From: a virus
IMG/VR virus record: IMGVR_UViG_3300036859_000973
Location: 21,102-85,101 of that record
DNA length: 64,000 nt
Direction: 5' to 3' (one strand)
Shown here: positions 1 to 64,000 of the stretch, one piece after another
Position numbering within the stretch: the stretch's first letter is position 1
Layout: every line of letters starts with the position of its first letter
Program-made: the position numbers and the translations under genes
The notes under the pieces: model-generated
Database searches by the model: none
Told to the model about the DNA's origin: nothing
The model's input: only the letters and a program-made list of their open reading frames with translations

Positions 1-14
1 TCCGATGGACCGTC

Positions 15-218
15 GTGGCCAGCGGGGAGAACACGGATCTCATCCGCGTCCACATCGAGGGGCGCAATCCCGTGGACATCCAATCCGGCGAGTCCAGGAC
101 CATCGACTTCCTCTTCGTCCCCGGAGAGCCCGGCGACGTGCCGCGCACCCCCAGGGTCCACTTCTTGAGCGCAGGCCTCTTGCAGGAGTTTGAACTCCAG
201 GACGAGGTGCCGCTATGA
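15..218 (+). CDS. Hypothetical protein, probably 5'-truncated by window edge
   Basis: Genome-typical codon usage; stop overlaps next start (ATGA). Confidence 0.6.
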   Translation: MASGENTDLIRVHIEGRNPVDIQSGESRTIDFLFVPGEPGDVPRTPRVHFLSAGLLQEFELQDEVPL

Positions 219-1402
219 CGCGCCTCGGCGGCCGCGGCATGAGCGGGCGCATGGGGGGTGGCGGTGGCGCAGGCGGGACGGGAGGCGCCCCTCCCCCGTC
301 GCCGCCCACGGTCGAGGGCACGACGGACCTCGTCAACGTGCAGTTCGACCTGATGTTCGATGCTCTCGACGTCGCAACCGACCTGCCGAACCTCCAGGCG
401 GTGTCGCAGATCACGGCATTGGAGGCCGACATCGACTTCCCCAACGTGCAGGCCGACGTGCGGATGGACCTCGACGGGATCTTCGATCTCCCGGACGTGC
501 GGTTCGACGTCGTGTTCAACAGCCTCGACGTCGCCACGGACCTTCCCAACGCGCAGGCTGACATCGCGCTCACGGAACTCGTCGTCGAGAGCGACATGCC
601 GAACGCGCAGGCGGACGTCGCGCTCACGGAGATCGAGACGGCCACGGATCTTCCGAACGCGCAGGCCGATGTGGCCCTCACGACGCTGGAGTCGTCGATC
701 GACCTGCCCAACGTCCAACTCGACGTCGTGTTCAACGCCCTCGACGTGGCGACGGACTTCCCGAACGTCCAGGCCGACATCGCGTTCAACGCGCTCGAAG
801 CCTCGTCGGATTTCAAGAACGTCCAGGCGAAGACCAATGCTCTGACGGTGGAGATGCAGCAGAACCTCGCGGAGAAGGACAGCTTCGTGCCCGTCGCCAC
901 GACACTCGGAGCCTGCAACGATGATGGGAACAAGGACACGCAGGACCTCTTCGTGAGCGCCGCGGCGCTCCAGAACGATGCGCGAGCCTACATGGCGTGG
1001 GACCTCTCGGGCCTGCCGACCGGGATCAGCGACGCCACGCTCATTCCCACGCTGCGGCTCAAGCCAAGCATCAACGGCAACCTCGTGGGCGTCAACCGCA
1101 CGTTCCAGCACATCGCCAACGCTGGCGAGGGGTGGGACGAGACGACCATCAAGTGCAGCACGACCCCTGCCGGCACAGACTTCCAGACGGCAACCCAGCC
1201 CACCGGAACGGCAGACTGGGCCGTCGTCCTCGACGAGGATGCCTCCATCCGCATCGCCGCGCGCATGGGTGTGGGCTTCTACACGGTCGTCGTGCGCGAC
1301 TCGCAGGTCGGGGGGGCGTCCTCGACGTTCGAGAGCAAGGACCAGGGTACGAACGACGACCTGGGCCCGCGGCTGACCATCCAGTTCGACATCGCTGTGT
1401 GA
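215..1402 (+). CDS. Repeat-containing structural protein with C-terminal DNRLRE/CBM-like domain
   Basis: About eight ~18-aa repeats (DLPNxQADV/I); C-terminal RAYMAWDLSGLP...ATL...WDETTI...GPRLTI resembles the DNRLRE beta-sandwich. Confidence 0.7.
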   Translation: MTRLGGRGMSGRMGGGGGAGGTGGAPPPSPPTVEGTTDLVNVQFDLMFDALDVATDLPNLQAVSQITALEADIDFPNVQADVRMDLDGIFDLPDVRFDVVFNSLDVATDLPNAQADIALTELVVESDMPNAQADVALTEIETATDLPNAQADVALTTLESSIDLPNVQLDVVFNALDVATDFPNVQADIAFNALEASSDFKNVQAKTNALTVEMQQNLAEKDSFVPVATTLGACNDDGNKDTQDLFVSAAALQNDARAYMAWDLSGLPTGISDATLIPTLRLKPSINGNLVGVNRTFQHIANAGEGWDETTIKCSTTPAGTDFQTATQPTGTADWAVVLDEDASIRIAARMGVGFYTVVVRDSQVGGASSTFESKDQGTNDDLGPRLTIQFDIAV

Positions 1403-1407
1403 CCAAC

Positions 1408-1896
1408 ATGGAAGTGAACATCCCCCTCAAGATCCGCAGCTACACCCACGTCTGGACTGAGGTCATCTTCAACGGCGTGCCGCCGACCACGCCCCTGGAC
1501 GAGTGCGTCCGCAGCTTCAACGAGCGCCACCGCGAGCTATGGCTCCAGGAGGGCAAGCCGACGCCCCGGCCGGCCAGGATCATCGCGCAGCAGGAAAACG
1601 CCTACTGCCGGGCCGACGAGTGCCAGCATCCCCACCATGATGGTCCCTGCATGGAACTGGTGCGCACACCAGAGGGCGAGGCGCGGTGCTGGTGCGAGAA
1701 CGAGGAGGTGCCGGCCCATGTCGGCCTCGTCCTCTCCGCCTATGCGAACCTCAAGCGCGGAGACAAACTGTTGGTGGCTAAGAACTGGCAGCACCTCCTG
1801 GGAGAGGAAGTGCTGTACCTCGGCAACGGCAGGATCCGCGTCGATGTCACGCTTCGGACGAGCAGGATGAAGAAGAACGGGGGATGCTGCGGATGA
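1408..1896 (+). CDS. Cys/His-rich hypothetical protein
   Basis: ATG at 1408 just after upstream stop; CRADECQHPHHDGPC...CWC; ends GGCCG. Confidence 0.7.
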   Translation: MEVNIPLKIRSYTHVWTEVIFNGVPPTTPLDECVRSFNERHRELWLQEGKPTPRPARIIAQQENAYCRADECQHPHHDGPCMELVRTPEGEARCWCENEEVPAHVGLVLSAYANLKRGDKLLVAKNWQHLLGEEVLYLGNGRIRVDVTLRTSRMKKNGGCCG

Positions 1897-2366
1897 CGTG
1901 CTCGGAGTGCAACGACACGCGGTCGATCATGGTCTTCGGCGCCGACGGCGCCCAGATGCTTCCCTGCGAGGCATGCTACGACACGCCCGAGGCCGTCGCC
2001 GCGCGCGAGCAGGGCCCGCTCTGCGTCTGCGGCTGCCCGAAGGCGCCGCGGCACGGGGGCTACACCAGTCCCGTGGCGTCCTCGGTCACTGGCATCGTGG
2101 GCACGGATGTCGGTGTTGACGTCTCCGCGACCGTGGAGATCATCACGACGCCCGAGGAGATCCCCACTCCAGAGGGCCCCTACGAGATGGCTCTCCGCGA
2201 GGTCAACGAGGAGGTCCGTCTCAGCGAGTGGCGCGGCGACGCGCCCGAGGAGACGGCCGCTTTCGAGAGGGAGCGCGAGCGCCTCAAGTCGCTGACGGCG
2301 GCGCGGCCTGGATGGACTGCGGGCTGCACCGAGCACGCGGACTGCATGAGCTTCCGGGAGGCCTGA
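1893..2366 (+). CDS. Zinc-binding hypothetical protein
   Basis: ATGA overlap; CSEC...CEAC, CVCGC...H, CTEHADC. Confidence 0.7.
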   Translation: MTCSECNDTRSIMVFGADGAQMLPCEACYDTPEAVAAREQGPLCVCGCPKAPRHGGYTSPVASSVTGIVGTDVGVDVSATVEIITTPEEIPTPEGPYEMALREVNEEVRLSEWRGDAPEETAAFERERERLKSLTAARPGWTAGCTEHADCMSFREA

Positions 2367-2397
2367 TCTCATCTCGAACCTCACGTCCACTCAAGGC

Positions 2398-3222
2398 TTG
2401 GAGTTCATCTTCTCGCGTGCGTTCAACATCAACGGCCCGCCCGGCAAGCTCAGCGGCGTCTGCGTCAGCGACACCGCCAGCGTCCTGACGGCAGCCCAAA
2501 CGACGGTGACGGGGACGACCGTCCACGCCAAGGCCTTCGAGACCACGCCGACGCGGGCTGCGCAGACCTCCACATGCAAGACGCTCTACGGCACGGGCGA
2601 CGCCAACTTCGTCCACAAGGTCATCACGCTCGTCGGCGGCACCGCCTCGCTCCCAGACACGTCTTCGCCCGTTCCGGGTTTCTACGGTGGCATCGACTCG
2701 CTCCAGAGCGTCGGCATCTCGAAGACGTCCTCGTTCTCCCTGCGCCACATCGTCAACCAGACCTTCGTGAACATCGGCACGGGCGGCAACCTCTGGGTCA
2801 ATCAGGCCCTCCAACTGCTCATCGACAACCTGTACGACATCTCGCCCCTGAACGCCTCGAAGTTCCTCTCGATGGGGTTCGACGACGGAGCGAGCGCCTA
2901 CGTCGCTGCCGACACGACGTTCACGGGCGCGACAGCGGCGATCAGCATCCTATTCGACGCCACGCCCACGGGCGCGACGGGCGGCGGCACGCCCGTGACC
3001 GTGACGGCCATCGGCACGATCCCGAAGGGCGGCGCGGGCAACAACATGAACGCGAAGTCCATCAAGCGCATGAACATCAACACCCAGGTCGGGACCGTCG
3101 CGCAGACCGCAGGCGCGATCAGCGGCCTCGGGCCGGGCGTGAGCTTTACCGCAAACCCCATCAGAAAGGAACTGGACTACTCGCTCAAGTGGACCGTCGT
3201 GAGCACGGCCAGCAGCGCGTGA
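2398..3222 (+). CDS. Thr/Gly/Ala-rich virion structural protein with two related halves
   Basis: TTG start; halves share FETTPT/FDATPT and ISKTSSFSL/IRKELDYSL. Confidence 0.7.
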   Translation: MEFIFSRAFNINGPPGKLSGVCVSDTASVLTAAQTTVTGTTVHAKAFETTPTRAAQTSTCKTLYGTGDANFVHKVITLVGGTASLPDTSSPVPGFYGGIDSLQSVGISKTSSFSLRHIVNQTFVNIGTGGNLWVNQALQLLIDNLYDISPLNASKFLSMGFDDGASAYVAADTTFTGATAAISILFDATPTGATGGGTPVTVTAIGTIPKGGAGNNMNAKSIKRMNINTQVGTVAQTAGAISGLGPGVSFTANPIRKELDYSLKWTVVSTASSA

Positions 3223-3227
3223 GGGCC

Positions 3228-3395
3228 ATGACCGTGACCTTGACGCGGGTCGAGACGTGGCAGGCCCAGTCGCAGGCAGAATACGACGTGCTCTCCGCGC
3301 GCGCACAGGAACTCCAGGCGAACCTCTTCGACGTCGATCTCGATCCCAACAACCTCAAGGTCGTCGTCACGTTCACCAAGGACTACGAGGTGTGA
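3228..3395 (+). CDS. Small hypothetical protein (55 aa)
   Basis: GAGGG RBS then ATG at 3228; fills the gap between neighbours. Confidence 0.65.
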   Translation: MTVTLTRVETWQAQSQAEYDVLSARAQELQANLFDVDLDPNNLKVVVTFTKDYEV

Positions 3396-3399
3396 GGGC

Positions 3400-3786
3400 A
3401 TGGGCGCTGGCGTCGGACGGTGGAAGGTCGGCACCGATGCCGACGTCACGGCGCGGTTCATCGACGACGAGGGCGAGATCATCACAGGCACGGCCACCGT
3501 CAAGATCACGCGCCGGAACCCCACCGTCGAGTACCTCCAGTCCGATCTCACGACCTGGGGGGCTACGCCGGTGAGCCACGCCGCCAGCTACATCGCGGCT
3601 GTCGGATGGACGCTCGTGCTCGACGTCCCGCTCAGCGCCGACGGGTTCTACGTCACGGCCGAGCTTACGCACAGCGACCCCGACGTGGTGCCGTGGATCG
3701 AGACGAACTTCGTGACCCAGCAGGACGAGGACGACGTCGAGGTGCAGCAAGCTCCCGTCGAGCCCGCCCTCGTATTTGAGGACTGA
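3400..3786 (+). CDS. Ig-like/beta-rich hypothetical structural protein
   Basis: GAGGTG RBS; alternating beta-strand pattern. Confidence 0.65.
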   Translation: MGAGVGRWKVGTDADVTARFIDDEGEIITGTATVKITRRNPTVEYLQSDLTTWGATPVSHAASYIAAVGWTLVLDVPLSADGFYVTAELTHSDPDVVPWIETNFVTQQDEDDVEVQQAPVEPALVFED

Positions 3787-3841
3787 GTCGTTTCCGGATG
3801 GCTTATGTTGGACCGCCGACGTAGAGCGACGGGAGAAGGCG

Positions 3842-4972
3842 ATGGTTTCAGAGCCCTTCGTTGACAACGTCCCCGCCAACGCCTTCATCATCCCGAGGGG
3901 CCGCATCGACTTCCTCAAGACGGCGCTCAAGAGCGGGTCGAGCCTCCTCGCGCCCGACACCGACGCCTTCGCCTACATCGACCTCGTCAGGATCTTCGAC
4001 CCGGACGACAACGATGTCACGGCAGACTGGGAGACGATCGCGCTCGATCCCGACGACGATGATGACATCTACGACGACACCCACGCGAAGTACGTCGGAA
4101 ACGCCTCGAAGCGCACCGTCACCGACGGTGTCACGAACAACGGGTCGCCAACGCTGACGAGCGCCACGGCGGCCTTCGTCGCAGGCTCCGACGTCGGCAA
4201 GGCCGTGGTCGGCGCCGGCATCCCCGGGGGCACGACGATCTCCGCCGTCGTGAGCGCCACCCAGGCCACGATGTCGGCCAACGCCACAGCGACCGCGACA
4301 GGCCTCACCGTGGTCATCGGCACGCCGAACATCGGCCTCTTCCACAACGGCGGCGGCCGGATGGCCCAGAAGATCAAGGCCCCCGACGACGCGGAGGTCA
4401 CGACATCCTCCACCACGCGCCTATGGAAGGTGACGTGGCGCGTCAAGAAGAACGACAGCTTCATCGAGAACTCGGAGAACTTCAACGTCGCCGAGGCCGG
4501 CGTCCTCGTCTTCAACGTGGACGTCGTGACCGTCGCCGAGGTCGAGCGCGGCATTGTCACGAACCTCACCGACCCCGAGATCGAGGACATCATCGTCGAG
4601 GCCACCGACCAGATCGAAGGCCTCCTGGACGCCTGCGGCATCGACGTGGACGGCTTCACCGAGATCCCGCCCCTCGTGCGCAACGGGATCATCAAGTGGT
4701 CGCGCGGGCTCATCTTCCAACGCGACTCCCTCGCGACGGGAGGCCAGATCATCCGCGTGAAGGAAGGCCCCGTCGAAGTCGGCTACTCCAGCACGAGCGT
4801 CCGCACGAGCATCTCCGACTACTTCGACGAGGCGCGGATCGACATCGCGACGTACTGCAAGCGCCACGGCCCGCTCAAGCGCCCGCGGCTCAGGGTCACG
4901 CGGCAGCTACCGGGAGACGGGGCCTTCGTGCTTGATGGAGAGATCGATACCGCGATCACCCTCGGGCGGTGA
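3842..4972 (+). CDS. Head-tail adaptor (connector) fused to N-terminal beta domains
   Basis: C-terminal VTVAEVE...TDPEIEDIIVEATDQI...RVKEGPVEVGYS fits gp6/gp15-type adaptors; lies before the head-closure gene. Confidence 0.7.
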   Translation: MVSEPFVDNVPANAFIIPRGRIDFLKTALKSGSSLLAPDTDAFAYIDLVRIFDPDDNDVTADWETIALDPDDDDDIYDDTHAKYVGNASKRTVTDGVTNNGSPTLTSATAAFVAGSDVGKAVVGAGIPGGTTISAVVSATQATMSANATATATGLTVVIGTPNIGLFHNGGGRMAQKIKAPDDAEVTTSSTTRLWKVTWRVKKNDSFIENSENFNVAEAGVLVFNVDVVTVAEVERGIVTNLTDPEIEDIIVEATDQIEGLLDACGIDVDGFTEIPPLVRNGIIKWSRGLIFQRDSLATGGQIIRVKEGPVEVGYSSTSVRTSISDYFDEARIDIATYCKRHGPLKRPRLRVTRQLPGDGAFVLDGEIDTAITLGR

Positions 4973-4976
4973 GGCG

Positions 4977-5357
4977 GTGCCGTCCTCCGATCCGTGGGAC
5001 TTTTTCGACTTCGTCCACAAGATCGAGCGCGTCGCCGTCACCAAGATGACCGTGGATCAGGCCACGGGCGCTGTCGTCGCTCCGACGACCGTCGTGACGG
5101 TGATCTCCGGCCACGTCTCCTTCGATCCCGAGGAACTCAACGTCCGCGAGCGCTCGGGCATCGCCGAGCGCGGCGACGCGCTCCTGTGGACGGAGACCAC
5201 GCTGGCCATCGGGGACAACGTCAACATCTACCTGGACAGCACGAACACGGTCTTCGACGCCTTCCAGGTCATCGGCGTGCAGCGTCACGACGTCCTCTAC
5301 ACCCACGTCAGCACCCCGAACCGGAAGGAGTACGTCCTGCGCCGGAGGGCATCCTGA
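4977..5357 (+). CDS. Putative head-closure (stopper) protein
   Basis: GTG start after GAGG; ~126-aa beta protein ending EYVLRR; synteny. Confidence 0.6.
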   Translation: MPSSDPWDFFDFVHKIERVAVTKMTVDQATGAVVAPTTVVTVISGHVSFDPEELNVRERSGIAERGDALLWTETTLAIGDNVNIYLDSTNTVFDAFQVIGVQRHDVLYTHVSTPNRKEYVLRRRAS

Positions 5358-5962
5358 TGCCACCCCGCGCGACGATCCGGCGCGGGCGCAACATCACGAT
5401 CCTGGACTTCGACAACACGCCGCGCCTCCTCGCGGTGCTGCCGTTCCTCAAGGTCGCTGCCGTCGAGATGGGCGCTGCGGCGCTCAAGCGCGAGATGGAG
5501 AAGATCTTCGCGACGCAGGGCGGCGACGACCCGTGGGGGCCGAACAGCGACCTCACGATCCGCTGGAAGGGCCACAACCGCATCATGCAGGGCCGCACGG
5601 GATCGCTCTCGGATCGCATCGACATCCGGATCGGCAGCGCCGAGATCCCGCCGGTCGAGCGCCCCCACGAGCAACGCCTCATCGGGTGGTTCGACGAGCC
5701 GCACCCGGACTCGGCGACAGGGCTCACCGTGGGCGAGGTCGCGATGGCACACGAGTTCGGCGTCCTCTCCGGCGAGAACCTGCCGCGCCACAGCGGCCAG
5801 GGCAGCGACCCCATCTTCGGCATGACGGGGCGCCGCGGCACCGCCATGGACATCCCGCCGCGCCCGTGGGCGAGCGCCGCGGCCGACGGTCAAGGCGACG
5901 AGATCCTGGCGAAGATGGAAAGCGGCATCCTTTTCGGCGTCCGGGGGGTGCTCCTCTCGTGA
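5357..5962 (+). CDS. Neck / virion morphogenesis (tail completion) protein
   Basis: TGATG overlap; WGPNSDLTIRWKG, VAMAHEFG, IPPRPW motifs. Confidence 0.75.
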   Translation: MPPRATIRRGRNITILDFDNTPRLLAVLPFLKVAAVEMGAAALKREMEKIFATQGGDDPWGPNSDLTIRWKGHNRIMQGRTGSLSDRIDIRIGSAEIPPVERPHEQRLIGWFDEPHPDSATGLTVGEVAMAHEFGVLSGENLPRHSGQGSDPIFGMTGRRGTAMDIPPRPWASAAADGQGDEILAKMESGILFGVRGVLLS

Positions 5963-6081
5963 GCTACTGGGCTGTGATGCGCGGCAAGGAGCCCCTCGGG
6001 CTCTTCGTCCTCCAGTCCGACGCCGAGCGCGCCGTCGTGCGCGTGTGGGGCGGCGACGGCTCCGTCCTGGAGGTTGCATGA
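5959..6081 (+). CDS. Very small hypothetical protein (40 aa)
   Basis: GTGA and ATGA overlaps at both ends. Confidence 0.5.
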   Translation: MSYWAVMRGKEPLGLFVLQSDAERAVVRVWGGDGSVLEVA

Positions 6082-6959
6082 GCGAGGAGGTCATCGACAT
6101 CGTCGCCGGCCTCGTCAAGCTCCTCCCGGAGACGTTCACCATCGCCAACGGCGACGTCATCGGCGACGATGGCAGCGGTGTGAAGGCCTTCGATGCCGAG
6201 GAGGACGTCGCGCGCCCCGCGTACCCGTACATCACGGTCCAGCGGCTTCCGCAGCCGCGGATCTCCCAGTTCAACGAGTTCTTCGAGGCCAAGGTCAAGC
6301 TGGTCGATCAGACGGACCGGCTCTACGCGGGCGCGACGCCAGGCGATGGCGCGGTGGGCGAGGCCGCGCTCGGCGAGCCCGTCACGCCCGAGGGCGCGAC
6401 GCCGACGATCTACCCGCTCTCGCAGAAGGACGTGAGCAGCATCGTGGCCGTCGAGGCCTCCGTGGGCGGCAGCTACGTCACCCTCGCGTCCTCGAACTAC
6501 CAGATCGTCGAGCTTGAGGGCTACACGACGGGCAGCGCCATCGAGTTCACCGGGGCGGCGCCGGACGCCGGCACGACGTTCACCGTTTCCTACAAGCACA
6601 AGCTTTACCAGGTGACGAACGCGAACCAGGTCCGCCACACCCTGCGCCTGTTCGTCTGGTGCGGCCCGCTCGCGCCCGGCGCGCGCGGCGCGACCGTGTT
6701 CTACCCCAAGTCCAGGCTCGCCGAGCAGCTTTCCCAGGCCGTCCTGGGCGCGCTGGCGCGCGTGCAGGGGCAAGCTCTCGACAGCGGCAACACGGCCAAG
6801 ATCGGCGCCGCGGCGAGCATCGGCACGATCCCCACGGACCAGGCCGAGTCCTTCATGCGGGCCGCCATCGACGTCCTCGTCCACCAGCACCAGCGCGTCG
6901 TGATCCTGGAAGCCGAAGCTGTCGGCCGCATCGTGGCGGCGCCGGAAGCGACCGTCTGA
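6078..6959 (+). CDS. Putative tail terminator protein with inserted domain
   Basis: GGAGG RBS; PAYPYITV motif; directly upstream of sheath. Confidence 0.6.
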   Translation: MSEEVIDIVAGLVKLLPETFTIANGDVIGDDGSGVKAFDAEEDVARPAYPYITVQRLPQPRISQFNEFFEAKVKLVDQTDRLYAGATPGDGAVGEAALGEPVTPEGATPTIYPLSQKDVSSIVAVEASVGGSYVTLASSNYQIVELEGYTTGSAIEFTGAAPDAGTTFTVSYKHKLYQVTNANQVRHTLRLFVWCGPLAPGARGATVFYPKSRLAEQLSQAVLGALARVQGQALDSGNTAKIGAAASIGTIPTDQAESFMRAAIDVLVHQHQRVVILEAEAVGRIVAAPEATV

Positions 6960-7027
6960 GCCCGCCAGAAGCAAATCGCCGACTTCAAGTACCTCGGTGA
7001 AGCCTTTCGCCACCGGAGCGGACAGCT

Positions 7028-8401
7028 TTGGCGGCCGTGGACTTCGTCATCACGACGACCAACCTGGATGCCAAGGGCAGCGGGCGCCGCGGCGCGCGCA
7101 TCCTTGCCCTCGTGGCCCCCTTGGAGGCCCTGGGCGGTTCCGAGTCGGCCAACGTCGTCAAGCGCGTGATCCGCGTGGCCGACGCCGAGGAGTTCTTCGG
7201 CGTGGGATCGAAGCTCGCCCTCGGCGCGAAGGCCGCCATCAACTCGGGTGCGCGCCCCATCTTCGAGGTCGCCGCTGACGACCTCGCGGGCTCGCCGTTC
7301 ACGGAGACGTTCGGCACGGGTGGCGCCATCACGACCGGCACGCTCACTGCGGCCAACCTCCCGCTCACCGAGATCACGGCCGCGTCGCGCGATGGCTCGA
7401 ACATCCTGGCCGGCGTGAAGTTCACGTCGAAGGACCCCGCGACCGTCTCGCCAGCGCCCGCCGCAGCCGAGGTCTTCATCAACCCGAAGACGGGAGCGTT
7501 CAAGCTGGGTACGGCGACCACGGGGGCCGGCGCGGGCTTCGTCGTCACCTACAAGAGCCACGACTGGCAGGCCGCGTTCAACGTGCTCGCCCTGGAGGAC
7601 TACGAGATCCTCGCGCCCGCGGGCTTCCAATTCACGGCGCAGAACTTCGGCATCTACGACAAGTTCCTCACCGAGGCCGAGGACCGCTTCAAGCTGGTCT
7701 GCGGCGGCCTCGCGGACGGCGTGGCCGTCACCGATGTCGGGGACGCCACGGCGAACTCGATCTTCGACGTGGCCGACATCGGCACTAAGCCGCGCCTCAA
7801 CCTGCTGGCGGCGTTCTACGCCAGCGGCGACGACCTCACGTCCGCGTGGGCGGGCGACCGCGTGGCCGACGTGGCCAACGGCACGTCCAAGATGCAGCCA
7901 GCGCCCGAGGGCGTCACCTACGACGACTCGTACCTCGAAGATGACTTCGGCGCCGAGGAGAGCCCCGCCGCCGGCACCTGGCACGCCGCGGGCGTCAACG
8001 CCGTCATCAAGAACGAGTTCGGCGCCTTCGAGGTCACGAACGACCGCAGCCGCACGCCCTACACCGACTTCCAGAAGTTCTGGAGCACCACGCGCAACAT
8101 CCGCGCCGTGAACGTGCGCGTCGAGGGCGACCTCATCAACGCGCGCCGGCGCAGCAGCGTCGCCATCCCCTTCACGCAGGGTGGCATGGAGATCATCCGC
8201 GGCGTGATCGAGAACTCGCTCAGCAGCTTGCTCGGCCAGGGTCTCATCGCGCCCGAGCCAGCGCCGGTGGTCATCGTGCCCAACGTCGAGGAGGTGGACG
8301 CCACCGACCGCGCGAACCGCGTGGTGACGGGCGTCGAATACACCTACCGCCTGCCCGGCCAGGTCCATCTCGTGAAGATCGTCGCCAACGTGTCCATCTG
8401 A
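7028..8401 (+). CDS. Tail sheath protein
   Basis: 457 aa; C-terminal AGVNAVI...IPFTQGGMEIIRGVIE...DRANRVV..VEYTYRLPGQVHLVKI typical of sheath. Confidence 0.88.
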   Translation: MAAVDFVITTTNLDAKGSGRRGARILALVAPLEALGGSESANVVKRVIRVADAEEFFGVGSKLALGAKAAINSGARPIFEVAADDLAGSPFTETFGTGGAITTGTLTAANLPLTEITAASRDGSNILAGVKFTSKDPATVSPAPAAAEVFINPKTGAFKLGTATTGAGAGFVVTYKSHDWQAAFNVLALEDYEILAPAGFQFTAQNFGIYDKFLTEAEDRFKLVCGGLADGVAVTDVGDATANSIFDVADIGTKPRLNLLAAFYASGDDLTSAWAGDRVADVANGTSKMQPAPEGVTYDDSYLEDDFGAEESPAAGTWHAAGVNAVIKNEFGAFEVTNDRSRTPYTDFQKFWSTTRNIRAVNVRVEGDLINARRRSSVAIPFTQGGMEIIRGVIENSLSSLLGQGLIAPEPAPVVIVPNVEEVDATDRANRVVTGVEYTYRLPGQVHLVKIVANVSI

Positions 8402-8420
8402 GGATCTCTGAGGTCTCATC

Positions 8421-8843
8421 ATGTCCAACTGGGAACCAAGCGACTGGGACCTTCTCGTGGCAGAGGAGATCGTCAGCGAGCCCGGGGACAAGCTTCGCGG
8501 GTGGAAACCGAACGGCGAGCCTTCCCCGATCGAGGGGCCCGGTGGCGTGTGGTACGGCTTCAACACGCAGAAGGGCGCCAACGGCGTCCGCTTCCAGATC
8601 ACCGTCAAGAGTTCCTCGACGCACCTGAAGAAGCTCTACGATGCCGCCAAGGAGATGCGCGAGGTCCCGATCTACGCCGTGCTGGCGCGCAACATCGGCA
8701 CCTACCCGCCGAACTACCCGAAGCGTATCGGCGCGAAGCGGTGCGTCCTGGCCCCCGGCGAGGGCATGGCCGGCACCAGCGAGGCCGGCGACGTCACATT
8801 CGACGTGCTCGGTATTGATCCCGTCATCGAGGTTATTGGCTGA
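8421..8843 (+). CDS. Tail tube protein
   Basis: 140 aa immediately after sheath; GAGGT RBS; FQITVKSSS motif. Confidence 0.75.
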   Translation: MSNWEPSDWDLLVAEEIVSEPGDKLRGWKPNGEPSPIEGPGGVWYGFNTQKGANGVRFQITVKSSSTHLKKLYDAAKEMREVPIYAVLARNIGTYPPNYPKRIGAKRCVLAPGEGMAGTSEAGDVTFDVLGIDPVIEVIG

Positions 8844-8895
8844 GCGGCGCCGATTTCGTCTCCTTGATGGGGCGGCGCCGTCCTAGCCTCGATCC

Positions 8896-9672
8896 ATGGC
8901 CGACTCACCTGCCTCCCAGGTCCAGCCACCTCCCACGGAGGAGGAGCTTCGCGCCGTCGAGGCGCTGTTCGTCGAGAGCAACGAGCCCCTTGTCGGCACG
9001 CTCGATGACGCCTTCATCCACGACGACGAGATCGACGAGGTCCTCGTCCCGACGGGGCGCCATCGCGACGGGCAGCAAGTGGCCATCGTGGTCAAGGTGC
9101 GCGATCCAGGCGTGAGTTCCCAGGCCGTCGCCCTCGAACTCGCCGATCCGAAGGAGAAGGAGCTTGCGACGCTCCGACTCTGGCGCGCGTGCGTCGTGGA
9201 GCCGCGCGAGATCGCGCGCAGCTACGTCCACGAGGAGGCCAAGGACGCGGACGTGCGCGCGTGGGAGGCAGCCGAGGCTGCGTGGCAGAAGGCCGCCGAG
9301 GACAAGCGCGGCCCGCGGCCGAAGCGTCCCTTCTGCTTCGAGGACACCACGACCGCGTTCCGCGGCTTCCTCACCATCGAGCTTCAGTTGAAGCTGGGGA
9401 TCGACGCGGATTTTACGCAACGCCTCCTCCGCAAGACGGTGTCCAAGGAGGCAGTCCATCGGGCGATCAAATCGTACACGAAGTCGCTGCCGCCTACCGG
9501 CTCGATCCGGAGGAAGTTGCACGACGAGCGCGAGTCCGCCCGCGCTGGCTCGCCGACGCCTACCTCTGGCTCCGCATCCGTCACGGACGAGAGCGCGCCG
9601 AACGGTTCATCGACACCACCTACGCCGTCGCCAGCGGCTTCGGCGGGAAGTTCCAACACCCCGAACTCCTGA
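8896..9672 (+). CDS. Tail assembly chaperone (G form)
   Basis: Between tube and TMP; contains slippery G GAT TTT at 9408-9414. Confidence 0.7.
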   Translation: MADSPASQVQPPPTEEELRAVEALFVESNEPLVGTLDDAFIHDDEIDEVLVPTGRHRDGQQVAIVVKVRDPGVSSQAVALELADPKEKELATLRLWRACVVEPREIARSYVHEEAKDADVRAWEAAEAAWQKAAEDKRGPRPKRPFCFEDTTTAFRGFLTIELQLKLGIDADFTQRLLRKTVSKEAVHRAIKSYTKSLPPTGSIRRKLHDERESARAGSPTPTSGSASVTDESAPNGSSTPPTPSPAASAGSSNTPNS

Positions 9673-9788
9673 AGGAGGTCACACCGCGCATGACCGAACT
9701 GCAACGCCACCTCGCCGCGAAGGGCACGGCCAGCGAGAAGCCCGGCTACAGGCCGACGATCGACGGCGGCTTCGAGATCCGGTTCTGA
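9408..9788 (+). CDS. Tail assembly chaperone -1 frameshift extension (GT form)
   Basis: -1 frame open from the slip site: ...IVHEVAAAYRLDPEEVARRA..PRWLADAYLWL...; no suitable start of its own. Confidence 0.65.
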   Translation, partial: GFYATPPPQDGVQGGSPSGDQIVHEVAAAYRLDPEEVARRARVRPRWLADAYLWLRIRHGRERAERFIDTTYAVASGFGGKFQHPELLKEVTPRMTELQRHLAAKGTASEKPGYRPTIDGGFEIRF

Positions 9789-9792
9789 GACG

Positions 9793-10614
9793 ATGGTCGC
9801 CGCGCTCTCCGAGGAGAGGCAACTGGCCATCTGCGGTGCCTACCTTGGGGGTTTCGGGGCCGCGAGGGCTGGTGCCCTCGTCGGGGCTTCAAAGTGCGCA
9901 GCCGAGGGCGCGATCAGGAGACACGGAATCTCCATGCGCACGGCGGAACAGGCGTCACGAAGGTACGATCTCGACGAGCACTTCTTCGACTCCATCGACA
10001 CGGAGGAGAAGGCGTACTGGCTTGGCTTCGTCGTGGCCGACGGGTACATCACGCCTGCCGGCTCGATCAAGCTGGGGTTGCAGGAGAGAGACAGGAGTCA
10101 CATCGAGAAGTTCCGTGCCGCGCTGAAGAGCGACATGTCGATCAGATCGTACAACTACGGCGACCCCTATGCCATAATGGAGGTGCGGAGCAAGACGATG
10201 TTCGCTGCGTTGCAGCGTCTTGGTGTCGCGTGCCTGAAACCGAAGAGGGCGGTTCCGGATGTCCGGGAGGACTTGCTCCGTCACTACTGGCGCGGGGCGT
10301 TCGATGCCGATGGAACCCTCACGAACTATCCGAAGTGCAGCCGATACAAGGACACGATCTACGTCTATGATTCATGGGGGGCTCAATTCACAGGAAACTT
10401 GAGTGCTGTTATGGCGTTTGAGAGGTTCGTAGGGGAAAATACTGGATTGAGAGCGCACGTTGGAAGCTACAAGGACGGGAGCAACAGGGCCACTTATGGC
10501 AACAAAGGCGCTTCAATTGTGGCTTCATTGTTGTATAACGGATGCAATTATTTCCTCGATAGGAAGAAGGTGCTTGCTGAGAGGATTTCTCTTTGTTTCT
10601 CGGAGGAATCCTGA
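9793..10614 (+). CDS. Free-standing LAGLIDADG homing endonuclease with N-terminal HTH
   Basis: FFDSIDTEEKAYWLGFVVADGYI and RHYWRGAFDADG; lower GC than flanks. Confidence 0.88.
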   Translation: MVAALSEERQLAICGAYLGGFGAARAGALVGASKCAAEGAIRRHGISMRTAEQASRRYDLDEHFFDSIDTEEKAYWLGFVVADGYITPAGSIKLGLQERDRSHIEKFRAALKSDMSIRSYNYGDPYAIMEVRSKTMFAALQRLGVACLKPKRAVPDVREDLLRHYWRGAFDADGTLTNYPKCSRYKDTIYVYDSWGAQFTGNLSAVMAFERFVGENTGLRAHVGSYKDGSNRATYGNKGASIVASLLYNGCNYFLDRKKVLAERISLCFSEES

Positions 10615-12674
10615 TGGTCATCTTCGCTGGCGCTGGAGCATTGAGGACATTAGTGCTTGCATTGAGACTTGACGATGGGGGCCTCACGCGCGACCTCCGT
10701 CGCAGCGGCGCAGGCGTCAGCCTCTTCACGCGCGGCGTCGGCAACGCGGACCGTTCCCTCTTCGCGCTCCAGACCCAGCTTGCGATCACGGCCGTCACGG
10801 CGGGCGTCTTCACGGCCGCGATGGGCTCCGCCTTCGCGAGCTTCGAGCGCGAGATCACGCTGGGCGCCATCGCCGACGGCGCGGAGGGAGCCGCCGACCG
10901 GTTCAAGACGCTCTCGGCCGAGGCGTTGACGCTGAGCCGCCGCTTCGCCCGCAGCCCGCAGGACATGGCGGTGCTGATCCGCAGCATCCAGGAACTCGGC
11001 ATCTCGACCGACGCTTCCGCCGACTCGCTGGCCCGCGCCGCGATCCAGCTTGGCCTGATCGGCGGCGTCCCGGCCGACGAGGCCGCCAAGACCATCTTCC
11101 GTCTCACGCGCCTCACGACGCGCGCGGGCGAGAGCTTCGAGGACAACCTCACGCAGGGCGCCGAGGGCACGGCCAACGCCATCCTGCGCGTCGGCCAGCA
11201 GACGGCCGCTGGAACGCGCGGCCTTGAGGACTTCCTCCGCAAGTTCGCCACCATCGGCCTTGCTTCCCGTTTCTCGCGTGCCGAGGTCATCGCGCTCGCC
11301 GGCGCCTTCGCCGACCTCGACGAGAGCACCCGCGAGGTCTCGACGAGCTTCATCCAGACGCTCTTCGGCAGCGACATCCCCGAGCGGGCGCGCGCCATCG
11401 CAGAGGCGATCGGCGAGCCCGTCGAGAAGCTCGAAGACCTGCGCCGCGATCGCCCCTTCGAGCTTCTGCTCCGTCTCGCGCAGCACTTCCGCCGCGTCGA
11501 GGCATCCGGGGGCAACCTGGCCCAGGAGTTCCGCCGCCTCGGCATCGACCAGGTCCGCTACATCCGGCAGGCCACCGCGCTCACGGCGCAGGTCGAGATC
11601 CTGCCGCGCTTGCTCGAAACCGCCAGCGAGGCCACGAAGGACTCCAGCGAGTTGAACAACCAGGCCGCGATCGTCCTCGACACGACGGCGGAGCGCTGGA
11701 ACGCGCTCAAGGCGTCCGTGCAGCGCTTCGCCATCGCGGCCGGCGGGACCCTGAAGCCGCTCCTCGTGACGCTCACGGGCCTCCTGACGGGCCTGGCGGA
11801 CGCGCTGGAGCGGAACCGCGCCCTTGCGGCCGCCTTCGCGTTCGGCACGCTGGCCGTCACGATCCGGTCCCTCAGAGGCCTCATCGCCACGATGGGCGGA
11901 GCGAGCGGCCTCCTGGGCTTCGCCGGCCTCGGTGGAGTGGCGGGCGGCTTCCGTGCCGGCAGGCTCGCCGTGGGGGCTGGCGGTCTTGGCCGCACGGCCC
12001 TGGGCTTCTCCGCGCTCGACCGCGCCCTCCTCGCTGGAGGGGCGGCCGGAGGCCTCGCACAGCCCGCCGGGCGGCTCGCGGGGCTCGGTGGCGGCCTCCT
12101 TGGCGCCCTCGTGCCTGGCGGTGCTGGCATCGCCGGGCGCCTCGCCACCTCCTCGCTCGGCCGCTTCGCCCTCATGGCCGGGCCCATCGGCCTCGCAGTG
12201 GGGCTCCTCGCGCTCCTGGGCCCGATGTTCGCCAGCCTCGGCCGCGCGCTCGCGGACGCAGGCAAGGCAGGCGGCCTCGCGGGCATCGCGTTCAAGACCC
12301 TCGCCATCATCATGAAGATCATCGAGACCGGCGCCAACCTCCTGAACAAGGCGTTCTCGCTCCTGCTCGACGCCATCAAGTTCGGGCTCAAGATCGTCGG
12401 CGACATCATCGGCGTGGACATCGTCGGCTCCATCAACGCGGGTCTCGACCAGATCATCGGCGGCCTCGACACGTTCAACGCGGGCATCGCCGGCACGCCA
12501 GCGCCCGAGGCCGGCGCTGCCGCTGCGGCTGCGCCCGCGGCGCAGACGAACCTCTACACGAGCATCAACCTCAACGAGGGCGGCGACGTGGCCTCGCGCA
12601 CAGTGCGCGACGTCGCAGCGTCGCACGCCTTCGGGCTGAACCGGCGCAGCCGGGTGGTGGTGGCCAGTGGCTAG
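10614..12674 (+). CDS. Tail tape measure protein
   Basis: GGAGGA RBS, TGATG overlap; helical Ala/Gly/Leu-rich protein with hydrophobic C-terminal third. Confidence 0.88.
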   Translation: MVIFAGAGALRTLVLALRLDDGGLTRDLRRSGAGVSLFTRGVGNADRSLFALQTQLAITAVTAGVFTAAMGSAFASFEREITLGAIADGAEGAADRFKTLSAEALTLSRRFARSPQDMAVLIRSIQELGISTDASADSLARAAIQLGLIGGVPADEAAKTIFRLTRLTTRAGESFEDNLTQGAEGTANAILRVGQQTAAGTRGLEDFLRKFATIGLASRFSRAEVIALAGAFADLDESTREVSTSFIQTLFGSDIPERARAIAEAIGEPVEKLEDLRRDRPFELLLRLAQHFRRVEASGGNLAQEFRRLGIDQVRYIRQATALTAQVEILPRLLETASEATKDSSELNNQAAIVLDTTAERWNALKASVQRFAIAAGGTLKPLLVTLTGLLTGLADALERNRALAAAFAFGTLAVTIRSLRGLIATMGGASGLLGFAGLGGVAGGFRAGRLAVGAGGLGRTALGFSALDRALLAGGAAGGLAQPAGRLAGLGGGLLGALVPGGAGIAGRLATSSLGRFALMAGPIGLAVGLLALLGPMFASLGRALADAGKAGGLAGIAFKTLAIIMKIIETGANLLNKAFSLLLDAIKFGLKIVGDIIGVDIVGSINAGLDQIIGGLDTFNAGIAGTPAPEAGAAAAAAPAAQTNLYTSINLNEGGDVASRTVRDVAASHAFGLNRRSRVVVASG

Positions 12675-13494
12675 TCCCAAGGTGTTCTTCGCGGACCGCG
12701 AGACGGACGCCATCCACACCTTCGACCTGTGGAAGCAATCCGACTTCGAGGACCCTCTGGAGATCAGTGACCGTCCGGTCCAGGGAGCCGTTGCCCAGTT
12801 CCCGAGTGGCGAGTTCGGCCGCGCCCTCCCACCCACGCTGCGCCTCGACGTCCAGTTGGCCAAGATCACCACGTCCGGATCGGGCCGGAACGACTTCTTC
12901 CAGTCCGATCCCGTGCGTGGCCAGTTCCACCGCCTGCGCCAGTTGAAGGGGCGCCTCGTGGAGGTCACGACGCGCTACGTCGCGATGACTGGCGTCGTGG
13001 TGAACGTCCGTCTCGCTGATGACGGCAAGTACGACGAGTACGCCGTGGCCACCGTCGAGGTGCGCGCCCTCGGCTTCGCCGGCGATGGGGGCGTCGAGCT
13101 TGGCACGGTAGTCGTGCCACGCGCGGCCACCGATCCTGGTGTTGATCCCACCTTTGGCCCATTCATCACGCCAGAGCAACTCGAACAGCTTCGTGGGGCC
13201 ATGCCAGGCACGGGCCCGCACGACTGCTCGCGCCTGGAAACTGGCTTCGTCGCGGACACGTCCATGCTCGTCACCGACCACCTCTTCGGATTTGCCGGTC
13301 TGAAAGATCTTGCCCCCGTCTTCGAGGCCGCAGGGGCGGCAGCCGGCCCCTTCTTCATCGGCGGGGACGCCATTAACAGCCAAATCGACCAGGCGCTCGT
13401 GACGGCCGTGAGGTTTGCGGGCGAGACGTTCTTCTCGTTGCCAGAGGCGCTGACTGCCGCACTTCCGCATACCGAATACGGGGAGTGCAAGTGA
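12667..13494 (+). CDS. Baseplate/tube initiator (Dit-like) protein
   Basis: Follows TMP; EISDRPVQG motif near N-terminus. Confidence 0.6.
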   Translation: MASPKVFFADRETDAIHTFDLWKQSDFEDPLEISDRPVQGAVAQFPSGEFGRALPPTLRLDVQLAKITTSGSGRNDFFQSDPVRGQFHRLRQLKGRLVEVTTRYVAMTGVVVNVRLADDGKYDEYAVATVEVRALGFAGDGGVELGTVVVPRAATDPGVDPTFGPFITPEQLEQLRGAMPGTGPHDCSRLETGFVADTSMLVTDHLFGFAGLKDLAPVFEAAGAAAGPFFIGGDAINSQIDQALVTAVRFAGETFFSLPEALTAALPHTEYGECK

Positions 13495-13495
13495 G

Positions 13496-13870
13496 ATGGC
13501 TTACGGCTTCGTCGTGAAGGGGAGTGCCCGCGTTATCCCGGCGGTCAAGATCGTGCGGCGGTCCACCGACTTCGCTGCGATCGTCCGCATCGCCGGCACG
13601 AGCTATCAATTCCTGTTCTCGTGGAACGGCCTTCACGGCTACTACTCGATGAAGATCGTGCGCGACGACAATCGCGTTCTCCTCCAGCGCTGGCCCGAGA
13701 CCGGCGAGTTCACCGACCCGATCAGGAACTTCAGTCTCAAGAATCCAGAGATGCCGGACGCGAGGATCGCCATCCTCGACACGACGGGCGAGAACGCGGC
13801 GCTGTCGCCAGCGAACTTCGGCGACACGCACTTCGTCGCCATCATGCTCGGTCGGGTGGTGCCGCTCTGA
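13496..13870 (+). CDS. Small baseplate (plug-like) protein
   Basis: YQFLFSWN..HGYYSMKI pattern; synteny. Confidence 0.6.
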   Translation: MAYGFVVKGSARVIPAVKIVRRSTDFAAIVRIAGTSYQFLFSWNGLHGYYSMKIVRDDNRVLLQRWPETGEFTDPIRNFSLKNPEMPDARIAILDTTGENAALSPANFGDTHFVAIMLGRVVPL

Positions 13871-14898
13871 CAAGGTTCTTCCAGCCGGTGGCGATCCTCA
13901 AGATCCAGCGGGCGTTCCAATCTACCTCGACGCGCGGCTTCGACGTCCCGCCGCTCGACGCCGAGATTGCCTACGTCTTCAACTGGCCCGCGCTCAGCTT
14001 CCAGGCCGTCGTCGATCAAGCAGCGTCCCGTGACGGCTTTGTCAAGAGCCTCGTCGCCGACATCTCGAACATCGACCCGGAGCTTGTGTGGAACCTCCGC
14101 GGCGGCGGCATCGTCGAACTCCACGCCGGCTACGAGGATGCCATCTCCGCCGACGAGCGCAGTCCCCCAACGGTGCGCCCGATCTTCGCGGGGATACTCG
14201 ACCTCGCGTACAACGTCGGCGAGGGGGGATCGAACATCCTCCACATCGAGGCTTCGAGCGCCGCGTCAAGATCGGAAGACGGTGTCTTCCCAGTCCACGT
14301 CCGTGCCGAGACCACGACGATCGGCGAGGCGATCCGCCTCCTGGCGCAGGCTGTCGGCGGGACGGCCATCCTGCCGCGGAGCGCGACGGGCGACGATCCC
14401 GACATCCCTGGGAACAAAGACCGCGTGCGGCTCAAGCCGCCGTACACCGCGACGCAGCCGGTCCGGCGCGAGATCGAACTCCTCGTCAGCGAGCTTACTA
14501 CCGCGACGGGGCTCGAACACACGCTCGTCATCTCCGACGAGGCTCCGTTCACCTACGTCATCGTCAACGAGCACGACCCCGGCGAGGAGATCGAGATCGA
14601 CATCGGCGAGGAGGGCGACACCATCACGCACGCCTCGCCCATGATCGTGCGCGGCGAGCCCGAGGGATTCCAGGGCCTCGGCGACGTGATCTCGGTCGGC
14701 GAGCTTGAGGAGCAGATGGCGACGCTCGGCTTCGACATCGACGGGGCCTTCGATCCGCGCTACGCCGTGGGGCTACGCATCACCGTCAACCGGAACCGCG
14801 TCCCGCAGGGCAGGATGCTCGTCGCGGAGCTTCGCAGCCAGGTCGGCGACCACTGGAGTTCCCACCTCACGGGGCCCTTCACGGAGGACATCGAATGA
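13867..14898 (+). CDS. Baseplate hub protein (start CTG 13867 or GTG 13888)
   Basis: ISNID, VELHAGYE, IFAGIL motifs of myovirus hubs. Confidence 0.75.
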   Translation: MTRFFQPVAILKIQRAFQSTSTRGFDVPPLDAEIAYVFNWPALSFQAVVDQAASRDGFVKSLVADISNIDPELVWNLRGGGIVELHAGYEDAISADERSPPTVRPIFAGILDLAYNVGEGGSNILHIEASSAASRSEDGVFPVHVRAETTTIGEAIRLLAQAVGGTAILPRSATGDDPDIPGNKDRVRLKPPYTATQPVRREIELLVSELTTATGLEHTLVISDEAPFTYVIVNEHDPGEEIEIDIGEEGDTITHASPMIVRGEPEGFQGLGDVISVGELEEQMATLGFDIDGAFDPRYAVGLRITVNRNRVPQGRMLVAELRSQVGDHWSSHLTGPFTEDIE

Positions 14899-15563
14899 GG
14901 GGCTTCAAGGGCTTCCTCGGCCAGCGCCACGGCGACGTGCAGAACCGCGCCGCAGACGCGCTGAACTTCCGCGCCGCGATCCGGCGCGCCTGCGACGGCC
15001 TGCGCACGACGGAGCCGGCCGTCGTCCAGAGCTACGATGCGGCGCGGCAGCGCGTGAACGTCCGCCTGAAGAACTTCCCCTCCGCGCTCGCCATCGAGGA
15101 CGTGCCGATCCTGCGCGCCGGCGGGAGGTTCCGCGTCATCACGCCCCTCGCCGCTGGCGAGGTTGGCGCGCTCGTCTTCTCGGGCACCGACAGCCGCGGC
15201 AGCTATGCCACGGCCCTCGTCACGAAGGCCATCACGACCTTGTGCCACACGGGGCGCGGCTGCGTGTTCATCCCCGGCGCGATGCTCTCCGAGGACGCGA
15301 CCCCCACCATCTTCGACGCTGCGGCGACGTCGGAGCAGGCCGACAAGCTCGGGCCCGACGACGGAGGCATCTTCGATACGCTCACGGGAAGCTTCCTGAT
15401 GTTCAAGAGCAACGGCGACGTCGTGCTGAAGTGCGCCAAGTTCTACGTCGGAGGCGTCGCCGACGACGTTGTGGACTTCAAGGCGGCCGCGCGCACGGGT
15501 GACGCGGTCGCGGGGGCCGGCGCCATCACGGGCGGGTCGGCCGTCGTATTTATCGGAGACTGA
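14895..15563 (+). CDS. Baseplate central spike (gp138/gpV-like) with PAAR-like C-terminus
   Basis: PAVVQSYDA...DVPI...PLAAGEVGALVFS OB-fold; ends AARTGDAV..GAITGGSAVVFIG. Confidence 0.82.
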   Translation: MRGFKGFLGQRHGDVQNRAADALNFRAAIRRACDGLRTTEPAVVQSYDAARQRVNVRLKNFPSALAIEDVPILRAGGRFRVITPLAAGEVGALVFSGTDSRGSYATALVTKAITTLCHTGRGCVFIPGAMLSEDATPTIFDAAATSEQADKLGPDDGGIFDTLTGSFLMFKSNGDVVLKCAKFYVGGVADDVVDFKAAARTGDAVAGAGAITGGSAVVFIGD

Positions 15564-15569
15564 GAATCC

Positions 15570-16052
15570 ATGGCTGGAACGACCTACGGCGAGTGCTTCG
15601 AGGTGGACAAGGACGGCGACGCCGTCTTCGACTTCTTCCGCGGCCCGCCGCTGAGCGACGTGCTGGGCGCCGTGGGCGAGGGCGCCCTCGGCGAGAGTGT
15701 CCTCGACGTCTCGCTCGGGCCCGAGGTTCCGACCGGCTTCGCCATCGTCGAGGACGTCGAGGCCGTCGCCCAGGCGATCCGCCTCCGTCTCCAGACGCGG
15801 CGCGGCGAGGACCCCTTCGCCCCGGAGGTCGGGCTTCCGGTGCGCCAGATGGTGGGCAAGCTCGACCAGGACTTCATCGCTGGCCAGGTTCGCCGCGTGG
15901 TGCTCGCCGATCTGCGTGTCTCCGACGTCCAGAACGTCGAGACGGTCTTCGGCAACGACACGGACCGCGCCAACCGCGTCGTCACAGTCAGTTTCGATGT
16001 CCTTTTGAAGGACGGTAGGACGTTCACCCTCGTCGAAGCGTTGAGCGTCTGA
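15570..16052 (+). CDS. Baseplate wedge / sheath initiator (gp25-like)
   Basis: AQAIRLRLQTRRGEDPFAPEVG...DLRVSDV motif. Confidence 0.82.
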   Translation: MAGTTYGECFEVDKDGDAVFDFFRGPPLSDVLGAVGEGALGESVLDVSLGPEVPTGFAIVEDVEAVAQAIRLRLQTRRGEDPFAPEVGLPVRQMVGKLDQDFIAGQVRRVVLADLRVSDVQNVETVFGNDTDRANRVVTVSFDVLLKDGRTFTLVEALSV

Positions 16053-16059
16053 GGTGTCC

Positions 16060-16815
16060 ATGTCCTCGAACTTTCCAGGGTCGGCGGACGCCTATGGCGC
16101 CTCGGGCCTCCACAAGGTCAACTTCCTCGGGATCAGCGAGTTGACGACGGCGATCACCAGCGGTTCGACGACGTTCACCGTCGCGAGCGCCTCAACGGGG
16201 ACGACGTGGCCAGCCGACAACTTCGCCGTGCGCATCGGTGACGAGGACATCTTCGTCTCCTCGCGCACGGGGGCTGTCTGCACGATCGGGGCCCGCGCGC
16301 ACGACAACACGGCGCAGGCCGACCACGCGATCGGCGACGACGTCCGCGTGGTGATGGACTCCGACGCGCTCATGAAGATGAGCGACGCGATCATCGCGAT
16401 CGAGACGTACCTCCTCTCGGGCGGTACTGGTCTCAACGCGGCGGACAACGAGACGATCACGGGCGCGTGGACCTTCGACAACACCCTCACCATGGCCAAC
16501 GGCCGCAACATCGTCGTCGGCACGTCCACCGGCACGAAGATCGGTACGGCGACCGGCCAGAAGCTCGGGTTCTTCAATGCCGCCCCCGTCATCCAGCGCT
16601 CCGATTTCGGGGCCCTCACGGACAGCACCGGCCAGACACCCGACAACACCATCGAGAACGTGCCCGACCCGGCGGACACACCGGCAGACGCCGATGCGCT
16701 GCGCGACGACCTGGTGGCGAACACGCTGCCGGCCATCGAGCGGAACCTGAGCGACCTCGCCGACCAGATCAACGCGATCCGCACGGTCCTGCGCGACCTC
16801 GGATTTGTCGCCTGA
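16060..16815 (+). CDS. Fibre-like structural protein
   Basis: GTKIGTATGQKLGFFNAAPV and LADQINAIRTVLRDLG motifs seen in head/tail fibres. Confidence 0.6.
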   Translation: MSSNFPGSADAYGASGLHKVNFLGISELTTAITSGSTTFTVASASTGTTWPADNFAVRIGDEDIFVSSRTGAVCTIGARAHDNTAQADHAIGDDVRVVMDSDALMKMSDAIIAIETYLLSGGTGLNAADNETITGAWTFDNTLTMANGRNIVVGTSTGTKIGTATGQKLGFFNAAPVIQRSDFGALTDSTGQTPDNTIENVPDPADTPADADALRDDLVANTLPAIERNLSDLADQINAIRTVLRDLGFVA

Positions 16816-16825
16816 GCGTGATTCC

Positions 16826-17287
16826 ATGGAAGCAACCCAAGAGCCTCCCAAGGCGGCCCCTGAGACCGCCTCGAAGTCCCTGACTCCCGACGGCGTCGCT
16901 GCCCTCCTCGAAGAGGAGAAGGCGCTGCTCGGCCGGCTCAACGTCGAGAACGTTCAGAAGATTGAACTCCTCAACGCCATGCGCGACGCCGGCAACGTGG
17001 AGATGACCAAACTCGACGGCGAGCGCGAGCGTCTTGAAGCCGAGCTTGAGGACGCCGTCGCCATGGAGGGCGTCGTCCCGCAGCAGGTCGTGGATGAGCA
17101 GCGGCGCCGCGTGAAGGCAGCCATCGAGGCGCACGCCAAGAAGGTCGAGGAGGTGCGCGAGGGCTGGAACAAGCGCATCACCGAGGCCATCGAGGACAGC
17201 AACGCCCACCGCAAGAAGATCCGCGAGTGCATCGGCCGCGTCCGGAACAAGGAGAACATCTACAAGATCATGGCCAAGAACAAGTGA
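16826..17287 (+). CDS. Coiled-coil hypothetical protein
   Basis: E/K/R-rich heptads; inside the structural operon. Confidence 0.65.
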   Translation: MEATQEPPKAAPETASKSLTPDGVAALLEEEKALLGRLNVENVQKIELLNAMRDAGNVEMTKLDGERERLEAELEDAVAMEGVVPQQVVDEQRRRVKAAIEAHAKKVEEVREGWNKRITEAIEDSNAHRKKIRECIGRVRNKENIYKIMAKNK

Positions 17288-17294
17288 GCCCCTC

Positions 17295-19397
17295 ATGCCC
17301 TTTGACGCGAGCGGATTCTGGGTCAAGCGCGGCGTCACGGACATCCTCCAGGCGATCAAGGACGCGCTGCGCGCCAAGCTCGGTCCGAACTTCGATCTCA
17401 CCGATGGCAGCCCTGCCTTGAAGTGGCTCCAGGCCTGGGGCGCCATGCCCCTGGCCGAGGTCGAGAACGACATGGACGACATCGTCCGCGAGGGCCGCTG
17501 GGCCGACTCGCGGAATCCGTGGGACATCTCCTTCATGTTCCCGCGGAAAGCCGCGGCGCGCGCCACGGGCGACGTCGGGATCAGCTTCAAGACCGTCCAG
17601 TCGTCGCCGGACCCGTACTTCGCGTCGGGCACGCTCACCTTCATCGACACCGCGGATCGCAGCTACGACCTGATCGACGACGTGGACCTGCCGACGAAGG
17701 CCCTCGACATCAACGAGACGGCCTCGTCCTCGGAGACCATCGACGGCACGACGACGCGCATCGCGCAGAAGTTCACGACCGCGGCGCGCGAGTTCCTCCA
17801 GGCCTTCGGCGTCAAGGTCACGGGCACGATCACGCTCACGGTGCGGATCGAGACGGACGTCGGCGGCGAGCCGAGCGGCACGCTGGCCCACGCCAACCTG
17901 GAGCGCACCGGCTGGTCGCCGACGTCCGGGAGCTTCGCGACCGAGGTCTTCACCAACGGGGCCTTCATCGACGATGGCATCTACTGGATCGTCTTCACGC
18001 GCACCGCCGGGTCCGGCACCTTCGATGGCGGGACGGGCGGCACAGCCAACCAGGTCAAGAAGTTCGCCTCGGGCGCGTGGTCGAACTCCTCGAACGTCGA
18101 GAACCTCAACATCGAGGTGATCCGCGGGGGCATCGCTAGCGTGCGTGCGCAGGTGGCTGGCGCGGCTGGCAACATCGACCCCGACTCGATCGACGACGTC
18201 TCGTTCCCAGGCGGCGCCACCATCGGCGAGCGCTGGGCCACGAACGTCGGGGAGTTCGGCAACCAGGACGCCTTCGACGGTGGCCAGGACGAGGAGACCA
18301 TCGCCCTCTACCGCACGCGCGTCCGCAACCGCCTCCACGCCAACCCGGAGTGCAGCCTCGATGGCCTCATCGCGGCCGTGGACGACGGCGTGGATGGCGT
18401 CGAGAGCGTCAGTGGCCAGGAGAACACCGACGACACCGGCAGCACGATCAACAAGGTCTTCGACAGCAACCAGACCGGCACGGCCTCGGAGACCATCGAT
18501 GGGACGACCACGAAGATTGCCCAGAAGTTCGTCACCACCGAGGAGCGCTTCGTCCAGCACGCCAACGCGAAGCTCGCGTCGGACACCTCCCTCATCTGCA
18601 AGGTACGCATCGAGACCGATACCGCAGGCAGCCCCTCCGGGGCGCTGGCCAACGCCTACTTCGAGAAGACGAACTTCGACTTCGATGGCACGAACCTCTC
18701 GACGGTCACGTTCGACAACGGCGCCTACCTTCCGGCCGGCACCTACTGGCTCGTCTTCGAGCGCACTAGTGGCAGCGGCACCTTCGATGGTGGCACCGGT
18801 GGAACGGCCGACCAGGTGAAGAACAACGACGGGACGTGGGCCCTCGACGCCAACGTCGAGAACCTCAACTCCGAGGTCCTCGGAGGCATCCCGCCCCACG
18901 GCGCGCGCATCTACGTCGATGGGGGCGACGCCGATGCCATCGCCCAGGAGCTATGGGAGTCGCACAGCACTGGCACCACGCTGGACGGCGTGGACTCCGG
19001 CACGGCCAAGGACCGCAACAACGCCGACCAGACGGTGCGCTTCGAGCGGCCGACCATCGTCCCGATCTACATCGACATCACCATCACGAAGACCGACGAC
19101 TTCTCCGGCGACGAGGACACGATCCGCGACGAGATCGTGGACTACATCGGCGGCCTCGACACGGGTGGGACCAGCCATCCAGGCCTCGCCGTGGACTTCG
19201 ACGTCATCCGGAACAAGCTCATCACGCGCGTCCTGTCGCTGACGGGCCTCGTGAACATCACGAGCCTCAAGCTCGACACCGTGGACCCGCCCGTTGCCAC
19301 CACGGGCGACATCGGCATCGCCGTGGGCGAGAAGGCCAAGATCGAGGACATCGCCGCCGACGTGGACGTGACCTTGGTTCTGGCGAGCGGGGTGTAG
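17295..19397 (+). CDS. Baseplate J-like wedge protein with two inserted duplicated domains
   Basis: RKAAARATG, AQVAGAAGNI, DGGQDEET..YRTR, IPPHG..IYVDGG, VRFERPT motifs. Confidence 0.9.
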   Translation: MPFDASGFWVKRGVTDILQAIKDALRAKLGPNFDLTDGSPALKWLQAWGAMPLAEVENDMDDIVREGRWADSRNPWDISFMFPRKAAARATGDVGISFKTVQSSPDPYFASGTLTFIDTADRSYDLIDDVDLPTKALDINETASSSETIDGTTTRIAQKFTTAAREFLQAFGVKVTGTITLTVRIETDVGGEPSGTLAHANLERTGWSPTSGSFATEVFTNGAFIDDGIYWIVFTRTAGSGTFDGGTGGTANQVKKFASGAWSNSSNVENLNIEVIRGGIASVRAQVAGAAGNIDPDSIDDVSFPGGATIGERWATNVGEFGNQDAFDGGQDEETIALYRTRVRNRLHANPECSLDGLIAAVDDGVDGVESVSGQENTDDTGSTINKVFDSNQTGTASETIDGTTTKIAQKFVTTEERFVQHANAKLASDTSLICKVRIETDTAGSPSGALANAYFEKTNFDFDGTNLSTVTFDNGAYLPAGTYWLVFERTSGSGTFDGGTGGTADQVKNNDGTWALDANVENLNSEVLGGIPPHGARIYVDGGDADAIAQELWESHSTGTTLDGVDSGTAKDRNNADQTVRFERPTIVPIYIDITITKTDDFSGDEDTIRDEIVDYIGGLDTGGTSHPGLAVDFDVIRNKLITRVLSLTGLVNITSLKLDTVDPPVATTGDIGIAVGEKAKIEDIAADVDVTLVLASGV

Positions 19398-19399
19398 GG

Positions 19400-19999
19400 A
19401 TGGGCCTCACGACGGCCCACCTCCTGCGGCGGCTGACGACGGCGTACTACAAGCGCTCCGGTGGGAACAACGAGAAGCTCGCCGACATCTTCCGCCAGGG
19501 CTACTGGGAAGGCATCGAGGACGACCTCGCGACGTTGCGCACCGAGAGCATGCTGCTCACGATGACCGACGTCGAGATCATCGAGCTATGGCAGCGCCAG
19601 TGGATCGACGTCGCGCCGCGGCCGGACGAGAGCCTCGCCAGCTACCGGCTGCGCGTCAAGGGCGCCCTCGCGCGCAAGGTCGCTGGGACGCACCCCAACG
19701 CGATCATGGAAGTCGTCGAGGGCATGATCGACGGCGAGCTTGGCGACGTGACCATCGTGGAGAACGAGGACTTCGACACGGGGAACTTCCGGCGGGCCTA
19801 CTTCTACCTCCAATTCCCCGTCGAGCGGCTCACAAGCCAGGGCTTCACGGACGCCGAGATCACGCAGGCCCTCGCCGACATCGAGGAGGTCGTGAACCAG
19901 CTTGCCGCTGCGGGCGTCCTCGGCGAGATCAAGGTCCAGGGCGGCGCCGAGTGGGACTCTGGCATGTGGGACACCGCCGGCGACGTGTGGGGCTCCTAG
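19400..19999 (+). CDS. Baseplate wedge subunit (gpI-like)
   Basis: RPDESLASYRLRVK...GT and AAAGV motifs; follows J. Confidence 0.75.
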   Translation: MGLTTAHLLRRLTTAYYKRSGGNNEKLADIFRQGYWEGIEDDLATLRTESMLLTMTDVEIIELWQRQWIDVAPRPDESLASYRLRVKGALARKVAGTHPNAIMEVVEGMIDGELGDVTIVENEDFDTGNFRRAYFYLQFPVERLTSQGFTDAEITQALADIEEVVNQLAAAGVLGEIKVQGGAEWDSGMWDTAGDVWGS

Positions 20000-20061
20000 G
20001 CGGCTTCAAAGCGAAGGACCTTTAGGCCTGCCGTCGCGATAGCCGGACTGGCGAGACGGCG

Positions 20062-22752
20062 ATGGCGTTCACACCGCACCCGTTGACTGCGACGACCATC
20101 AGTTCGTCGGACATGGCTAGGCACCTCGACGACCTGGCCAGCTTCCGGAACCGGTGGGTCTCTGGCTACGCCGAGACGCACTCCGCCGTGTCGCTCAACG
20201 TCACGATCGACACCGGTGTCGCCATCATCGGGGGCCGCCGCGTCGGCGTGGCGACCGATGCCAGCGTGGTCGCGGCGCTCCAACCCAGCGACACGAACCA
20301 CCTCTTCCTGAAGTCCGACGGCACGCTCTTCGTGGACCAGACTGGCGCTGGCCCGTCGGGCGAGTCGTTCAAGCTCTACGAGTTCGTCACCGACGGCAGC
20401 GGCGTCACGTCGGTCGTGGATTTCCGCGTGGACGACGTCGGCATCGACGCAACGCTCAACGTCGAGAAGGTCGTCGCGGACGGCAGCGACCCCGGCCTCG
20501 TGGGCGGCTACGCGCTCCTGGAGCAGACGCAGCCCTACCTGCGCTTCAAGGACGGCGCCAACATCAAGCGCCTGTGGTTCCGCTCGAACAAGATCCAAGT
20601 CACGGACGACGCCGGCGCGACGCTCACGGACGACCTCGGCAACATCACGCTCACGGGAACTGCCGGGAGCATCTTCTTCGCGGGCGCGACGGGCAGTGCC
20701 ACGGAGGACAACGCCAACCTCTTCTGGGACAACACGAACAACCGCCTCGGCATCGGCACAGCGACCCCGCAGTTCACCATCGACATCGCGGGTCAGGTGC
20801 GCATCCGCTCGGCGAACGCCCTCTCCTTCGGTGGCACGGGCGCAGCCGACAACGACGTCTCGCTCTCTCGCGGCGCCGCGGACCGTCTCGACCTGGCTAG
20901 CGGCGACAGCCTGCTCATCGCCACCGATGGCAGCACGGGCGCGCTCAAGTTCGGCGCCGCAGCCGATGTGGGGCTCTTCCGTGGTGCCGCGGACCGCCTC
21001 GACCTGGCGACGGGCGACTCGTTCAACATCGTCAGCGGATCGTTCCTCATCGGCGACACGGCGGTCTTCGAGAGCGACCGCGACCTGGCCGTCAGCCTGA
21101 TCCCGAACGCGAACAACACGCTGGCCCTCGGGTCCACGACGCGGAACTTCAGCGGCCTCTTCATCTCCTTCGCAGAGGGCAGCGTCCCGTACATCGGCGC
21201 GAGCGGGCAGCTTTCCCAGAACAACCTTGCCCTCAACTGGGACAACGCCAACAAGAAGCTCCAGCTTGGCGACGGCACGACCCTCGACGTGACGCTGTAC
21301 CGCAGTGCCGCGAACGTGCTCAAGACCGACGACTCGCTCACCGTCGCCATCGACCTTGACGTCACGGGCACCGTCAAGATCGGCGCGACGACGGTCTTCG
21401 AGGCAGACCGCGACTTCGCCATCGACTTGCTGCCGAACGCCGACAACGCCCTCGACCTCGGCAGCGCCGCGAAGCGGTTCGCCGAGGTCAACGGGGTCAT
21501 CGTCCAGGTCTTCGCCGCCGCGAGCGATGCGAACCCGATCGTCAAGCTCAGCAGCAACACCATCGAGATGGGCGCCGGCGGGGCCAGCGCCGTGGACGTG
21601 CGCCTCTTCCGCGGGGCCGCGGATCGCATGGACCTCGCCACTGGCGACTCGTTCAACCTCGTCTCCGGCTCGCTGATCTTCGTTGCCGGCGCCAACCAGG
21701 CCGCCCTGAGCCGCGGTGCCAACGACCGCCTCGACCTCGCCAGCGGGGACAGCTTCAACATCGTCAGCGGCTCGCTGCTCTTCGCCGCGACCGCCGTCAT
21801 CGACAGCAGCCGCAACCTCGTGGGCATCAACGCCGTTGCGCAGGCCCTCTCGCCCGACGCCACGGGTACGCGCGACCTCGGCACGACGTCGCTGAAGTAC
21901 CGCGACGTCTTCGCCGTCAAGGTCAAGGGTCTCAGCGATGGCGCGGCCACGGGCGAGGCCATCGTGTACGGCCAGGCTGCCGGCGGCGACCTGGGCGGGA
22001 CGTATCCGAATCCGACCGTACCTGCTGCGGCGTCATACGCCAACAAAGATACCAGCGCGGTTCCGGGTACTGGTGACATCTTGTGGCAAGGACCAATTCT
22101 TGCGGTGTCTGCAAATCCATCCAACAATGGTGGCGCGACACTGCCCGGTGCAATTTCTATCAATCATACATCTGGAACAACTCCTCGTAGGTTCTTCTTG
22201 ACAGGTCCCTTCTCGGCAGAGGCAGCGGGTAACTCGGCAGGCGTTCCTCTTGGGACAAAGTTCTATGCGAAGGGGATCTACAAGGAACATGCAGATACCA
22301 GGTTGGCAACTACTCACGAGAAGTTTGCAGTCGGTGTCATATTCGCTGCAGACAATGTCGATACCACTGTTTTTGCCAATCAAACGGAGACCACCCGCGA
22401 TGATCGTGCCACGGTGGCTGTAGTGGTCGATGCAACGGACGAAAGTATTCAGTCATACAATACCGCAGAAGCTGGAAATGCTGCGTACACAGACAGCACC
22501 TTTGATGCCGCCCTCGCAAGTGGAACTGAGTTCGAGATCATTGTTGAAGTTCCAACCGGAGCTAACAGCGACGATGACGTCTTGGTCACGATCAAGATCA
22601 GGGATAGTGGAGGTACGATGCGCACGATCTTCAGCGCAGCCGTCCCGGCATCTACCTCGGCCACTGCAAATCGGGCAGTCTTTCCAATCATCTTGATTAA
22701 CCAGGCGGCAACAGTTTACAATCTCTTTGGCAAGCTGGAGAAGGCGGCCTGA
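20062..22752 (+). CDS. Tail fibre / receptor-binding protein
   Basis: 896 aa; LFWDNTNNRLGIGTATP, four RGAxDRxDLAxGDS repeats, GGDLGGTYPNPTV. Confidence 0.85.
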   Translation: MAFTPHPLTATTISSSDMARHLDDLASFRNRWVSGYAETHSAVSLNVTIDTGVAIIGGRRVGVATDASVVAALQPSDTNHLFLKSDGTLFVDQTGAGPSGESFKLYEFVTDGSGVTSVVDFRVDDVGIDATLNVEKVVADGSDPGLVGGYALLEQTQPYLRFKDGANIKRLWFRSNKIQVTDDAGATLTDDLGNITLTGTAGSIFFAGATGSATEDNANLFWDNTNNRLGIGTATPQFTIDIAGQVRIRSANALSFGGTGAADNDVSLSRGAADRLDLASGDSLLIATDGSTGALKFGAAADVGLFRGAADRLDLATGDSFNIVSGSFLIGDTAVFESDRDLAVSLIPNANNTLALGSTTRNFSGLFISFAEGSVPYIGASGQLSQNNLALNWDNANKKLQLGDGTTLDVTLYRSAANVLKTDDSLTVAIDLDVTGTVKIGATTVFEADRDFAIDLLPNADNALDLGSAAKRFAEVNGVIVQVFAAASDANPIVKLSSNTIEMGAGGASAVDVRLFRGAADRMDLATGDSFNLVSGSLIFVAGANQAALSRGANDRLDLASGDSFNIVSGSLLFAATAVIDSSRNLVGINAVAQALSPDATGTRDLGTTSLKYRDVFAVKVKGLSDGAATGEAIVYGQAAGGDLGGTYPNPTVPAAASYANKDTSAVPGTGDILWQGPILAVSANPSNNGGATLPGAISINHTSGTTPRRFFLTGPFSAEAAGNSAGVPLGTKFYAKGIYKEHADTRLATTHEKFAVGVIFAADNVDTTVFANQTETTRDDRATVAVVVDATDESIQSYNTAEAGNAAYTDSTFDAALASGTEFEIIVEVPTGANSDDDVLVTIKIRDSGGTMRTIFSAAVPASTSATANRAVFPIILINQAATVYNLFGKLEKAA

Positions 22753-22754
22753 GG

Positions 22755-23081
22755 ATGACCTGGACCGAGGATGAGGGCCGGCGCATCGAGACGCTCGTGG
22801 CCAACGCCGAGGCGAACGCCCGTGCCCTCCTGCGGATCGAGCAGTCCGTGATCGGCTATCCTGGAATCGGTGGTGGTCTCATCTCTGACATGCGCGACGT
22901 GGAGCAGCGCCTCGCGGTGCTGGAGCGGTCCTCGTTCACGGCATCGGACATCGAAGGCATCGAGGAGCGCCTCGGCGAGATCGAGAAGAAGATGTACGTC
23001 GCGAGCGCCGCCTACGGGGCGGGTTCGGCCATCGCCATCTTCGTGGTGGCGGAGATCATCCTGCGCCTGGTCCCGATCTAG
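22755..23081 (+). CDS. Coiled-coil protein with C-terminal TM helix (holin-like)
   Basis: GAGG RBS; single C-terminal hydrophobic segment; follows fibre. Confidence 0.6.
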   Translation: MTWTEDEGRRIETLVANAEANARALLRIEQSVIGYPGIGGGLISDMRDVEQRLAVLERSSFTASDIEGIEERLGEIEKKMYVASAAYGAGSAIAIFVVAEIILRLVPI

Positions 23082-23380
23082 TACGGGAACAACGCTGTGT
23101 GGAGGGGCGAGTCTTTCAGTACGGGCGTGCATGCTCCCCACGATGTGGGACGACGGGGAGCTTCAGGTCATCCAGAGGCTGGAGCGCATCGAGGATGCCA
23201 CCACGCGGCGCATCGAGCGACTCATGGACGAACTCGTCCACAGCCGGGGCGAGATCCTGGCGTGGCCGCCCGCCTAGCGGCTTATAAAGCGGGCTCAGTT
23301 CGGGCGCATAGTTCACGTCACGCACTGAGCGCGCGTCAACTTCGGAACGGTTAAGTCTCTCTGGACCAGGTTCCGGGCCC

Positions 23381-23656
23381 ATGCCAACAGCCTCCGCATC
23401 CGCGAACGTCAAGGTCAAGACGGCCGGCGGAGGCGTCGCCAGCGTCTTCGACTGGCGCGTCGGCGAGGACACGGTGGACAAGCTCGTGCCGACGGGCATC
23501 GCTTGGGCGGGCCTGATCATCGGCTTCCTCATCCCGCTGATCGAGGAACTCGCCGCGCAGCAACTCATCGAACTGACCCCGGGCGTGCAAGCCCTGGTGC
23601 AGTCGCTGACCGTTCTCTATGTAGGGTTCCACGCGCGCGGCAGCCTGCGGGCCTGA
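23381..23656 (+). CDS. Two-TM membrane protein (holin-like)
   Basis: Two hydrophobic helices; GGTTAAGT TATA-like element ~25 nt upstream. Confidence 0.55.
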   Translation: MPTASASANVKVKTAGGGVASVFDWRVGEDTVDKLVPTGIAWAGLIIGFLIPLIEELAAQQLIELTPGVQALVQSLTVLYVGFHARGSLRA

Positions 23657-23658
23657 GC

Positions 23659-23853
23659 CTACTTCGCCAGCCGGGCGAGGATGCGCTCCAGGCGCGCGAG
23701 GCGCTCCTCGACCGTCAGGTGGTGGTATGCCGGCGTGGGGATCTCCCAGCGGTCAGGGACAACGTGGTCCTCGACGGCGAGGTCGCACTCGGGCGCGATC
23801 GAGAGTTCCATGGCGTCGATGCGTTGGATTGTCTGCTCAGTGTTTCCTGCCAT
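23659..23853 (-). CDS. Small hypothetical protein
   Basis: Last ORF of the leftward operon; overlaps the ERCC4 stop. Confidence 0.55.
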   Translation of the reverse strand: MAGNTEQTIQRIDAMELSIAPECDLAVEDHVVPDRWEIPTPAYHHLTVEERLARLERILARLAK

Positions 23854-25702
23854 CGGGTTCTTCCTCCTTGATGCCCAGTAGCTCGCGCGAGATCCGCGCG
23901 CAGCGGCGGAGCGAGATCAACTGCGCGCGCCCACCGGCGCCGCCCTTCCCGTCCTTGGCCGGCGGGCCCACGTCGATCATCGGCCAGCGGCCGAGGTGGA
24001 GGGCCTCCTCCAGCATCTTCCAATCCACCTCGCGCTCCGCCTTCACGCCGAAGGTCTCGCCATCCTTGGTGGGCCGCGTGACGTTGACGCCCGAGAGGCT
24101 GTCCAGGAGCCGCTGCCTCGGTGGCAGGCCCGTGGCCCACACGCGCGCCGGCTTGGGCGCCATCTCGGGATCGGCCTCGATGCGGCGCAGGATCTCCACG
24201 GTGTACGCGGGCCCGAACGACACGATGACCCAGAAGTTCTTCGAGATGCGGGCCAGGTGCTTCAGGGCTTGCGAGCGCGTGGCCTGCCAGCCGCGGAGGC
24301 GCTCGTTCCAGGCGTCGTTGGACTCCCCCCCGATTGGCTCCAGCTTGTCGTCGGTGAGCATGTCGATGGGGTCGAACTCGATGATGAGACCGTGGACGTA
24401 GGAAAGCTGGCGGTCGAGCTTGCCAGGGTCCTCCTTGTTGCGCCACGTCGCGACGTAGTCGCCCCAGGTGTTGTGAGTGACGATGAACCTCTCCGCGACG
24501 TAGAGACCATCTTTGTTGGCGACACGGATGCAAACTGCCTCGGCATCGCCCAATAGCTTCACGTTTTTGATCGAGCGCTTAACTGAGTGGGAACGGCGCC
24601 CTCTTTGTTTTTGGGAGTCTTGCTTGCGTGTTGTCCTGAACGGCTGCACCCAGGATGGATACTTAACAGAAATTGTCCAGTTTTTGCGCCCGGTTTTCTT
24701 GTTCCCTTTGTAGGTGTATTGACTGTTGGTCCTGCTGTTGCACCACACGACGCATCCTAGACTCTCTGCCAGATGTATGAAGTCCTCCGTCAGCTTTGGA
24801 CTTGTTGTGCCATATTTTACCGAGGTACGATCGCGACAGGCCCATCCATCGGTGTCCATCATTCCTTGGAGAAGGGCCACCCGTTGCTCTACGCTCCCAA
24901 ACAGATAGGTCTCTGGAATGAACTTCTCCCATGCACGATGGCCCGAGAGACCGAGTTTTCGTAGAGCAATGAGGTAGGGGTGGCGTTCACCGTATCCGGG
25001 TGAGCCGCTGATCCTCCATGTGATTCCTCTCTTGTCTGGAACAAGGCGAAGACCATCTGGCAGTAGGGCCCTGACGTTCTCAACCAATTCGGCGTCTCCT
25101 TTGGTGAATGTGACATCATCGCCAGTTAGACATCCATCTCCTAGCAAGACGCCAAGGACATATGGATGGATGGGGAGGTTTTTGCTTGAAAATTGCACAG
25201 GTTCCACGATGGGCAGGTGCCAACGATAACCACCGTGCCTCCACCTGACACTGTTGGCAATTTCCTTGAGGGGAATTGTTCTCCATGTACCGCCCGACTG
25301 TCTAACGGTCCAGAGGTGTTCTTCGGTACAACGTGTCTTGGCTCCATCCGTGAGCAGGACTTCGTAGATCGGAACCTTGCCTTGTGGGAAAACTCCAGTG
25401 ATTGTCGTAGGATTTCCGTCGGAACCGATGACGCGGTCGCCAACAGAGAGCTTCCCGATGGGAATCCATCCATCTGGCGTCAGGATCGGGGTGTCGATCG
25501 GATGCGCCTTGCGCTCGAAGCGGATCTCCAGCTTCGCATGGTGGTTCGCGGGTCGAGGGTCCTCGACGATCACAAGGAAGTCATACCTAAAAGGCGAACC
25601 GTCGTGGTCCTCCTCCTCGATGTCGAGATTCCAGATCTCGTCGCACTCCTGCTTGAAGATGGGCTCGTCGCGCGCCTCGCGCTCGTCCACGATGACTGTC
25701 AC
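23837..25702 (-). CDS. ERCC4/XPF (Hef-like) structure-specific nuclease containing an intein
   Basis: VIVDERE, YDFLV, ERK|TWGD (ERKxxxD rebuilt after splicing), LIIE. Confidence 0.85.
   Translation of the reverse strand: MTVIVDEREARDEPIFKQECDEIWNLDIEEEDHDGSPFRYDFLVIVEDPRPANHHAKLEIRFERKAHPIDTPILTPDGWIPIGKLSVGDRVIGSDGNPTTITGVFPQGKVPIYEVLLTDGAKTRCTEEHLWTVRQSGGTWRTIPLKEIANSVRWRHGGYRWHLPIVEPVQFSSKNLPIHPYVLGVLLGDGCLTGDDVTFTKGDAELVENVRALLPDGLRLVPDKRGITWRISGSPGYGERHPYLIALRKLGLSGHRAWEKFIPETYLFGSVEQRVALLQGMMDTDGWACRDRTSVKYGTTSPKLTEDFIHLAESLGCVVWCNSRTNSQYTYKGNKKTGRKNWTISVKYPSWVQPFRTTRKQDSQKQRGRRSHSVKRSIKNVKLLGDAEAVCIRVANKDGLYVAERFIVTHNTWGDYVATWRNKEDPGKLDRQLSYVHGLIIEFDPIDMLTDDKLEPIGGESNDAWNERLRGWQATRSQALKHLARISKNFWVIVSFGPAYTVEILRRIEADPEMAPKPARVWATGLPPRQRLLDSLSGVNVTRPTKDGETFGVKAEREVDWKMLEEALHLGRWPMIDVGPPAKDGKGGAGGRAQLISLRRCARISRELLGIKEEEPDGRKH
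24470..25507 (-). mobile_element. Intein (346 aa, Ala1, class-3 WCT signature) with LAGLIDADG domain
   Basis: AHPIDTPILTPDGW...EEHLW...LGVLLGDG...LQGMMDTDG...VCIRV...IVTHN|T; low-GC insert. Confidence 0.92.
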
Positions 25703-25962
25703 GTCTTGGCCTCCGGGACCAGTTGGTCCTCCAACGGACGCTGGAGGATCAGGACGGCCCCGTCGCGCTCGAAGGCGGCGACGCGCGTGATGAGGACGTC
25801 GAGGCGAGCCCGCGCCGTTGCCGCGTCGTCCTCGATCTGGCGCAGGATGTCGCGCTGCGCGGCGATCTCGTCGGCGAGCTTGTCCACCGCCTTCGCGAGC
25901 GCCTTCAGGGCCTTGGCGTGCTCGTCAATCAAGCCAGGATCACCATCTTCTTCATGCACCAA
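25699..25962 (-). CDS. Coiled-coil hypothetical protein
   Basis: Heptad pattern; GTGA coupling to ERCC4. Confidence 0.6.
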   Translation of the reverse strand: MVHEEDGDPGLIDEHAKALKALAKAVDKLADEIAAQRDILRQIEDDAATARARLDVLITRVAAFERDGAVLILQRPLEDQLVPEAKT

Positions 25963-26096
25963 CCGCAGCCGAGCGTCGGCGCCTCCATCTGGCTCGTCGT
26001 GTAGAGCAGCGTCGTTGGGCGCTGCTCGGTACGGTTGCCCGGACAGTGTGGCGTCACGCAGCCGTACTTGACGGTGCCGTTCACGAGCACAGACAT
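25929..26096 (-). CDS. Small zinc-finger protein
   Basis: AGGTGA RBS; CVTPHC...CGWC. Confidence 0.6.
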   Translation of the reverse strand: MSVLVNGTVKYGCVTPHCPGNRTEQRPTTLLYTTSQMEAPTLGCGWCMKKMVILA

Positions 26097-26211
26097 CGGT
26101 TCACCTACCTGGGGCGCGCGCCCGGATGCGGCGGCGGAGGGATACACACATGGCCACCCGAGGGTTTCCACGAATGAGCCGCCGCCTGGGCCGCCGGGCG
26201 CACGTCCGGTC

Positions 26212-26550
26212 TTACTTCTTCTCCTCGGCCTTCGCGGCGCCCTTCGGCTCGCGCATGGGGATGCCAAGCTCCTTGTGGATCTCGTCGAGCACGCTCAGGA
26301 ACTCGGTCTCGATCGCCTCGACGCGCGTGCTGGCGTCGGCCCTGGCGGCCCTCAGGAGCCCGCGGAGCGCGACGAGCTTCGGCTCCAGGATCTCCATGGC
26401 CTTGGCCTCCATCGCCTTGTCGGCCGCGGCCTTGGCGACCTTGATGGAGAAATCCCCGCCCAGGTCGGTCTTGCCGCTGATGTAGGTCGTGTCGTCGCGC
26501 GTCTGGATCTTCAGTTCCGTGGCCCCAAACTCAGTCCTCGTGTGGTTCAC
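26212..26550 (-). CDS. Hypothetical protein
   Basis: GTG start overlapping upstream stop; AGGAG RBS. Confidence 0.65.
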   Translation of the reverse strand: MNHTRTEFGATELKIQTRDDTTYISGKTDLGGDFSIKVAKAAADKAMEAKAMEILEPKLVALRGLLRAARADASTRVEAIETEFLSVLDEIHKELGIPMREPKGAAKAEEKK

Positions 26551-27743
26551 GCTCCTGCTGGTTGCTTCTCTGCGACGGCGATGGCGGTGTCCATCGCCGC
26601 GTCCTTTGGCAGCGCCTCGAAGAAGACGCTGATGTCCCTGTCCGTGATGTCGCGCCGCTGTCCCGGCGGGAAGAGGGCGAGCTTCGAGTCCATGACTTCG
26701 ACCCAGAAGTGGTCGTTGGACTCCCCCTTCCGCGTCTCGCTCTCCCGCGTGTGGTCGAACTTGAGACGCGCGTGGTAGTTCCGTGCGATGTCGCTCGCCG
26801 CTCCCGATGCCAGCCACTTCGGAGGCACGATGTCCTTCGTGATCCTGGTCTTGTGCCGTCCATCGGGGCCGGTCTCGCCGGTCTCCTCGACCGTGGTGCG
26901 CTCCTCGTCGCCGTAGCCGCTGAGCGCGAAGAAGCCCTTGGCGACGCGGCGGGCCTTGGCCTCGATGAGCTTGCAGTTCCGCGCGCGCGACTCGTACACG
27001 CCGAGCGCGTTCTTGCCGAGGTCGCTGTTCTTGGCCGCAGGATCGAAGCCGAAGTCGTGGCGGCCCTTCGTGACGCCGACGTTCTCCCAGAGGGCTTGGA
27101 AGTGGTCGAGGATCACCGACCATCCGTCGTTGCGCTGCTCGATCTTCTCCAGGAGCGCCATCGTCGTGCCGATGACGACCTCGCCGGTGACGGTGTTGTT
27201 CGGGTCGAAGCCGTCGTAGATCTTCTTGACGGTGCCATCGGGCAGCTTCTTGAAGTGGCGCCGGCACGGCTCGGCGAGCTTGATCTTGTGCTTGGCCTTG
27301 AGTTGGTCGTAGGTCATCCCGAGTTCGCTGGCCCGCTTCTCCAGAGCCTCGCGCGTCGTCTCGTCGAAGGAGATGACGTAGGTCCAGTGGCCCTCGGGTG
27401 GGATCGGCAAGCCCAGGATCAGGTTGCACGACTTTCCTGATCCCTTTGGTCCCTCGACGATGAGCCCGATGGCGCGCGAGACCTCGATGTTGGCGGCCAT
27501 CTCGTCCTCGAATCCGATCTGGAGGCCGCCGTGGACGCGCAGGAGGCCGCTGACGCCCCTCTGCGGGCCCGCGGTGGGCGTCATGGCCGAGGGCAGGTCC
27601 TTGGCCTGCGCCGCCGCGGGCGCCGCCTGGGCCGCCTGCGACGCGCTGGCGATGGCGGGCTTGGGCGCGGGCGCTGACGGGGGCGCCTTCGGGACGTACA
27701 GCGCCGGCTTCTTGGCCTGCTTTGGTGCCTGTTCCTCGGCCAT
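26547..27743 (-). CDS. RecA-fold ATPase (Sak4/AAA_24-like recombination protein)
   Basis: Walker A GPKGSGKS, Walker B VILD; GAGGTG RBS. Confidence 0.7.
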   Translation of the reverse strand: MAEEQAPKQAKKPALYVPKAPPSAPAPKPAIASASQAAQAAPAAAQAKDLPSAMTPTAGPQRGVSGLLRVHGGLQIGFEDEMAANIEVSRAIGLIVEGPKGSGKSCNLILGLPIPPEGHWTYVISFDETTREALEKRASELGMTYDQLKAKHKIKLAEPCRRHFKKLPDGTVKKIYDGFDPNNTVTGEVVIGTTMALLEKIEQRNDGWSVILDHFQALWENVGVTKGRHDFGFDPAAKNSDLGKNALGVYESRARNCKLIEAKARRVAKGFFALSGYGDEERTTVEETGETGPDGRHKTRITKDIVPPKWLASGAASDIARNYHARLKFDHTRESETRKGESNDHFWVEVMDSKLALFPPGQRRDITDRDISVFFEALPKDAAMDTAIAVAEKQPAGA

Positions 27744-27753
27744 GATGCACACC

Positions 27754-29082
27754 TCAGATCTTCGTCGGGTCGGTCAGCGGTGCCGCGGGCGTCGCCCCGA
27801 ACTCTTCCAGGTCCAGTTGCTTCGCCGCGAGCGCGAAGGGGTCGTCCTCCGCGAGCCTGCGGCCACCGATCTGGTTGAGGAACACCACGAAGGCGCCCTC
27901 GTTGTTCACGCGGTGTTCCCCGGCCTTTGTGGTGTAGTGGTGCTCGACGCAGTCCATCCACGGCGTCTTGCCCTGCTCCGTTGCGAGTACCATGAACTTC
28001 CACTCGCGCCGCCCCGTGTCCTTGTCCACCTCCTCGACGATGTCGTACACGTTGTAGTTCCCGATCCTCACGAAGAGTGGCTGCTCTACGGTGCCATCGG
28101 GGCGTTCGACCGTGTAGTCCTTCAGCACGAGGGCCTTCAGCTTCGTAGCATCGGGCGCAGTCTGGCGCGTCTCGCGGATCAGGCCCTTGGCCGAGAGATC
28201 AGCGATGGCCTCTGTCGCCACGCCCTCGTCGAAGTCCTTGACGCTCTTCGGGTGGAAGAGGCCGAGCTTTCCGTACACGGCGATGGGCTCGCCGTGCAGG
28301 ACGTCGCGGAACTCCTCGCGCATCTGGCGGATGCTGTCCTCCTCGCCCATGTTGAACTGGATGTTGAAGGTCTCGCAGACCTGGTCGATGGGCAACTTGA
28401 GGCTCATGGCGACGCCGCGCGCGTCGCGCGCGATGGACTTCAGGACCGGCACCTTGCTGAAGCCGCCGGGGCCGAAGAAGCTGACATCCTCGCGCTCGCC
28501 GATGGTCAGCGTGGCGAAGACCATGTTCTTGCCGCTCTCGCCGAACATCGTGCCGCGGGCGTCAGCGCCGATGGAGCGCGTGTTCTTGGCGCGCTCGACG
28601 GCGCCGCCGATCGAGACGTCGGGCACCATGGCGTCATGGTCGTGCGGCATCGCCTTCGTGGTCTTGGGGATCACGACGACGTCCTCGGTGCCGAGGTAGA
28701 TGTCCTCGCGGATGTTCACCGGGCCGGCGCTGATGCGCTGCATGACGCCGGCGCCGTCCAGGGGCGGGGCGCCCCAGAGCGTGAGCACCGTGCTGTCGGC
28801 GAGGAGCACGCGCGGCTGGTGGCCCACGACGGTGGTCTTCCGCGTCGTCTTGTCGAACTGGCGGTTCGGGGCGTTGTCGATGAAGAACGCCGGCACGCCC
28901 TCGACCTGCTTCATCTTGTAGCGCAGGCCCTTCTTGAGCACGACGCCGGTGTCCTTGAACGTCGTGAAGGCCGTGTTGAACTCCTTCGTCTTCTTGAGAT
29001 CCTGGATCGTCTTCACGCCGTAGGCCTCGCAGGCCTTGGCGATGATCTCCTTCGGGGTCAGATTCAGTTCGTCGTCTGCCAT
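27754..29082 (-). CDS. Putative OB-fold ssDNA-binding protein with PIP-box
   Basis: RVLLADSTVLTLWG resembles RPA OB-fold; acidic C-terminus KQLDLEEFG. Confidence 0.45.
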   Translation of the reverse strand: MADDELNLTPKEIIAKACEAYGVKTIQDLKKTKEFNTAFTTFKDTGVVLKKGLRYKMKQVEGVPAFFIDNAPNRQFDKTTRKTTVVGHQPRVLLADSTVLTLWGAPPLDGAGVMQRISAGPVNIREDIYLGTEDVVVIPKTTKAMPHDHDAMVPDVSIGGAVERAKNTRSIGADARGTMFGESGKNMVFATLTIGEREDVSFFGPGGFSKVPVLKSIARDARGVAMSLKLPIDQVCETFNIQFNMGEEDSIRQMREEFRDVLHGEPIAVYGKLGLFHPKSVKDFDEGVATEAIADLSAKGLIRETRQTAPDATKLKALVLKDYTVERPDGTVEQPLFVRIGNYNVYDIVEEVDKDTGRREWKFMVLATEQGKTPWMDCVEHHYTTKAGEHRVNNEGAFVVFLNQIGGRRLAEDDPFALAAKQLDLEEFGATPAAPLTDPTKI

Positions 29083-29086
29083 GTTG

Positions 29087-29908
29087 CTACCGTCCTGTCG
29101 GGCATTGTTCGCACGTCATGTCTAGGCCCACGGTCGATTCCGGTCCCGGGAGGCACTGCGGCCCCCGGGGGCACCGGCCGAAGGTCACGGCCACGGTCGC
29201 GTGGAGCGCTCCCGGCGGCCACTCCGCGATCGGGAGCCGCGTCGGGATCACCACGCCAGCCTGCTTGTACGCCTCGTCACGATCGAGCGGGAGCCTGCGG
29301 TAAGGGCCTGGGCCGAAAGTCCACAGGGTCTTGCGGCGCCCCTTCTTGGCTGCGCCGAACTCGCGCACCTGCCGCGCCTCGTAGTTCGGCGCGACGCACA
29401 CGGGATCGACGATGACGCCGCCGTCGGCGAGGGATTGTTCGAGACCGAGCCGCTCGTTGCAGGCTCCTACAACCGTGTCTGCGAAGGCCTTCCGGTCAAG
29501 GCCGTTGGGGTGGAGGAACGTTTCGGTATGGGTGCCAACCCCACCAGTTAATGCCCCCCAGTATTCCAGTCGAAATCCATGGGGCGCCATCCACGCGGCC
29601 CACTCGTTGAGGACATCCCACAACATGTGGGTGTCGCGCACAGTACGATCCCAAGCGGTATGATCGCCGACGTCGAAGACCACTTGGTTGGCAAGGACGC
29701 AGCGAAGTTGGTATGCGATCTCGGTGGGGCTCTCGATGTGCCGCCACTGGCGCGGGTGGCCCGCGGCGTCGGCATCGCCGACCCGGATGCGCGGCGGGCC
29801 CGGCGTGCCCTCGGGCCGGCTGAAGAACTCCTCGGCGAGGAGAGCTTCGGCGAGCGCCGTGCGATGGGCCTCGAAGATTACGTCGCTGCGGAAGCCGAAG
29901 CGGGTCAT
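29087..29908 (-). CDS. Archaeo-eukaryotic primase (AEP)-like protein
   Basis: VVFDVGD, TGGVGTH, IVD motifs; C-terminal Cys cluster. Confidence 0.55.
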   Translation of the reverse strand: MTRFGFRSDVIFEAHRTALAEALLAEEFFSRPEGTPGPPRIRVGDADAAGHPRQWRHIESPTEIAYQLRCVLANQVVFDVGDHTAWDRTVRDTHMLWDVLNEWAAWMAPHGFRLEYWGALTGGVGTHTETFLHPNGLDRKAFADTVVGACNERLGLEQSLADGGVIVDPVCVAPNYEARQVREFGAAKKGRRKTLWTFGPGPYRRLPLDRDEAYKQAGVVIPTRLPIAEWPPGALHATVAVTFGRCPRGPQCLPGPESTVGLDMTCEQCPTGR

Positions 29909-29909
29909 C

Positions 29910-30707
29910 TCAGGCCTCCTCCACCCGTGGCGCGATGAGTCCTAGGAATCGGAGATGCTCGTCGGCGTAGCGAAAGGCGATCGGCACGTCGTTGCCGAAG
30001 AGGATCTCGATCTGGCGCTGCGGGAAGCAGGCCACCATCTGGTTGAGCACGTCAATCCCGAGACACGTCCGGATTCCCTCGATCTCCTTCGGGACGCCAT
30101 CGGCGCCCGGCAGCGGCACGACATCGTCCATGTCGATGGTAGCACCCGTGCCGAGGGAGTCGTCCTTGGACTCGATGACCAGCTTGCCGTCCTTGACGGT
30201 GAAGATGATGAGGCTCGCGCGGTCGCGGCTCTCCGTGCCGAGCTTCTCGGCCGTCGTCGCGAGGAGCTTGATCTGCTTGGCGTCGAGCCGCGTCATGGCA
30301 CGCAGATCGAGCTTCTCGATGGGCGGGATGTTCTTGATGTTGGGGCCGTAGGCGTCGAGGGGGCGCTCGACGCGCACGCGACCGCAGCGCATGACCATCT
30401 TCTTGCCGTGATCCATGAAGACGGAGACGTCGTCCTCGATGCCCAGCTTGCGCACGCTCTCCAGGAACGTGGCGGCGTGCGACAGCGGGACGTAGAAATC
30501 CGTTCCTTCCGGCGGGCCGATCCACTCGAACTCCTTGAACGCGCCGCGCGCCATCTCGACGCTGATGAGCATCACGCTGGCGTGGTCGCTGAGCGCCGTG
30601 CGGATTCCCTTGTCGTCCACGCGGACGGCTGCGACGTCGTGGAGCTTCGACGCGAGAACGAAGGCTTCCTCGAATCGGAAGGCGGGCGCGATGAGCGACA
30701 GGGGCAT
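29910..30707 (-). CDS. pcn: DNA polymerase sliding clamp (PCNA)
   Basis: 265 aa; DHASVMLISVEM..GAFKEF, FGNDVPI, C-terminal LIAPRVEE. Confidence 0.9.
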   Translation of the reverse strand: MPLSLIAPAFRFEEAFVLASKLHDVAAVRVDDKGIRTALSDHASVMLISVEMARGAFKEFEWIGPPEGTDFYVPLSHAATFLESVRKLGIEDDVSVFMDHGKKMVMRCGRVRVERPLDAYGPNIKNIPPIEKLDLRAMTRLDAKQIKLLATTAEKLGTESRDRASLIIFTVKDGKLVIESKDDSLGTGATIDMDDVVPLPGADGVPKEIEGIRTCLGIDVLNQMVACFPQRQIEILFGNDVPIAFRYADEHLRFLGLIAPRVEEA

Positions 30708-30724
30708 GTGCGTGTATCCCGGAC

Positions 30725-30752
30725 CTACATACGTTGTCCAAGTGTATAAAGG
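30725..30752 (-). promoter_or_regulatory. TATA box plus hybrid palindromic site upstream of PCNA
   Basis: Minus strand CCTTTATAC-ACTTGGAC-AAC-GTATGTAG. Confidence 0.7.
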
Positions 30753-30778
30753 CTTCGTCTCGACCGGAAGTGAAGGCC

Positions 30779-32527
30779 TCACTGGGCGCGTCGCTCGCGG
30801 CGGTGGACCTTGACCTCGCGTCTGACGGCAGCCTTGATCCGGTTGAAGCCGAGGCGACACGCATCGGCCCTATCGTCGTGAAACCGTCCTTCTGCCGTGA
30901 ACATGAGGAACTCTTGGATCGTGTCCTTGTCCTCGTATTCGAGGAGGAACTCGCCCCGCATCATGGCCTGGAGCAGGCCGCTCTCGACGAGGGCCGTGTC
31001 CTTGTCGGCTTGACCCTTCTCGACGAGGAGCGGCAGGATCTCCTTGGATTGCTGGTGGACTTGCTGGGCGTAGGCCTCCTGGAAGCCGATGCCCTCCGTC
31101 ACGACGTTGGCTGGCTGGCGTATCCACGGGTGGCGATAGAGCGACTCCATCATCTTGCACACCTCGGGGAAGTCCCAGCGCGAGGCGCGCACGCGCGCGT
31201 ACACCTTCTTGTCCCTCGTGCGCACGAGCATCGCGACGGCGGTGCGGTCGTGGCGGCGCTTCTTGCCGATGGCGTGGTCCCAGGCGTGGATCTCCATGAC
31301 GACGTCGTCCGGCTTCGGCGGCGGCACGATGGAGACGCTGTTGTATTCGCTGGGCTTGCCCACGAGCGCGGCGTCCGAACTCCAGAAGCGCAACATCTCC
31401 TTCGTGACGCGCTGCTGCGACGGCGGCACGAAGAAGAGCATCTGCTGGGTCGTGAAGGAGACGGCATCGCGGAGGTACTTCTCGTGCAAGAGCCACTCGA
31501 CGCTGCGGTGGACCCCCCATTCGACGTAGTGCTCCTTCGTGCCGGGGCAGTTGCCGGTGCCGAGCAGGCACGGCCAGAGCGCCTCCAGGCTCCGTCCCTT
31601 CTCGGTCATCGTGACCCACGTCCGCTCGCCGCTCTCGTTGAGGATCTCCTCGAAGTCGCCCTGCGCCTCCTCGGAGCCCATGGTCGGGAAGCGGCTCAGG
31701 GCAGGGCGCTTCACGACGTAGAAGCCCCCCTTGGCGAGACGATCGTTGGTGTCGTCCTCGTACTGCGGCGTGCAGAGGCTCCACACCGTTGCGCCGGGAT
31801 CGAGCGTGCCGAACAGGGTGTTCTGGCACCACTCGTACTGGACGTTGCGGAGATGCTGCGTGCGCGAGTTCTTCGGCGTCACGATGTCGTCGAGCTTGGT
31901 CTTCTTGGGGTGGAGGCCTTGGAGCGCGCCACCGACGCCGATGGCCAGGATCGTCGGGTTCTTGCCGATGCTGCCGGCAGCGGGGATCACGATCTTGTCG
32001 CCCGCCCACGTCGTCGAGAGTTCATGGAGCGTCTCGCCCTTCGGGCCGTGGAAGGCCGCGTCGATGAGGCGCCCTTGGCCGCCCGAGTCGATCGTGTTGC
32101 GCACCGCGTTCATGGTGAGCGTGGCGGCGTCGGCCGTCTCCTGGACGATCAACTCGCGCGGGTCGCGGTACTTGCTGTCGGGGAGGATGGCGTAGCAGAC
32201 GTCGTGGACCGTGTCAGCGATGGCATACGTCTCCGACTTCGAGTGCGAACGCGGCAGCATCACGACGACGTTGTCGCGACCGCGGACTTCGCGATCGACG
32301 TTGATCATGAATGGCACGACGTCCTTGCCAAGGAAGATGTGTGCGAAGAGCAGGACGTTGTCCTCGCATAGGACGGTGGCGCGAGCCACGCCGTCCTGCT
32401 GCTTCTCGACGCGCTCGCTGAGCAGGCCATCCATCAGCTTGTCGTAGTCGGCGTGGCCGATGAGGCCGTGGCGGACCGCGGCTGGGATGCGGCGGATTTC
32501 TGGGAGATCGGTCGGATGCTGGATCAT
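30779..32527 (-). CDS. terL: Terminase large subunit
   Basis: LPRSHSKS, GVGGALQG.H....LDD, AWDHA...HDRTA, HDDRADA. Confidence 0.9.
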   Translation of the reverse strand: MIQHPTDLPEIRRIPAAVRHGLIGHADYDKLMDGLLSERVEKQQDGVARATVLCEDNVLLFAHIFLGKDVVPFMINVDREVRGRDNVVVMLPRSHSKSETYAIADTVHDVCYAILPDSKYRDPRELIVQETADAATLTMNAVRNTIDSGGQGRLIDAAFHGPKGETLHELSTTWAGDKIVIPAAGSIGKNPTILAIGVGGALQGLHPKKTKLDDIVTPKNSRTQHLRNVQYEWCQNTLFGTLDPGATVWSLCTPQYEDDTNDRLAKGGFYVVKRPALSRFPTMGSEEAQGDFEEILNESGERTWVTMTEKGRSLEALWPCLLGTGNCPGTKEHYVEWGVHRSVEWLLHEKYLRDAVSFTTQQMLFFVPPSQQRVTKEMLRFWSSDAALVGKPSEYNSVSIVPPPKPDDVVMEIHAWDHAIGKKRRHDRTAVAMLVRTRDKKVYARVRASRWDFPEVCKMMESLYRHPWIRQPANVVTEGIGFQEAYAQQVHQQSKEILPLLVEKGQADKDTALVESGLLQAMMRGEFLLEYEDKDTIQEFLMFTAEGRFHDDRADACRLGFNRIKAAVRREVKVHRRERRAQ

Positions 32528-32891
32528 GGGCTCTCCCCCTTGCTGGTGCGGCGACGATGGGGATAGCGCTGCCTTGGCCACCCCAACACATCGCGCAGCG
32601 CGTTTGCCTCCGCTGCAAGCTCGGTTTGGATGAGCGCGAGCGGCGCGTTGACTTGCACAAGCGCTGGTTCGTAGAGGGCCAAGCGCTCATCGTCCTCGAT
32701 GCGCCGCAGTTTCTCGGCTACTTCCGTTTCCGTCATCATGGTTTCGTGTCTCCCGTCCCACTGGCTCGCGTAGCAGCCCGCAGTCCGGCGTGGCTGCCGT
32801 GGACGGGGCAGGGCGCGCAGGTGCTTGTGGCCTTGACGTTGCAGGTGCAGGTTGTCCACGCGGCGAGCGCGCAGGGTCCTGGGTCGCACAT

Positions 32892-33092
32892 CTACGCTCC
32901 CTCCTTCCCGCTGGCGCTGAAAGCTCCCACGCCGCGCCGTGCCTGCATCATTGGAGAATCGTATAGCGCGCCCGTGGCCGTGTTCTCCGCGTAGATGAAC
33001 CGCGAGCCGCACTCCGGGCACGGCGGATCGGGAGGCCCATAGTCCAGCCACTCGAAACGGCAATCGTCGCAAGTTAGCGACCAGTCGCTCAT
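32892..33092 (-). CDS. CPxCG zinc-ribbon micro-protein
   Basis: CDDC...CPECGS; ATGA coupling. Confidence 0.65.
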   Translation of the reverse strand: MSDWSLTCDDCRFEWLDYGPPDPPCPECGSRFIYAENTATGALYDSPMMQARRGVGAFSASGKEGA

Positions 33093-33801
33093 GGCGACCC
33101 TCCCGTCCCGCTGGCGCGCTCGATGGGGCGCGGCGCATCGTTGTGGCGCAGGACGCCCAGCATCTTGACCGCGTAGCGCGGCGGATTCTGGACCATCACG
33201 CCTGTGAAGCGGGAGGCGTAGTAGCTGGTCTTGCCGAGCGTCAGGAGCATGAACGGTTCGTCGCGCCACCACGCGACGAGCCATCCACGCGGTAGCTTCA
33301 GGTTCCGTGTCACGCTCATGGCTTCGTCCCTCCGCTCCCGCTGGCTCGCGGCGGGCAACACGGCTCGTCCGGCGCGGTGCTCCTCACCCGATGTGTTTCG
33401 CAGTAGTACCACCCTCTCTCGGAGAGACTCGGCCGAACCCGGCAGGGCTCCACGCTCACCGCCTCCGCCTCGACTTCCTCTGCATCCGCTCTCCTGGGGC
33501 GTTGTTCCACCACCACACCTCGCAACCCTGCCAGGGATCGCACATCGCTCATCGCCTCCGCTCGGAACGGTCGCGTAGCTGCCACATCGGGATGGGCGCA
33601 TATCCGGGCCAGGGCGCCTTCGTCACGAGGCGGGACTCCATGGTCGGCGGCTCCCAGCCGCGACGCCGCCAGCGGCGGTCATCGTCGCTCATGGCGTCTT
33701 CCCCCTCCCGTTGGAACGCTCGCGGGATGAAGAACCACGAACGACTCCGAGGCGACCGTTCGCCGCGGCCGCGTCCCCGCGAGGGGGTGGGGATTGGAAC
33801 A

Positions 33802-34350
33802 TCATGCCGTCAACTCCAAATTGGACCGGAGCCTGGCAACGTAGGGCGTCCAGTCCTTGCCCGTCCTCAAAAACCAGGAGGGGTGAGGAACGAGGAAGGT
33901 GGGCTGGTCGAGCCCTCCGAAGTGATCCGTGGCGTGTTCTGCGACGCGACCGACGGCCACGATGGCGCGCGGTTCGGAGAGCCGGACGATCTCGTTGAGC
34001 CACGGCCGGCACGCGCTGATCTCGCTGACACGGGGCGCACGGAAGTGGGCATCTGCGAGGTCGCGCGGCATGCAGGCCACGGCGTTGCAGAGAAGCCAGC
34101 CGTCGGCCGCGAGGCCGAGATAGCCATCGAGCCACGTCTGGAGAAGCTTCCCGGCACGTCCGATGAAGGGCTCGCCGGCCTTGATCTCGTCCGGGCCCGG
34201 CGCCTCGCCGACGAAGAGAACAATTCCCTTGCGGAACGAACCACGCCATGGCGCGTGCAGGCCTGGCATATGGCCAAGGAGACAGCGCGTGCAGACGAGG
34301 ATCTCTTGACGGAGGTTCTCGACTTCGAGCGCCCACGAGGCATCGGTCAC
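33802..34350 (-). CDS. udg: Uracil-DNA glycosylase, family 4
   Basis: CTRC, FVGEAPG, PFIGRAGKLL, NAVAC.P, ACRPWL, HPS. Confidence 0.92.
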   Translation of the reverse strand: MTDASWALEVENLRQEILVCTRCLLGHMPGLHAPWRGSFRKGIVLFVGEAPGPDEIKAGEPFIGRAGKLLQTWLDGYLGLAADGWLLCNAVACMPRDLADAHFRAPRVSEISACRPWLNEIVRLSEPRAIVAVGRVAEHATDHFGGLDQPTFLVPHPSWFLRTGKDWTPYVARLRSNLELTA

Positions 34351-35438
34351 GCCTCGACCTCTGCGACCCCGCGGACGAGTGGGTAGCGATAGGGCTTCTT
34401 TGTTCTGATGAATCCATCGAGCCCCGCCTCGCGCAGCGCCTTGATGTCGGCGTACTGGTCGTTGTCGCGGTTCACGACGGTCGCGGTCCAGCCGCCGGCG
34501 ACGCCCTGCTTCTTGGCTTGCTTGTCCTGGATCTCGATGCAGATCAGTTCGCCGATGCGGCGCTTCTCGTCGATGGCCTCGTCGGCGATCTTGGCGAGCT
34601 TGTGGTACGCCGCGAGGTTCGTGGCGAGGTCGCCCGTTCCATCGGCAAGCTCCTCGAAGTCACGCAGGTACTCGGTCGGGTGCTCCTTGTCCCACGCGGC
34701 CGCGATCTCGGGATCGTCGGCCTCGACCGCGGACGCGATGGCCATCGCCTTGCTGACGTAGAAGTCGAGGATCTCCTGGACCTGCTCCATCGTCATCGGG
34801 AACTCGCGGATGATGGTGGGGTCGCCGCCGCGCTCTCCGTTGTTGCCGTCGAGCGGCTGGTCCGGCACGACGACCACGACGACGCCATCGGGGACGTAGC
34901 TGCGGAGCCAGTCGAAGTGGGCCGTCTGGTCCGGATGCCACGCAGCGACGGGGAAGACGTACACCTCGCGATCCGGGCGCTCGGAGAAGGCGGCGTGGGC
35001 CTCCCACCACATCGCCGCGAGCCCGAGCATGGCCTGGCGCTTGGCGCTCTCGATCTTCGCCGTCGAGGGCGTGCCGTGCGACTTGTGCTCTTGGACGACG
35101 ACCTTGTCGTCCACGACAGAGACGGCGTCGGGATGGATCACGAGCCGCCAGCCGGCGACGGAGAGTCCGATCTCGGCGTGGACCTCGGAGCAGTCCGCGT
35201 CGGCGAGGCTGCCGCCGGCCAGCGTGTTGCCCTTGTAGCTCCAGAACTTGTTGCCGGACGTCGGTGCCACCTCGCCCCGCTTCTGTGCGAGGATGCGCAG
35301 CGCGTAGTCCGCGGCCGTGAGCTTCACGATGGTCGAGCCGCCGATGTAGCGACCTTCCCACTCAGGCTGGTGGACGTTCCCGGTTGGACGATGCCTAGCT
35401 CTGATCCGGTCGGCGACGGTCTTGACGGACATCGACAT
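34347..35438 (-). CDS. PD-(D/E)XK nuclease (Cas4/YqaJ/lambda-exonuclease-like)
   Basis: IGGS, HPDAV...QEHKS...RQA motifs. Confidence 0.7.
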   Translation of the reverse strand: MSMSVKTVADRIRARHRPTGNVHQPEWEGRYIGGSTIVKLTAADYALRILAQKRGEVAPTSGNKFWSYKGNTLAGGSLADADCSEVHAEIGLSVAGWRLVIHPDAVSVVDDKVVVQEHKSHGTPSTAKIESAKRQAMLGLAAMWWEAHAAFSERPDREVYVFPVAAWHPDQTAHFDWLRSYVPDGVVVVVVPDQPLDGNNGERGGDPTIIREFPMTMEQVQEILDFYVSKAMAIASAVEADDPEIAAAWDKEHPTEYLRDFEELADGTGDLATNLAAYHKLAKIADEAIDEKRRIGELICIEIQDKQAKKQGVAGGWTATVVNRDNDQYADIKALREAGLDGFIRTKKPYRYPLVRGVAEVEA

Positions 35439-35448
35439 CCTTCATCAC

Positions 35449-35475
35449 CTACATACGTTGTATGTATATTTAAGG
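35449..35475 (-). promoter_or_regulatory. TATA box plus palindromic site overlapping RBS
   Basis: Minus strand CCTTAAAT-ATACATAC-AAC-GTATGTAG-GTGA. Confidence 0.7.
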
Positions 35476-36882
35476 ACTCGCGTGGGGGGGATCTTCAAAG
35501 CTGGGGGGGACCAATCCAAGTTCCTCCAGAAGCTCATGGGCAGCAATCAAATACCTCGGGGCAACTCGTGTGACGAGCCCAGATTTCTCCATGGCGTGGA
35601 TATGGTTATATGCTGTCGAACGACTGCGACGTCCTTTTTGTTCTAGCCAGCTTACCAGGTCGCGCTGTGTGAAACCATTTTTTCTCTTGTCTGGTTCCTC
35701 CATGATGAACGATTGGAGCAAGTCATGATCGCCCGTGGTCTTTGGCTCGCTTCCCCCTTCAACATTGTATTTCTGGAAGAGAGCACTAATGTAATTCTCC
35801 GAAAGGAGACACGCGAGCTTCGCGTCTTCATCCTCATACTCAAGCTTCTCGATGTATTGCCCCTCCGTGAGTTTGCTGACTACGCGGCTGACGGCCGCTG
35901 CGGTGACAAGCTGGGCGATCCTTCCGTAGTCGCGTAGCGTGCGCAGCGTGCTCGTCGGCACGCCGATGTCGTCTTCGAGTTCTCTGTATGGTCCGTCGTG
36001 GACTTGCTGGACGATCTGGATGAGGTCCTTGGGTGGATAGGGGACGATCTCGAAGTTGGTGAGCCAGGCGATCTCGTTGAACTTCCTGATCGATGGTTGC
36101 AGCGAACTCACCCTGCCTGGGCCGTTCCACCACGTTGTTCTGGCCTGGATGCGGTTCGAGTTCCATGCCGCTGGGACCACGCGGCTGCTCAGGCCGCTCT
36201 CTTCCATGGTCTCGCGGACGCTGGACGCGAGCGGGCGGCTGCAACCGATGAAGGAGGCGTTGGTCCGGTACTGGAGGATGCCCTCGTTGGCGTCGAAGAC
36301 GATCTTGAACCGTTCCATGATCTCGCGTTGGGCATCGGTGGACTGGATGCCTACGAGCTTGGCAAGCGCAACGACGATGTCTCCTTCCTCGAAAGCGCGG
36401 TTGAGGTGCTCGCCCTTGTCCTTCGACGCTGGTCCGTGGCCGAGGAAGTCCATGAACTCGCTGCAATACCAGAAGTCGGCCCTCGGGAGCCACGGGACAC
36501 CAAGACGATCGCCGGTAGCTGTGCCGCGCGCGCGCTCCCAACCAGTGCCACTCTCCAGGGAGTAGTACGTCGGGCCGATGTAGTCGGACGGCGCGGAGAG
36601 GATGTCGCAGGCACCGATGTAGTCGCGCAGGAAGGCCTTGCTGCCGGTGCTCTTCCCGTCGCCGATCGGTCCGAGGATCATCATGTGGCGACGCAGGCGG
36701 GCGCGAGGGTTGTCGCTGTAAGTACCACGCTTCAGGCAAGCCAGGAGGTAGGTGATCTCCATCTCCGTGTACCAGACGCTGCCGGCGTCGCCGTACTCCT
36801 CGCGCCCGGCGCGCTCGACCTCGAAGAAGATGGGCGTGGCCACAACGCGGCTGATAGGCGGCGCCTCAATCCATTTTTCCAT
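35470..36882 (-). CDS. MCM-like AAA+ helicase with C-terminal winged helix
   Basis: HMMILGPIGDGKS, CSEF, LNRAFEEG.I, SRV, LRDY.RIA; short N-terminus. Confidence 0.72.
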   Translation of the reverse strand: MEKWIEAPPISRVVATPIFFEVERAGREEYGDAGSVWYTEMEITYLLACLKRGTYSDNPRARLRRHMMILGPIGDGKSTGSKAFLRDYIGACDILSAPSDYIGPTYYSLESGTGWERARGTATGDRLGVPWLPRADFWYCSEFMDFLGHGPASKDKGEHLNRAFEEGDIVVALAKLVGIQSTDAQREIMERFKIVFDANEGILQYRTNASFIGCSRPLASSVRETMEESGLSSRVVPAAWNSNRIQARTTWWNGPGRVSSLQPSIRKFNEIAWLTNFEIVPYPPKDLIQIVQQVHDGPYRELEDDIGVPTSTLRTLRDYGRIAQLVTAAAVSRVVSKLTEGQYIEKLEYEDEDAKLACLLSENYISALFQKYNVEGGSEPKTTGDHDLLQSFIMEEPDKRKNGFTQRDLVSWLEQKGRRSRSTAYNHIHAMEKSGLVTRVAPRYLIAAHELLEELGLVPPSFEDPPHASP

Positions 36883-36967
36883 TTTGTATCATTCGAGTAG
36901 TGCGCCTGGAAAACGGTTTTTCTCCAGATGAAACGATAAATGTCTGAGGTAGGTTACCTGAGGCGAT

Positions 36968-37189
36968 TTTCCATTTATTCCAAGGCCCTCTAAGGGGGTG
37001 CTAAAAGGTGGACGAAGGCCAAGGCAGATCGACAGCTACATAAGGACGGACGTAGGTAAGAGAGTACCTTAGAGAGAGCTATCTTTCTAGGACGCTACCT
37101 TCTCTATGGACCCCCTTAGTCTCATCCCCTCACCCACCTCCTTGTCCATCCTTTAGCACCCCCTTAGAGGGCCTTGGAATAAATGGAAA
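36968..37189. repeat. Perfect 38-bp inverted repeat (36968-37005 / 37152-37189); candidate origin or packaging site
   Basis: TTTCCATTTATTCCAAGGCCCTCTAAGGGGGTGCTAAA and its exact reverse complement, 146-bp spacer. Confidence 0.95.
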
Positions 37190-37204
37190 TCCAATCCCTC
37201 TGTG

Positions 37205-37212
37205 TTTAAATA
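37205..37212 (+). promoter_or_regulatory. Archaeal TATA box
   Basis: TTTAAATA ~25 nt before ATG 37236 with no RBS (leaderless geometry). Confidence 0.7.
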
Positions 37213-37235
37213 GCATCGTTCCCCCTCTTCTTCCG

Positions 37236-37847
37236 ATGGGCGATCCGATCCCCGTCGATGTCCTGCACGCACCCGACGCGATCGTGCCGACGGACCACCC
37301 CATCGACCAGCATCCCGACCGCGACGCGGTGATCCACGCCATCGGGCTCTACCTCCTGGAGCCCAAGGCCACCAAGCCGACGTGGCGCATCTTCGTGGGG
37401 GCGCTGCGCACCGAGTTCCCCGACCTCGCGCTCGACGCCACCGAGGAGCGGGCCATCGCCCAGGTCCAGGCCTACGCGCGCAAGGTCGCGCGCGTCGTCG
37501 TGCTCTCGGGCGAGTTCTTCCGCAAGGCCCTCATCGAAGCCGGCATCGACCTGAACACGCTGAAGCACAAGGCGGACATCGCCCAGAAGCTCCAGGCCGA
37601 GTTCGAGGCCGTCATCGCCGATCGCAGCACCGACGCCAAGGGTCGCCCGAACATCCGTCCCATCGACCGCGCCACGCTCGGCCGGGCCGCTCTTGAGGCG
37701 TGGAACGACTTCGAGGAGACGGCAGAGCGCGCGGGGATGCTCGCGCCGCGCCACGTCAAGGTGGACACGACCCACGTCGAGATCGATGTGGCCGCGCTCC
37801 GCGCGCAGCACAAGGACAGCTATGCCGATCGGGTACGGGTCCGCTGA
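37236..37847 (+). CDS. Helical protein, candidate terminase small subunit or origin-binding protein
   Basis: Only + strand gene in this arm; C-terminal AGMLAPRHVKVD resembles TerS tails. Confidence 0.5.
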   Translation: MGDPIPVDVLHAPDAIVPTDHPIDQHPDRDAVIHAIGLYLLEPKATKPTWRIFVGALRTEFPDLALDATEERAIAQVQAYARKVARVVVLSGEFFRKALIEAGIDLNTLKHKADIAQKLQAEFEAVIADRSTDAKGRPNIRPIDRATLGRAALEAWNDFEETAERAGMLAPRHVKVDTTHVEIDVAALRAQHKDSYADRVRVR

Positions 37848-37963
37848 ACCCGATGCGACGAGTGCGCCCGCGTAACCGTTAAGTGCGTGCGATCCCCATC
37901 CAGGGATTGCCGGTTTCGTCGCGGCTTCCGGCAAGCAGCTTCGGGTGGGATGCACAGACGAAA

Positions 37964-37987
37964 CCCGCCGGACGGCAACCCGGCGGG
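37964..37987. terminator. GC hairpin between convergent genes
   Basis: CCCGCCGG/CCGGCGGG stem just after the stop of the 37990 ORF. Confidence 0.55.
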
Positions 37988-37989
37988 CT

Positions 37990-38346
37990 TCATTTTCCTT
38001 CGCAGATCGGGCACGCCATGTGGACGCGCCCGTCCTCCAACCTCGTGACCCAGCCACCGGCGCAGCCGCGCGGGCACGGCTCGAAGCTCACGGGCACGAG
38101 GGAGTCGAGCGCGACCGCATCGACCGCGACGACCTGTGTCGGGACGACCTTGGCCTTGATCCTGGGTTGCCGCAGGATCGACGGAGGTGCGTCCTCGCGC
38201 TCCGCCTCGTGGCGCCGCCCCGGGATCACGATGGGCCGCGTCAGGACGGCCCACAGCAGCGCGACGAACAGCACCGGGATGATGAGGCCCGTCACGGTGA
38301 GCACGACGACGGCTCCGAGCACCGCGGCGGGCCAGAGGTCGGTCAC
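37990..38346 (-). CDS. Membrane protein with C-terminal zinc ribbon
   Basis: N-terminal hydrophobic stretch; CPRGC...CPIC. Confidence 0.65.
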   Translation of the reverse strand: MTDLWPAAVLGAVVVLTVTGLIIPVLFVALLWAVLTRPIVIPGRRHEAEREDAPPSILRQPRIKAKVVPTQVVAVDAVALDSLVPVSFEPCPRGCAGGWVTRLEDGRVHMACPICEGK

Positions 38347-41177
38347 GCGCCCCCCATCAGTCGCTCGGCGACGGCGTCCATGATGTTCGCCTCGATCTCG
38401 CCATCGGCTCCGTCGTGGACGGCGGCGGACTCCTTCTGCTTCTCCACGAGCACGCCCCAGATGTGCTCGTCGATGCTGCCCTCGCCGAGGAAGTACCAGG
38501 ACGTCAGGCCGTGCGGATCGTTCTGGCGCGCGTAGCAGCGCCCCTCGGCTTGGATGAAATGTGCGGTGGGTGTCCACCAGAGCGATAGGGTCGCCATGTG
38601 CGACGCCGCGGTCATCGTGTATTGCTCCCCGCCGGCCAGGAGCGATCCGATGAGCTTGCGGCACGACGGATCAACCTGGAAACGGTCCACGTTCTTCTGC
38701 GCCGCGGCGCCCATGCCGCCGCGCACGATGGCGGAGTCCGGGAACGCCTCGACGAGCTTCGACATCGCATCCTCGTGATGGGCCCAGACGACGATCTTCT
38801 GGTCGCTCGACGGTGGGAAGTTGTCGTTCAACCACTCGATGACGCCGGCGACCTTGCCGATCTCCGTGAGATGGCGCAGCTTGTTCAGGCGCACCAGCTT
38901 CTCGGCGCGCATGGCGCCACTCGGGTCCTTGCCGTGAGCCACGAGCCACTGGACGATGTCCTCCTCGGCGGCGCGGTACTCGGCCTCGTTCGTGAGCGGC
39001 AGCGGGATCACGTTGCGCTGGAGCGGCGGAAGCTCGCCGAAGACCTCCTCCTTCGTGCGCCGCACCATGCACGTTGATCTCAAGCGCATGTGCAGGCCCT
39101 TCAGGTCGCGCACGCCCTTGCCGCCGAGGCGGTCCTGGCGCTGCCGGCCATAGGTGAAGCGGAATTGCGTCGGCCCGCCGAACTCGTTGATCCATCCCAG
39201 TACCGTGAGCGGCACGACGAGATCCTCCGCGGTGTTCACCACGGGGTTCGCCGTCAGGCCGACGCGCAGCGGGACGTCCTGGCTCAACGCGAGCGCGGCC
39301 TCGGCGCGGAGCGTGTTCCTGTTGCGGACCGAGTGGATCTCGTCGAAGACGACGGCGCGCGGCTTCAGCGCGCGGAGCGCGTCGATGTGTTTGTGAAGCA
39401 AATTATACGAGACCAGGTAGCAGTCGGCGCCCGTGGGAATCGTGCCCTTGCCCTCGACCACGACGACGCTGCGGCCGGGCAGCCAAGCCTTCATCCCGAG
39501 CGGATCGTAGCCCATGATGTGGCGCTTCCAGTGCTGCTTGCCGTTGCCGCGCACGACGAAGATCGCCGGCCATGCCCCGAGGGCGTGGGGGATCGCCATG
39601 CCCTGCTGCGTGTTGTGCGTCAAGATGCAGTGCTCAGTCGCATAGAGGGCGTCTGGCGCATCCACGGCGATGCACACGGATTCGGCATCCTCAACGTATT
39701 CGATAGATTGAACAACCCGGCGGGGAGCAGCAGATCTCCCAGGTGAATATCGAGACGCCCTTCGTGGCAGGGTAAATGGTGGAATCTCCGCTGGCAGTCG
39801 GATGCGAACTTGGTAGTCCGTAGGTTTTGATTCGTGTGAGCGATCGTATGCCCGCACGCTGGCTACTCCACCAAGACCCTCGACCAATTCTTGGACGTTT
39901 CCTGCTAGACGGGCGCTGATCGTATGATAATTGATTTTGTTTCCCGTCTTGGAGATACTTCCGTCACCATCCATCAGGCCGTGAAGCAAGGCGATACGAT
40001 CATTTGGCGTGGCTCTCAGATAAGCAATGGGGATGTGTTTCTCTCGGCTTAGAACATCAAGGTCCAGTGATCTAATGGCATTGATGATGCCAGAAAATCC
40101 TGCGCGGATCACATTATCATATTTGTTCTCGCTGCTTGCGACAATTCCCTCCTTCTTGAGCCTAGTCTTGATGAATGACCAATTCCACTTGGCTGTAGAG
40201 AGTTGTGGTGTGCCACTGGCGAGGTGCCCATTTGCAATGAGCTGTCCTAGAAAATATGGTGGGATTGGCAGGTTGCCCCTCTGCTTGTTGAAGATCACCG
40301 GTTTCTTGAGCATTGGCAAATGCAACTGAGTCTTGCTCAAATCGAGCTTTGTGCTCTTACGAGTGCCACTTTTCCACTTCATCTCAAGAATGGGTCGTGT
40401 CCTCATCTGTTCGGTGGTCAGGACGATTTCTTTCCATCTGCGTCCGCCGCAGTGGTATCTCATCGTCCATAGGTGATCTGGGCCGGCTTCGACCGAGGAA
40501 CCGTCGCTGAACTTCACCCGATAGCTAGGTTTTGTTCCCTGTGGGAAGATGGCGAGGACGTTCGCAGGTTTTCCGTTGGAACCAATGACGTTGTCTCCAA
40601 CTTTGAGAGAGCCGATGGTGCGCCATCCGCTCGATGTGAGGACATTTGTATTCGTCCTATGACATTTTCCGAGGCCGGTCTCGTCACCGATCAGGACGCC
40701 GATCGTCTTCTTCTCCGGCAGCTTCACAGGATCAACGACGTCGCCGCCAACCTCGTGGCCGGCGAGTCGCATAGCGAAGGCTACGCTCGCAGCTTGGTAC
40801 GGCCGCAGGTCCATCCGCATCCCAGACACCTGGAAGTGCGCCTCGGGCAGCGCGCTGGCGGTCCGCGTCGCCTCGGCGCGCTTGAGCACACCATCCGCAA
40901 GCTCGCGCGCCTCGTCGCCCCAGCGGTACGCGAACTTCTGGGTGAACTTGATGAGTTCGAGCACCTCGCTGAAGCTGGCGCCGACGAGCCATGTCTTCGA
41001 CTCATTGTCCCACGCCGGGCGCGGCCTGGGCCAGACGCGCACGGCCTCCGCGAAGGCGATGTCGTACTCGCCCTCGATGGCAAAGCCTTCGCCGCGGCGG
41101 TGGATCGTGCCGGTGCCGAACTTCCGCGTGGCGGTCGGGACGACGCCACCTTTCGGCTTCAGGTTGTAGAGGCCCAT
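38343..41177 (-). CDS. SNF2-family (HARP-like) helicase containing an intein
   Basis: DETGLGK|T, DEIH, LTANP, MVRRTKEEV, QAEGRCYAR.N. Confidence 0.9.
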   Translation of the reverse strand: MGLYNLKPKGGVVPTATRKFGTGTIHRRGEGFAIEGEYDIAFAEAVRVWPRPRPAWDNESKTWLVGASFSEVLELIKFTQKFAYRWGDEARELADGVLKRAEATRTASALPEAHFQVSGMRMDLRPYQAASVAFAMRLAGHEVGGDVVDPVKLPEKKTIGVLIGDETGLGKCHRTNTNVLTSSGWRTIGSLKVGDNVIGSNGKPANVLAIFPQGTKPSYRVKFSDGSSVEAGPDHLWTMRYHCGGRRWKEIVLTTEQMRTRPILEMKWKSGTRKSTKLDLSKTQLHLPMLKKPVIFNKQRGNLPIPPYFLGQLIANGHLASGTPQLSTAKWNWSFIKTRLKKEGIVASSENKYDNVIRAGFSGIINAIRSLDLDVLSREKHIPIAYLRATPNDRIALLHGLMDGDGSISKTGNKINYHTISARLAGNVQELVEGLGGVASVRAYDRSHESKPTDYQVRIRLPAEIPPFTLPRRASRYSPGRSAAPRRVVQSIEYVEDAESVCIAVDAPDALYATEHCILTHNTQQGMAIPHALGAWPAIFVVRGNGKQHWKRHIMGYDPLGMKAWLPGRSVVVVEGKGTIPTGADCYLVSYNLLHKHIDALRALKPRAVVFDEIHSVRNRNTLRAEAALALSQDVPLRVGLTANPVVNTAEDLVVPLTVLGWINEFGGPTQFRFTYGRQRQDRLGGKGVRDLKGLHMRLRSTCMVRRTKEEVFGELPPLQRNVIPLPLTNEAEYRAAEEDIVQWLVAHGKDPSGAMRAEKLVRLNKLRHLTEIGKVAGVIEWLNDNFPPSSDQKIVVWAHHEDAMSKLVEAFPDSAIVRGGMGAAAQKNVDRFQVDPSCRKLIGSLLAGGEQYTMTAASHMATLSLWWTPTAHFIQAEGRCYARQNDPHGLTSWYFLGEGSIDEHIWGVLVEKQKESAAVHDGADGEIEANIMDAVAERLMGGA
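39612..40664 (-). mobile_element. Intein (351 aa) in Walker A, with LAGLIDADG domain
   Basis: GK|CHRTNTNVLT..GW...DHLW...LHGLMDGDG...VCIAV...ILTHN|T; low GC. Confidence 0.93.
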
Positions 41178-41178
41178 G

Positions 41179-41604
41179 TCAATACACGATCAGCTTGAGT
41201 TCGCCTGCCGACGTCGCGCGTGCGTGGATCTCCGAGCCGCACGGAGCGTCGATGCTGCGGAAGTCCATCGCCTCGCCGCGGCGGTCGTAGAGCATCCCGC
41301 CGAAGGAGACCATGCTGCCGTCGCAGCGCACCGTGCTCTCGACGTAGGTCCCCCAACCAGCCTCGACGTCGGCGACTCTGCCGCCCAGCTTCTCGTCGTT
41401 GCTGTTGAAGGTCGCCACGGAGAACTTCACGCGGCTGTCGTAGTCGTTGTAGAACGTGACATCCACCGTCGTCGGCCCCGCTGGCGGTGGTGGCGGCGGT
41501 GACGCCGGCGCCGGTGCCACGGACGGGCCCGGCGCAGCGTGCTGCTTTGGCACGACGCATCCGGCCATGACGATGGCCAGCGCCAGCACCACGAAGAGCT
41601 TCAT
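41179..41604 (-). CDS. Putative lipoprotein
   Basis: MKLFVVLALAIVMAGC lipobox, Pro-rich linker, beta domain. Confidence 0.75.
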   Translation of the reverse strand: MKLFVVLALAIVMAGCVVPKQHAAPGPSVAPAPASPPPPPPAGPTTVDVTFYNDYDSRVKFSVATFNSNDEKLGGRVADVEAGWGTYVESTVRCDGSMVSFGGMLYDRRGEAMDFRSIDAPCGSEIHARATSAGELKLIVY

Positions 41605-42134
41605 GCTGGCTCCTGCGCCGTCACGGGACGGCAGACGTTGGAGGAGTGCTCGGTCACGCAGTCGATCTCGAAGAGTGCGCCCCACGCGCGCAGCAGCCGC
41701 TCAAGCTCGCCGCGGCGGCGTAGGTGCTCCGCCACGCCGAGCCGCGTCGGCGTCCGGATCTCGGCGTGGTTCGCCCACAGCCAGAAGCACCCGAGGTCGA
41801 GGAACGGGCCGGAGAGGTCCTTGACCATGTGCTGCTTGGCCTCGGCGCGTTCCAATGCCTGGAGCGCCTTCACGAAGTCCGGGTCCGGCACCTTCTTGGT
41901 CCGCAACTCGATGCGGGCTGGCGCCGAGTTGTCCTCGACCTCGACGGTGCCGCCGATGGCGCGGATCGCCTCGACGAGATCGGCCATGTAGGCGCCGCCG
42001 ATCCGGATGCGCTTGCCGCCGTGGAGGAGCCAGTACCTCGTGTCGGGCTCGATGGGTTCTTCCTCGACGTCCATGCCGACGACCGTCGGCGGCATGATCG
42101 AGTACCTCGCCACCAAAGCTTGCTCTTTCGTCAT
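41601..42134 (-). CDS. Hypothetical protein
   Basis: AGGTGA RBS; ATGA coupling. Confidence 0.65.
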   Translation of the reverse strand: MTKEQALVARYSIMPPTVVGMDVEEEPIEPDTRYWLLHGGKRIRIGGAYMADLVEAIRAIGGTVEVEDNSAPARIELRTKKVPDPDFVKALQALERAEAKQHMVKDLSGPFLDLGCFWLWANHAEIRTPTRLGVAEHLRRRGELERLLRAWGALFEIDCVTEHSSNVCRPVTAQEPA

Positions 42135-42336
42135 GGGTTCACCTTGCTGTGCTTGCTGCATGTCCTGAAGTAGTATCCTTGCCCGTTGGGGGGCAGCACC
42201 TCAAGCGTGCACTCGGGACAGAGGGCGCAGTCCTCGGCCTCTCGCCGCTCGCCGCGCCACGTCGCCTTGGCCTGCTCGATGTCGGCCTGCTCCTGCTCGC
42301 GCGCGCGGAGCCAGAAACTCCAACGGCGCCAGAAGC

Positions 42337-43257
42337 TCATGCGGCCTTCCTCCGGCGGCGCGGCGAGGGCTTCTTCCCCTGGCGGGCCATCTCCTTGGCG
42401 CACTCGCCCTCGTCGTCGCGGTAGTCGGCCTTGTGGCTTTCCATCTCCCTCGCGAAGTCCACCTTGTCGTCGGGATCGCCGAGGTCCATGCCGCAGTCCG
42501 GGCAGCCCGGCCGCGGCGGGATCGGGGCCACATCCCACGCGCCGGTGGCCAGCGACTCAAGCATCTTCGGGAAGGCACGGGTGCCGTAGGTCAGCATGTA
42601 CGAACCCCATGCCGCGTTCAGATCGCGCAGCCGGCGCTGGATCGCGCGGACGGCCTCGACGTTCTCGATCGTGGCCGGCAGCACGAGGGTCGTCCGGACG
42701 CTCATGCCCTTGCGTCGCGCCTCGCGCTCCTCGCGCGACTCGTGGGTGGAGTCCTTGGCCCAGCGGTCGTTGCTGACGTGTCTCCCGGTGCGCTCCCAGC
42801 GGCCCGTCCATGGGCGATCGAGCGGGTCCATCCCCTCCTTGTCGGCCGCAGCCAGCGCTTCGGCGATGGACTCGGGTGGCTCCTCCTCGCCGAAGCGAAG
42901 CTCCATGTTCTGGCTCAGCTTGGTGTCGCCACGCGAGGCCCGGGCCTCGAAGCTGACGTTGAGCACGAGTTCAGGGTTCGGGAAGTCTGAGCGCGACCAC
43001 CGTTCGCCGACCTGGACGATCATCCACGGGGACCACTCGACGACGGCCCACCCCTCCAGGTGCGTGCGCGCCCTCTTCTCCAATTCCGGAAGGGCGGGCC
43101 CCTGGATCTTGAGTTCGGACTCCTCGTGGACGATGCCGAACCTGACGGCGCCCTCGCTGTCCCGCATCATGCGGACGTCCAGCGTGTACCGCTTCCCGTT
43201 CACGTTCATCTCGATCTCGTCGATCTTCTTGCCATCCGCCCTCGTGCGCGACCTCAT
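42337..43257 (-). CDS. Hypothetical protein with CPDCG motif
   Basis: ATGA coupling at both ends. Confidence 0.7.
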   Translation of the reverse strand: MRSRTRADGKKIDEIEMNVNGKRYTLDVRMMRDSEGAVRFGIVHEESELKIQGPALPELEKRARTHLEGWAVVEWSPWMIVQVGERWSRSDFPNPELVLNVSFEARASRGDTKLSQNMELRFGEEEPPESIAEALAAADKEGMDPLDRPWTGRWERTGRHVSNDRWAKDSTHESREEREARRKGMSVRTTLVLPATIENVEAVRAIQRRLRDLNAAWGSYMLTYGTRAFPKMLESLATGAWDVAPIPPRPGCPDCGMDLGDPDDKVDFAREMESHKADYRDDEGECAKEMARQGKKPSPRRRRKAA

Positions 43258-43712
43258 GCGTTCCGCCTCTCGTGCTCCCCTTCGATCCAGGCCTCGGCGC
43301 TGTTCCGCAGATCGCGCTCGTGCTCGGCTTGCCGCGCCTCCTCCTCGCGCTCCGCGGCCTCGCGTTCGGCGTCGGAGGCGCCGGCAGCGGCCTCGGTCTC
43401 GGCACGCGCCTGCTCGATCCTCTCCATCGCGGCCTCGACGGCGGGCCAGTCCGTCTCCGGCACCATCGCCGGCCACGGCTGGCCACCGGGCTTCATCCCC
43501 ATGTCGCGGCGGGAGAACCCATCCACCGTCAGGATGGGCACGCCCCACCAGCGGATCGAGAGTCCGAAGCTCGGGCCCTCGGCCGTCAAGGCGTTGTACC
43601 AGCCGACGATCTGGCCGCGCGTGCCGACCGGCACGTCGGCATAGGCGACGGTGTTCCGCCACCACGTTCCGGCCAGCGCCTCCGCCTCTTCCCTCGTGTA
43701 GTATTCTGTCAT
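43254..43712 (-). CDS. Hypothetical protein
   Basis: ATGA coupling; coiled-coil C-terminus. Confidence 0.65.
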   Translation of the reverse strand: MTEYYTREEAEALAGTWWRNTVAYADVPVGTRGQIVGWYNALTAEGPSFGLSIRWWGVPILTVDGFSRRDMGMKPGGQPWPAMVPETDWPAVEAAMERIEQARAETEAAAGASDAEREAAEREEEARQAEHERDLRNSAEAWIEGEHERRNA

Positions 43713-44101
43713 GGCCCAACCCCCAACGGGTCCTTGGCGCCCGCGTGCGCGAAGATCACGTCGCGCGGGTGCGTCACGGGCTTCTCCGAGTCCTTTGAGC
43801 AAAGCGTACAGACGTACTCGCCGCAGCACGCGCAGCGTGGCATCCCCTCGGCGTCGGACCACTGCCAGCCCGCCATGCCGTAGGAGCGTAGCTCCAGCAG
43901 CAGGCCGCGGCGCAGGCCTTCCTCCAGCAGCAGCGCGATGGCGTCGCCGTTCATGCGGGTCCCGACGAGGTAGTCACCACTGCCTTTCTGCTCGGCAAGG
44001 ATCTGCTCGGCGAAGGTGCTAGACATCAGGCGATGGAGCGTCTCGGCGGAGGGAAACCTGTTCAGCGTGATTCCGATGCTGGGTCGCAGCGTGCGGCTCA
44101 T
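43709..44101 (-). CDS. Cys-rich hypothetical protein
   Basis: AGGTGA RBS; CACCGEYVCTLC. Confidence 0.6.
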   Translation of the reverse strand: MSRTLRPSIGITLNRFPSAETLHRLMSSTFAEQILAEQKGSGDYLVGTRMNGDAIALLLEEGLRRGLLLELRSYGMAGWQWSDAEGMPRCACCGEYVCTLCSKDSEKPVTHPRDVIFAHAGAKDPLGVGP

Positions 44102-44269
44102 CGGGACTTCACCTTCTCCGAGGCGTTGATGTGGTAGTCGATCTTGCCGTCTCCGCGTACATGGACGACGATTCCCTCGACCTTCATGCCGTGCTCGTCG
44201 TAGAACGCGGTGAGCTTCTGCTCGAACGTCCGGCCCGTGGCACGGACCGGCGGCGGGTCGCCACTGATC

Positions 44270-44602
44270 TTAACCATACGGCTTCACCTCCGCGGTCTCC
44301 TGGCACTCCGGGTGCATGTCCGAATGATAGTCCTGCACGTCGCCCGCGTCCTCGTCGCCGAAGGCCTCGTCCGAGAACCCGCACGCCTCGCACGACACCG
44401 ACAGCGCCGGAAGCTGCTTGCCGCTCCCGCGGCAGCGCACCTTCTTCGTGGCGAACACGAACGGTCCGACGGTCTCGATCACGACGTCGCGCTCATGCGG
44501 CATGATCTTCCCGTCGGTCGAGACGTCGATCGCGTCGGTCTCCTGACCGCACGTCGGGCACTTCGCGCGGATCGTGCGGTGCTCGATGCGGAGCGCGTCC
44601 AT
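44270..44602 (-). CDS. Zinc-finger hypothetical protein
   Basis: CPTCG...H...CRGSG, CEACG...H...HPEC. Confidence 0.65.
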   Translation of the reverse strand: MDALRIEHRTIRAKCPTCGQETDAIDVSTDGKIMPHERDVVIETVGPFVFATKKVRCRGSGKQLPALSVSCEACGFSDEAFGDEDAGDVQDYHSDMHPECQETAEVKPYG

Positions 44603-45598
44603 CGTCACGCCCTCCCGACGCCGAGCGGGCGGCTTGGGTCCTGGGTCACGATGGCGACGAACATCCCGCGGCAGCCGAAGCAGATGTGTTCCCCGGGCCG
44701 GAGCCTCATGCCCGTCGCCGGGCGGACGCGGTTCGAGCCACACATCGGGCAGAACGCGACGACGGTCACAGCTAGCCACCCCACTGTCGCCGTGCGGCCT
44801 CGCGCGTGGCCCTCCGAACCGCCGGGCTGTGCGGGTCCACGGCATCGGGCCCGAAGCGGACCTTATGATCGTCGGCGTGCTCGCTGCACAGCTTGAAGGC
44901 GGGCCACGGCGGGCCGGCTCCGGCCAGGGCGGGCGCGTGATAGGGATTCCCGTCGGCCTCGCGCTCGCAGCCTGGAACCTGGCAGCGCTGCACTCAGAGC
45001 CCCCCGAGCGTGATCATCTTCCCGCCGGCGGCGCAGCCGGGGCAGCGTCCGCCGGCCCAGAGGTGGGTCGCGTGCGCATCCGTCCGAGCGCACGGTCCGT
45101 AGCCTGTCCCGATGCCTTTGCGCTTGCGGCGGCGCTCCAGCGCGCTCTCGCGGGCGAGCACGGCCCCGCGGAGGATGCCGATACCCACCTTCTCGGCGGC
45201 CTCGACCTCGCGCATGGCCCACTCCACGTCGCCATGGGGATGCTCGCCGGGCGAGGCTAGCTCCAGGTACTCCAAGCACGCGCGGCGCAGGCGGCGTAGT
45301 AGCTCGCGGCGTTCGCGGTCAGTCATTCGTCCGCCTCCCGCGGGGTGCAGCGTGCGCAGGCCTGGCTCATGTCGGTCAGGTCGCTCCCGCTCCAGTCCTC
45401 TTGCGTCGGCTCGCCGTCGCGACCGAGATCGCGGATCGTCCACGTCCCGCTGTAGAAGCGTCCGTGCTCGCAGCGGCCGGTGTGCTTGATGCTCCACGCG
45501 CGCGGCCCGAGATCGGGCCGTTGTCGTGGTGCGGCGTCGTCACCCTGAGGCTTCCATGGCATGTCGCGTTTCCCTCTGCCGGATCGCTCACCGGCAAG

Positions 45599-45673
45599 GT
45601 ACATACGTTGTCCAACAGCATCTAACCTTCTGACATTGAGTTGTGCATCAATGCACACATACGTTGTATGTAG
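45599..45673. promoter_or_regulatory. Two copies of the palindromic site family
   Basis: GTACATAC-GTT-GTCCAACA (45599-45617) and ACACATAC-GTT-GTATGTAG (45655-45673). Confidence 0.7.
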
Positions 45674-45754
45674 GAGAGCCAGGCGGCGGGTGGGGAGGGA
45701 AACGCGCTGCATTAACGCGAGAGTCCCACCCGCCGTTCCTGGGGTCATTTGGAA

Positions 45755-45910
45755 TCATCCTCTCATGGCGAGGCGCGCGCCGTGGACGGCGCGGAGTCCA
45801 TCCACCTTCAGCTTGCCACCGCTCGGACCGATGCACGGCTCATCCGGCGCCGCGTCGCAAAAGGAGCAGCGGTAACGTTGGAGATCGTGGAGCGTCGCGC
45901 GGGTGCTCAT
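45755..45910 (-). CDS. Phage zinc-finger micro-protein
   Basis: CSFCDAAPDEPC...HGAR. Confidence 0.6.
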   Translation of the reverse strand: MSTRATLHDLQRYRCSFCDAAPDEPCIGPSGGKLKVDGLRAVHGARLAMRG

Positions 45911-46251
45911 GCGCCCTCCGGCTCGATCTGCACACCCAGCTTCGCAAGCTCGCGCTCGGCGACGCGCGCGACGTCCTTGCATCTGCGAAGCTCCTTCTCT
46001 GCCGTGAGGACGTCCTCCTGGGCGCTCTTGTAGAAGGCGAGCCAGGCATCGAGCGGCGTCTCCCGGAGGTAGCCGACCCTGACCTTGCGGGCGTGGCCAG
46101 TCGCCTCTGGCCGCCCCCGATTGTCGCTCTCGTCCACCCACAGGTCGCCGCTCGGCGTCTGCTTCGCGATCAGCACGGAGAACAGCTTGGGATGGTCGCC
46201 GTAGCGACTGGACACGACGTACATGGTCCGCGGGAACGACGACGGCTCCAT
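45907..46251 (-). CDS. Hypothetical protein
   Basis: GGTGA RBS; ATGA coupling. Confidence 0.65.
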   Translation of the reverse strand: MEPSSFPRTMYVVSSRYGDHPKLFSVLIAKQTPSGDLWVDESDNRGRPEATGHARKVRVGYLRETPLDAWLAFYKSAQEDVLTAEKELRRCKDVARVAERELAKLGVQIEPEGA

Positions 46252-46256
46252 CTAGC

Positions 46257-46799
46257 TCACCACCCCGCCGCGGCTTCGCGTAGCTTGGCCAGGCCAGCGT
46301 CGCCGAGCCCGGCGCGGAGCTTGAGGGCAAGCTCCAGGCAGGTCCGATAGATGGCCTCGCCCTTGCGGCTGTCGGGATCGAAGCCGAGGTCGGCAGCCCA
46401 CTCCTCGAAGGTCGCGCAGTCCAGCACGCTCGCGTCCATGGCCAGCGACGAGAGCACGTCCAGCGGATCGGGCTTGAGCGGGCGCGTCTTGACGAAGTTG
46501 CCCATGCCACGCCACGCGAAGCCTGTTTCGCACTCCTGCTTGATGGCCTCGTGTCGGTCCACGGAGTTGGAGGCTCCAAGGCTTGGGTCCTTGTAGCTCG
46601 GCGCGTGGCCACAGCCGGCGGAGAAGTCCGTGGCCAGCACCAAGCGCCCTTCGCGCAGCACGCTCACGCGCCAGTTGAGCGACGGGTCCTTCTCGCCCGC
46701 GTTGCGCGAGCGCGACCACGGGACGAAGTCCGCCTCAACGGTCAGCCCTAGCTCGGCGACCACGGCGCGGAAGGCCTCGGCCTCGGAGCGTTCGGTCAC
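46257..46799 (-). CDS. Phage early-region hypothetical protein
   Basis: PDPLDVLSSLAMDA...TFEEWAADLGFDPDSRKG..IY..C motif, recalled from uncharacterised phage proteins. Confidence 0.7.
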   Translation of the reverse strand: MTERSEAEAFRAVVAELGLTVEADFVPWSRSRNAGEKDPSLNWRVSVLREGRLVLATDFSAGCGHAPSYKDPSLGASNSVDRHEAIKQECETGFAWRGMGNFVKTRPLKPDPLDVLSSLAMDASVLDCATFEEWAADLGFDPDSRKGEAIYRTCLELALKLRAGLGDAGLAKLREAAAGW

Positions 46800-47071
46800 A
46801 CTTTCACCCCGGCATCATTCAGCGCGGCCTCGGCGTTGCGAAGGTCCGGACCTGAATCTTGTCCTGCGAAGTTATCCTCGCACCATTGGACAAGCTCGGC
46901 CAGCGCATCGCGCAGCGCGGGCGCGGCAGCGATGAGGCGAGCGTTGGCTTCGGCTTCAGGACGCTCCGAGTAAGCCAGGGCTAGTGGTTCGTCGTCGGGG
47001 CCGACCACCTCGCAAACGTCCGGGTTCTGTTCGTTGATGCTCCACGGTCCCGGCGTCGGCTGCGCGCTCAC
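46796..47071 (-). CDS. Phage hypothetical protein (TPGPW...ANARLIAAAP family)
   Basis: Both motifs present; GTGA coupling. Confidence 0.7.
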   Translation of the reverse strand: MSAQPTPGPWSINEQNPDVCEVVGPDDEPLALAYSERPEAEANARLIAAAPALRDALAELVQWCEDNFAGQDSGPDLRNAEAALNDAGVKV

Positions 47072-47169
47072 CGCGACCGCCCCCAGGTGCAGCCCTTCGG
47101 CGCCGCATAGGCGCCGGGCTCCTCGATCTTCACGGCTTGGACCGTCCAGAGGCAGAGCTTCAGCATGGC

Positions 47170-47802
47170 TCACGCCTCCTTGTCGTCGGCCTGGGCCTTC
47201 GCCTCGATGGCCTCGGCCACGGCCAGCAGCGCGACCACGGTGCGGGCGCGGTCCTCGCGCCAGCCGCTCCCGGTACCGGGTTGGCCCAGGCCATTCCGTG
47301 CGTCCTCGAAGGCGCGCACCACGTCCTCCGCGTACGAGTGCAGCCGGTCCACAGTGTCGCGCCTGGCGCCCGCCAGGAGCATGGCCCGGCCCTCGGGCGA
47401 CGCGGCCCACCTGTTGACGGCGTTCTCCAGCGTCGGCCGCACGGCCTCCTGCGCCGCGTGCGTGCCGTTCTTGAGCCAGTCCAGGCCCTGCACCGTCCAC
47501 CATCCCGGCTCCGCCTTGATGGCCTCGGGCCCGGGCAGCTTGAGGAACCCGAACAGGCGACACTCCTTGCCGCGCACGATCCACGGCGCGGTGGTGGCCT
47601 TCTGCGCTTCCGTCGGGTTGTAGCTCGGCACGTCGGCGCACGAAACCCCGATGAAGCCGCCCGTTACCCACAGCCGCAGCGCGGGCTGCTTGGTCGCGAG
47701 GTTCGCAGGCAGCACGGCCTCCGGCATGTCGGGCACTTCGATGCGCGCCAGCTTGCGCGCGTCGGCTTCCAGTTGCTCCAGCATCTTGAGACGGTCGCTC
47801 AT
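47170..47802 (-). CDS. Hypothetical protein
   Basis: Preceded by GAGGGAAACGC leader and TATA/palindrome. Confidence 0.7.
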   Translation of the reverse strand: MSDRLKMLEQLEADARKLARIEVPDMPEAVLPANLATKQPALRLWVTGGFIGVSCADVPSYNPTEAQKATTAPWIVRGKECRLFGFLKLPGPEAIKAEPGWWTVQGLDWLKNGTHAAQEAVRPTLENAVNRWAASPEGRAMLLAGARRDTVDRLHSYAEDVVRAFEDARNGLGQPGTGSGWREDRARTVVALLAVAEAIEAKAQADDKEA

Positions 47803-47866
47803 GCGTTTCCCTCATGCCCCGGTTCCGGCGGGGCGTCCGCGCGGATCGGCTCCGCGTGGCCCTTGA

Positions 47867-47896
47867 GACTACATACACCGTATGTAGTCATAAAGG
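47867..47896 (-). promoter_or_regulatory. TATA box plus perfect 10-3-10 palindrome
   Basis: Minus strand CCTTTAT-GACTACATAC-GGT-GTATGTAGTC. Confidence 0.8.
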
Positions 47897-47909
47897 TTTG
47901 CAGCAAGGC

Positions 47910-48248
47910 CTATCGCCCCCATGGCGATGGCCGCGGCGGGGGCGGTGGCTCCGCGGTGGCGTTGCCGCTGCCGCTGACGGCGACGGGCGGAGCCGCGGCC
48001 TCGGGGCAGCCCGGAGCCCGCGCGAGCGCCGGCACCCATCGGACTTGCCATTCGCCCGTCGTCTGGTTATAGTCGTAATGATCCTCCACCATCGGGCAAC
48101 GCGGCCCGCCCATCAGCGGCAGCGCCACGCGGTTGGCGCCGACGTTGGCGCCGAGGGCGCCGTCTGCGCCGGTGAAGTCCAGCGTCACCCACGCGAAGGT
48201 GACGGTCCAGCCGACGATAAGCAGGGTCGCGATGATCGGGCTGCTCAT
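47910..48248 (-). CDS. Small membrane/secreted protein
   Basis: N-terminal hydrophobic helix; Pro-rich tail. Confidence 0.55.
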   Translation of the reverse strand: MSSPIIATLLIVGWTVTFAWVTLDFTGADGALGANVGANRVALPLMGGPRCPMVEDHYDYNQTTGEWQVRWVPALARAPGCPEAAAPPVAVSGSGNATAEPPPPPRPSPWGR

Positions 48249-48736
48249 GGCTCGGCCTCCAGGGATTCAGCGTATTGGAGGGCGTCCAGCGCCCCCATGT
48301 CGTCGTCGCCGTCCGGTTCTTCCTCGGCCACGTCGCCGCACGCGCACGTCCCGCGACCGTGGCATTTGCCCATGCACTTACGGCAGGTGCATTGCCGCCT
48401 TCCGTTCAGGCACCGCGCATCGCACCGGCCCCCGCCCTTGCCCGGCTCGGGCTCGCGGTACTTGATGAACCGCACGGGCGCCATGGCGAAGCACGCCCCG
48501 CACTGACCCCACCGGCGGTGCCCATCCGGGTCGCCCTCGCCGCTCGGCATCAGCACCACGCGGGCGGCGCTCATGCCGTCGTCGGTGTGGCCACCGTAGC
48601 GGGCCTCACGCTCGCGGCGCCGGTACGTCAGCGGGCGCACGGGCCCGTGGGCCGCGCAGTCCGCCCACGCCAGCAAGCCCCCGGGAGTGCGGAAGGGCTC
48701 ACGGTCGCGCGCGGCCAGCGTCGGGGCCCACGTCAT
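48245..48736 (-). CDS. Cys-rich hypothetical protein
   Basis: CDARCLNG..QCTC..C.GKCHG. Confidence 0.65.
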   Translation of the reverse strand: MTWAPTLAARDREPFRTPGGLLAWADCAAHGPVRPLTYRRREREARYGGHTDDGMSAARVVLMPSGEGDPDGHRRWGQCGACFAMAPVRFIKYREPEPGKGGGRCDARCLNGRRQCTCRKCMGKCHGRGTCACGDVAEEEPDGDDDMGALDALQYAESLEAEP

Positions 48737-49059
48737 GCGCCCACCGCCCCGCAAAGGTCGCACCGCTGGCCGACGCGCGCGGCGCAGCCCGGGTCCGCAT
48801 CGTGCAACAGCACGCGCCCGGCGGGCTCAGCGCGGAATAGGGCCAGCGCCGGCTCTTGGATCAGGCCCGAGTCCAGGAGCTTGTCCACAAGCTCCTGGGC
48901 CCGTTCCAGTGGCACGCCGGACACGCCTAGCTCGCCCCAGCCAAGGAACGGGCCCCACGCCGAAGGCCGCATCCCGCGGCGCCACTCGGTGTGCTTGCCG
49001 GGCTCGCCGAGCGCGATGGCGCGCAGCACGGCGCGGGCCTCGGGGTCAAGGGGTTCCAT
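48733..49059 (-). CDS. Hypothetical protein
   Basis: GGAGG RBS; ends VGA with ATGA coupling. Confidence 0.6.
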   Translation of the reverse strand: MEPLDPEARAVLRAIALGEPGKHTEWRRGMRPSAWGPFLGWGELGVSGVPLERAQELVDKLLDSGLIQEPALALFRAEPAGRVLLHDADPGCAARVGQRCDLCGAVGA

Positions 49060-50022
49060 TCAAGCACCCTCCAGGTTGAAGGCTTGGTCCGCGCCCTTGC
49101 CTTCGGCCGGGTCATCGCCGGCCCCCTCGGGCGCCGGAAGGAAGGCCTCCACGCGGCCGCGCTCGGAGGTTGTCCGCCATGCGCTTACCTCGGCGCCGGG
49201 CCAGGCCTTCTTGATCCGCGCGACGGGCGAGGGCTCGCCGGTGAGGCCGCCCCAACAGTAGCGGCCCTCTTCAAAGACGGCGGGCTTCAGCGCGGGCTGC
49301 CACGTCAGCCGGCCGCCCTCCATCCCGCGAGGGAGCAGCACGCGCACATAGCCGCGCGTGGTGCCGCCCAGCACGTCGGCGGCGATGGCCTCCAGGGCCT
49401 CGAAGCCCAGAGGCTCGCCCTCGGTATCGTCGCCACTGAGAAACGGCATGGGCGGATAGAAGGCCCCGGGCTTGTGGTCGGCGCTGTGCGAAATGCCCCG
49501 CCGGTCGCCGGTGTCCTCGCCCAGGCACTTGTAGCGCGCGCCCGTCGCCGGATCAACGGGCCCGTATTCGCCCGGCACGCTCCCCGGCGGCGGGCCGAAC
49601 CTCTTCCCGCCCAGGTACACCTGATGAAGCTCGGCGTGGGGCGCCATGCTTACCCAGAGGTGGGATGGCGCTTGCGTCCTCGGCTCAGCCGGCGCGCTCG
49701 GCACGGTCCCCGGCAGCGCAGCGCAGCGCGCGGCTTCCGTCCCGCCGATGATGCGGGGCAGCCGGCCCGCCAGGCCCGCGGCGTCGGTGCCATGCTTGGC
49801 CGCGCGCTCGGCGATGCGCTGCGCCGCGGTCGCGCCGTCCGCGCCGCCATCCCATGGCCACAGCCGCGCCCGCGCCGCGTCGGCGGTGCCCTCATAGGCC
49901 CACACCAAGCGCGCCTCGCGCTTGTAGAAGTCCAGCGCCGAGGGCGGGACGGCCTTCGCCTTGCGGTCGCGCGGCATCAGGGCCAGATAGACGATTTTCC
50001 CCAGGCGGCGCTCGCCGGTCAT
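49060..50022 (-). CDS. Hypothetical protein (320 aa)
   Basis: Long ORF with ATGA coupling. Confidence 0.65.
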   Translation of the reverse strand: MTGERRLGKIVYLALMPRDRKAKAVPPSALDFYKREARLVWAYEGTADAARARLWPWDGGADGATAAQRIAERAAKHGTDAAGLAGRLPRIIGGTEAARCAALPGTVPSAPAEPRTQAPSHLWVSMAPHAELHQVYLGGKRFGPPPGSVPGEYGPVDPATGARYKCLGEDTGDRRGISHSADHKPGAFYPPMPFLSGDDTEGEPLGFEALEAIAADVLGGTTRGYVRVLLPRGMEGGRLTWQPALKPAVFEEGRYCWGGLTGEPSPVARIKKAWPGAEVSAWRTTSERGRVEAFLPAPEGAGDDPAEGKGADQAFNLEGA

Positions 50023-50327
50023 GCCAGCACGCTCCCCGCGTCGCGCCCATCAGGCGCGGGAAGGTCCCATTCCGGGCGCAGCCGGCCGGTGAAGTCCTCG
50101 GCTTCTAGCAAGAACGGCACGCGCTGGCCCAGCGGCGTCAGCACTTCCAGCGCATCGCCGATGAACGGGCGGCCCCCGTCGCGACGGCGCGCGAGCGCGC
50201 GCAGCACCGCGCGCGCCATGGCCTCGGTGCTTGCGAACGGGCCGGGGAGCGCGCGGTCCAGCGACACGGGCTCGCCGGCCATATCCACGGTCGCGCCGCG
50301 GAGCCGGCACGGCCAGGGCTCAGACAT
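50019..50327 (-). CDS. Hypothetical protein
   Basis: Fills the gap between coupled neighbours. Confidence 0.5.
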   Translation of the reverse strand: MSEPWPCRLRGATVDMAGEPVSLDRALPGPFASTEAMARAVLRALARRRDGGRPFIGDALEVLTPLGQRVPFLLEAEDFTGRLRPEWDLPAPDGRDAGSVLA

Positions 50328-51123
50328 CGGCCGCACCCCCGCGGAAGCCGAGCGTTCCCGCCATGCCGGCGGCGTCGCCCTTGATGGCGACCACGCGCGA
50401 GCCTTCGGGCATGGCGGCGTGAATCTCGCAGGCCAGGTATTCCGTGTCGTCGCCGTCGGCGATGATGAATCCGCCGCACGGCCCGTCGCCCACGTCCTCG
50501 CCGTTGCCGTCGCGCAGCGTGAAGCCGTACACCTCGCCATGGTCCCAGGCGTTCCACAGCCCGAGGAACGTTTCAGCGTCGGCGCGGCGGGCCGCGACGG
50601 TCCGCGCGCCGATGTTCTCGGACGGCTCCTCCCAGACTAGGAACCCCTCGGCGTCCTCGGCGCCGTCGGCGATGGCCCAGGCGTCATAGGTGCGGCGCAG
50701 CGGCCACGCCAGCCCGACGCGGAGCTTTGCCATCAGCCAGCCCAGGGGCTTGAATCCCTCGGTCAGAAAGTCCGAGGGCTCCTCGGCGCGCACCTTGAAG
50801 CGGCGCTTGCCCGGCGAGTAGTGCCGGCTCCCCGTGCTTCCCGCGTGGTCGCGGTGGAGGCTATACAGCATCCATACGCCGTCGGCGTCGGCCGGCGACG
50901 TCGGCGACGGATCAATCCATAGCTCCAGCGTGAGGCTCAGCGCGCGCTCGGCCTCGGCGGCGATGGCCTCGGCGAGCTTCAGGCCCGCCGGGCTTGTCTC
51001 GCCGTTGGGGCCGACGTATGTTGAAAGCTCCAGCGGCGGGCGGAAGCTGAAGGGCTCGCCGGCCTTGGCCAGCGCCTCGGCGATGCGGCCCACGGCCGCG
51101 GGCGTCTTGACGGTTGGGCTCAT
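50320..51123 (-). CDS. Phage/plasmid early-region hypothetical protein
   Basis: W..GEVYGF...D.NG.....CGGF motif. Confidence 0.7.
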   Translation of the reverse strand: MSPTVKTPAAVGRIAEALAKAGEPFSFRPPLELSTYVGPNGETSPAGLKLAEAIAAEAERALSLTLELWIDPSPTSPADADGVWMLYSLHRDHAGSTGSRHYSPGKRRFKVRAEEPSDFLTEGFKPLGWLMAKLRVGLAWPLRRTYDAWAIADGAEDAEGFLVWEEPSENIGARTVAARRADAETFLGLWNAWDHGEVYGFTLRDGNGEDVGDGPCGGFIIADGDDTEYLACEIHAAMPEGSRVVAIKGDAAGMAGTLGFRGGAADV

Positions 51124-51488
51124 GCGCCCCACCCCCGGGCCAGCGCCTCGGCCTTCTCCCCGAGCGTCGCGCCGATGGCTTCCGCCGTGCCGGGCGGCGC
51201 CTCGGTCATGGTTTCGACCGGGCCCCACGCCATCACGTCCGGCACGTTCGACACGGCCAGGAGTGGAGCGGTCCATAGCTCGCCGCGATGCACCGCGTAG
51301 GCGGAGCCGCTGGGCGGATGGATCAGGACTTCGGCCAGCGCCATGGCCTCGTGCGCGCCGGCCAGCGCGGCCCCGGCGCAGCGGATCAGGTGGGCCTGGG
51401 CCGGGCTCGGGTTGGCGGGCGTGGCGTCGGGCGCCACGTCGCCGTTGGGCAGCGGCGCGCTGCACACCGGGCACGGGTTCGGATTCAT
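51120..51488 (-). CDS. Hypothetical protein
   Basis: CPVC N-terminus; junction motif at both ends. Confidence 0.6.
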   Translation of the reverse strand: MNPNPCPVCSAPLPNGDVAPDATPANPSPAQAHLIRCAGAALAGAHEAMALAEVLIHPPSGSAYAVHRGELWTAPLLAVSNVPDVMAWGPVETMTEAPPGTAEAIGATLGEKAEALARGWGA

Positions 51489-51679
51489 GCGCCCACCGCC
51501 AGCGCGGCGGCGCGGTACATGGCCGCGCGCTCCAGGTCCGCGGCGCCCCAGGTGCCCCACCCGTGGGCCAGCATCGCGGCCCCGGTGCGGTCCAGCACGT
51601 CCGCGAAATGTTCCAGCGTGTCCGCGTCCCAGTCCCGCACGCGCGGAGCGCGCCGGTAGGCGGCTTGAAGGAGGCTCAC
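51485..51679 (-). CDS. Small hypothetical protein
   Basis: Junction motif at both ends. Confidence 0.55.
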   Translation of the reverse strand: MSLLQAAYRRAPRVRDWDADTLEHFADVLDRTGAAMLAHGWGTWGAADLERAAMYRAAALAVGA

Positions 51680-52104
51680 GCGCCCACCCCCGCGGCAGCG
51701 GCCCGCGCACGCTCGCGCTCGCCACATACGCACAGCGACCCGTAGGCGTGCGGCCGCGCGAGGCTGCCGACGTTGCGGGACGCGATGGCCCCGCGCTTGG
51801 CCTTGTAGTCCTCGGCGCCGTTGAAGGCGGCCATGCCGGAGCGCACGCGCGCGGCGGGCGCCTTGGCATAGACCACGTTCAGGAAATGGAGGAACCCGTG
51901 AAAGCACGTCGCCGCGATGCGCGATAGCTCGCCGTCCTTGCGCTCGCGGAAGCCCACGCGCCGGTAGCGGTCGCCCACGGGCCGGAGCTTCACTTTGAAG
52001 CACGGCCCGCCGCGGCGCAGCGGGACGGGCTCCAGGTCCATGGCCACGCCGGCGGCCTTGGCCGCGGCGCGAAGCTGGGCCTCGGTCGCGCCCCACACCT
52101 TCAC
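51676..52104 (-). CDS. Hypothetical protein
   Basis: ATCFHGF...LCVC; junction motifs. Confidence 0.65.
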   Translation of the reverse strand: MKVWGATEAQLRAAAKAAGVAMDLEPVPLRRGGPCFKVKLRPVGDRYRRVGFRERKDGELSRIAATCFHGFLHFLNVVYAKAPAARVRSGMAAFNGAEDYKAKRGAIASRNVGSLARPHAYGSLCVCGERERARAAAAGVGA

Positions 52105-52319
52105 GCGCCCACCCCCGCGCGCAGCGTGCGGCCGGCGCGAAGCGCGGCGAGGGCCAGGCGCTCCCTCGCGCCGTCCATGTCCGCGCACGTCGCGGCGAAC
52201 GCCTCACGGTTCAGCGCGGCGAGCGTGGCCAGCGCGGCCAAGGCGAGGTCGCGGCCGGGGATGCGGTCTTGAGCGGGCTCCGTTGCGTGCGGGTCAAAGA
52301 CCCGTTCCAGCGATGCCAT
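52101..52319 (-). CDS. Small hypothetical protein
   Basis: GAGGGAAACGCAC-ATG leader. Confidence 0.65.
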   Translation of the reverse strand: MASLERVFDPHATEPAQDRIPGRDLALAALATLAALNREAFAATCADMDGARERLALAALRAGRTLRAGVGA

Positions 52320-52483
52320 GTGCGTTTCCCTCTTTTGCGCGCCCCGTCCAACGGGGCGGACGGGCCGGCGCGGGGGATTGAACCCCGCCCGGCCCCGGCC
52401 GCGATGGGCTCGCGGCGGGCTTAGCCCTTCAACCCTCGGCCGCGGCGCCGGGTTCGGGGCCGCGGTTCATCGGGCATGCTCGG

Positions 52484-52513
52484 GACTACATACGCTGTAT
52501 GTAGTCATTAAGG
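52484..52513 (-). promoter_or_regulatory. TATA box plus perfect 10-3-10 palindrome
   Basis: Minus strand CCTTAAT-GACTACATAC-AGC-GTATGTAGTC. Confidence 0.8.
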
Positions 52514-52520
52514 TTATTGG

Positions 52521-54059
52521 TCAAACCTGAACGTCGCCATCCTCCGAAACGGACAATTCCCCCCAGAACCCCGGAAGCTGGCCCTGGAACGTCAGCCGGT
52601 CAAGGCTGCGTGTCACGGCAACGTAGGCTATTTTGTCCTCCTGATAAATGGGAGATTCGGGCGCGCTGCGCGGGTGGGGCATATTCTCGGGCGCGAGGAT
52701 GGCGACGTGCCGCGCCTCGGCGCCCTTCGCGCGATGCACCGACGAGAAGGTGACGGCCCGCGCGTCCGCGTCCTTGGCCTCGCCATCGACCACGAGGGAG
52801 CGGATACGGTCCGCCACGTCGCGCAGCGTGCGCGCGCCCTCGGCCGCGGCCACAAGGCACGCCGCGCGGTCCTCGGCATCGGCCAGGGCGTTGGCCGCGA
52901 AGCGGTGCCGCGCGAGGCGGGCCTCTTCCGCGCTAAGCCATGCGTTGGCCGCCTCGGCCAGGTCGCTCGGCCATCGCGCGCCGTGGTCGCGCTCCAGGGT
53001 CGCCATCAGGCGAAGGAGGCCCTCGGCGAGCCCTTGCGTGCCAAGCACGCGCGCGGCCACACCGTTGCGGATCAGGCGCAGCGCGCCCTTCAGGAGCGGG
53101 GCGTTGGTGCGCGATAGCGCGAGGTCGCCGGGCGCAAGCTCGGCGAGCGGATCCGCCACCACGCGCACGCTCCCCTCGGGTGCGCCCGGCCGGGCCTCAA
53201 AGGCCGGTACAAGGCGCTGGGCGAGCTTCGCGACGCGCACCGGGCAGCGCCACGAGACGGTGAGGGGATAGTCGCGCGTGAGGCCAAGCTCCGCGGCGAG
53301 CTTATCCATGGAGTCCGACGCGGCGCCGCGCCACGCATAGATAGCTTGGTTGGGGTCGCCCACCGCGATGCACGGGCCGCCGTCGGCGAGCGCGCGCTTG
53401 GCCAGCGCGATTTGAACCGGCGCCCAGTCCTGGGCCTCATCGGCCACGATGCCGGGCCGCGGTGCAACCTCCAGGCCCTCGGCGAGCGGGAGATAGAGCA
53501 TGTCGGCGAAGTCCACGCCGTAGCGGCGCCAGTCCTGGGCATCCATGGCGCGCGTGGTCCAACCGTCCATGATGGGCGCTTCCCAACCGTTCAGGTTGAT
53601 GCCGTGAAGGTCCGCCAGGTCCCGCGCCGTGGCTGGATCCGTCGGGTCCGCGTCGGGATAGCCGGCGCGCGCCAAATCCCAGAGGCGCGCGATGGGCCCG
53701 TAGGGCGGCGGCTGCCGGCGGCGCTCCGCGATGGGTTCAAGCGTCGGGCCCCAAATGAGGCGGAGCTTCGCGAAGCGGTCCTCATGGACCGGAAGCCGGC
53801 CGCGGCCCCATGCGCGCTGCAGCGCGCCGTAGCCTAGGCTGTGCGTGGTGCGGGCTTCCACGCCGGGCGGGACCTTCCGTTGAAGGTCCGTCGCATCGCG
53901 CTTGCCGAACGCCAGATAGGCCGTGCCGGCGGGCATGCCGGCCGCGCCGCGGGATACGGTCCACGTCTTTCCGCTGCCGGCCAGGGCGATGATGCGGGCC
54001 CGCTCGCCGCGCTTCATGGCGGCCCAAATGTCCGTTTGCTGGGCCGTTGGCTCGGGCAT
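52521..54059 (-). CDS. UvrD/Rep-family SF1A helicase (compact phage type)
   Basis: ALAGSGKT, DEAQD, VGDPNQAIYAWRGA, SWRCP, SVHRAKGAE, YVAVTR. Confidence 0.93.
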   Translation of the reverse strand: MPEPTAQQTDIWAAMKRGERARIIALAGSGKTWTVSRGAAGMPAGTAYLAFGKRDATDLQRKVPPGVEARTTHSLGYGALQRAWGRGRLPVHEDRFAKLRLIWGPTLEPIAERRRQPPPYGPIARLWDLARAGYPDADPTDPATARDLADLHGINLNGWEAPIMDGWTTRAMDAQDWRRYGVDFADMLYLPLAEGLEVAPRPGIVADEAQDWAPVQIALAKRALADGGPCIAVGDPNQAIYAWRGAASDSMDKLAAELGLTRDYPLTVSWRCPVRVAKLAQRLVPAFEARPGAPEGSVRVVADPLAELAPGDLALSRTNAPLLKGALRLIRNGVAARVLGTQGLAEGLLRLMATLERDHGARWPSDLAEAANAWLSAEEARLARHRFAANALADAEDRAACLVAAAEGARTLRDVADRIRSLVVDGEAKDADARAVTFSSVHRAKGAEARHVAILAPENMPHPRSAPESPIYQEDKIAYVAVTRSLDRLTFQGQLPGFWGELSVSEDGDVQV

Positions 54060-54721
54060 CAGGCGGCCCCCACGGGCTCGGCCGGCTCGGCCTCGGCCGC
54101 GGGCCTCTGGCGCGCGCCCAGGGCCGCTAGGAGGGCTTTCAGGGCGGGGTCCGACCGTGGGGCCGGCCCACCACGCCCCGCGCGCAGCGGGGCCAGGGTG
54201 TGCGCCTTGCGCGGCCGCGCGGCGCGCCAGTCCCTCACGCGCGCATCATGGGCGGTTTCCTTGGCCAGGCCGGTCCGACCACGGCACGGCGCGCCAGGGT
54301 TCGCCCGACAGTCCCGGCACGGCACGGCCCGGGCCAGCTTGGCCACGCGCTCTAGGCGCTCCGCTTCGCGGCGCAGCCCGGCGAGGTTGCTTGGGGGCTC
54401 CATGTCCCATCGCGTGCGCGGCGGGATGGGCAAGCCCGCGCGGGCCAGGGCAGCCGGCGAGCCGGGCGCGGGCGGAGCGGCGCGCGGAAGGCGATAGGCG
54501 CGCATCATGTCCGGGCTGTGCCATGGCTCCTGCCCGGGCCAGGCTTCCCAGGCTAGGAGCGTGCGCCGGAAGGCGTCGCCCAGCGAACCGTGCCCGCCGC
54601 GGCGGATGGGTGCGCCGTGGTGGCGAGGTTCGGGCGCGCCATCGGCGCGGCTATCGTCAATCTCAAGCGCTGGCCCGCCGCGGATGGCGGCGCGGGCCTT
54701 CATGATGACGGTTCTTTCCAT
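54059..54721 (-). CDS. Hypothetical protein with phage zinc finger
   Basis: CRDCRANPGAPC...HDAR; GAGGGAAACGCAC leader. Confidence 0.65.
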   Translation of the reverse strand: MERTVIMKARAAIRGGPALEIDDSRADGAPEPRHHGAPIRRGGHGSLGDAFRRTLLAWEAWPGQEPWHSPDMMRAYRLPRAAPPAPGSPAALARAGLPIPPRTRWDMEPPSNLAGLRREAERLERVAKLARAVPCRDCRANPGAPCRGRTGLAKETAHDARVRDWRAARPRKAHTLAPLRAGRGGPAPRSDPALKALLAALGARQRPAAEAEPAEPVGAA

Positions 54722-54742
54722 GTGCGTTTCCCTCTTGTGTCT

Positions 54743-54765
54743 GACTATATACTTTGTATTTAGCG
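54743..54765 (-). promoter_or_regulatory. Degenerate copy of the palindromic site
   Basis: GACTATATAC-TTT-GTATTTAGCG upstream of ATG 54721. Confidence 0.6.
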
Positions 54766-54861
54766 TTTCTCTGGGGCGCTACGCTTAGTTGCGGGCCGGT
54801 GGCGATGGCGCGCGGCCGCTTGACGTGCACGCGGGCCGCGCGACCACGGATCGACGGCCCT

Positions 54862-55287
54862 TCAGGCCTCCGGGCTGGCCTCCGACCGCGGGACTTCGCC
54901 GGCGGCGATGGCGCGCGCCTCGCGCAGCGCGATGGCCAGGCGGTCCGCAAGCACCGAATGGGCCAGGGCCCAGCGCGCACCGGTGGCGAGCATGTCGCGC
55001 GCGTCGGCGCGCCATGCGTCGAACCCGACGGTTTGCACGTCGAAACGGCCATCGGAAAGGCGCGCGCGAATCACCACATAGCCACCGGTCGGACCGTCGG
55101 CGCGATAGAGCCGCGCCAGGTAGGTGGGTTCATCGGACGGAAGGCCAACCTCGGCCGGTCGGAGGCGCGCTTCGGCATCGGGCCGGCGGCCCGTGGCCAT
55201 GTCATGCACAGCCAGCGAAAGCACGTCGGCGCGCGCCTCGGCGCGGTTCATTCGATCCAAGGCCTCGGCGATGGTCGGTCGCGGCAT
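54862..55287 (-). CDS. Hypothetical protein
   Basis: TAATG coupling; clean ORF. Confidence 0.6.
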   Translation of the reverse strand: MPRPTIAEALDRMNRAEARADVLSLAVHDMATGRRPDAEARLRPAEVGLPSDEPTYLARLYRADGPTGGYVVIRARLSDGRFDVQTVGFDAWRADARDMLATGARWALAHSVLADRLAIALREARAIAAGEVPRSEASPEA

Positions 55288-55464
55288 TAGAAGGCCCCCA
55301 GCATGAAGGCCATGGCGACCCAGGGCGCGGCGCCCAGGGCGAGCATGGCGGTTTGCGTTGCGGACATGGCGTTTCCCTCTTTGTCGGCGCGCCTTGCGGC
55401 GCGGCGGGCTTCCCGCGATGGCGCGCGCGTCGCGCCATTTCGGGCCGTGGCCAACGGCCCATCA

Positions 55465-55929
55465 TCAGGCGAGGTTCTCAGGGTCGAAGGCGTCCATGAG
55501 GGCCGCGAAATTGTCGCCCGGGTCGCGAGAGAAAGAGTAGTCTGCGACGATTTCCTCCGGGCTGTTGCCGCGCACGAAATAGACCCAGTGCGTGGCCTTG
55601 CCGTTCGTGAAGTCGAAGCGGCCTTCATCAAGGTTGAAGAGAAGCTCCATGAGGCCCTTCTTGTCTTGGTTGGCGACGGGCTCCGGGCCCGTGTCGGCAT
55701 CCAGCCATGCCACGGGCCGCCATCCACCGGCGGCGAGGGCGTCACACAGCGCGGCCACCACGGCGCGCTCCTTGCGACCATGGGCCGTTGGGATAACGCC
55801 ATAGCGCTCGGCCATGAGCTTGTCAATCTCCAAGCTCGGCACCTTGCCGTGCGTGCCTTGCGCTACCTCGCCTTGTGTTGCCGGGCCGTCCGCTCCTGTG
55901 GTCGCGTTCGCGTCTTGGGTCTTGGTCAT
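55465..55929 (-). CDS. Phage early-region hypothetical protein
   Basis: WVYFVRGN..EEIVADYS motif; GAGGGAAAC leader. Confidence 0.7.
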   Translation of the reverse strand: MTKTQDANATTGADGPATQGEVAQGTHGKVPSLEIDKLMAERYGVIPTAHGRKERAVVAALCDALAAGGWRPVAWLDADTGPEPVANQDKKGLMELLFNLDEGRFDFTNGKATHWVYFVRGNSPEEIVADYSFSRDPGDNFAALMDAFDPENLA

Positions 55930-55965
55930 GCTAGGTTTCCCTCGGACATGCAAGGGCGCTATCTC

Positions 55966-55985
55966 CACTTATACTTTGTCCAAGC
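55966..55985 (-). promoter_or_regulatory. Hybrid copy of the palindromic site
   Basis: CACTTATAC-TTT-GTCCAAGC. Confidence 0.55.
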
Positions 55986-56038
55986 GTCCTTGGACACGTC
56001 CGGCCGTATGGGCGTCCTTGGACGCTCCGCCACGGTCC

Positions 56039-56071
56039 GCCTAGTAGGGTTCCAACGGAACCCTACTAGGC
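56039..56071. repeat. Perfect 15-bp inverted repeat with 3-nt loop
   Basis: GCCTAGTAGGGTTCC-AAC-GGAACCCTACTAGGC. Confidence 0.95.
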
Positions 56072-56285
56072 CGCGCGCCGCAGGCAAGGGCAAGGTCGCT
56101 CGGCCGCTCCCGTGGTCTTAGGCGACCGTCGGCCAAGTCTCTGGGATGGAACATCCCAGAGACGCCGGCCCGCGCGCGACGACGGGGGGTGGGGAGTATC
56201 CCCGGCCGTCGTGGCCACGGAGACGAACGGGTCCCATCCGAATGGAGTCGCTTGGGTCCCATCTGCGTGCCGCCGCGGGTCCCAT

Positions 56286-56459
56286 CTACGCCGTGCGCAG
56301 CCGCGGCGTCGCGCCGTTGTGCAGCGTCTCGAAGTGCTCCACGATCGTCGCCAACCGCAACTCGTCCCCAAATTGCGCGCCGCATAGCTCGCACACCAAT
56401 GGGCCCGGCGGCCGCCGCCTATACCATGGCGGCACCCCTCTACGATCGCGCGTCACCAT
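56286..56459 (-). CDS. C2H2 zinc-finger micro-protein (57 aa, below ORF-track cutoff)
   Basis: Hand translation MVTRDRR...CELCGAQF...EHFETLH; starts right after the upstream stop. Confidence 0.65.
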   Translation of the reverse strand: MVTRDRRGVPPWYRRRPPGPLVCELCGAQFGDELRLATIVEHFETLHNGATPRLRTA

Positions 56460-57200
56460 CTAGGCCGCCTCGACGAGGCCCTCGCGCGGCCAGCCATTCC
56501 CCGGCGTGCGCCGCAGGACCGCGAGGAACGGGTGCGCCCTGGGCCCCAAAATAGCGAAGGGCGTCGCGATGTAGCGCGGCGAGTTCTCCGCGGCCCACGT
56601 CAGGTCGCTCGCATCATCCATCCAGTACGCGACCCACGCCTCGTGCGCCGGCGCATCACAGGAGAAGCGCAGGTGGTGGTAGCGGTACGTCTGCCCGTCC
56701 AGCCAGATCACCGGGAAGCCGCCGACCGGCCGCGCCTCACACCCCGTCACATAGCACGTCGGCAGCGCCATCGAGCCAGGACTCTCGCGCATCAGCAGGC
56801 GGGTCATCGCCGGCATGACGCGCAGGCCGAAGTCCTTCCCGAGTCGCTTCGCCTCGTCGGCCACGGCTTCGACGGCCGTGAGGCGGTTCCCGAAGCCAGC
56901 GCTCTTGCGCAGCCCCTCCTGCACCAGCGCGATCAGCTTCTCGTTCCCGTGCGCCGGCTCGACGGTCACCCCCTCGACGCGCGCCATCTTCTCCTTCAGG
57001 GACGCCACGTTGTCCGAAAGCCCCGCAACAACGCCCTTCAGCGCGTGGACCTCGTCCAGGGACGGAGCAGGAGGTGGCTCCCTCGCGCGCTCCAGCGCCC
57101 CGATGCGGCGCGCCGCCTCGTCGGCCTTGACGTAGTCGTTCAGCAGTTCGCGCAGCGCGCCGTAGGTCACGACGTCGTCGTGCCGGTGCTTGTCGCCCAT
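56460..57200 (-). CDS. Coiled-coil protein with C-terminal Cys/His motif
   Basis: GGAGG RBS; CYVTGC...CDAPAH. Confidence 0.7.
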   Translation of the reverse strand: MGDKHRHDDVVTYGALRELLNDYVKADEAARRIGALERAREPPPAPSLDEVHALKGVVAGLSDNVASLKEKMARVEGVTVEPAHGNEKLIALVQEGLRKSAGFGNRLTAVEAVADEAKRLGKDFGLRVMPAMTRLLMRESPGSMALPTCYVTGCEARPVGGFPVIWLDGQTYRYHHLRFSCDAPAHEAWVAYWMDDASDLTWAAENSPRYIATPFAILGPRAHPFLAVLRRTPGNGWPREGLVEAA

Positions 57201-57693
57201 GGTGTGATGCCCTCCTCGTCGATCCTCACGCGCGCCACCGCCGCCATCGCCAGCGCCAGCCCCGCGCGTCGAGCGACTGCAGCGCCTCGCCGGCCAGCAC
57301 ATCGCGCAGCCACGGGATCGCGCCCGCGCGACGATACACGCGAGCGATCCGGCGCTTCGCGGTGATGACCGTCTCCAGCGAGCGCGGATCTGGCCGCGGC
57401 GTCATCCCCAGAATCCCCCCCACCACATGATGACGGACACGATGAGTTGCGCCGCGAACGTGACCAGGGGCGAGCGCGCCCCGAGGACGCCGATGGCGAT
57501 GAGCGCCAGAACCGCGATCCTCGGATCGAGGTTCATGGCTGCGGCCTCCGTCGAGGGGGGCTTGGCGGGAGGCGCAGGTCGGGAGGGAAGTCCGGCGTCT
57601 CGCGCGTGCCGGCGCTCTTGTGTCGGATGCCGCTGAAATCTGGACCGGCCCTCGATCGGCCCTGGCGGAACACGCGCGCCCGGAAGGACCCGC

Positions 57694-58158
57694 TCATGGC
57701 GGCGCCGCCTCCTTCCCGCTGACGCAGAAGTGTCTCGCAGACAGCGCGCCGCGTGCCTCCGTCTTGACGTTGAGGTACAGACCACAGTCGATGCACGGCA
57801 CGATCATGATCCCATTGACAAGCTCTTTCGGAACTCCCTCGGCCTTCCGGGCCCGCTCGCCCATGATGCGCGCCTCGTCCATGGCCGCGTCGCGATCGCG
57901 CTCGGCCTTCTCCAGGGCCAGGGCCAGGCCCTCCTTCACGCCGTGGGCCGCGATCACACGGGCGCCGATCATCTCGGCGGCCCGCTCCGGGTCGTCGGGC
58001 AGTCCAGTGAAGATCGCCGCGAGCGGCTTGTGCCACCGGTCGCGCTCCTCGCGCTCCCCGTCGCGGATGGCCTGCGCAACCTGCGGAACGAGGAACTCAA
58101 ACGTTGTCGTTGTTAGTATGCCCTCGCCGGCAGCGACTACGGGTTGGGTGACAGTCAT
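57694..58158 (-). CDS. Hypothetical protein with zinc motif
   Basis: CIDCG...HFC. Confidence 0.6.
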   Translation of the reverse strand: MTVTQPVVAAGEGILTTTTFEFLVPQVAQAIRDGEREERDRWHKPLAAIFTGLPDDPERAAEMIGARVIAAHGVKEGLALALEKAERDRDAAMDEARIMGERARKAEGVPKELVNGIMIVPCIDCGLYLNVKTEARGALSARHFCVSGKEAAPP

Positions 58159-58399
58159 GGCGGCAAGGGCGCGCTCCTCGGGCTTCAAGACGACACCTCC
58201 TGGAAAGCGCAGGCGCGGCCTTTCACCGCGGTCGCGAAGCTCTCGTCGAAACCGCGTATGTAGTCTTCGTGCGCTCCAGCCAGCGTGGCGCGCGATGGCG
58301 CGGGGCGGCCGGCACGCAGTTCGGCCGCGCAGATCCCGATCGTGTAGGCGCACGCCAGGCAGATGCGCCGGCCATCGTCGAGCGTGGCGATGAGGGCCT

Positions 58400-58933
58400 T
58401 CATCGTCCAGCCCCCCACGCTGCGACCTTCTCGCGCAGGCGCGCCTCGGAGTCGCGCACGGACGCGATCTGTTCCTCGGCCTCCCCCGCGGTAGCCAGAT
58501 CGAAGTTCTCGGCGATCCCGCCGGCGTGGAACATCGAGAGCAGGTAGTGGGCCTCGCGCGCGACCATCTCGGCGCTCTCGATCCGCTCCGCGTCGGCTAG
58601 GATCTTCGCCGCCCCGCGTTCCAGCATAGCCGCCGCACCAAGCTCGGTGTCGGTACGGCAGTGCGTCGTGTGGCCACCACCGCAGCCTTGCTGGCACGCG
58701 CGGAGCTTGAGGGTCATATGCATCATCGCTTCCGGGAGCGGGCCCGCGACATCGGGCTTCGAGTCGGACTCGATAAACCGGAGGGATTTGCGCTCCAACA
58801 GTCTTGGAAGTGGCAGGGGTGGGATCGGCTGCGGCTGGATCGGTTGGGCCGACAACCCCCTCACCCAGACGACGGCGGCGACGACCGTGAGGAAGCTGCA
58901 CACGAACAGGACGAGGCTCCACCAGTCGATCAT
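58400..58933 (-). CDS. Hypothetical protein with N-terminal TM
   Basis: Hydrophobic N-terminus; ATGA coupling. Confidence 0.6.
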   Translation of the reverse strand: MIDWWSLVLFVCSFLTVVAAVVWVRGLSAQPIQPQPIPPLPLPRLLERKSLRFIESDSKPDVAGPLPEAMMHMTLKLRACQQGCGGGHTTHCRTDTELGAAAMLERGAAKILADAERIESAEMVAREAHYLLSMFHAGGIAENFDLATAGEAEEQIASVRDSEARLREKVAAWGAGR

Positions 58934-59133
58934 CGTGCCTTCTCCTTCAGGAGCCGTTGTCCGTCGCGCACGAGGATCGCGAGGTCGCGGCGCGAGAGGT
59001 AGAACTTGAACGTCTCTCCGTCTGCCCGATCACGCAACGTGAACGCGAACGGCTCTGCCGCGACGGGCGGAGAGTGCTTGCCCTCGTCCTTCTGCCGCCT
59101 CCTGATCTTGACTTCTGGAACGTAGCTGACCAT
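58930..59133 (-). CDS. Small hypothetical protein
   Basis: Coupled ORF. Confidence 0.55.
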   Translation of the reverse strand: MVSYVPEVKIRRRQKDEGKHSPPVAAEPFAFTLRDRADGETFKFYLSRRDLAILVRDGQRLLKEKAR

Positions 59134-59150
59134 CGGTTGTCACGACTCCC

Positions 59151-59453
59151 TCATACTGGTGGTGCTGTCGTGTTCTTTCCGGCACGGCATGGCGAGCCCT
59201 CGCGGTGGCCCAGCATCCGGTCCACGCGCCCCAGCAGGCACTTCGGCTCGGCGCCGCCAGGACAGATGGCCGCACCGCACGAGCAGAAGGTCTGGTCCCT
59301 GTTGTGCTCGAAGCACTCCTCTCCCTCGGTCGCCTCTTGTAGCAGCCGTTCCATGGCGACGTAGTAGGCGGCCCAGGATTCCGGCTCCTCGATCATGCGC
59401 TCCACGATCATCATCGCGCGTTGCCGGTCCTCGAAGCTCAGCTTCGCGCTCAT
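59151..59453 (-). CDS. Cys-rich hypothetical protein
   Basis: ATGA coupling; FCSCG, HREGSPC. Confidence 0.55.
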   Translation of the reverse strand: MSAKLSFEDRQRAMMIVERMIEEPESWAAYYVAMERLLQEATEGEECFEHNRDQTFCSCGAAICPGGAEPKCLLGRVDRMLGHREGSPCRAGKNTTAPPV

Positions 59454-59992
59454 GCCACCCCCTCCAGCGGCTCGATGAGCTTCCACGCCATCTTCACGCG
59501 CCGCCAGTGGGCGCGCGCCCTCCTCTCGCCCTTCGACTGCGTGCACGGCCACCCCTTCAGCGCGCCGCACGTCGGGCAAACGAACGACTTCTCGGACAGC
59601 AGCGACACGGTGCGGCTCAACATCCGCTGCGACCGGCCCAAGGCGGCGTTGTCCAACGCCCCGCGCTCGCGAATCATCTCAAGGTGCAACAGGGCGTGCT
59701 CCGCGATCCGCGCCACCTCGATCCCGTTGTAGCTGGCGACGGCGCCGTGGGCGACCTCGCGGACGTGGGCGAGCGTGTCGGCTCCCAGCGACGGCGCCCC
59801 CGACGAGCAGGTCCGGCGGTGCTCCTCCAGCCACTCCACCGGAACGGCTGACCACCGCAGCGGCTCGCCTTTCTGGCGCTGGACCTCGGCCAGGAGCACC
59901 TCGCGGCCCTCGGGCGTGATCCCCCCGGCCCCGTCGAGGAGGCCCCCCTCTACTAGTAGTACGGCGGCCTCCGCCTCGGACAGGCGCTTCAT
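59450..59992 (-). CDS. Hypothetical protein with phage zinc finger
   Basis: CPTCGALKGWPC...HWRR. Confidence 0.65.
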   Translation of the reverse strand: MKRLSEAEAAVLLVEGGLLDGAGGITPEGREVLLAEVQRQKGEPLRWSAVPVEWLEEHRRTCSSGAPSLGADTLAHVREVAHGAVASYNGIEVARIAEHALLHLEMIRERGALDNAALGRSQRMLSRTVSLLSEKSFVCPTCGALKGWPCTQSKGERRARAHWRRVKMAWKLIEPLEGVA

Positions 59993-60333
59993 GGTCGCCA
60001 CCCCTGGGCCGCCATCCACTTCTTGACCTGTTCAAGTCCCTCGGGGCTCCAGGCCAGCGGGGCCCCGCCCTCCTCGGACCGTTCCAGGCAGACCAGGACC
60101 GTCCCGCCCGCTGTACCGTAGTAGTAGCCGCCGCTCCACGGCACCATGCCGATGGCGCCCAGGATCGCCTCGGCCACGTCGCGCTGGCCGGCGCGGACAG
60201 CCTCCACGATGGGCGCGAGGCCGGGATCGGCCACGTCCGGCTTCCTCTCCATGATCTCCTCGAACCGCGCGAGCCCGAGCGCCTCCGCGCCCTTGGCGAA
60301 GGCGATCTTGGCGTGCTCCTCGGCGGTCTTCAT
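59989..60333 (-). CDS. Hypothetical protein
   Basis: GGAGG RBS; ATGA coupling. Confidence 0.6.
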   Translation of the reverse strand: MKTAEEHAKIAFAKGAEALGLARFEEIMERKPDVADPGLAPIVEAVRAGQRDVAEAILGAIGMVPWSGGYYYGTAGGTVLVCLERSEEGGAPLAWSPEGLEQVKKWMAAQGWRP

Positions 60334-60707
60334 CGCGGGGCCTCCTTCACTGGCGCGATGCGGAAGACGAAGTCGGCGAAATCGTACTCCACTGAGGTGA
60401 AGTGGATGAAGGTGTCGGCGAGGCCGTCGCGCCGCTTCACCAGGACCCACTCCAACGTGCATCGGTACACGCCGGGCTCTGTCGGCAGCCCTCGCGCCCC
60501 GGACAGCGTGTCGGGGTCCTCGCCGAACTCGTTCGCTAGGAACTCTTCGTTCGTGACGAGCTTGCAGACGGGCTCATCCTGTCCATACTTGGGTGACATG
60601 CACGCGGCCTCGTGGACGTGGCCCTTGTCGGCGAAGGACAGGACGCGCACGATCGTCGCCGTTCCGCGCGGATAGGTCGAAATTGCCAGGATTGCGTCGA
60701 GTTTCAT
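60330..60707 (-). CDS. Hypothetical protein
   Basis: LPTEPGVYRC motif; coupling. Confidence 0.6.
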   Translation of the reverse strand: MKLDAILAISTYPRGTATIVRVLSFADKGHVHEAACMSPKYGQDEPVCKLVTNEEFLANEFGEDPDTLSGARGLPTEPGVYRCTLEWVLVKRRDGLADTFIHFTSVEYDFADFVFRIAPVKEAPR

Positions 60708-61138
60708 GCCCGTTTCCCCTCGTTCATCGCCTTTTGGGCCTGGAGGCAGATCTTGTCGTGTTTCCCTTGATACATCGGATTGTCGATGCCCACTCCACAC
60801 CAGCAATCACCGCGGCGGAGCCCCCAGATGATGGTTCTCGCCTCGTCAAGCTCCTGCATCGCCTTGGCCAGCAGGTACGCGCCCTCCTCGGGCAGGTCGC
60901 TGATGAGGCGGATCTCGGGCTTGCCGCCCGGATTCAAGACCAGCAACGGCTTCGCGCGCAACCAGCGGATCTCGGCGACGAGATCGGGAACGTCTGGTGC
61001 TAGTTTCAACGCGGCATCGCGTGGATCATCTGGTGAATCCATCACCGCGTAGAATCCAAAATCCTCGGCATGGTCTTCGGCAGTTTTCCAGATGGCCACC
61101 CGCGCCTCGATCTCCTTCAGCCGCTCCTCGGTCAGCAC
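60704..61138 (-). CDS. Phage hypothetical protein
   Basis: LTEERLKEIEAR...DVPDLVAEI motif. Confidence 0.65.
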   Translation of the reverse strand: MLTEERLKEIEARVAIWKTAEDHAEDFGFYAVMDSPDDPRDAALKLAPDVPDLVAEIRWLRAKPLLVLNPGGKPEIRLISDLPEEGAYLLAKAMQELDEARTIIWGLRRGDCWCGVGIDNPMYQGKHDKICLQAQKAMNEGKRA

Positions 61139-61642
61139 CTACGCCACCTCGGCCTGGATCGCCTTCACCGCGGCCATCAGCCGCTCGTTCCACCGTTCGT
61201 AGGGCTTCCGCTCGAAGCGAAGGTCGTCGCCGCTCCACGTCCGCAGCGTCGTGACGTCTCCCTCGCAGCGGAAGATCGGTTCCTGTGACTCGAACCGGAC
61301 CTCGCCGCCGGTCTGGCGCGCGATGGCGGTGAGGCGTCTTGTCGCCTCGTCCTGCTCGTTGCCATCCCACACCTTCCGTGACGCCGTCATCGTCGGCTCG
61401 CCGCGCTCGTTGATGTGGTACACCCACAGCTTCGCCCACGGCATGATGATGCTCTGCTTGTCCTGGAGTTCGGCCCACAGCCCCTCGCGCGGCCCCTTCG
61501 CCCAGCCGAGCGCCGGACACCACGTCCACGGCGACTGCGGCTCGCGCAGGTCCAACGCTGCGCCCCACGCGGCCGCGATGAGCGTGGCCATTTCCCACGG
61601 CTCCAGGCCGGGCGGCACCTCTAGATAGATGTAGTTGCCCAC
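61139..61642 (-). CDS. Hypothetical protein
   Basis: Clean ORF abutting neighbours. Confidence 0.6.
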   Translation of the reverse strand: MGNYIYLEVPPGLEPWEMATLIAAAWGAALDLREPQSPWTWCPALGWAKGPREGLWAELQDKQSIIMPWAKLWVYHINERGEPTMTASRKVWDGNEQDEATRRLTAIARQTGGEVRFESQEPIFRCEGDVTTLRTWSGDDLRFERKPYERWNERLMAAVKAIQAEVA

Positions 61643-61645
61643 GGG

Positions 61646-62086
61646 TCACGCCCCCGTCGCGCCGGCCTGCTTCAGGAGGTCCATCTCGTCCGACCGCTCT
61701 GCGTGCTCCTTCTCCGCGAACACGCACAGTGTCTCCATGGCCTCGACGACCTCCCGCGTTGCCCCCTGGCTGGTGGCCAGCCGCGCGAGGGTTATCAAGC
61801 ACTCCGGGTCGCGGTGCATCGGCTTCTCGTGCTGCATCGGGAAGTCCTTCAGTGCCACCCCATCCGACAGCGCCTTGCCGACCATGGCGTAGATCGCCAT
61901 CATCATCAACTTCGAGGCTCCGCAGCAGTAGTCCAAGTCCACGCCGCCCGTCGTCCCGGCCTGGACGCGCACGCCGAAGAGCATCCGCTGGAACCAGTAG
62001 AAGGTCCCGTCGTCGGCCTCGCGAAGCTGGAACGTGAACTGGTCCCACGGGTCGCGAGACGGGACCTCGTGGAACGTGCGGGTCAT
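61646..62086 (-). CDS. Hypothetical protein
   Basis: GGAGGA RBS; ATGA coupling. Confidence 0.6.
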   Translation of the reverse strand: MTRTFHEVPSRDPWDQFTFQLREADDGTFYWFQRMLFGVRVQAGTTGGVDLDYCCGASKLMMMAIYAMVGKALSDGVALKDFPMQHEKPMHRDPECLITLARLATSQGATREVVEAMETLCVFAEKEHAERSDEMDLLKQAGATGA

Positions 62087-62288
62087 CGTTGTTCCTCCTG
62101 ATTGGCCCAACGCCACCGGTCCATTTGCAGATCCTCTGCGGTCCTCGCTCGCAGAGTTGGGCCGGGCTCCGTGTTCCCGCACCCGCCGCACCACCATTCC
62201 TGAGGGAGTTGTGGTGGATACGAGAGGAGCATCGTTCCTGTTCCACGCAGGATCATCAGCTTGCCGCAAGGGCAGGGTTTGGTCTCGG

Positions 62289-62552
62289 TCACGCCGTCGC
62301 CCCCAGGATCGTGTCGTACAACGCCACGTCGGCGACCACGCCGTCCTTCTCCGCGAGCCACACCACCGCAGCCCGCGCCGCCATCGCGTACTCTCGTGAC
62401 ACCGCCGAGAGCAGGCCGCGTTCCTGGCCCGGAACGTAGGCCCTCCAGATGGCGCGCCGCATCTCCGATGGCAGTGCCATCCAGTGCGCGTTACAAGCGA
62501 AGAGGCGCTGCGGAACCTCGACGCGGCAGCCGGTTGCATGGCAGTGGTGCAT
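62289..62552 (-). CDS. Cys/His hypothetical phage protein
   Basis: HHCHATGC...C..HW..LP..MRRAIW..Y.PGQ. Confidence 0.7.
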   Translation of the reverse strand: MHHCHATGCRVEVPQRLFACNAHWMALPSEMRRAIWRAYVPGQERGLLSAVSREYAMAARAAVVWLAEKDGVVADVALYDTILGATA

Positions 62553-62915
62553 CTAAGGGCCCTCCCCCGGCCACGCGAACTCCGTCAGCAGCAGCCGCCT
62601 TCGGAAGCCACCGATCTGCTCGCGCTTCTCGCGCGCGATCGCTGCAACGGCTGGTAGCGACGTGCGGCGCGCCTCGCAGGTCATCAGCACGACTTCGAGC
62701 ACATCGGCAAGCTCCACGATGGCCCCGCTCTCCAGGAACTCCTCGGCCTCCTCGACGAGCTTCCGTCGCAGCCACAGGTCGAACTCGGCGTCGTCAACCA
62801 CGATGCGCGTGACGCTGTGGCACCCGTCGCGGGCGTGAAGCTCCGGCACCTTGTCGCGGATCAGCTTCGGCACCTTGACCGGGTGCCGCGGTGGCATCTG
62901 CGTGTAGTCGTTCAC
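62553..62915 (-). CDS. MazG/HisE-like nucleoside triphosphate pyrophosphohydrolase
   Basis: KLIRDKVP, KLVEEAEEF, ELADVLEV, KR...GGF. Confidence 0.88.
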   Translation of the reverse strand: MNDYTQMPPRHPVKVPKLIRDKVPELHARDGCHSVTRIVVDDAEFDLWLRRKLVEEAEEFLESGAIVELADVLEVVLMTCEARRTSLPAVAAIAREKREQIGGFRRRLLLTEFAWPGEGP

Positions 62916-63728
62916 GGGAGCACCTCACACTTGACCCACGCACGGAGTTCGGCCCGCTCGCCCCTCGTCAGCGCCAGCCGCGCGACGATCTTCTCGCGCT
63001 TCATAGCTTCGTCTCGATCTCCTCGATGGTGTTATTGCTGCGCAGTTCCGCACTGGATGACCGCAGCCATTCGATGAGCCAGTCCTCGACGAGACGGTTC
63101 TCCTTGGCGGCCCATGCTTCGAGGGCCTCGTTGTCCGCCTCGGCATCGCCGGTCTCTGCGGGCCGCGGCGGCACGACGATGTCGTCGGTCCACACCACGA
63201 TCTCGGCGACGACCCGGTAGCGGGTCACAGTTTCTTCCCCCCGCGAATCCACGCCAGATGGCGCCCGGAGCCGAACGTGAACATCCAGACGGTCATGAGG
63301 CTCCACTGGATGCCGTCGCAGTCCTTGGCCATCTCGGCCATGTCTTCCCCGCTCATTCGTGTCAGCCGGATCGGTCCGATCCTCCGGTGTCGCCACGTCG
63401 CGCTGGGGGCTTTCAAGGACGCACGCCCCCGCGCCGTTCCTGGTCGCGGCGGCGATCCCACTCGGCCCGCTCGCGCGCGAACTCGCTCTCCGTGGCCTTC
63501 ACCGACTTGAGGATGGCTCGCACGCCGGCGATCATCATCGCGATCATCAGGAGGAACCCGGTGAGCACGCCGGCGGCGAAGACGGCGACGAGCGCGACCT
63601 CGTCGGTCATCGCACCGCCTCCTCGGCCGTGACGATCCACGTCATCGGCTTCGTCGTGGGATCGAAGACGAGACGCTGGACGCGCAGGCCGCGCGACTCG
63701 AAGAGCTTCACGATGTCCATTTCGAGGC

Positions 63729-63887
63729 TCATCGTTCCACCACCGTCACGATCATCACCCGCTTGCTCACGACCTCGACGTCGATCGGAGTCCCGCCGCG
63801 GAGGCCCATCTCGCGGACGACATCGGGGCCAAGGTAGATCCCCAGCTTGCCGCCGCCGACGTTCGTGACCTTGCGGCGCATCTTCAT
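63729..63887 (-). CDS. AbrB/MazE/SpoVT-like DNA-binding protein (52 aa, below ORF-track cutoff)
   Basis: Hand translation MKMRRKVTNVGGGKLGIYLGPDVVREMGLRGGTPIDVEVVSKRVMIVTVVER fits the swapped-hairpin pattern. Confidence 0.72.
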   Translation of the reverse strand: MKMRRKVTNVGGGKLGIYLGPDVVREMGLRGGTPIDVEVVSKRVMIVTVVER

Positions 63888-64000
63888 GCAGGGGGCGTAC
63901 TATGTACGTCGCTATCAACCCATCGTCGCCGTTTCGGATGGAGCGCGGCGGGCGGGCGATTCCGCCACCCTTATCGGCTCCGCACGTCCATGGAGTCGCG

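What the first reader, a model, noticed from the sequence alone, without database searches (positions are those of the whole stretch)
47900..56150. Compositionally distinct ~8 kb block relatively poor in TCGA/GATC: candidate first-injected host-takeover region
Seen by eye: roughly ten TCGA sites in the whole block versus more than twenty in the first ~1.2 kb of the baseplate J gene. GATC is also sparse, GC looks higher, and Leu codons appear to shift from CTC towards CTG. The block holds many small unknown ORFs, a UvrD helicase and repeated promoters. Known: first-transferred DNA of phages such as T5 and leading regions of conjugative elements avoid restriction sites and carry anti-defence genes. 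Inference: an archaeal-virus equivalent, so these ORFs are anti-defence candidates. Recent horizontal acquisition is the alternative.
Basis: partly seen in the sequence, partly recalled or inferred. Interest (0 to 1): 0.7.

Follow-up and report, generated by a model that had tools for sequence, protein, structure and literature searches.

The report
Restriction-word-purged early gene cassette in phage
A 7-kb pair of early operons in an uncultured 85-kb soil phage differs in composition from the rest of the genome and has lost three short DNA words of the kind restriction enzymes cut; this is a further example of a known phage strategy, but nothing shows that this DNA enters the cell first.

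Summary
Window 47,739-54,850 has 4 TCGA sites, against about 9 per kb elsewhere. GC is 0.73 against 0.66, and CTC/GTC codons are replaced by CTG/GTG.

After correcting for amino-acid sequence and codon usage, TCGA (4 against 16.5 expected) and GATC (11 against 24) remain depleted. A third word, CCTGC/GCAGG, is also depleted (4 against 23). All three are at expectation in the rest of the genome. Synonymous codon choice avoids these words in context (3 of 39 against 159 of 365), and one-letter neighbours of the words are not depleted. This is selection against the words, not a side effect of composition.

The island is two operons: a UvrD-type helicase, a zinc-finger protein, a conserved phage protein of unknown function and mostly orphan ORFs. 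Its tetranucleotide signature is alien (r = 0.43 against at least 0.87 for other segments). Yet it shares the genome-wide purge of 6-bp palindromes.

Best reading (0.5): an exchangeable early cassette of separate ancestry that carries a selected restriction-avoidance signature. Rival (0.3): a T5/T7-like first-entering segment. The contig is a circular assembly and only contigs were available, so ends and expression timing are untestable. No known anti-defence domain was found. The closest relatives are bacterial phages, so an archaeal host is unsupported. The scan has noted similar islands in other phages.

The parts
47739..54850 (-). Core island: desert of TCGA, MGATC and CCTGC/GCAGG, GC 0.73. 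It consists of operons B and C.
   Evidence: The union of the three words runs at 3,1,1,2,1,0,3 per kb here, against 19.8 per kb for the genome. It is the only such desert in 85 kb.
54722..54861 (-). Right edge of the desert: intergenic promoter-like region of operon B, with an AT-rich TATATAG element followed by the leader motif GAGGGAAACGCAC-ATG.
   Evidence: TCGA density returns to normal from 54,851.
54059..54721 (-). 220-aa protein with a phage zinc-finger domain (Phage_zn_bind_8). First gene of operon B.
   Evidence: PF24623, E 3.7e-6, above the cut-off. (phrog_2080). A second protein with this domain lies outside the island at 59,450-59,992.
52521..54059 (-). 512-aa SF1 UvrD/Rep/PcrA-type DNA helicase of the short phage type.
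   Evidence: UvrD-helicase, AAA_19 and UvrD_C above their cut-offs. (phrog_1967, E 3e-64). (PDB Rep, UvrD, PcrA). The best homologue among 5.8 billion proteins is only 37% identical. Walker A and B and later motifs fall on invariant columns of alignment A1.
52320..52520 (-). Promoter/operator region of operon C: TTAATGA, then the palindrome GACTACATAC-N4-GTATGTAGTC, a long GC-rich leader, then the GAGGGAAACGC leader motif.
   Evidence: repeat D8, 52,479-52,515..
47910..52319 (-). Operon C, ten ORFs. 52,101-52,319 (72 aa). 51,676-52,104 (142 aa, basic, orphan). 51,485-51,640 (51 aa). 51,120-51,467 (115 aa). 50,320-51,123 (267 aa, conserved phage family of unknown function). 50,019-50,282 (87 aa). 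49,060-50,022 (320 aa, orphan, modelled as disordered). 48,733-49,059 (108 aa). 48,245-48,763 (172 aa, Cys-rich). 47,910-48,248 (112 aa, N-terminal hydrophobic helix).
   Evidence: Gene calls by codon statistics. Orphan status. The 267-aa family: 181 representatives at E<=1e-3, model pLDDT 83.8, matches only to uncharacterised phage proteins. Starts of some ORFs are uncertain.
47803..47909 (-). Left edge of the island: second copy of the TTTATGA + palindrome element (86% identical over 37 nt to the copy at 52,479-52,515) and the leader motif. It drives the next, unpurged operon, which starts at 47,802.
54862..55929 (-). Shoulder (operon A). 55,465-55,929 (154 aa, phrog_4158). 55,287-55,367 (26-aa hydrophobic ORF with the leader motif). 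54,862-55,287 (141 aa, island-like Ala/Arg-rich composition but a normal TCGA density).
   Evidence: It holds six TCGA sites in 1.1 kb, so composition and purge are decoupled here.
55930..56285 (.). Repeat- and hairpin-rich noncoding region upstream of operon A, 1.1 kb beyond the edge of the desert.
   Evidence: Sequence read: a 14-15-bp perfect hairpin, GATGGGACCC three times, and TCCAAGGAC/TTGGAC half-sites.

Best explanation
The block is a mosaic early-gene cassette in the leftward (minus-strand) early and replication arm of an uncultured, probably bacterial, contractile-tailed soil phage. It consists of two complete operons. One holds a zinc-finger protein and a UvrD-type helicase. The other holds ten small ORFs, mostly orphans.

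Its ancestry differs from the rest of the genome, most likely through recombination with another phage of the same host pool. Conserved promoter/operator elements at its edges may have acted as recombination linkers.

The cassette's DNA has been rewritten by selection to avoid three short words: TCGA, GATC preceded by A or C (MGATC), and CCTGC/GCAGG. These behave like targets of sequence-specific nucleases. The rest of the genome keeps them at expected frequency and avoids only 6-bp palindromes.

Shown: the purge, its word- and context-specificity, the alien composition, and the shared 6-mer avoidance. Inferred: that nucleases are the selective agent, that the cassette arrived by recombination, and when and where the selection acted (in the donor, or here because these operons must work before the phage is protected).
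For: 1. Word-specific purge. Core genes have TCGA 4 against 16.5, GATC 11 against 24 and CCTGC/GCAGG 4 against 23.1 expected. The rest of the genome has 619 against 618, 511 against 464 and 216 against 198.
2. Context-specific synonymous choice. Leu/Val/Ile/Phe codons before GAN end in C in 3 of 39 cases, against 159 of 365 elsewhere in the core (Fisher p 3.7e-6). In the rest it is 534 of 739 against 3,085 of 4,443, not significant. Codons before ATC end in G in 6 of 43 cases against 864 of 2,111 (p 2e-4), and the rest shows no difference.
3. The component trinucleotides TCG, CGA, GAT and ATC are at expectation. None of the 24 one-letter neighbours has z below -2.6, and CATC, TATC, TCGC and CCGA are raised.
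4. Separate ancestry. The tetranucleotide signature of the core correlates at r = 0.43 with the remainder. The 18 overlapping 7-kb segments that lie clear of the island give 0.87-0.94. The GC rise lies in codon positions 1 and 2 (Ala, Arg, Gly, Pro up; Ile, Val, Lys, Asn, Ser, Thr down), while GC3 is not higher. Codon usage differs even where no word is at stake.
5. Same host pool. Eight 6-bp palindromes that do not contain TCGA and that the rest of the genome lacks occur once in the island, against 12.4-12.6 expected (Markov) or 11.9 (shuffle).
6. The island's edges coincide with promoter/operator repeats that also occur elsewhere in the genome.
7. The genes with families are phage-type: phrog_1967, phrog_6186, Phage_zn_bind_8.
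8. It is not an assembly chimera. One Logan contig of 84,812 nt covers the region, and a second soil sample holds identical pieces of the island and of both flanks.
Against: - No donor was found, and no second copy of the cassette. None of the other block ORFs occurs next to helicase relatives in 80 metagenome loci. None occurs next to relatives of the 267-aa protein in 8 loci.
- No relative of this phage exists in the collections searched, so presence or absence of the cassette in kin cannot be checked.
- A donor from the same host pool with a genome-wide purge of 4-mers is hard to square with the recipient's 600+ TCGA sites, unless the purge is position-specific.
- The gene at 54,862-55,287 has island-like composition but is not purged.
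- The purge covers short words only in a short segment, while the whole genome avoids 6-mers. This two-tier pattern is what the rival leading-region model predicts.
- Codon usage already drifts towards the island's pattern along the whole 43.7-64 kb early arm, so part of the codon difference may reflect gene class rather than ancestry.
Confidence: 0.5

Rival explanations
1. In-situ leading region. The island is the DNA that is exposed to host nucleases first, either because it enters first as in T5/BF23 and T7-like phages or because it is the first part used. It must therefore be free of short restriction targets. A product of the island then protects the remaining DNA, which needs to avoid only some 6-bp sites.
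For: - Two-tier pattern: 4-5-bp words are purged only in 7 kb, while 6-bp palindromes are purged genome-wide.
- The purge's edges are operon edges.
- The island lies in the early arm among small ORFs.
- None of 115 called proteins matches a DNA methyltransferase family in Pfam. Self-methylation that Pfam can see therefore does not explain why the remainder tolerates 619 TCGA and 511 GATC sites.
- A repeat-rich noncoding region lies nearby. In T5 and BF23 a repeat-rich noncoding region marks the border of the first-step-transfer DNA, and restriction works only on sites inside that DNA (PMC10644984, passages read). In Autographiviridae, motifs in the leading region decide sensitivity (PMC12455610, abstract read).
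- Earlier notes of this scan describe similar purged early islands in other phages. These are unchecked leads, not support.
Against: - No physical end is known (circular assembly; contigs only).
- About 8 kb of unpurged leftward genes (56-64 kb) lie upstream of the island.
- Operon A, between the repeat-rich region and the island, carries six TCGA sites. An end at about 56 kb would therefore put unpurged DNA first.
- In the second sample, island pieces have depth 5.4-5.9 against 4.4-8.9 for flank pieces. There is no sign of a collapsed terminal repeat, though this is weak evidence at low depth.
- The model does not explain the alien amino-acid make-up, codon usage and signature.
- No known anti-restriction domain was found.
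Confidence: 0.3
2. A by-product without selection on words. The block is weakly constrained, partly non-coding or mis-called DNA drifting to GC-rich composition, and TCGA/GATC fall simply because Ile, Val, NTC codons and AT-rich codons are rarer.
For: - About a third of the raw deficit is compositional. With the rest's codon usage the block's proteins would give 33.5 TCGA, and with their own usage 22.4.
- Two of two ORFs tested are orphans, and one of them has a model with pLDDT 0.30.
- By the Markov test alone, the GATC deficit is not significant (11 against 17.5).
Against: - Depletion persists after keeping proteins and codon usage fixed.
- It persists in the annotation-free Markov test for TCGA (4 against 15.8).
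- It is context-specific and word-specific.
- Other orphan-rich early stretches (41-47.9 kb and 56-64 kb) show no deficit: TCGA 81 against 83.9, GATC 90 against 79.2.
- Third-position GC periodicity supports the called frames.
Confidence: 0.07
3. An assembly chimera: a piece of another, higher-GC genome joined into the contig.
For: The sharp change in composition. The source is a metagenome assembly.
Against: - A second assembler (Logan) gives one 84,812-nt contig with 0 differences over 44,001-64,000. It breaks only at the 38-bp inverted repeat near 37.0-37.2 kb.
- A second soil sample from another study holds identical pieces inside the island, across its right edge (54,082-54,908) and in both flanks, at similar depth.
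- The island shares the genome's operator palindrome, leader motif and 6-mer avoidance.
Confidence: 0.03

Closest known systems
First-step-transfer (pre-early) DNA of T5, BF23 and other Tequintavirus
   Same: A block of a few kb (about 8% of the genome) of small, mostly unknown early genes. Restriction targets matter in it, while the rest of the genome carries many sites. A repeat-rich noncoding stretch lies nearby. Source: PMC10644984, passages read.
   Different: In T5 and BF23 the region lies in a ~10-kb terminal direct repeat at a mapped physical end, and two-step entry is shown by experiment. Here no end is known and no terminal repeat is seen. Unpurged genes lie between the repeat-rich region and the island. 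The island is also alien in composition. No homology to T5 pre-early genes was found with the family libraries used.
Leading (first-injected) region of Autographiviridae, T7-like phages
   Same: A variable early region in which the presence or absence of a restriction motif decides sensitivity, even though the motif occurs elsewhere in the genome. Source: PMC12455610, abstract read.
   Different: Those are ~40-kb podoviruses with defined ends and early genes at the leading end. This is an 85-kb phage with a sheath-like protein and unknown ends. No Ocr-like protein was detected.
Mosaic gene modules of tailed phages exchanged at conserved intergenic boundary sequences (modular evolution of lambdoid and other phages; recalled, no paper read here)
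   Same: A discrete block bounded by promoter/operator repeats. Its composition, codon usage and oligonucleotide signature differ from the neighbours. Its genes are of phage type.
   Different: No donor or alternative allele of the module was found, so the exchange is inferred from composition only.
Leading regions of conjugative plasmids, rich in anti-defence genes (recalled, no paper read here)
   Same: The idea that first-entering DNA carries counter-defence genes and avoids targets.
   Different: That is a different kind of element, transferred as single-stranded DNA. No homologous genes were seen here.

Membership tests
T5-type first-step-transfer / phage leading region | Lies at the physical end of the virion DNA that enters the cell first | not testable with these tools
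   The contig has identical 127-bp ends, which marks a circular assembly. Both runs are kept as contigs only, so no read starts or ends can be seen.
T5-type first-step-transfer / phage leading region | Lacks restriction targets that are common in the rest of the genome | tested here: met
   TCGA 4 against 16.5, MGATC 1 against 18.8, CCTGC/GCAGG 4 against 23.1 in the core. TCGA, GATC and CCTGC/GCAGG are at expectation in the rest, as are the two 5-mer halves of MGATC (CGATC/GATCG and AGATC/GATCT, O/E 1.04 and 1.14). That these words are real enzyme targets in the host is inferred.
T5-type first-step-transfer / phage leading region | Encodes host-takeover or anti-restriction functions that protect the later DNA | tested here: inconclusive
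   No known anti-defence domain in Pfam, PHROGs or NCBIfam. One conserved protein has no PDB fold match above noise. Most ORFs are orphans, so nothing is excluded.
T5-type first-step-transfer / phage leading region | Transcribed first, from promoters read by the unmodified host polymerase | not testable with these tools
   No RNA run is listed. Promoter-like elements exist, but they carry the same operator palindrome as other operons. No sigma-70 consensus match was found on the coding strand.
T5-type first-step-transfer / phage leading region | Bordered by a long repeat-rich noncoding injection-stop region | tested here: inconclusive
   A 355-bp repeat- and hairpin-rich region lies at 55,930-56,285. 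It is 1.1 kb beyond the edge of the purge, with unpurged genes in between.
Horizontally acquired mosaic module | Oligonucleotide signature, amino-acid make-up and codon usage deviate from the host replicon | tested here: met
   r = 0.43 against 0.87-0.94. GC1 and GC2 are raised while GC3 is not. CTC, GTC, TAC and CAG usage is shifted.
Horizontally acquired mosaic module | A donor, or the same module in another genomic context, can be shown | tested here: not met
   No synteny was found in 80 + 8 + 2 loci.
Horizontally acquired mosaic module | Absent or replaced in close relatives of the recipient | not testable with these tools
   No relatives of this phage were found in the phage records, in IMG/VR or in the scan's other windows.
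SF1 UvrD/Rep/PcrA helicases (the 512-aa protein) | UvrD-helicase N-terminal and C-terminal domains above Pfam's cut-offs | tested here: met
   PF00580 49.8 bits (cut-off 23), PF13245 31.8 (25.1), PF13361 29.3 (25.6). PDB matches to Rep, UvrD and PcrA.
SF1 UvrD/Rep/PcrA helicases (the 512-aa protein) | Walker A (GSGKT), Walker B (DEAQD) and later SF1 motifs intact | tested here: met
   Invariant columns G28, K31, D207, E208, Q210, D211, G234, D235, R244, R271, H442, K445, G446 and R484 in alignment A1 of 15 sequences. The motif names are recalled.

The most novel reading that the evidence does not exclude
The island is the first-exposed segment of a phage lineage with no known relatives. Among its orphan ORFs it encodes a new, general anti-restriction function that shields the other 78 kb. 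The remainder carries more than 600 TCGA and 500 GATC sites, and no DNA methyltransferase family was detected. The three purged words would then report the specificities of the host's nucleases, including an MGATC-type and a CCTGC-type activity.
Probability: 0.25. Interest if true: 0.6.

Novelty: new member of a known kind. Interest (0 to 1): 0.4.

Why it matters
The rule that restriction-site location, not just site number, decides phage sensitivity is known for T5-like and T7-like coliphages. Finding the same two-tier pattern in an unrelated, uncultured, high-GC soil phage suggests the strategy is widespread. Here 6-bp palindromes are purged everywhere and 4-5-bp words only in one 7-kb early cassette.

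Such islands can be found from sequence alone. They point to the few genes worth testing for new counter-defence functions, and to the specificities of the unknown host's nucleases.

The case is also a caution. The island is compositionally alien, so a purge can travel with a mobile cassette and need not mark a genome end.

Tried and rejected
- Donor or synteny search. DNA of 40,000-64,000 against phage records: no match. Helicase, sheath-like protein and two flank genes against IMG/VR: no relatives. Helicase profile against JGI metagenomes: 80 loci kept of 177 relatives, and tblastn of all 117 called proteins found only the helicase (80 of 80 loci) and one unrelated gene (2 loci). Family of the 267-aa protein: 1 locus in GTDB genomes and 7 in IMG/VR, with no other block gene beside it.
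- Annotated regions of Pseudomonas phage PaMx25 and Xanthomonas phage FoX4: only the query genes are shared.
- Terminus and expression. No RNA holder is listed. Both DNA holders are Logan contigs, so no starts, ends or depth profile can be read. The many short 'joints' at 85% likeness have sides of 20-25 nt and are treated as noise from other organisms.
- Function. Pfam, PHROGs and NCBIfam give no named function for block ORFs apart from the helicase and the zinc finger. The fold of the 267-aa protein has no PDB match by Foldseek. The best VIA-align Z is 5.6, to actin-like or RNase-H-like halves, which is within noise. BFVD matches are uncharacterised phage proteins. The Atlas gives no usable hit for the 320-aa ORF.
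- No tRNA genes in the window.
- No sigma-70 consensus promoter on the coding strand and no intrinsic terminator.
- Host domain. Sheath-like and 'MCM-like' proteins have no tblastn hit in phage records. The terminase-like protein has only weak hits to bacterial phage terminases.
- Rejected: a GA/TC-step or TCG/CGA-level explanation.
- Rejected: GATC loss as a side effect of TCGA loss. GATC not overlapping TCGA is 11 against 22.2.
- Supplementary files of the two papers were not opened.

Full report
WHAT THE RECORD IS.
The window is bases 21,102-85,101 of a single 85,101-bp contig that the tools treat as a virus record. Its first and last 127 bases are identical, which is the mark of a circular assembly. 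The record therefore gives no physical end.

Codon-statistics gene calling gives a rightward virion arm and a leftward arm.
- The rightward arm (genome about 5-44 kb) holds a portal, an S49 protease, a sheath-like protein and baseplate parts.
- The leftward arm (window 23.6-64 kb) holds a nuclease-like gene with an intein, a terminase-like protein, a uracil-DNA glycosylase, an SNF2 helicase with an intein, and many small ORFs.

The block under study lies in the middle of the leftward arm, and all its genes are on the minus strand.

- Window 47,900-56,150 has exactly 10 TCGA and 13 GATC sites. The rest of the window has 9.1 and 8.0 per kb.
- The core desert, 47,739-54,850, has 4 TCGA sites. The four largest TCGA gaps and the four largest GATC gaps of the window all lie in the block.
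- GC is 0.726 against 0.662.
- CTC falls from 0.55 to 0.26 of Leu codons and GTC from 0.57 to 0.28 of Val codons, while CTG and GTG rise.
- The GC rise sits in codon positions 1 and 2. There is more Ala, Arg, Gly and Pro, and less Ile, Val, Lys, Asn, Ser and Thr. GC3 is not higher, and A/T-ending two-fold codons are more frequent.

THE DEPLETION IS SELECTION ON WORDS, NOT COMPOSITION.
Shuffle test. I shuffled synonymous codons among positions, keeping every protein sequence and the codon usage of the set.
- The 12 core genes have TCGA 4 against 16.4-16.8 and GATC 11 against 24.0-24.3.
- The remaining 103 genes have 619 against 618 and 511 against 464-472.
- The other early-arm genes (41-47.9 kb and 56-64 kb) show nothing: 81 against 83.9 and 90 against 79.2.
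- In 29 consecutive bins of about 700 codons, only the three core bins have both words low.

Annotation-free test. A maximal-order Markov expectation gives TCGA 4 against 15.8 for 48,001-54,000. For GATC it gives 11 against 17.5, which is weak.

Mechanism in codon choice.
- In the core, Leu/Val/Ile/Phe codons that precede Asp or Glu end in C in 3 of 39 cases, against 159 of 365 elsewhere (p 3.7e-6).
- Codons preceding ATC end in G in 6 of 43 cases, against 864 of 2,111 (p 2e-4).
- The rest of the genome shows neither effect.

Specificity.
- The trinucleotides TCG, CGA, GAT and ATC are at expectation. No one-letter neighbour of either word is depleted beyond z -2.6, and several are raised.
- GATC loss is not a side effect of TCGA loss (11 against 22.2 for non-overlapping sites).
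- GATC loss is confined to GATC preceded by A or C on either strand (1 against 18.8). KGATCM survives (10 against 5.3). The numbers are small.
- A strand-symmetric 5-mer scan found a third core-only word, CCTGC/GCAGG: 4 against 23.1 (z -4.7), with the rest at 216 against 198.

Extent. The union of the three words runs at 19.8 per kb over the genome. It runs at 3,1,1,2,1,0,3 per kb in 47.9-54.9 kb, the only such desert in 85 kb. CCTGC was discovered in the core itself, so that scan only delimits the island and does not test it.

ANATOMY.
The desert equals two operons.
- Operon B runs from a promoter-like region at 54,722-54,861. It holds a 220-aa protein with the phage zinc-finger domain PF24623 and the 512-aa helicase.
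- Operon C runs from 52,320-52,520 through ten ORFs to 47,910.

Operon C and the next, unpurged operon (which starts at 47,802) are each preceded by an AT-rich TTAATGA or TTTATGA element followed by the palindrome GACTACATAC-N4-GTATGTAGTC. The two copies are 86% identical over 37 nt. Related copies stand before genes at 30.7, 35.4 and 45.7 kb and in the virion arm.

A leader motif, GAGGGAAACGC just before the ATG, occurs six times, all between 45.5 and 56 kb.

The shoulder at 54,862-55,929 (operon A) has six TCGA sites. One of its genes, at 54,862-55,287, has island-like Ala/Arg-rich composition, so composition and purge are not strictly coupled. A 355-bp repeat- and hairpin-rich noncoding region follows at 55,930-56,285.

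GENES.
- Helicase. It is an intact SF1 UvrD/Rep/PcrA-type enzyme of the short phage kind (phrog_1967, E 3e-64; PDB Rep, UvrD, PcrA; motifs on invariant columns). Its best homologue among 5.8 billion proteins is 37% identical. Named relatives are in phages of Pseudomonas, Xanthomonas, Sphingomonas, Vibrio and others. In PaMx25 it sits among DNA-metabolism genes.
- 267-aa protein. It belongs to a widespread phage family of unknown function: 181 representatives at E<=1e-3, a confident model with pLDDT 83.8, no PDB fold above noise, and BFVD matches to uncharacterised proteins, including some from actinophages.
- Orphans. The 320-aa and 142-aa ORFs match only themselves. The Atlas model of the former is disordered.
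- Known anti-defence functions. No block ORF matches a known anti-restriction or anti-defence family. Among 115 called proteins, Pfam finds 19 families, with no DNA methyltransferase and no integrase.

ANCESTRY.
- The core's tetranucleotide signature correlates at r = 0.43 with the remainder. Every 7-kb segment clear of the island gives 0.87-0.94. After second-order Markov normalisation the figures are 0.29 against 0.62-0.80.
- Codon-context z-scores correlate 0.41 between core and rest.

This, with the amino-acid and codon shifts, argues for a separate history.

The island nevertheless shares the genome's striking avoidance of 6-bp palindromes.
- In the rest of the genome's genes, CTCGAG is 0 against 54 expected, GAGCTC 0 against 46, GTCGAC 0 against 41.5, CGTACG 1 against 23, CACGTG 0 against 17, CAGCTG 0 against 13, CTGCAG 1 against 17 and ACGCGT 1 against 17.5.
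- In the island, the eight such words that do not contain TCGA occur once, against 11.9 (shuffle) or 12.4-12.6 (Markov) expected.
- The island does not share the rest's milder deficit of CCGG (84 against 88.5; rest O/E 0.80). It also holds 2 GGATCC sites (1.2 expected), against 2 observed and 13.7 expected in the genes of the rest.

So the cassette has lived under the same 6-cutter pressure as the rest, either here for a long time or in a donor phage of the same host pool.

NOT AN ARTEFACT.
Logan's assembly of the likely source run gives one 84,812-nt contig identical over 44,001-64,000. By my arithmetic on the coordinates, its ends fall at the 38-bp inverted repeat near 37.0-37.2 kb. A second soil sample from another study holds identical pieces of the island (48,569-50,340; 51,318-52,322; 54,082-54,908) and of both flanks, with one base difference in 20 kb.

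HOST.
The archaeal reading is not supported.
- The sample is labelled a soil metagenome.
- Asp+Glu is about 13% and Lys about 4%, which is not halophile-like.
- GGAGG-like motifs precede 57 of 117 called genes.
- The native flank gene at 46,257-46,799 is 43% identical to a protein of Xylella phage Sano and 40% to one of Xanthomonas phage FoX4.
- The 'MCM-like' protein of a sister note has no MCM match.

The AT-rich boxes 30-37 nt upstream of several start codons would also fit archaeal promoters, so the host domain is not proven. The evidence leans bacterial.

INTERPRETATION.
Two readings survive, and they do not exclude each other.
(a) Legacy. The cassette came by recombination from another phage of the same host pool, perhaps through the shared promoter/operator elements at its edges, and brought its word purge with it.
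(b) Position. These operons are exposed to host nucleases before the phage is protected. This matches T5 and BF23, where restriction acts only on sites in the first-step-transfer DNA (PMC10644984, passages read), and T7-like phages (PMC12455610, abstract read).

- For (a): the alien signature, amino-acid make-up and codon usage, which (b) does not explain.
- For (b): the two-tier pattern (short words purged only in a short segment), operon-exact edges, no methyltransferase family detected to explain the remainder's tolerance, and the difficulty of a same-host donor that is purged genome-wide while this phage keeps 600 sites.
- Against (b): about 8 kb of unpurged leftward genes and the unpurged operon A lie upstream, no end is known, and depth in the second sample gives no hint of a terminal repeat.

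I put (a) at 0.5, (b) at 0.3, a composition by-product at 0.07 and a chimera at 0.03. The remainder is for causes not thought of.

COMPARISON AND NOVELTY.
The closest known system by working logic is the T5/BF23 first-step-transfer region. Membership cannot be claimed, because its defining feature, a mapped first-entering end, is untestable here. The mosaic-module reading lacks a demonstrated donor.

Earlier notes of this scan report similar word-purged early islands in at least five other phage genomes. They are unchecked AI notes that I use only as leads, and they mean this is a further member of a kind the scan has already met. New here are the combination with an alien composition, the genome-wide 6-mer purge around it, and the MGATC and CCTGC specificities.

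Noticed in passing
whole genome (window 1-64,000 and genome 1-21,101): Extreme genome-wide avoidance of 6-bp palindromes in coding DNA. Observed against expected: CTCGAG 0/54, GAGCTC 0/46, GTCGAC 0/41.5, CACGTG 0/17, CAGCTG 0/13, GATATC 0/11.5, TTCGAA 0/9.4, GAATTC 0/7.3, CGTACG 1/23, ACGCGT 1/17.5, CTGCAG 1/17, GGATCC 2/13.7. CCGG is also low (O/E 0.80)..
   Followed up: partly
window 45,550-56,000: The leader motif GAGGGAAACGC immediately before the ATG occurs six times on the minus strand (45,568, 47,805, 52,324, 54,726, 55,371, 55,935) and nowhere else in that orientation. It marks operon starts in and beside the island.
   Followed up: partly
window 55,287-55,367 (-): A 26-codon hydrophobic ORF (starting MSATQTAM...) with the same leader motif. 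It was not called by the gene finder. It may be a small membrane peptide.
   Followed up: no
window 38,343-41,177 (-) and 23,837-25,702 (-): Two intein-bearing genes: an SNF2-type helicase with Hint + LAGLIDADG, and a 621-aa ORF with Hint + LAGLIDADG. A free-standing LAGLIDADG-like ORF lies at genome 15,134-16,039.
   Followed up: no
window 36,968-37,189: Logan's 84,812-nt contig of the source run begins and ends at the 38-bp perfect inverted repeat noted by a sister finding. This is an assembly break at the repeat, not evidence of a genome end (my arithmetic on its coordinates).
   Followed up: partly
window 35,470-36,843 (-): The protein that a sister note calls 'MCM-like' has no MCM match in Pfam (only a weak MarR-type wHTH at the C-terminus) and none among PDB sequences.
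   Followed up: partly
window 30,779-32,527 (-) and genome 6,448-8,223 (+): The only terminase-like protein (phrog_38, Terminase_6C just below its cut-off) lies on the leftward arm. The large protein at the head of the virion arm is instead a HerA/DUF87-type ATPase.
   Followed up: no
window 46,257-46,799 (-): This native early gene (phrog_4273) is 43% identical to a protein of Xylella phage Sano and 40% to one of Xanthomonas phage FoX4. It also matches Pseudomonas myoviruses of 84-88 kb. It is the best clue that the host is bacterial.
   Followed up: partly
whole genome: CCCC/GGGG and CCC/GGG are strongly under-represented relative to synonymous shuffles, both in the island and in the rest (O/E about 0.5-0.7). 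This is a general codon-context bias.
   Followed up: no
window 33,802-34,350 (-): A uracil-DNA glycosylase superfamily protein (PF03167, E 3e-25). It is one of the few named functions on the leftward arm.
   Followed up: no
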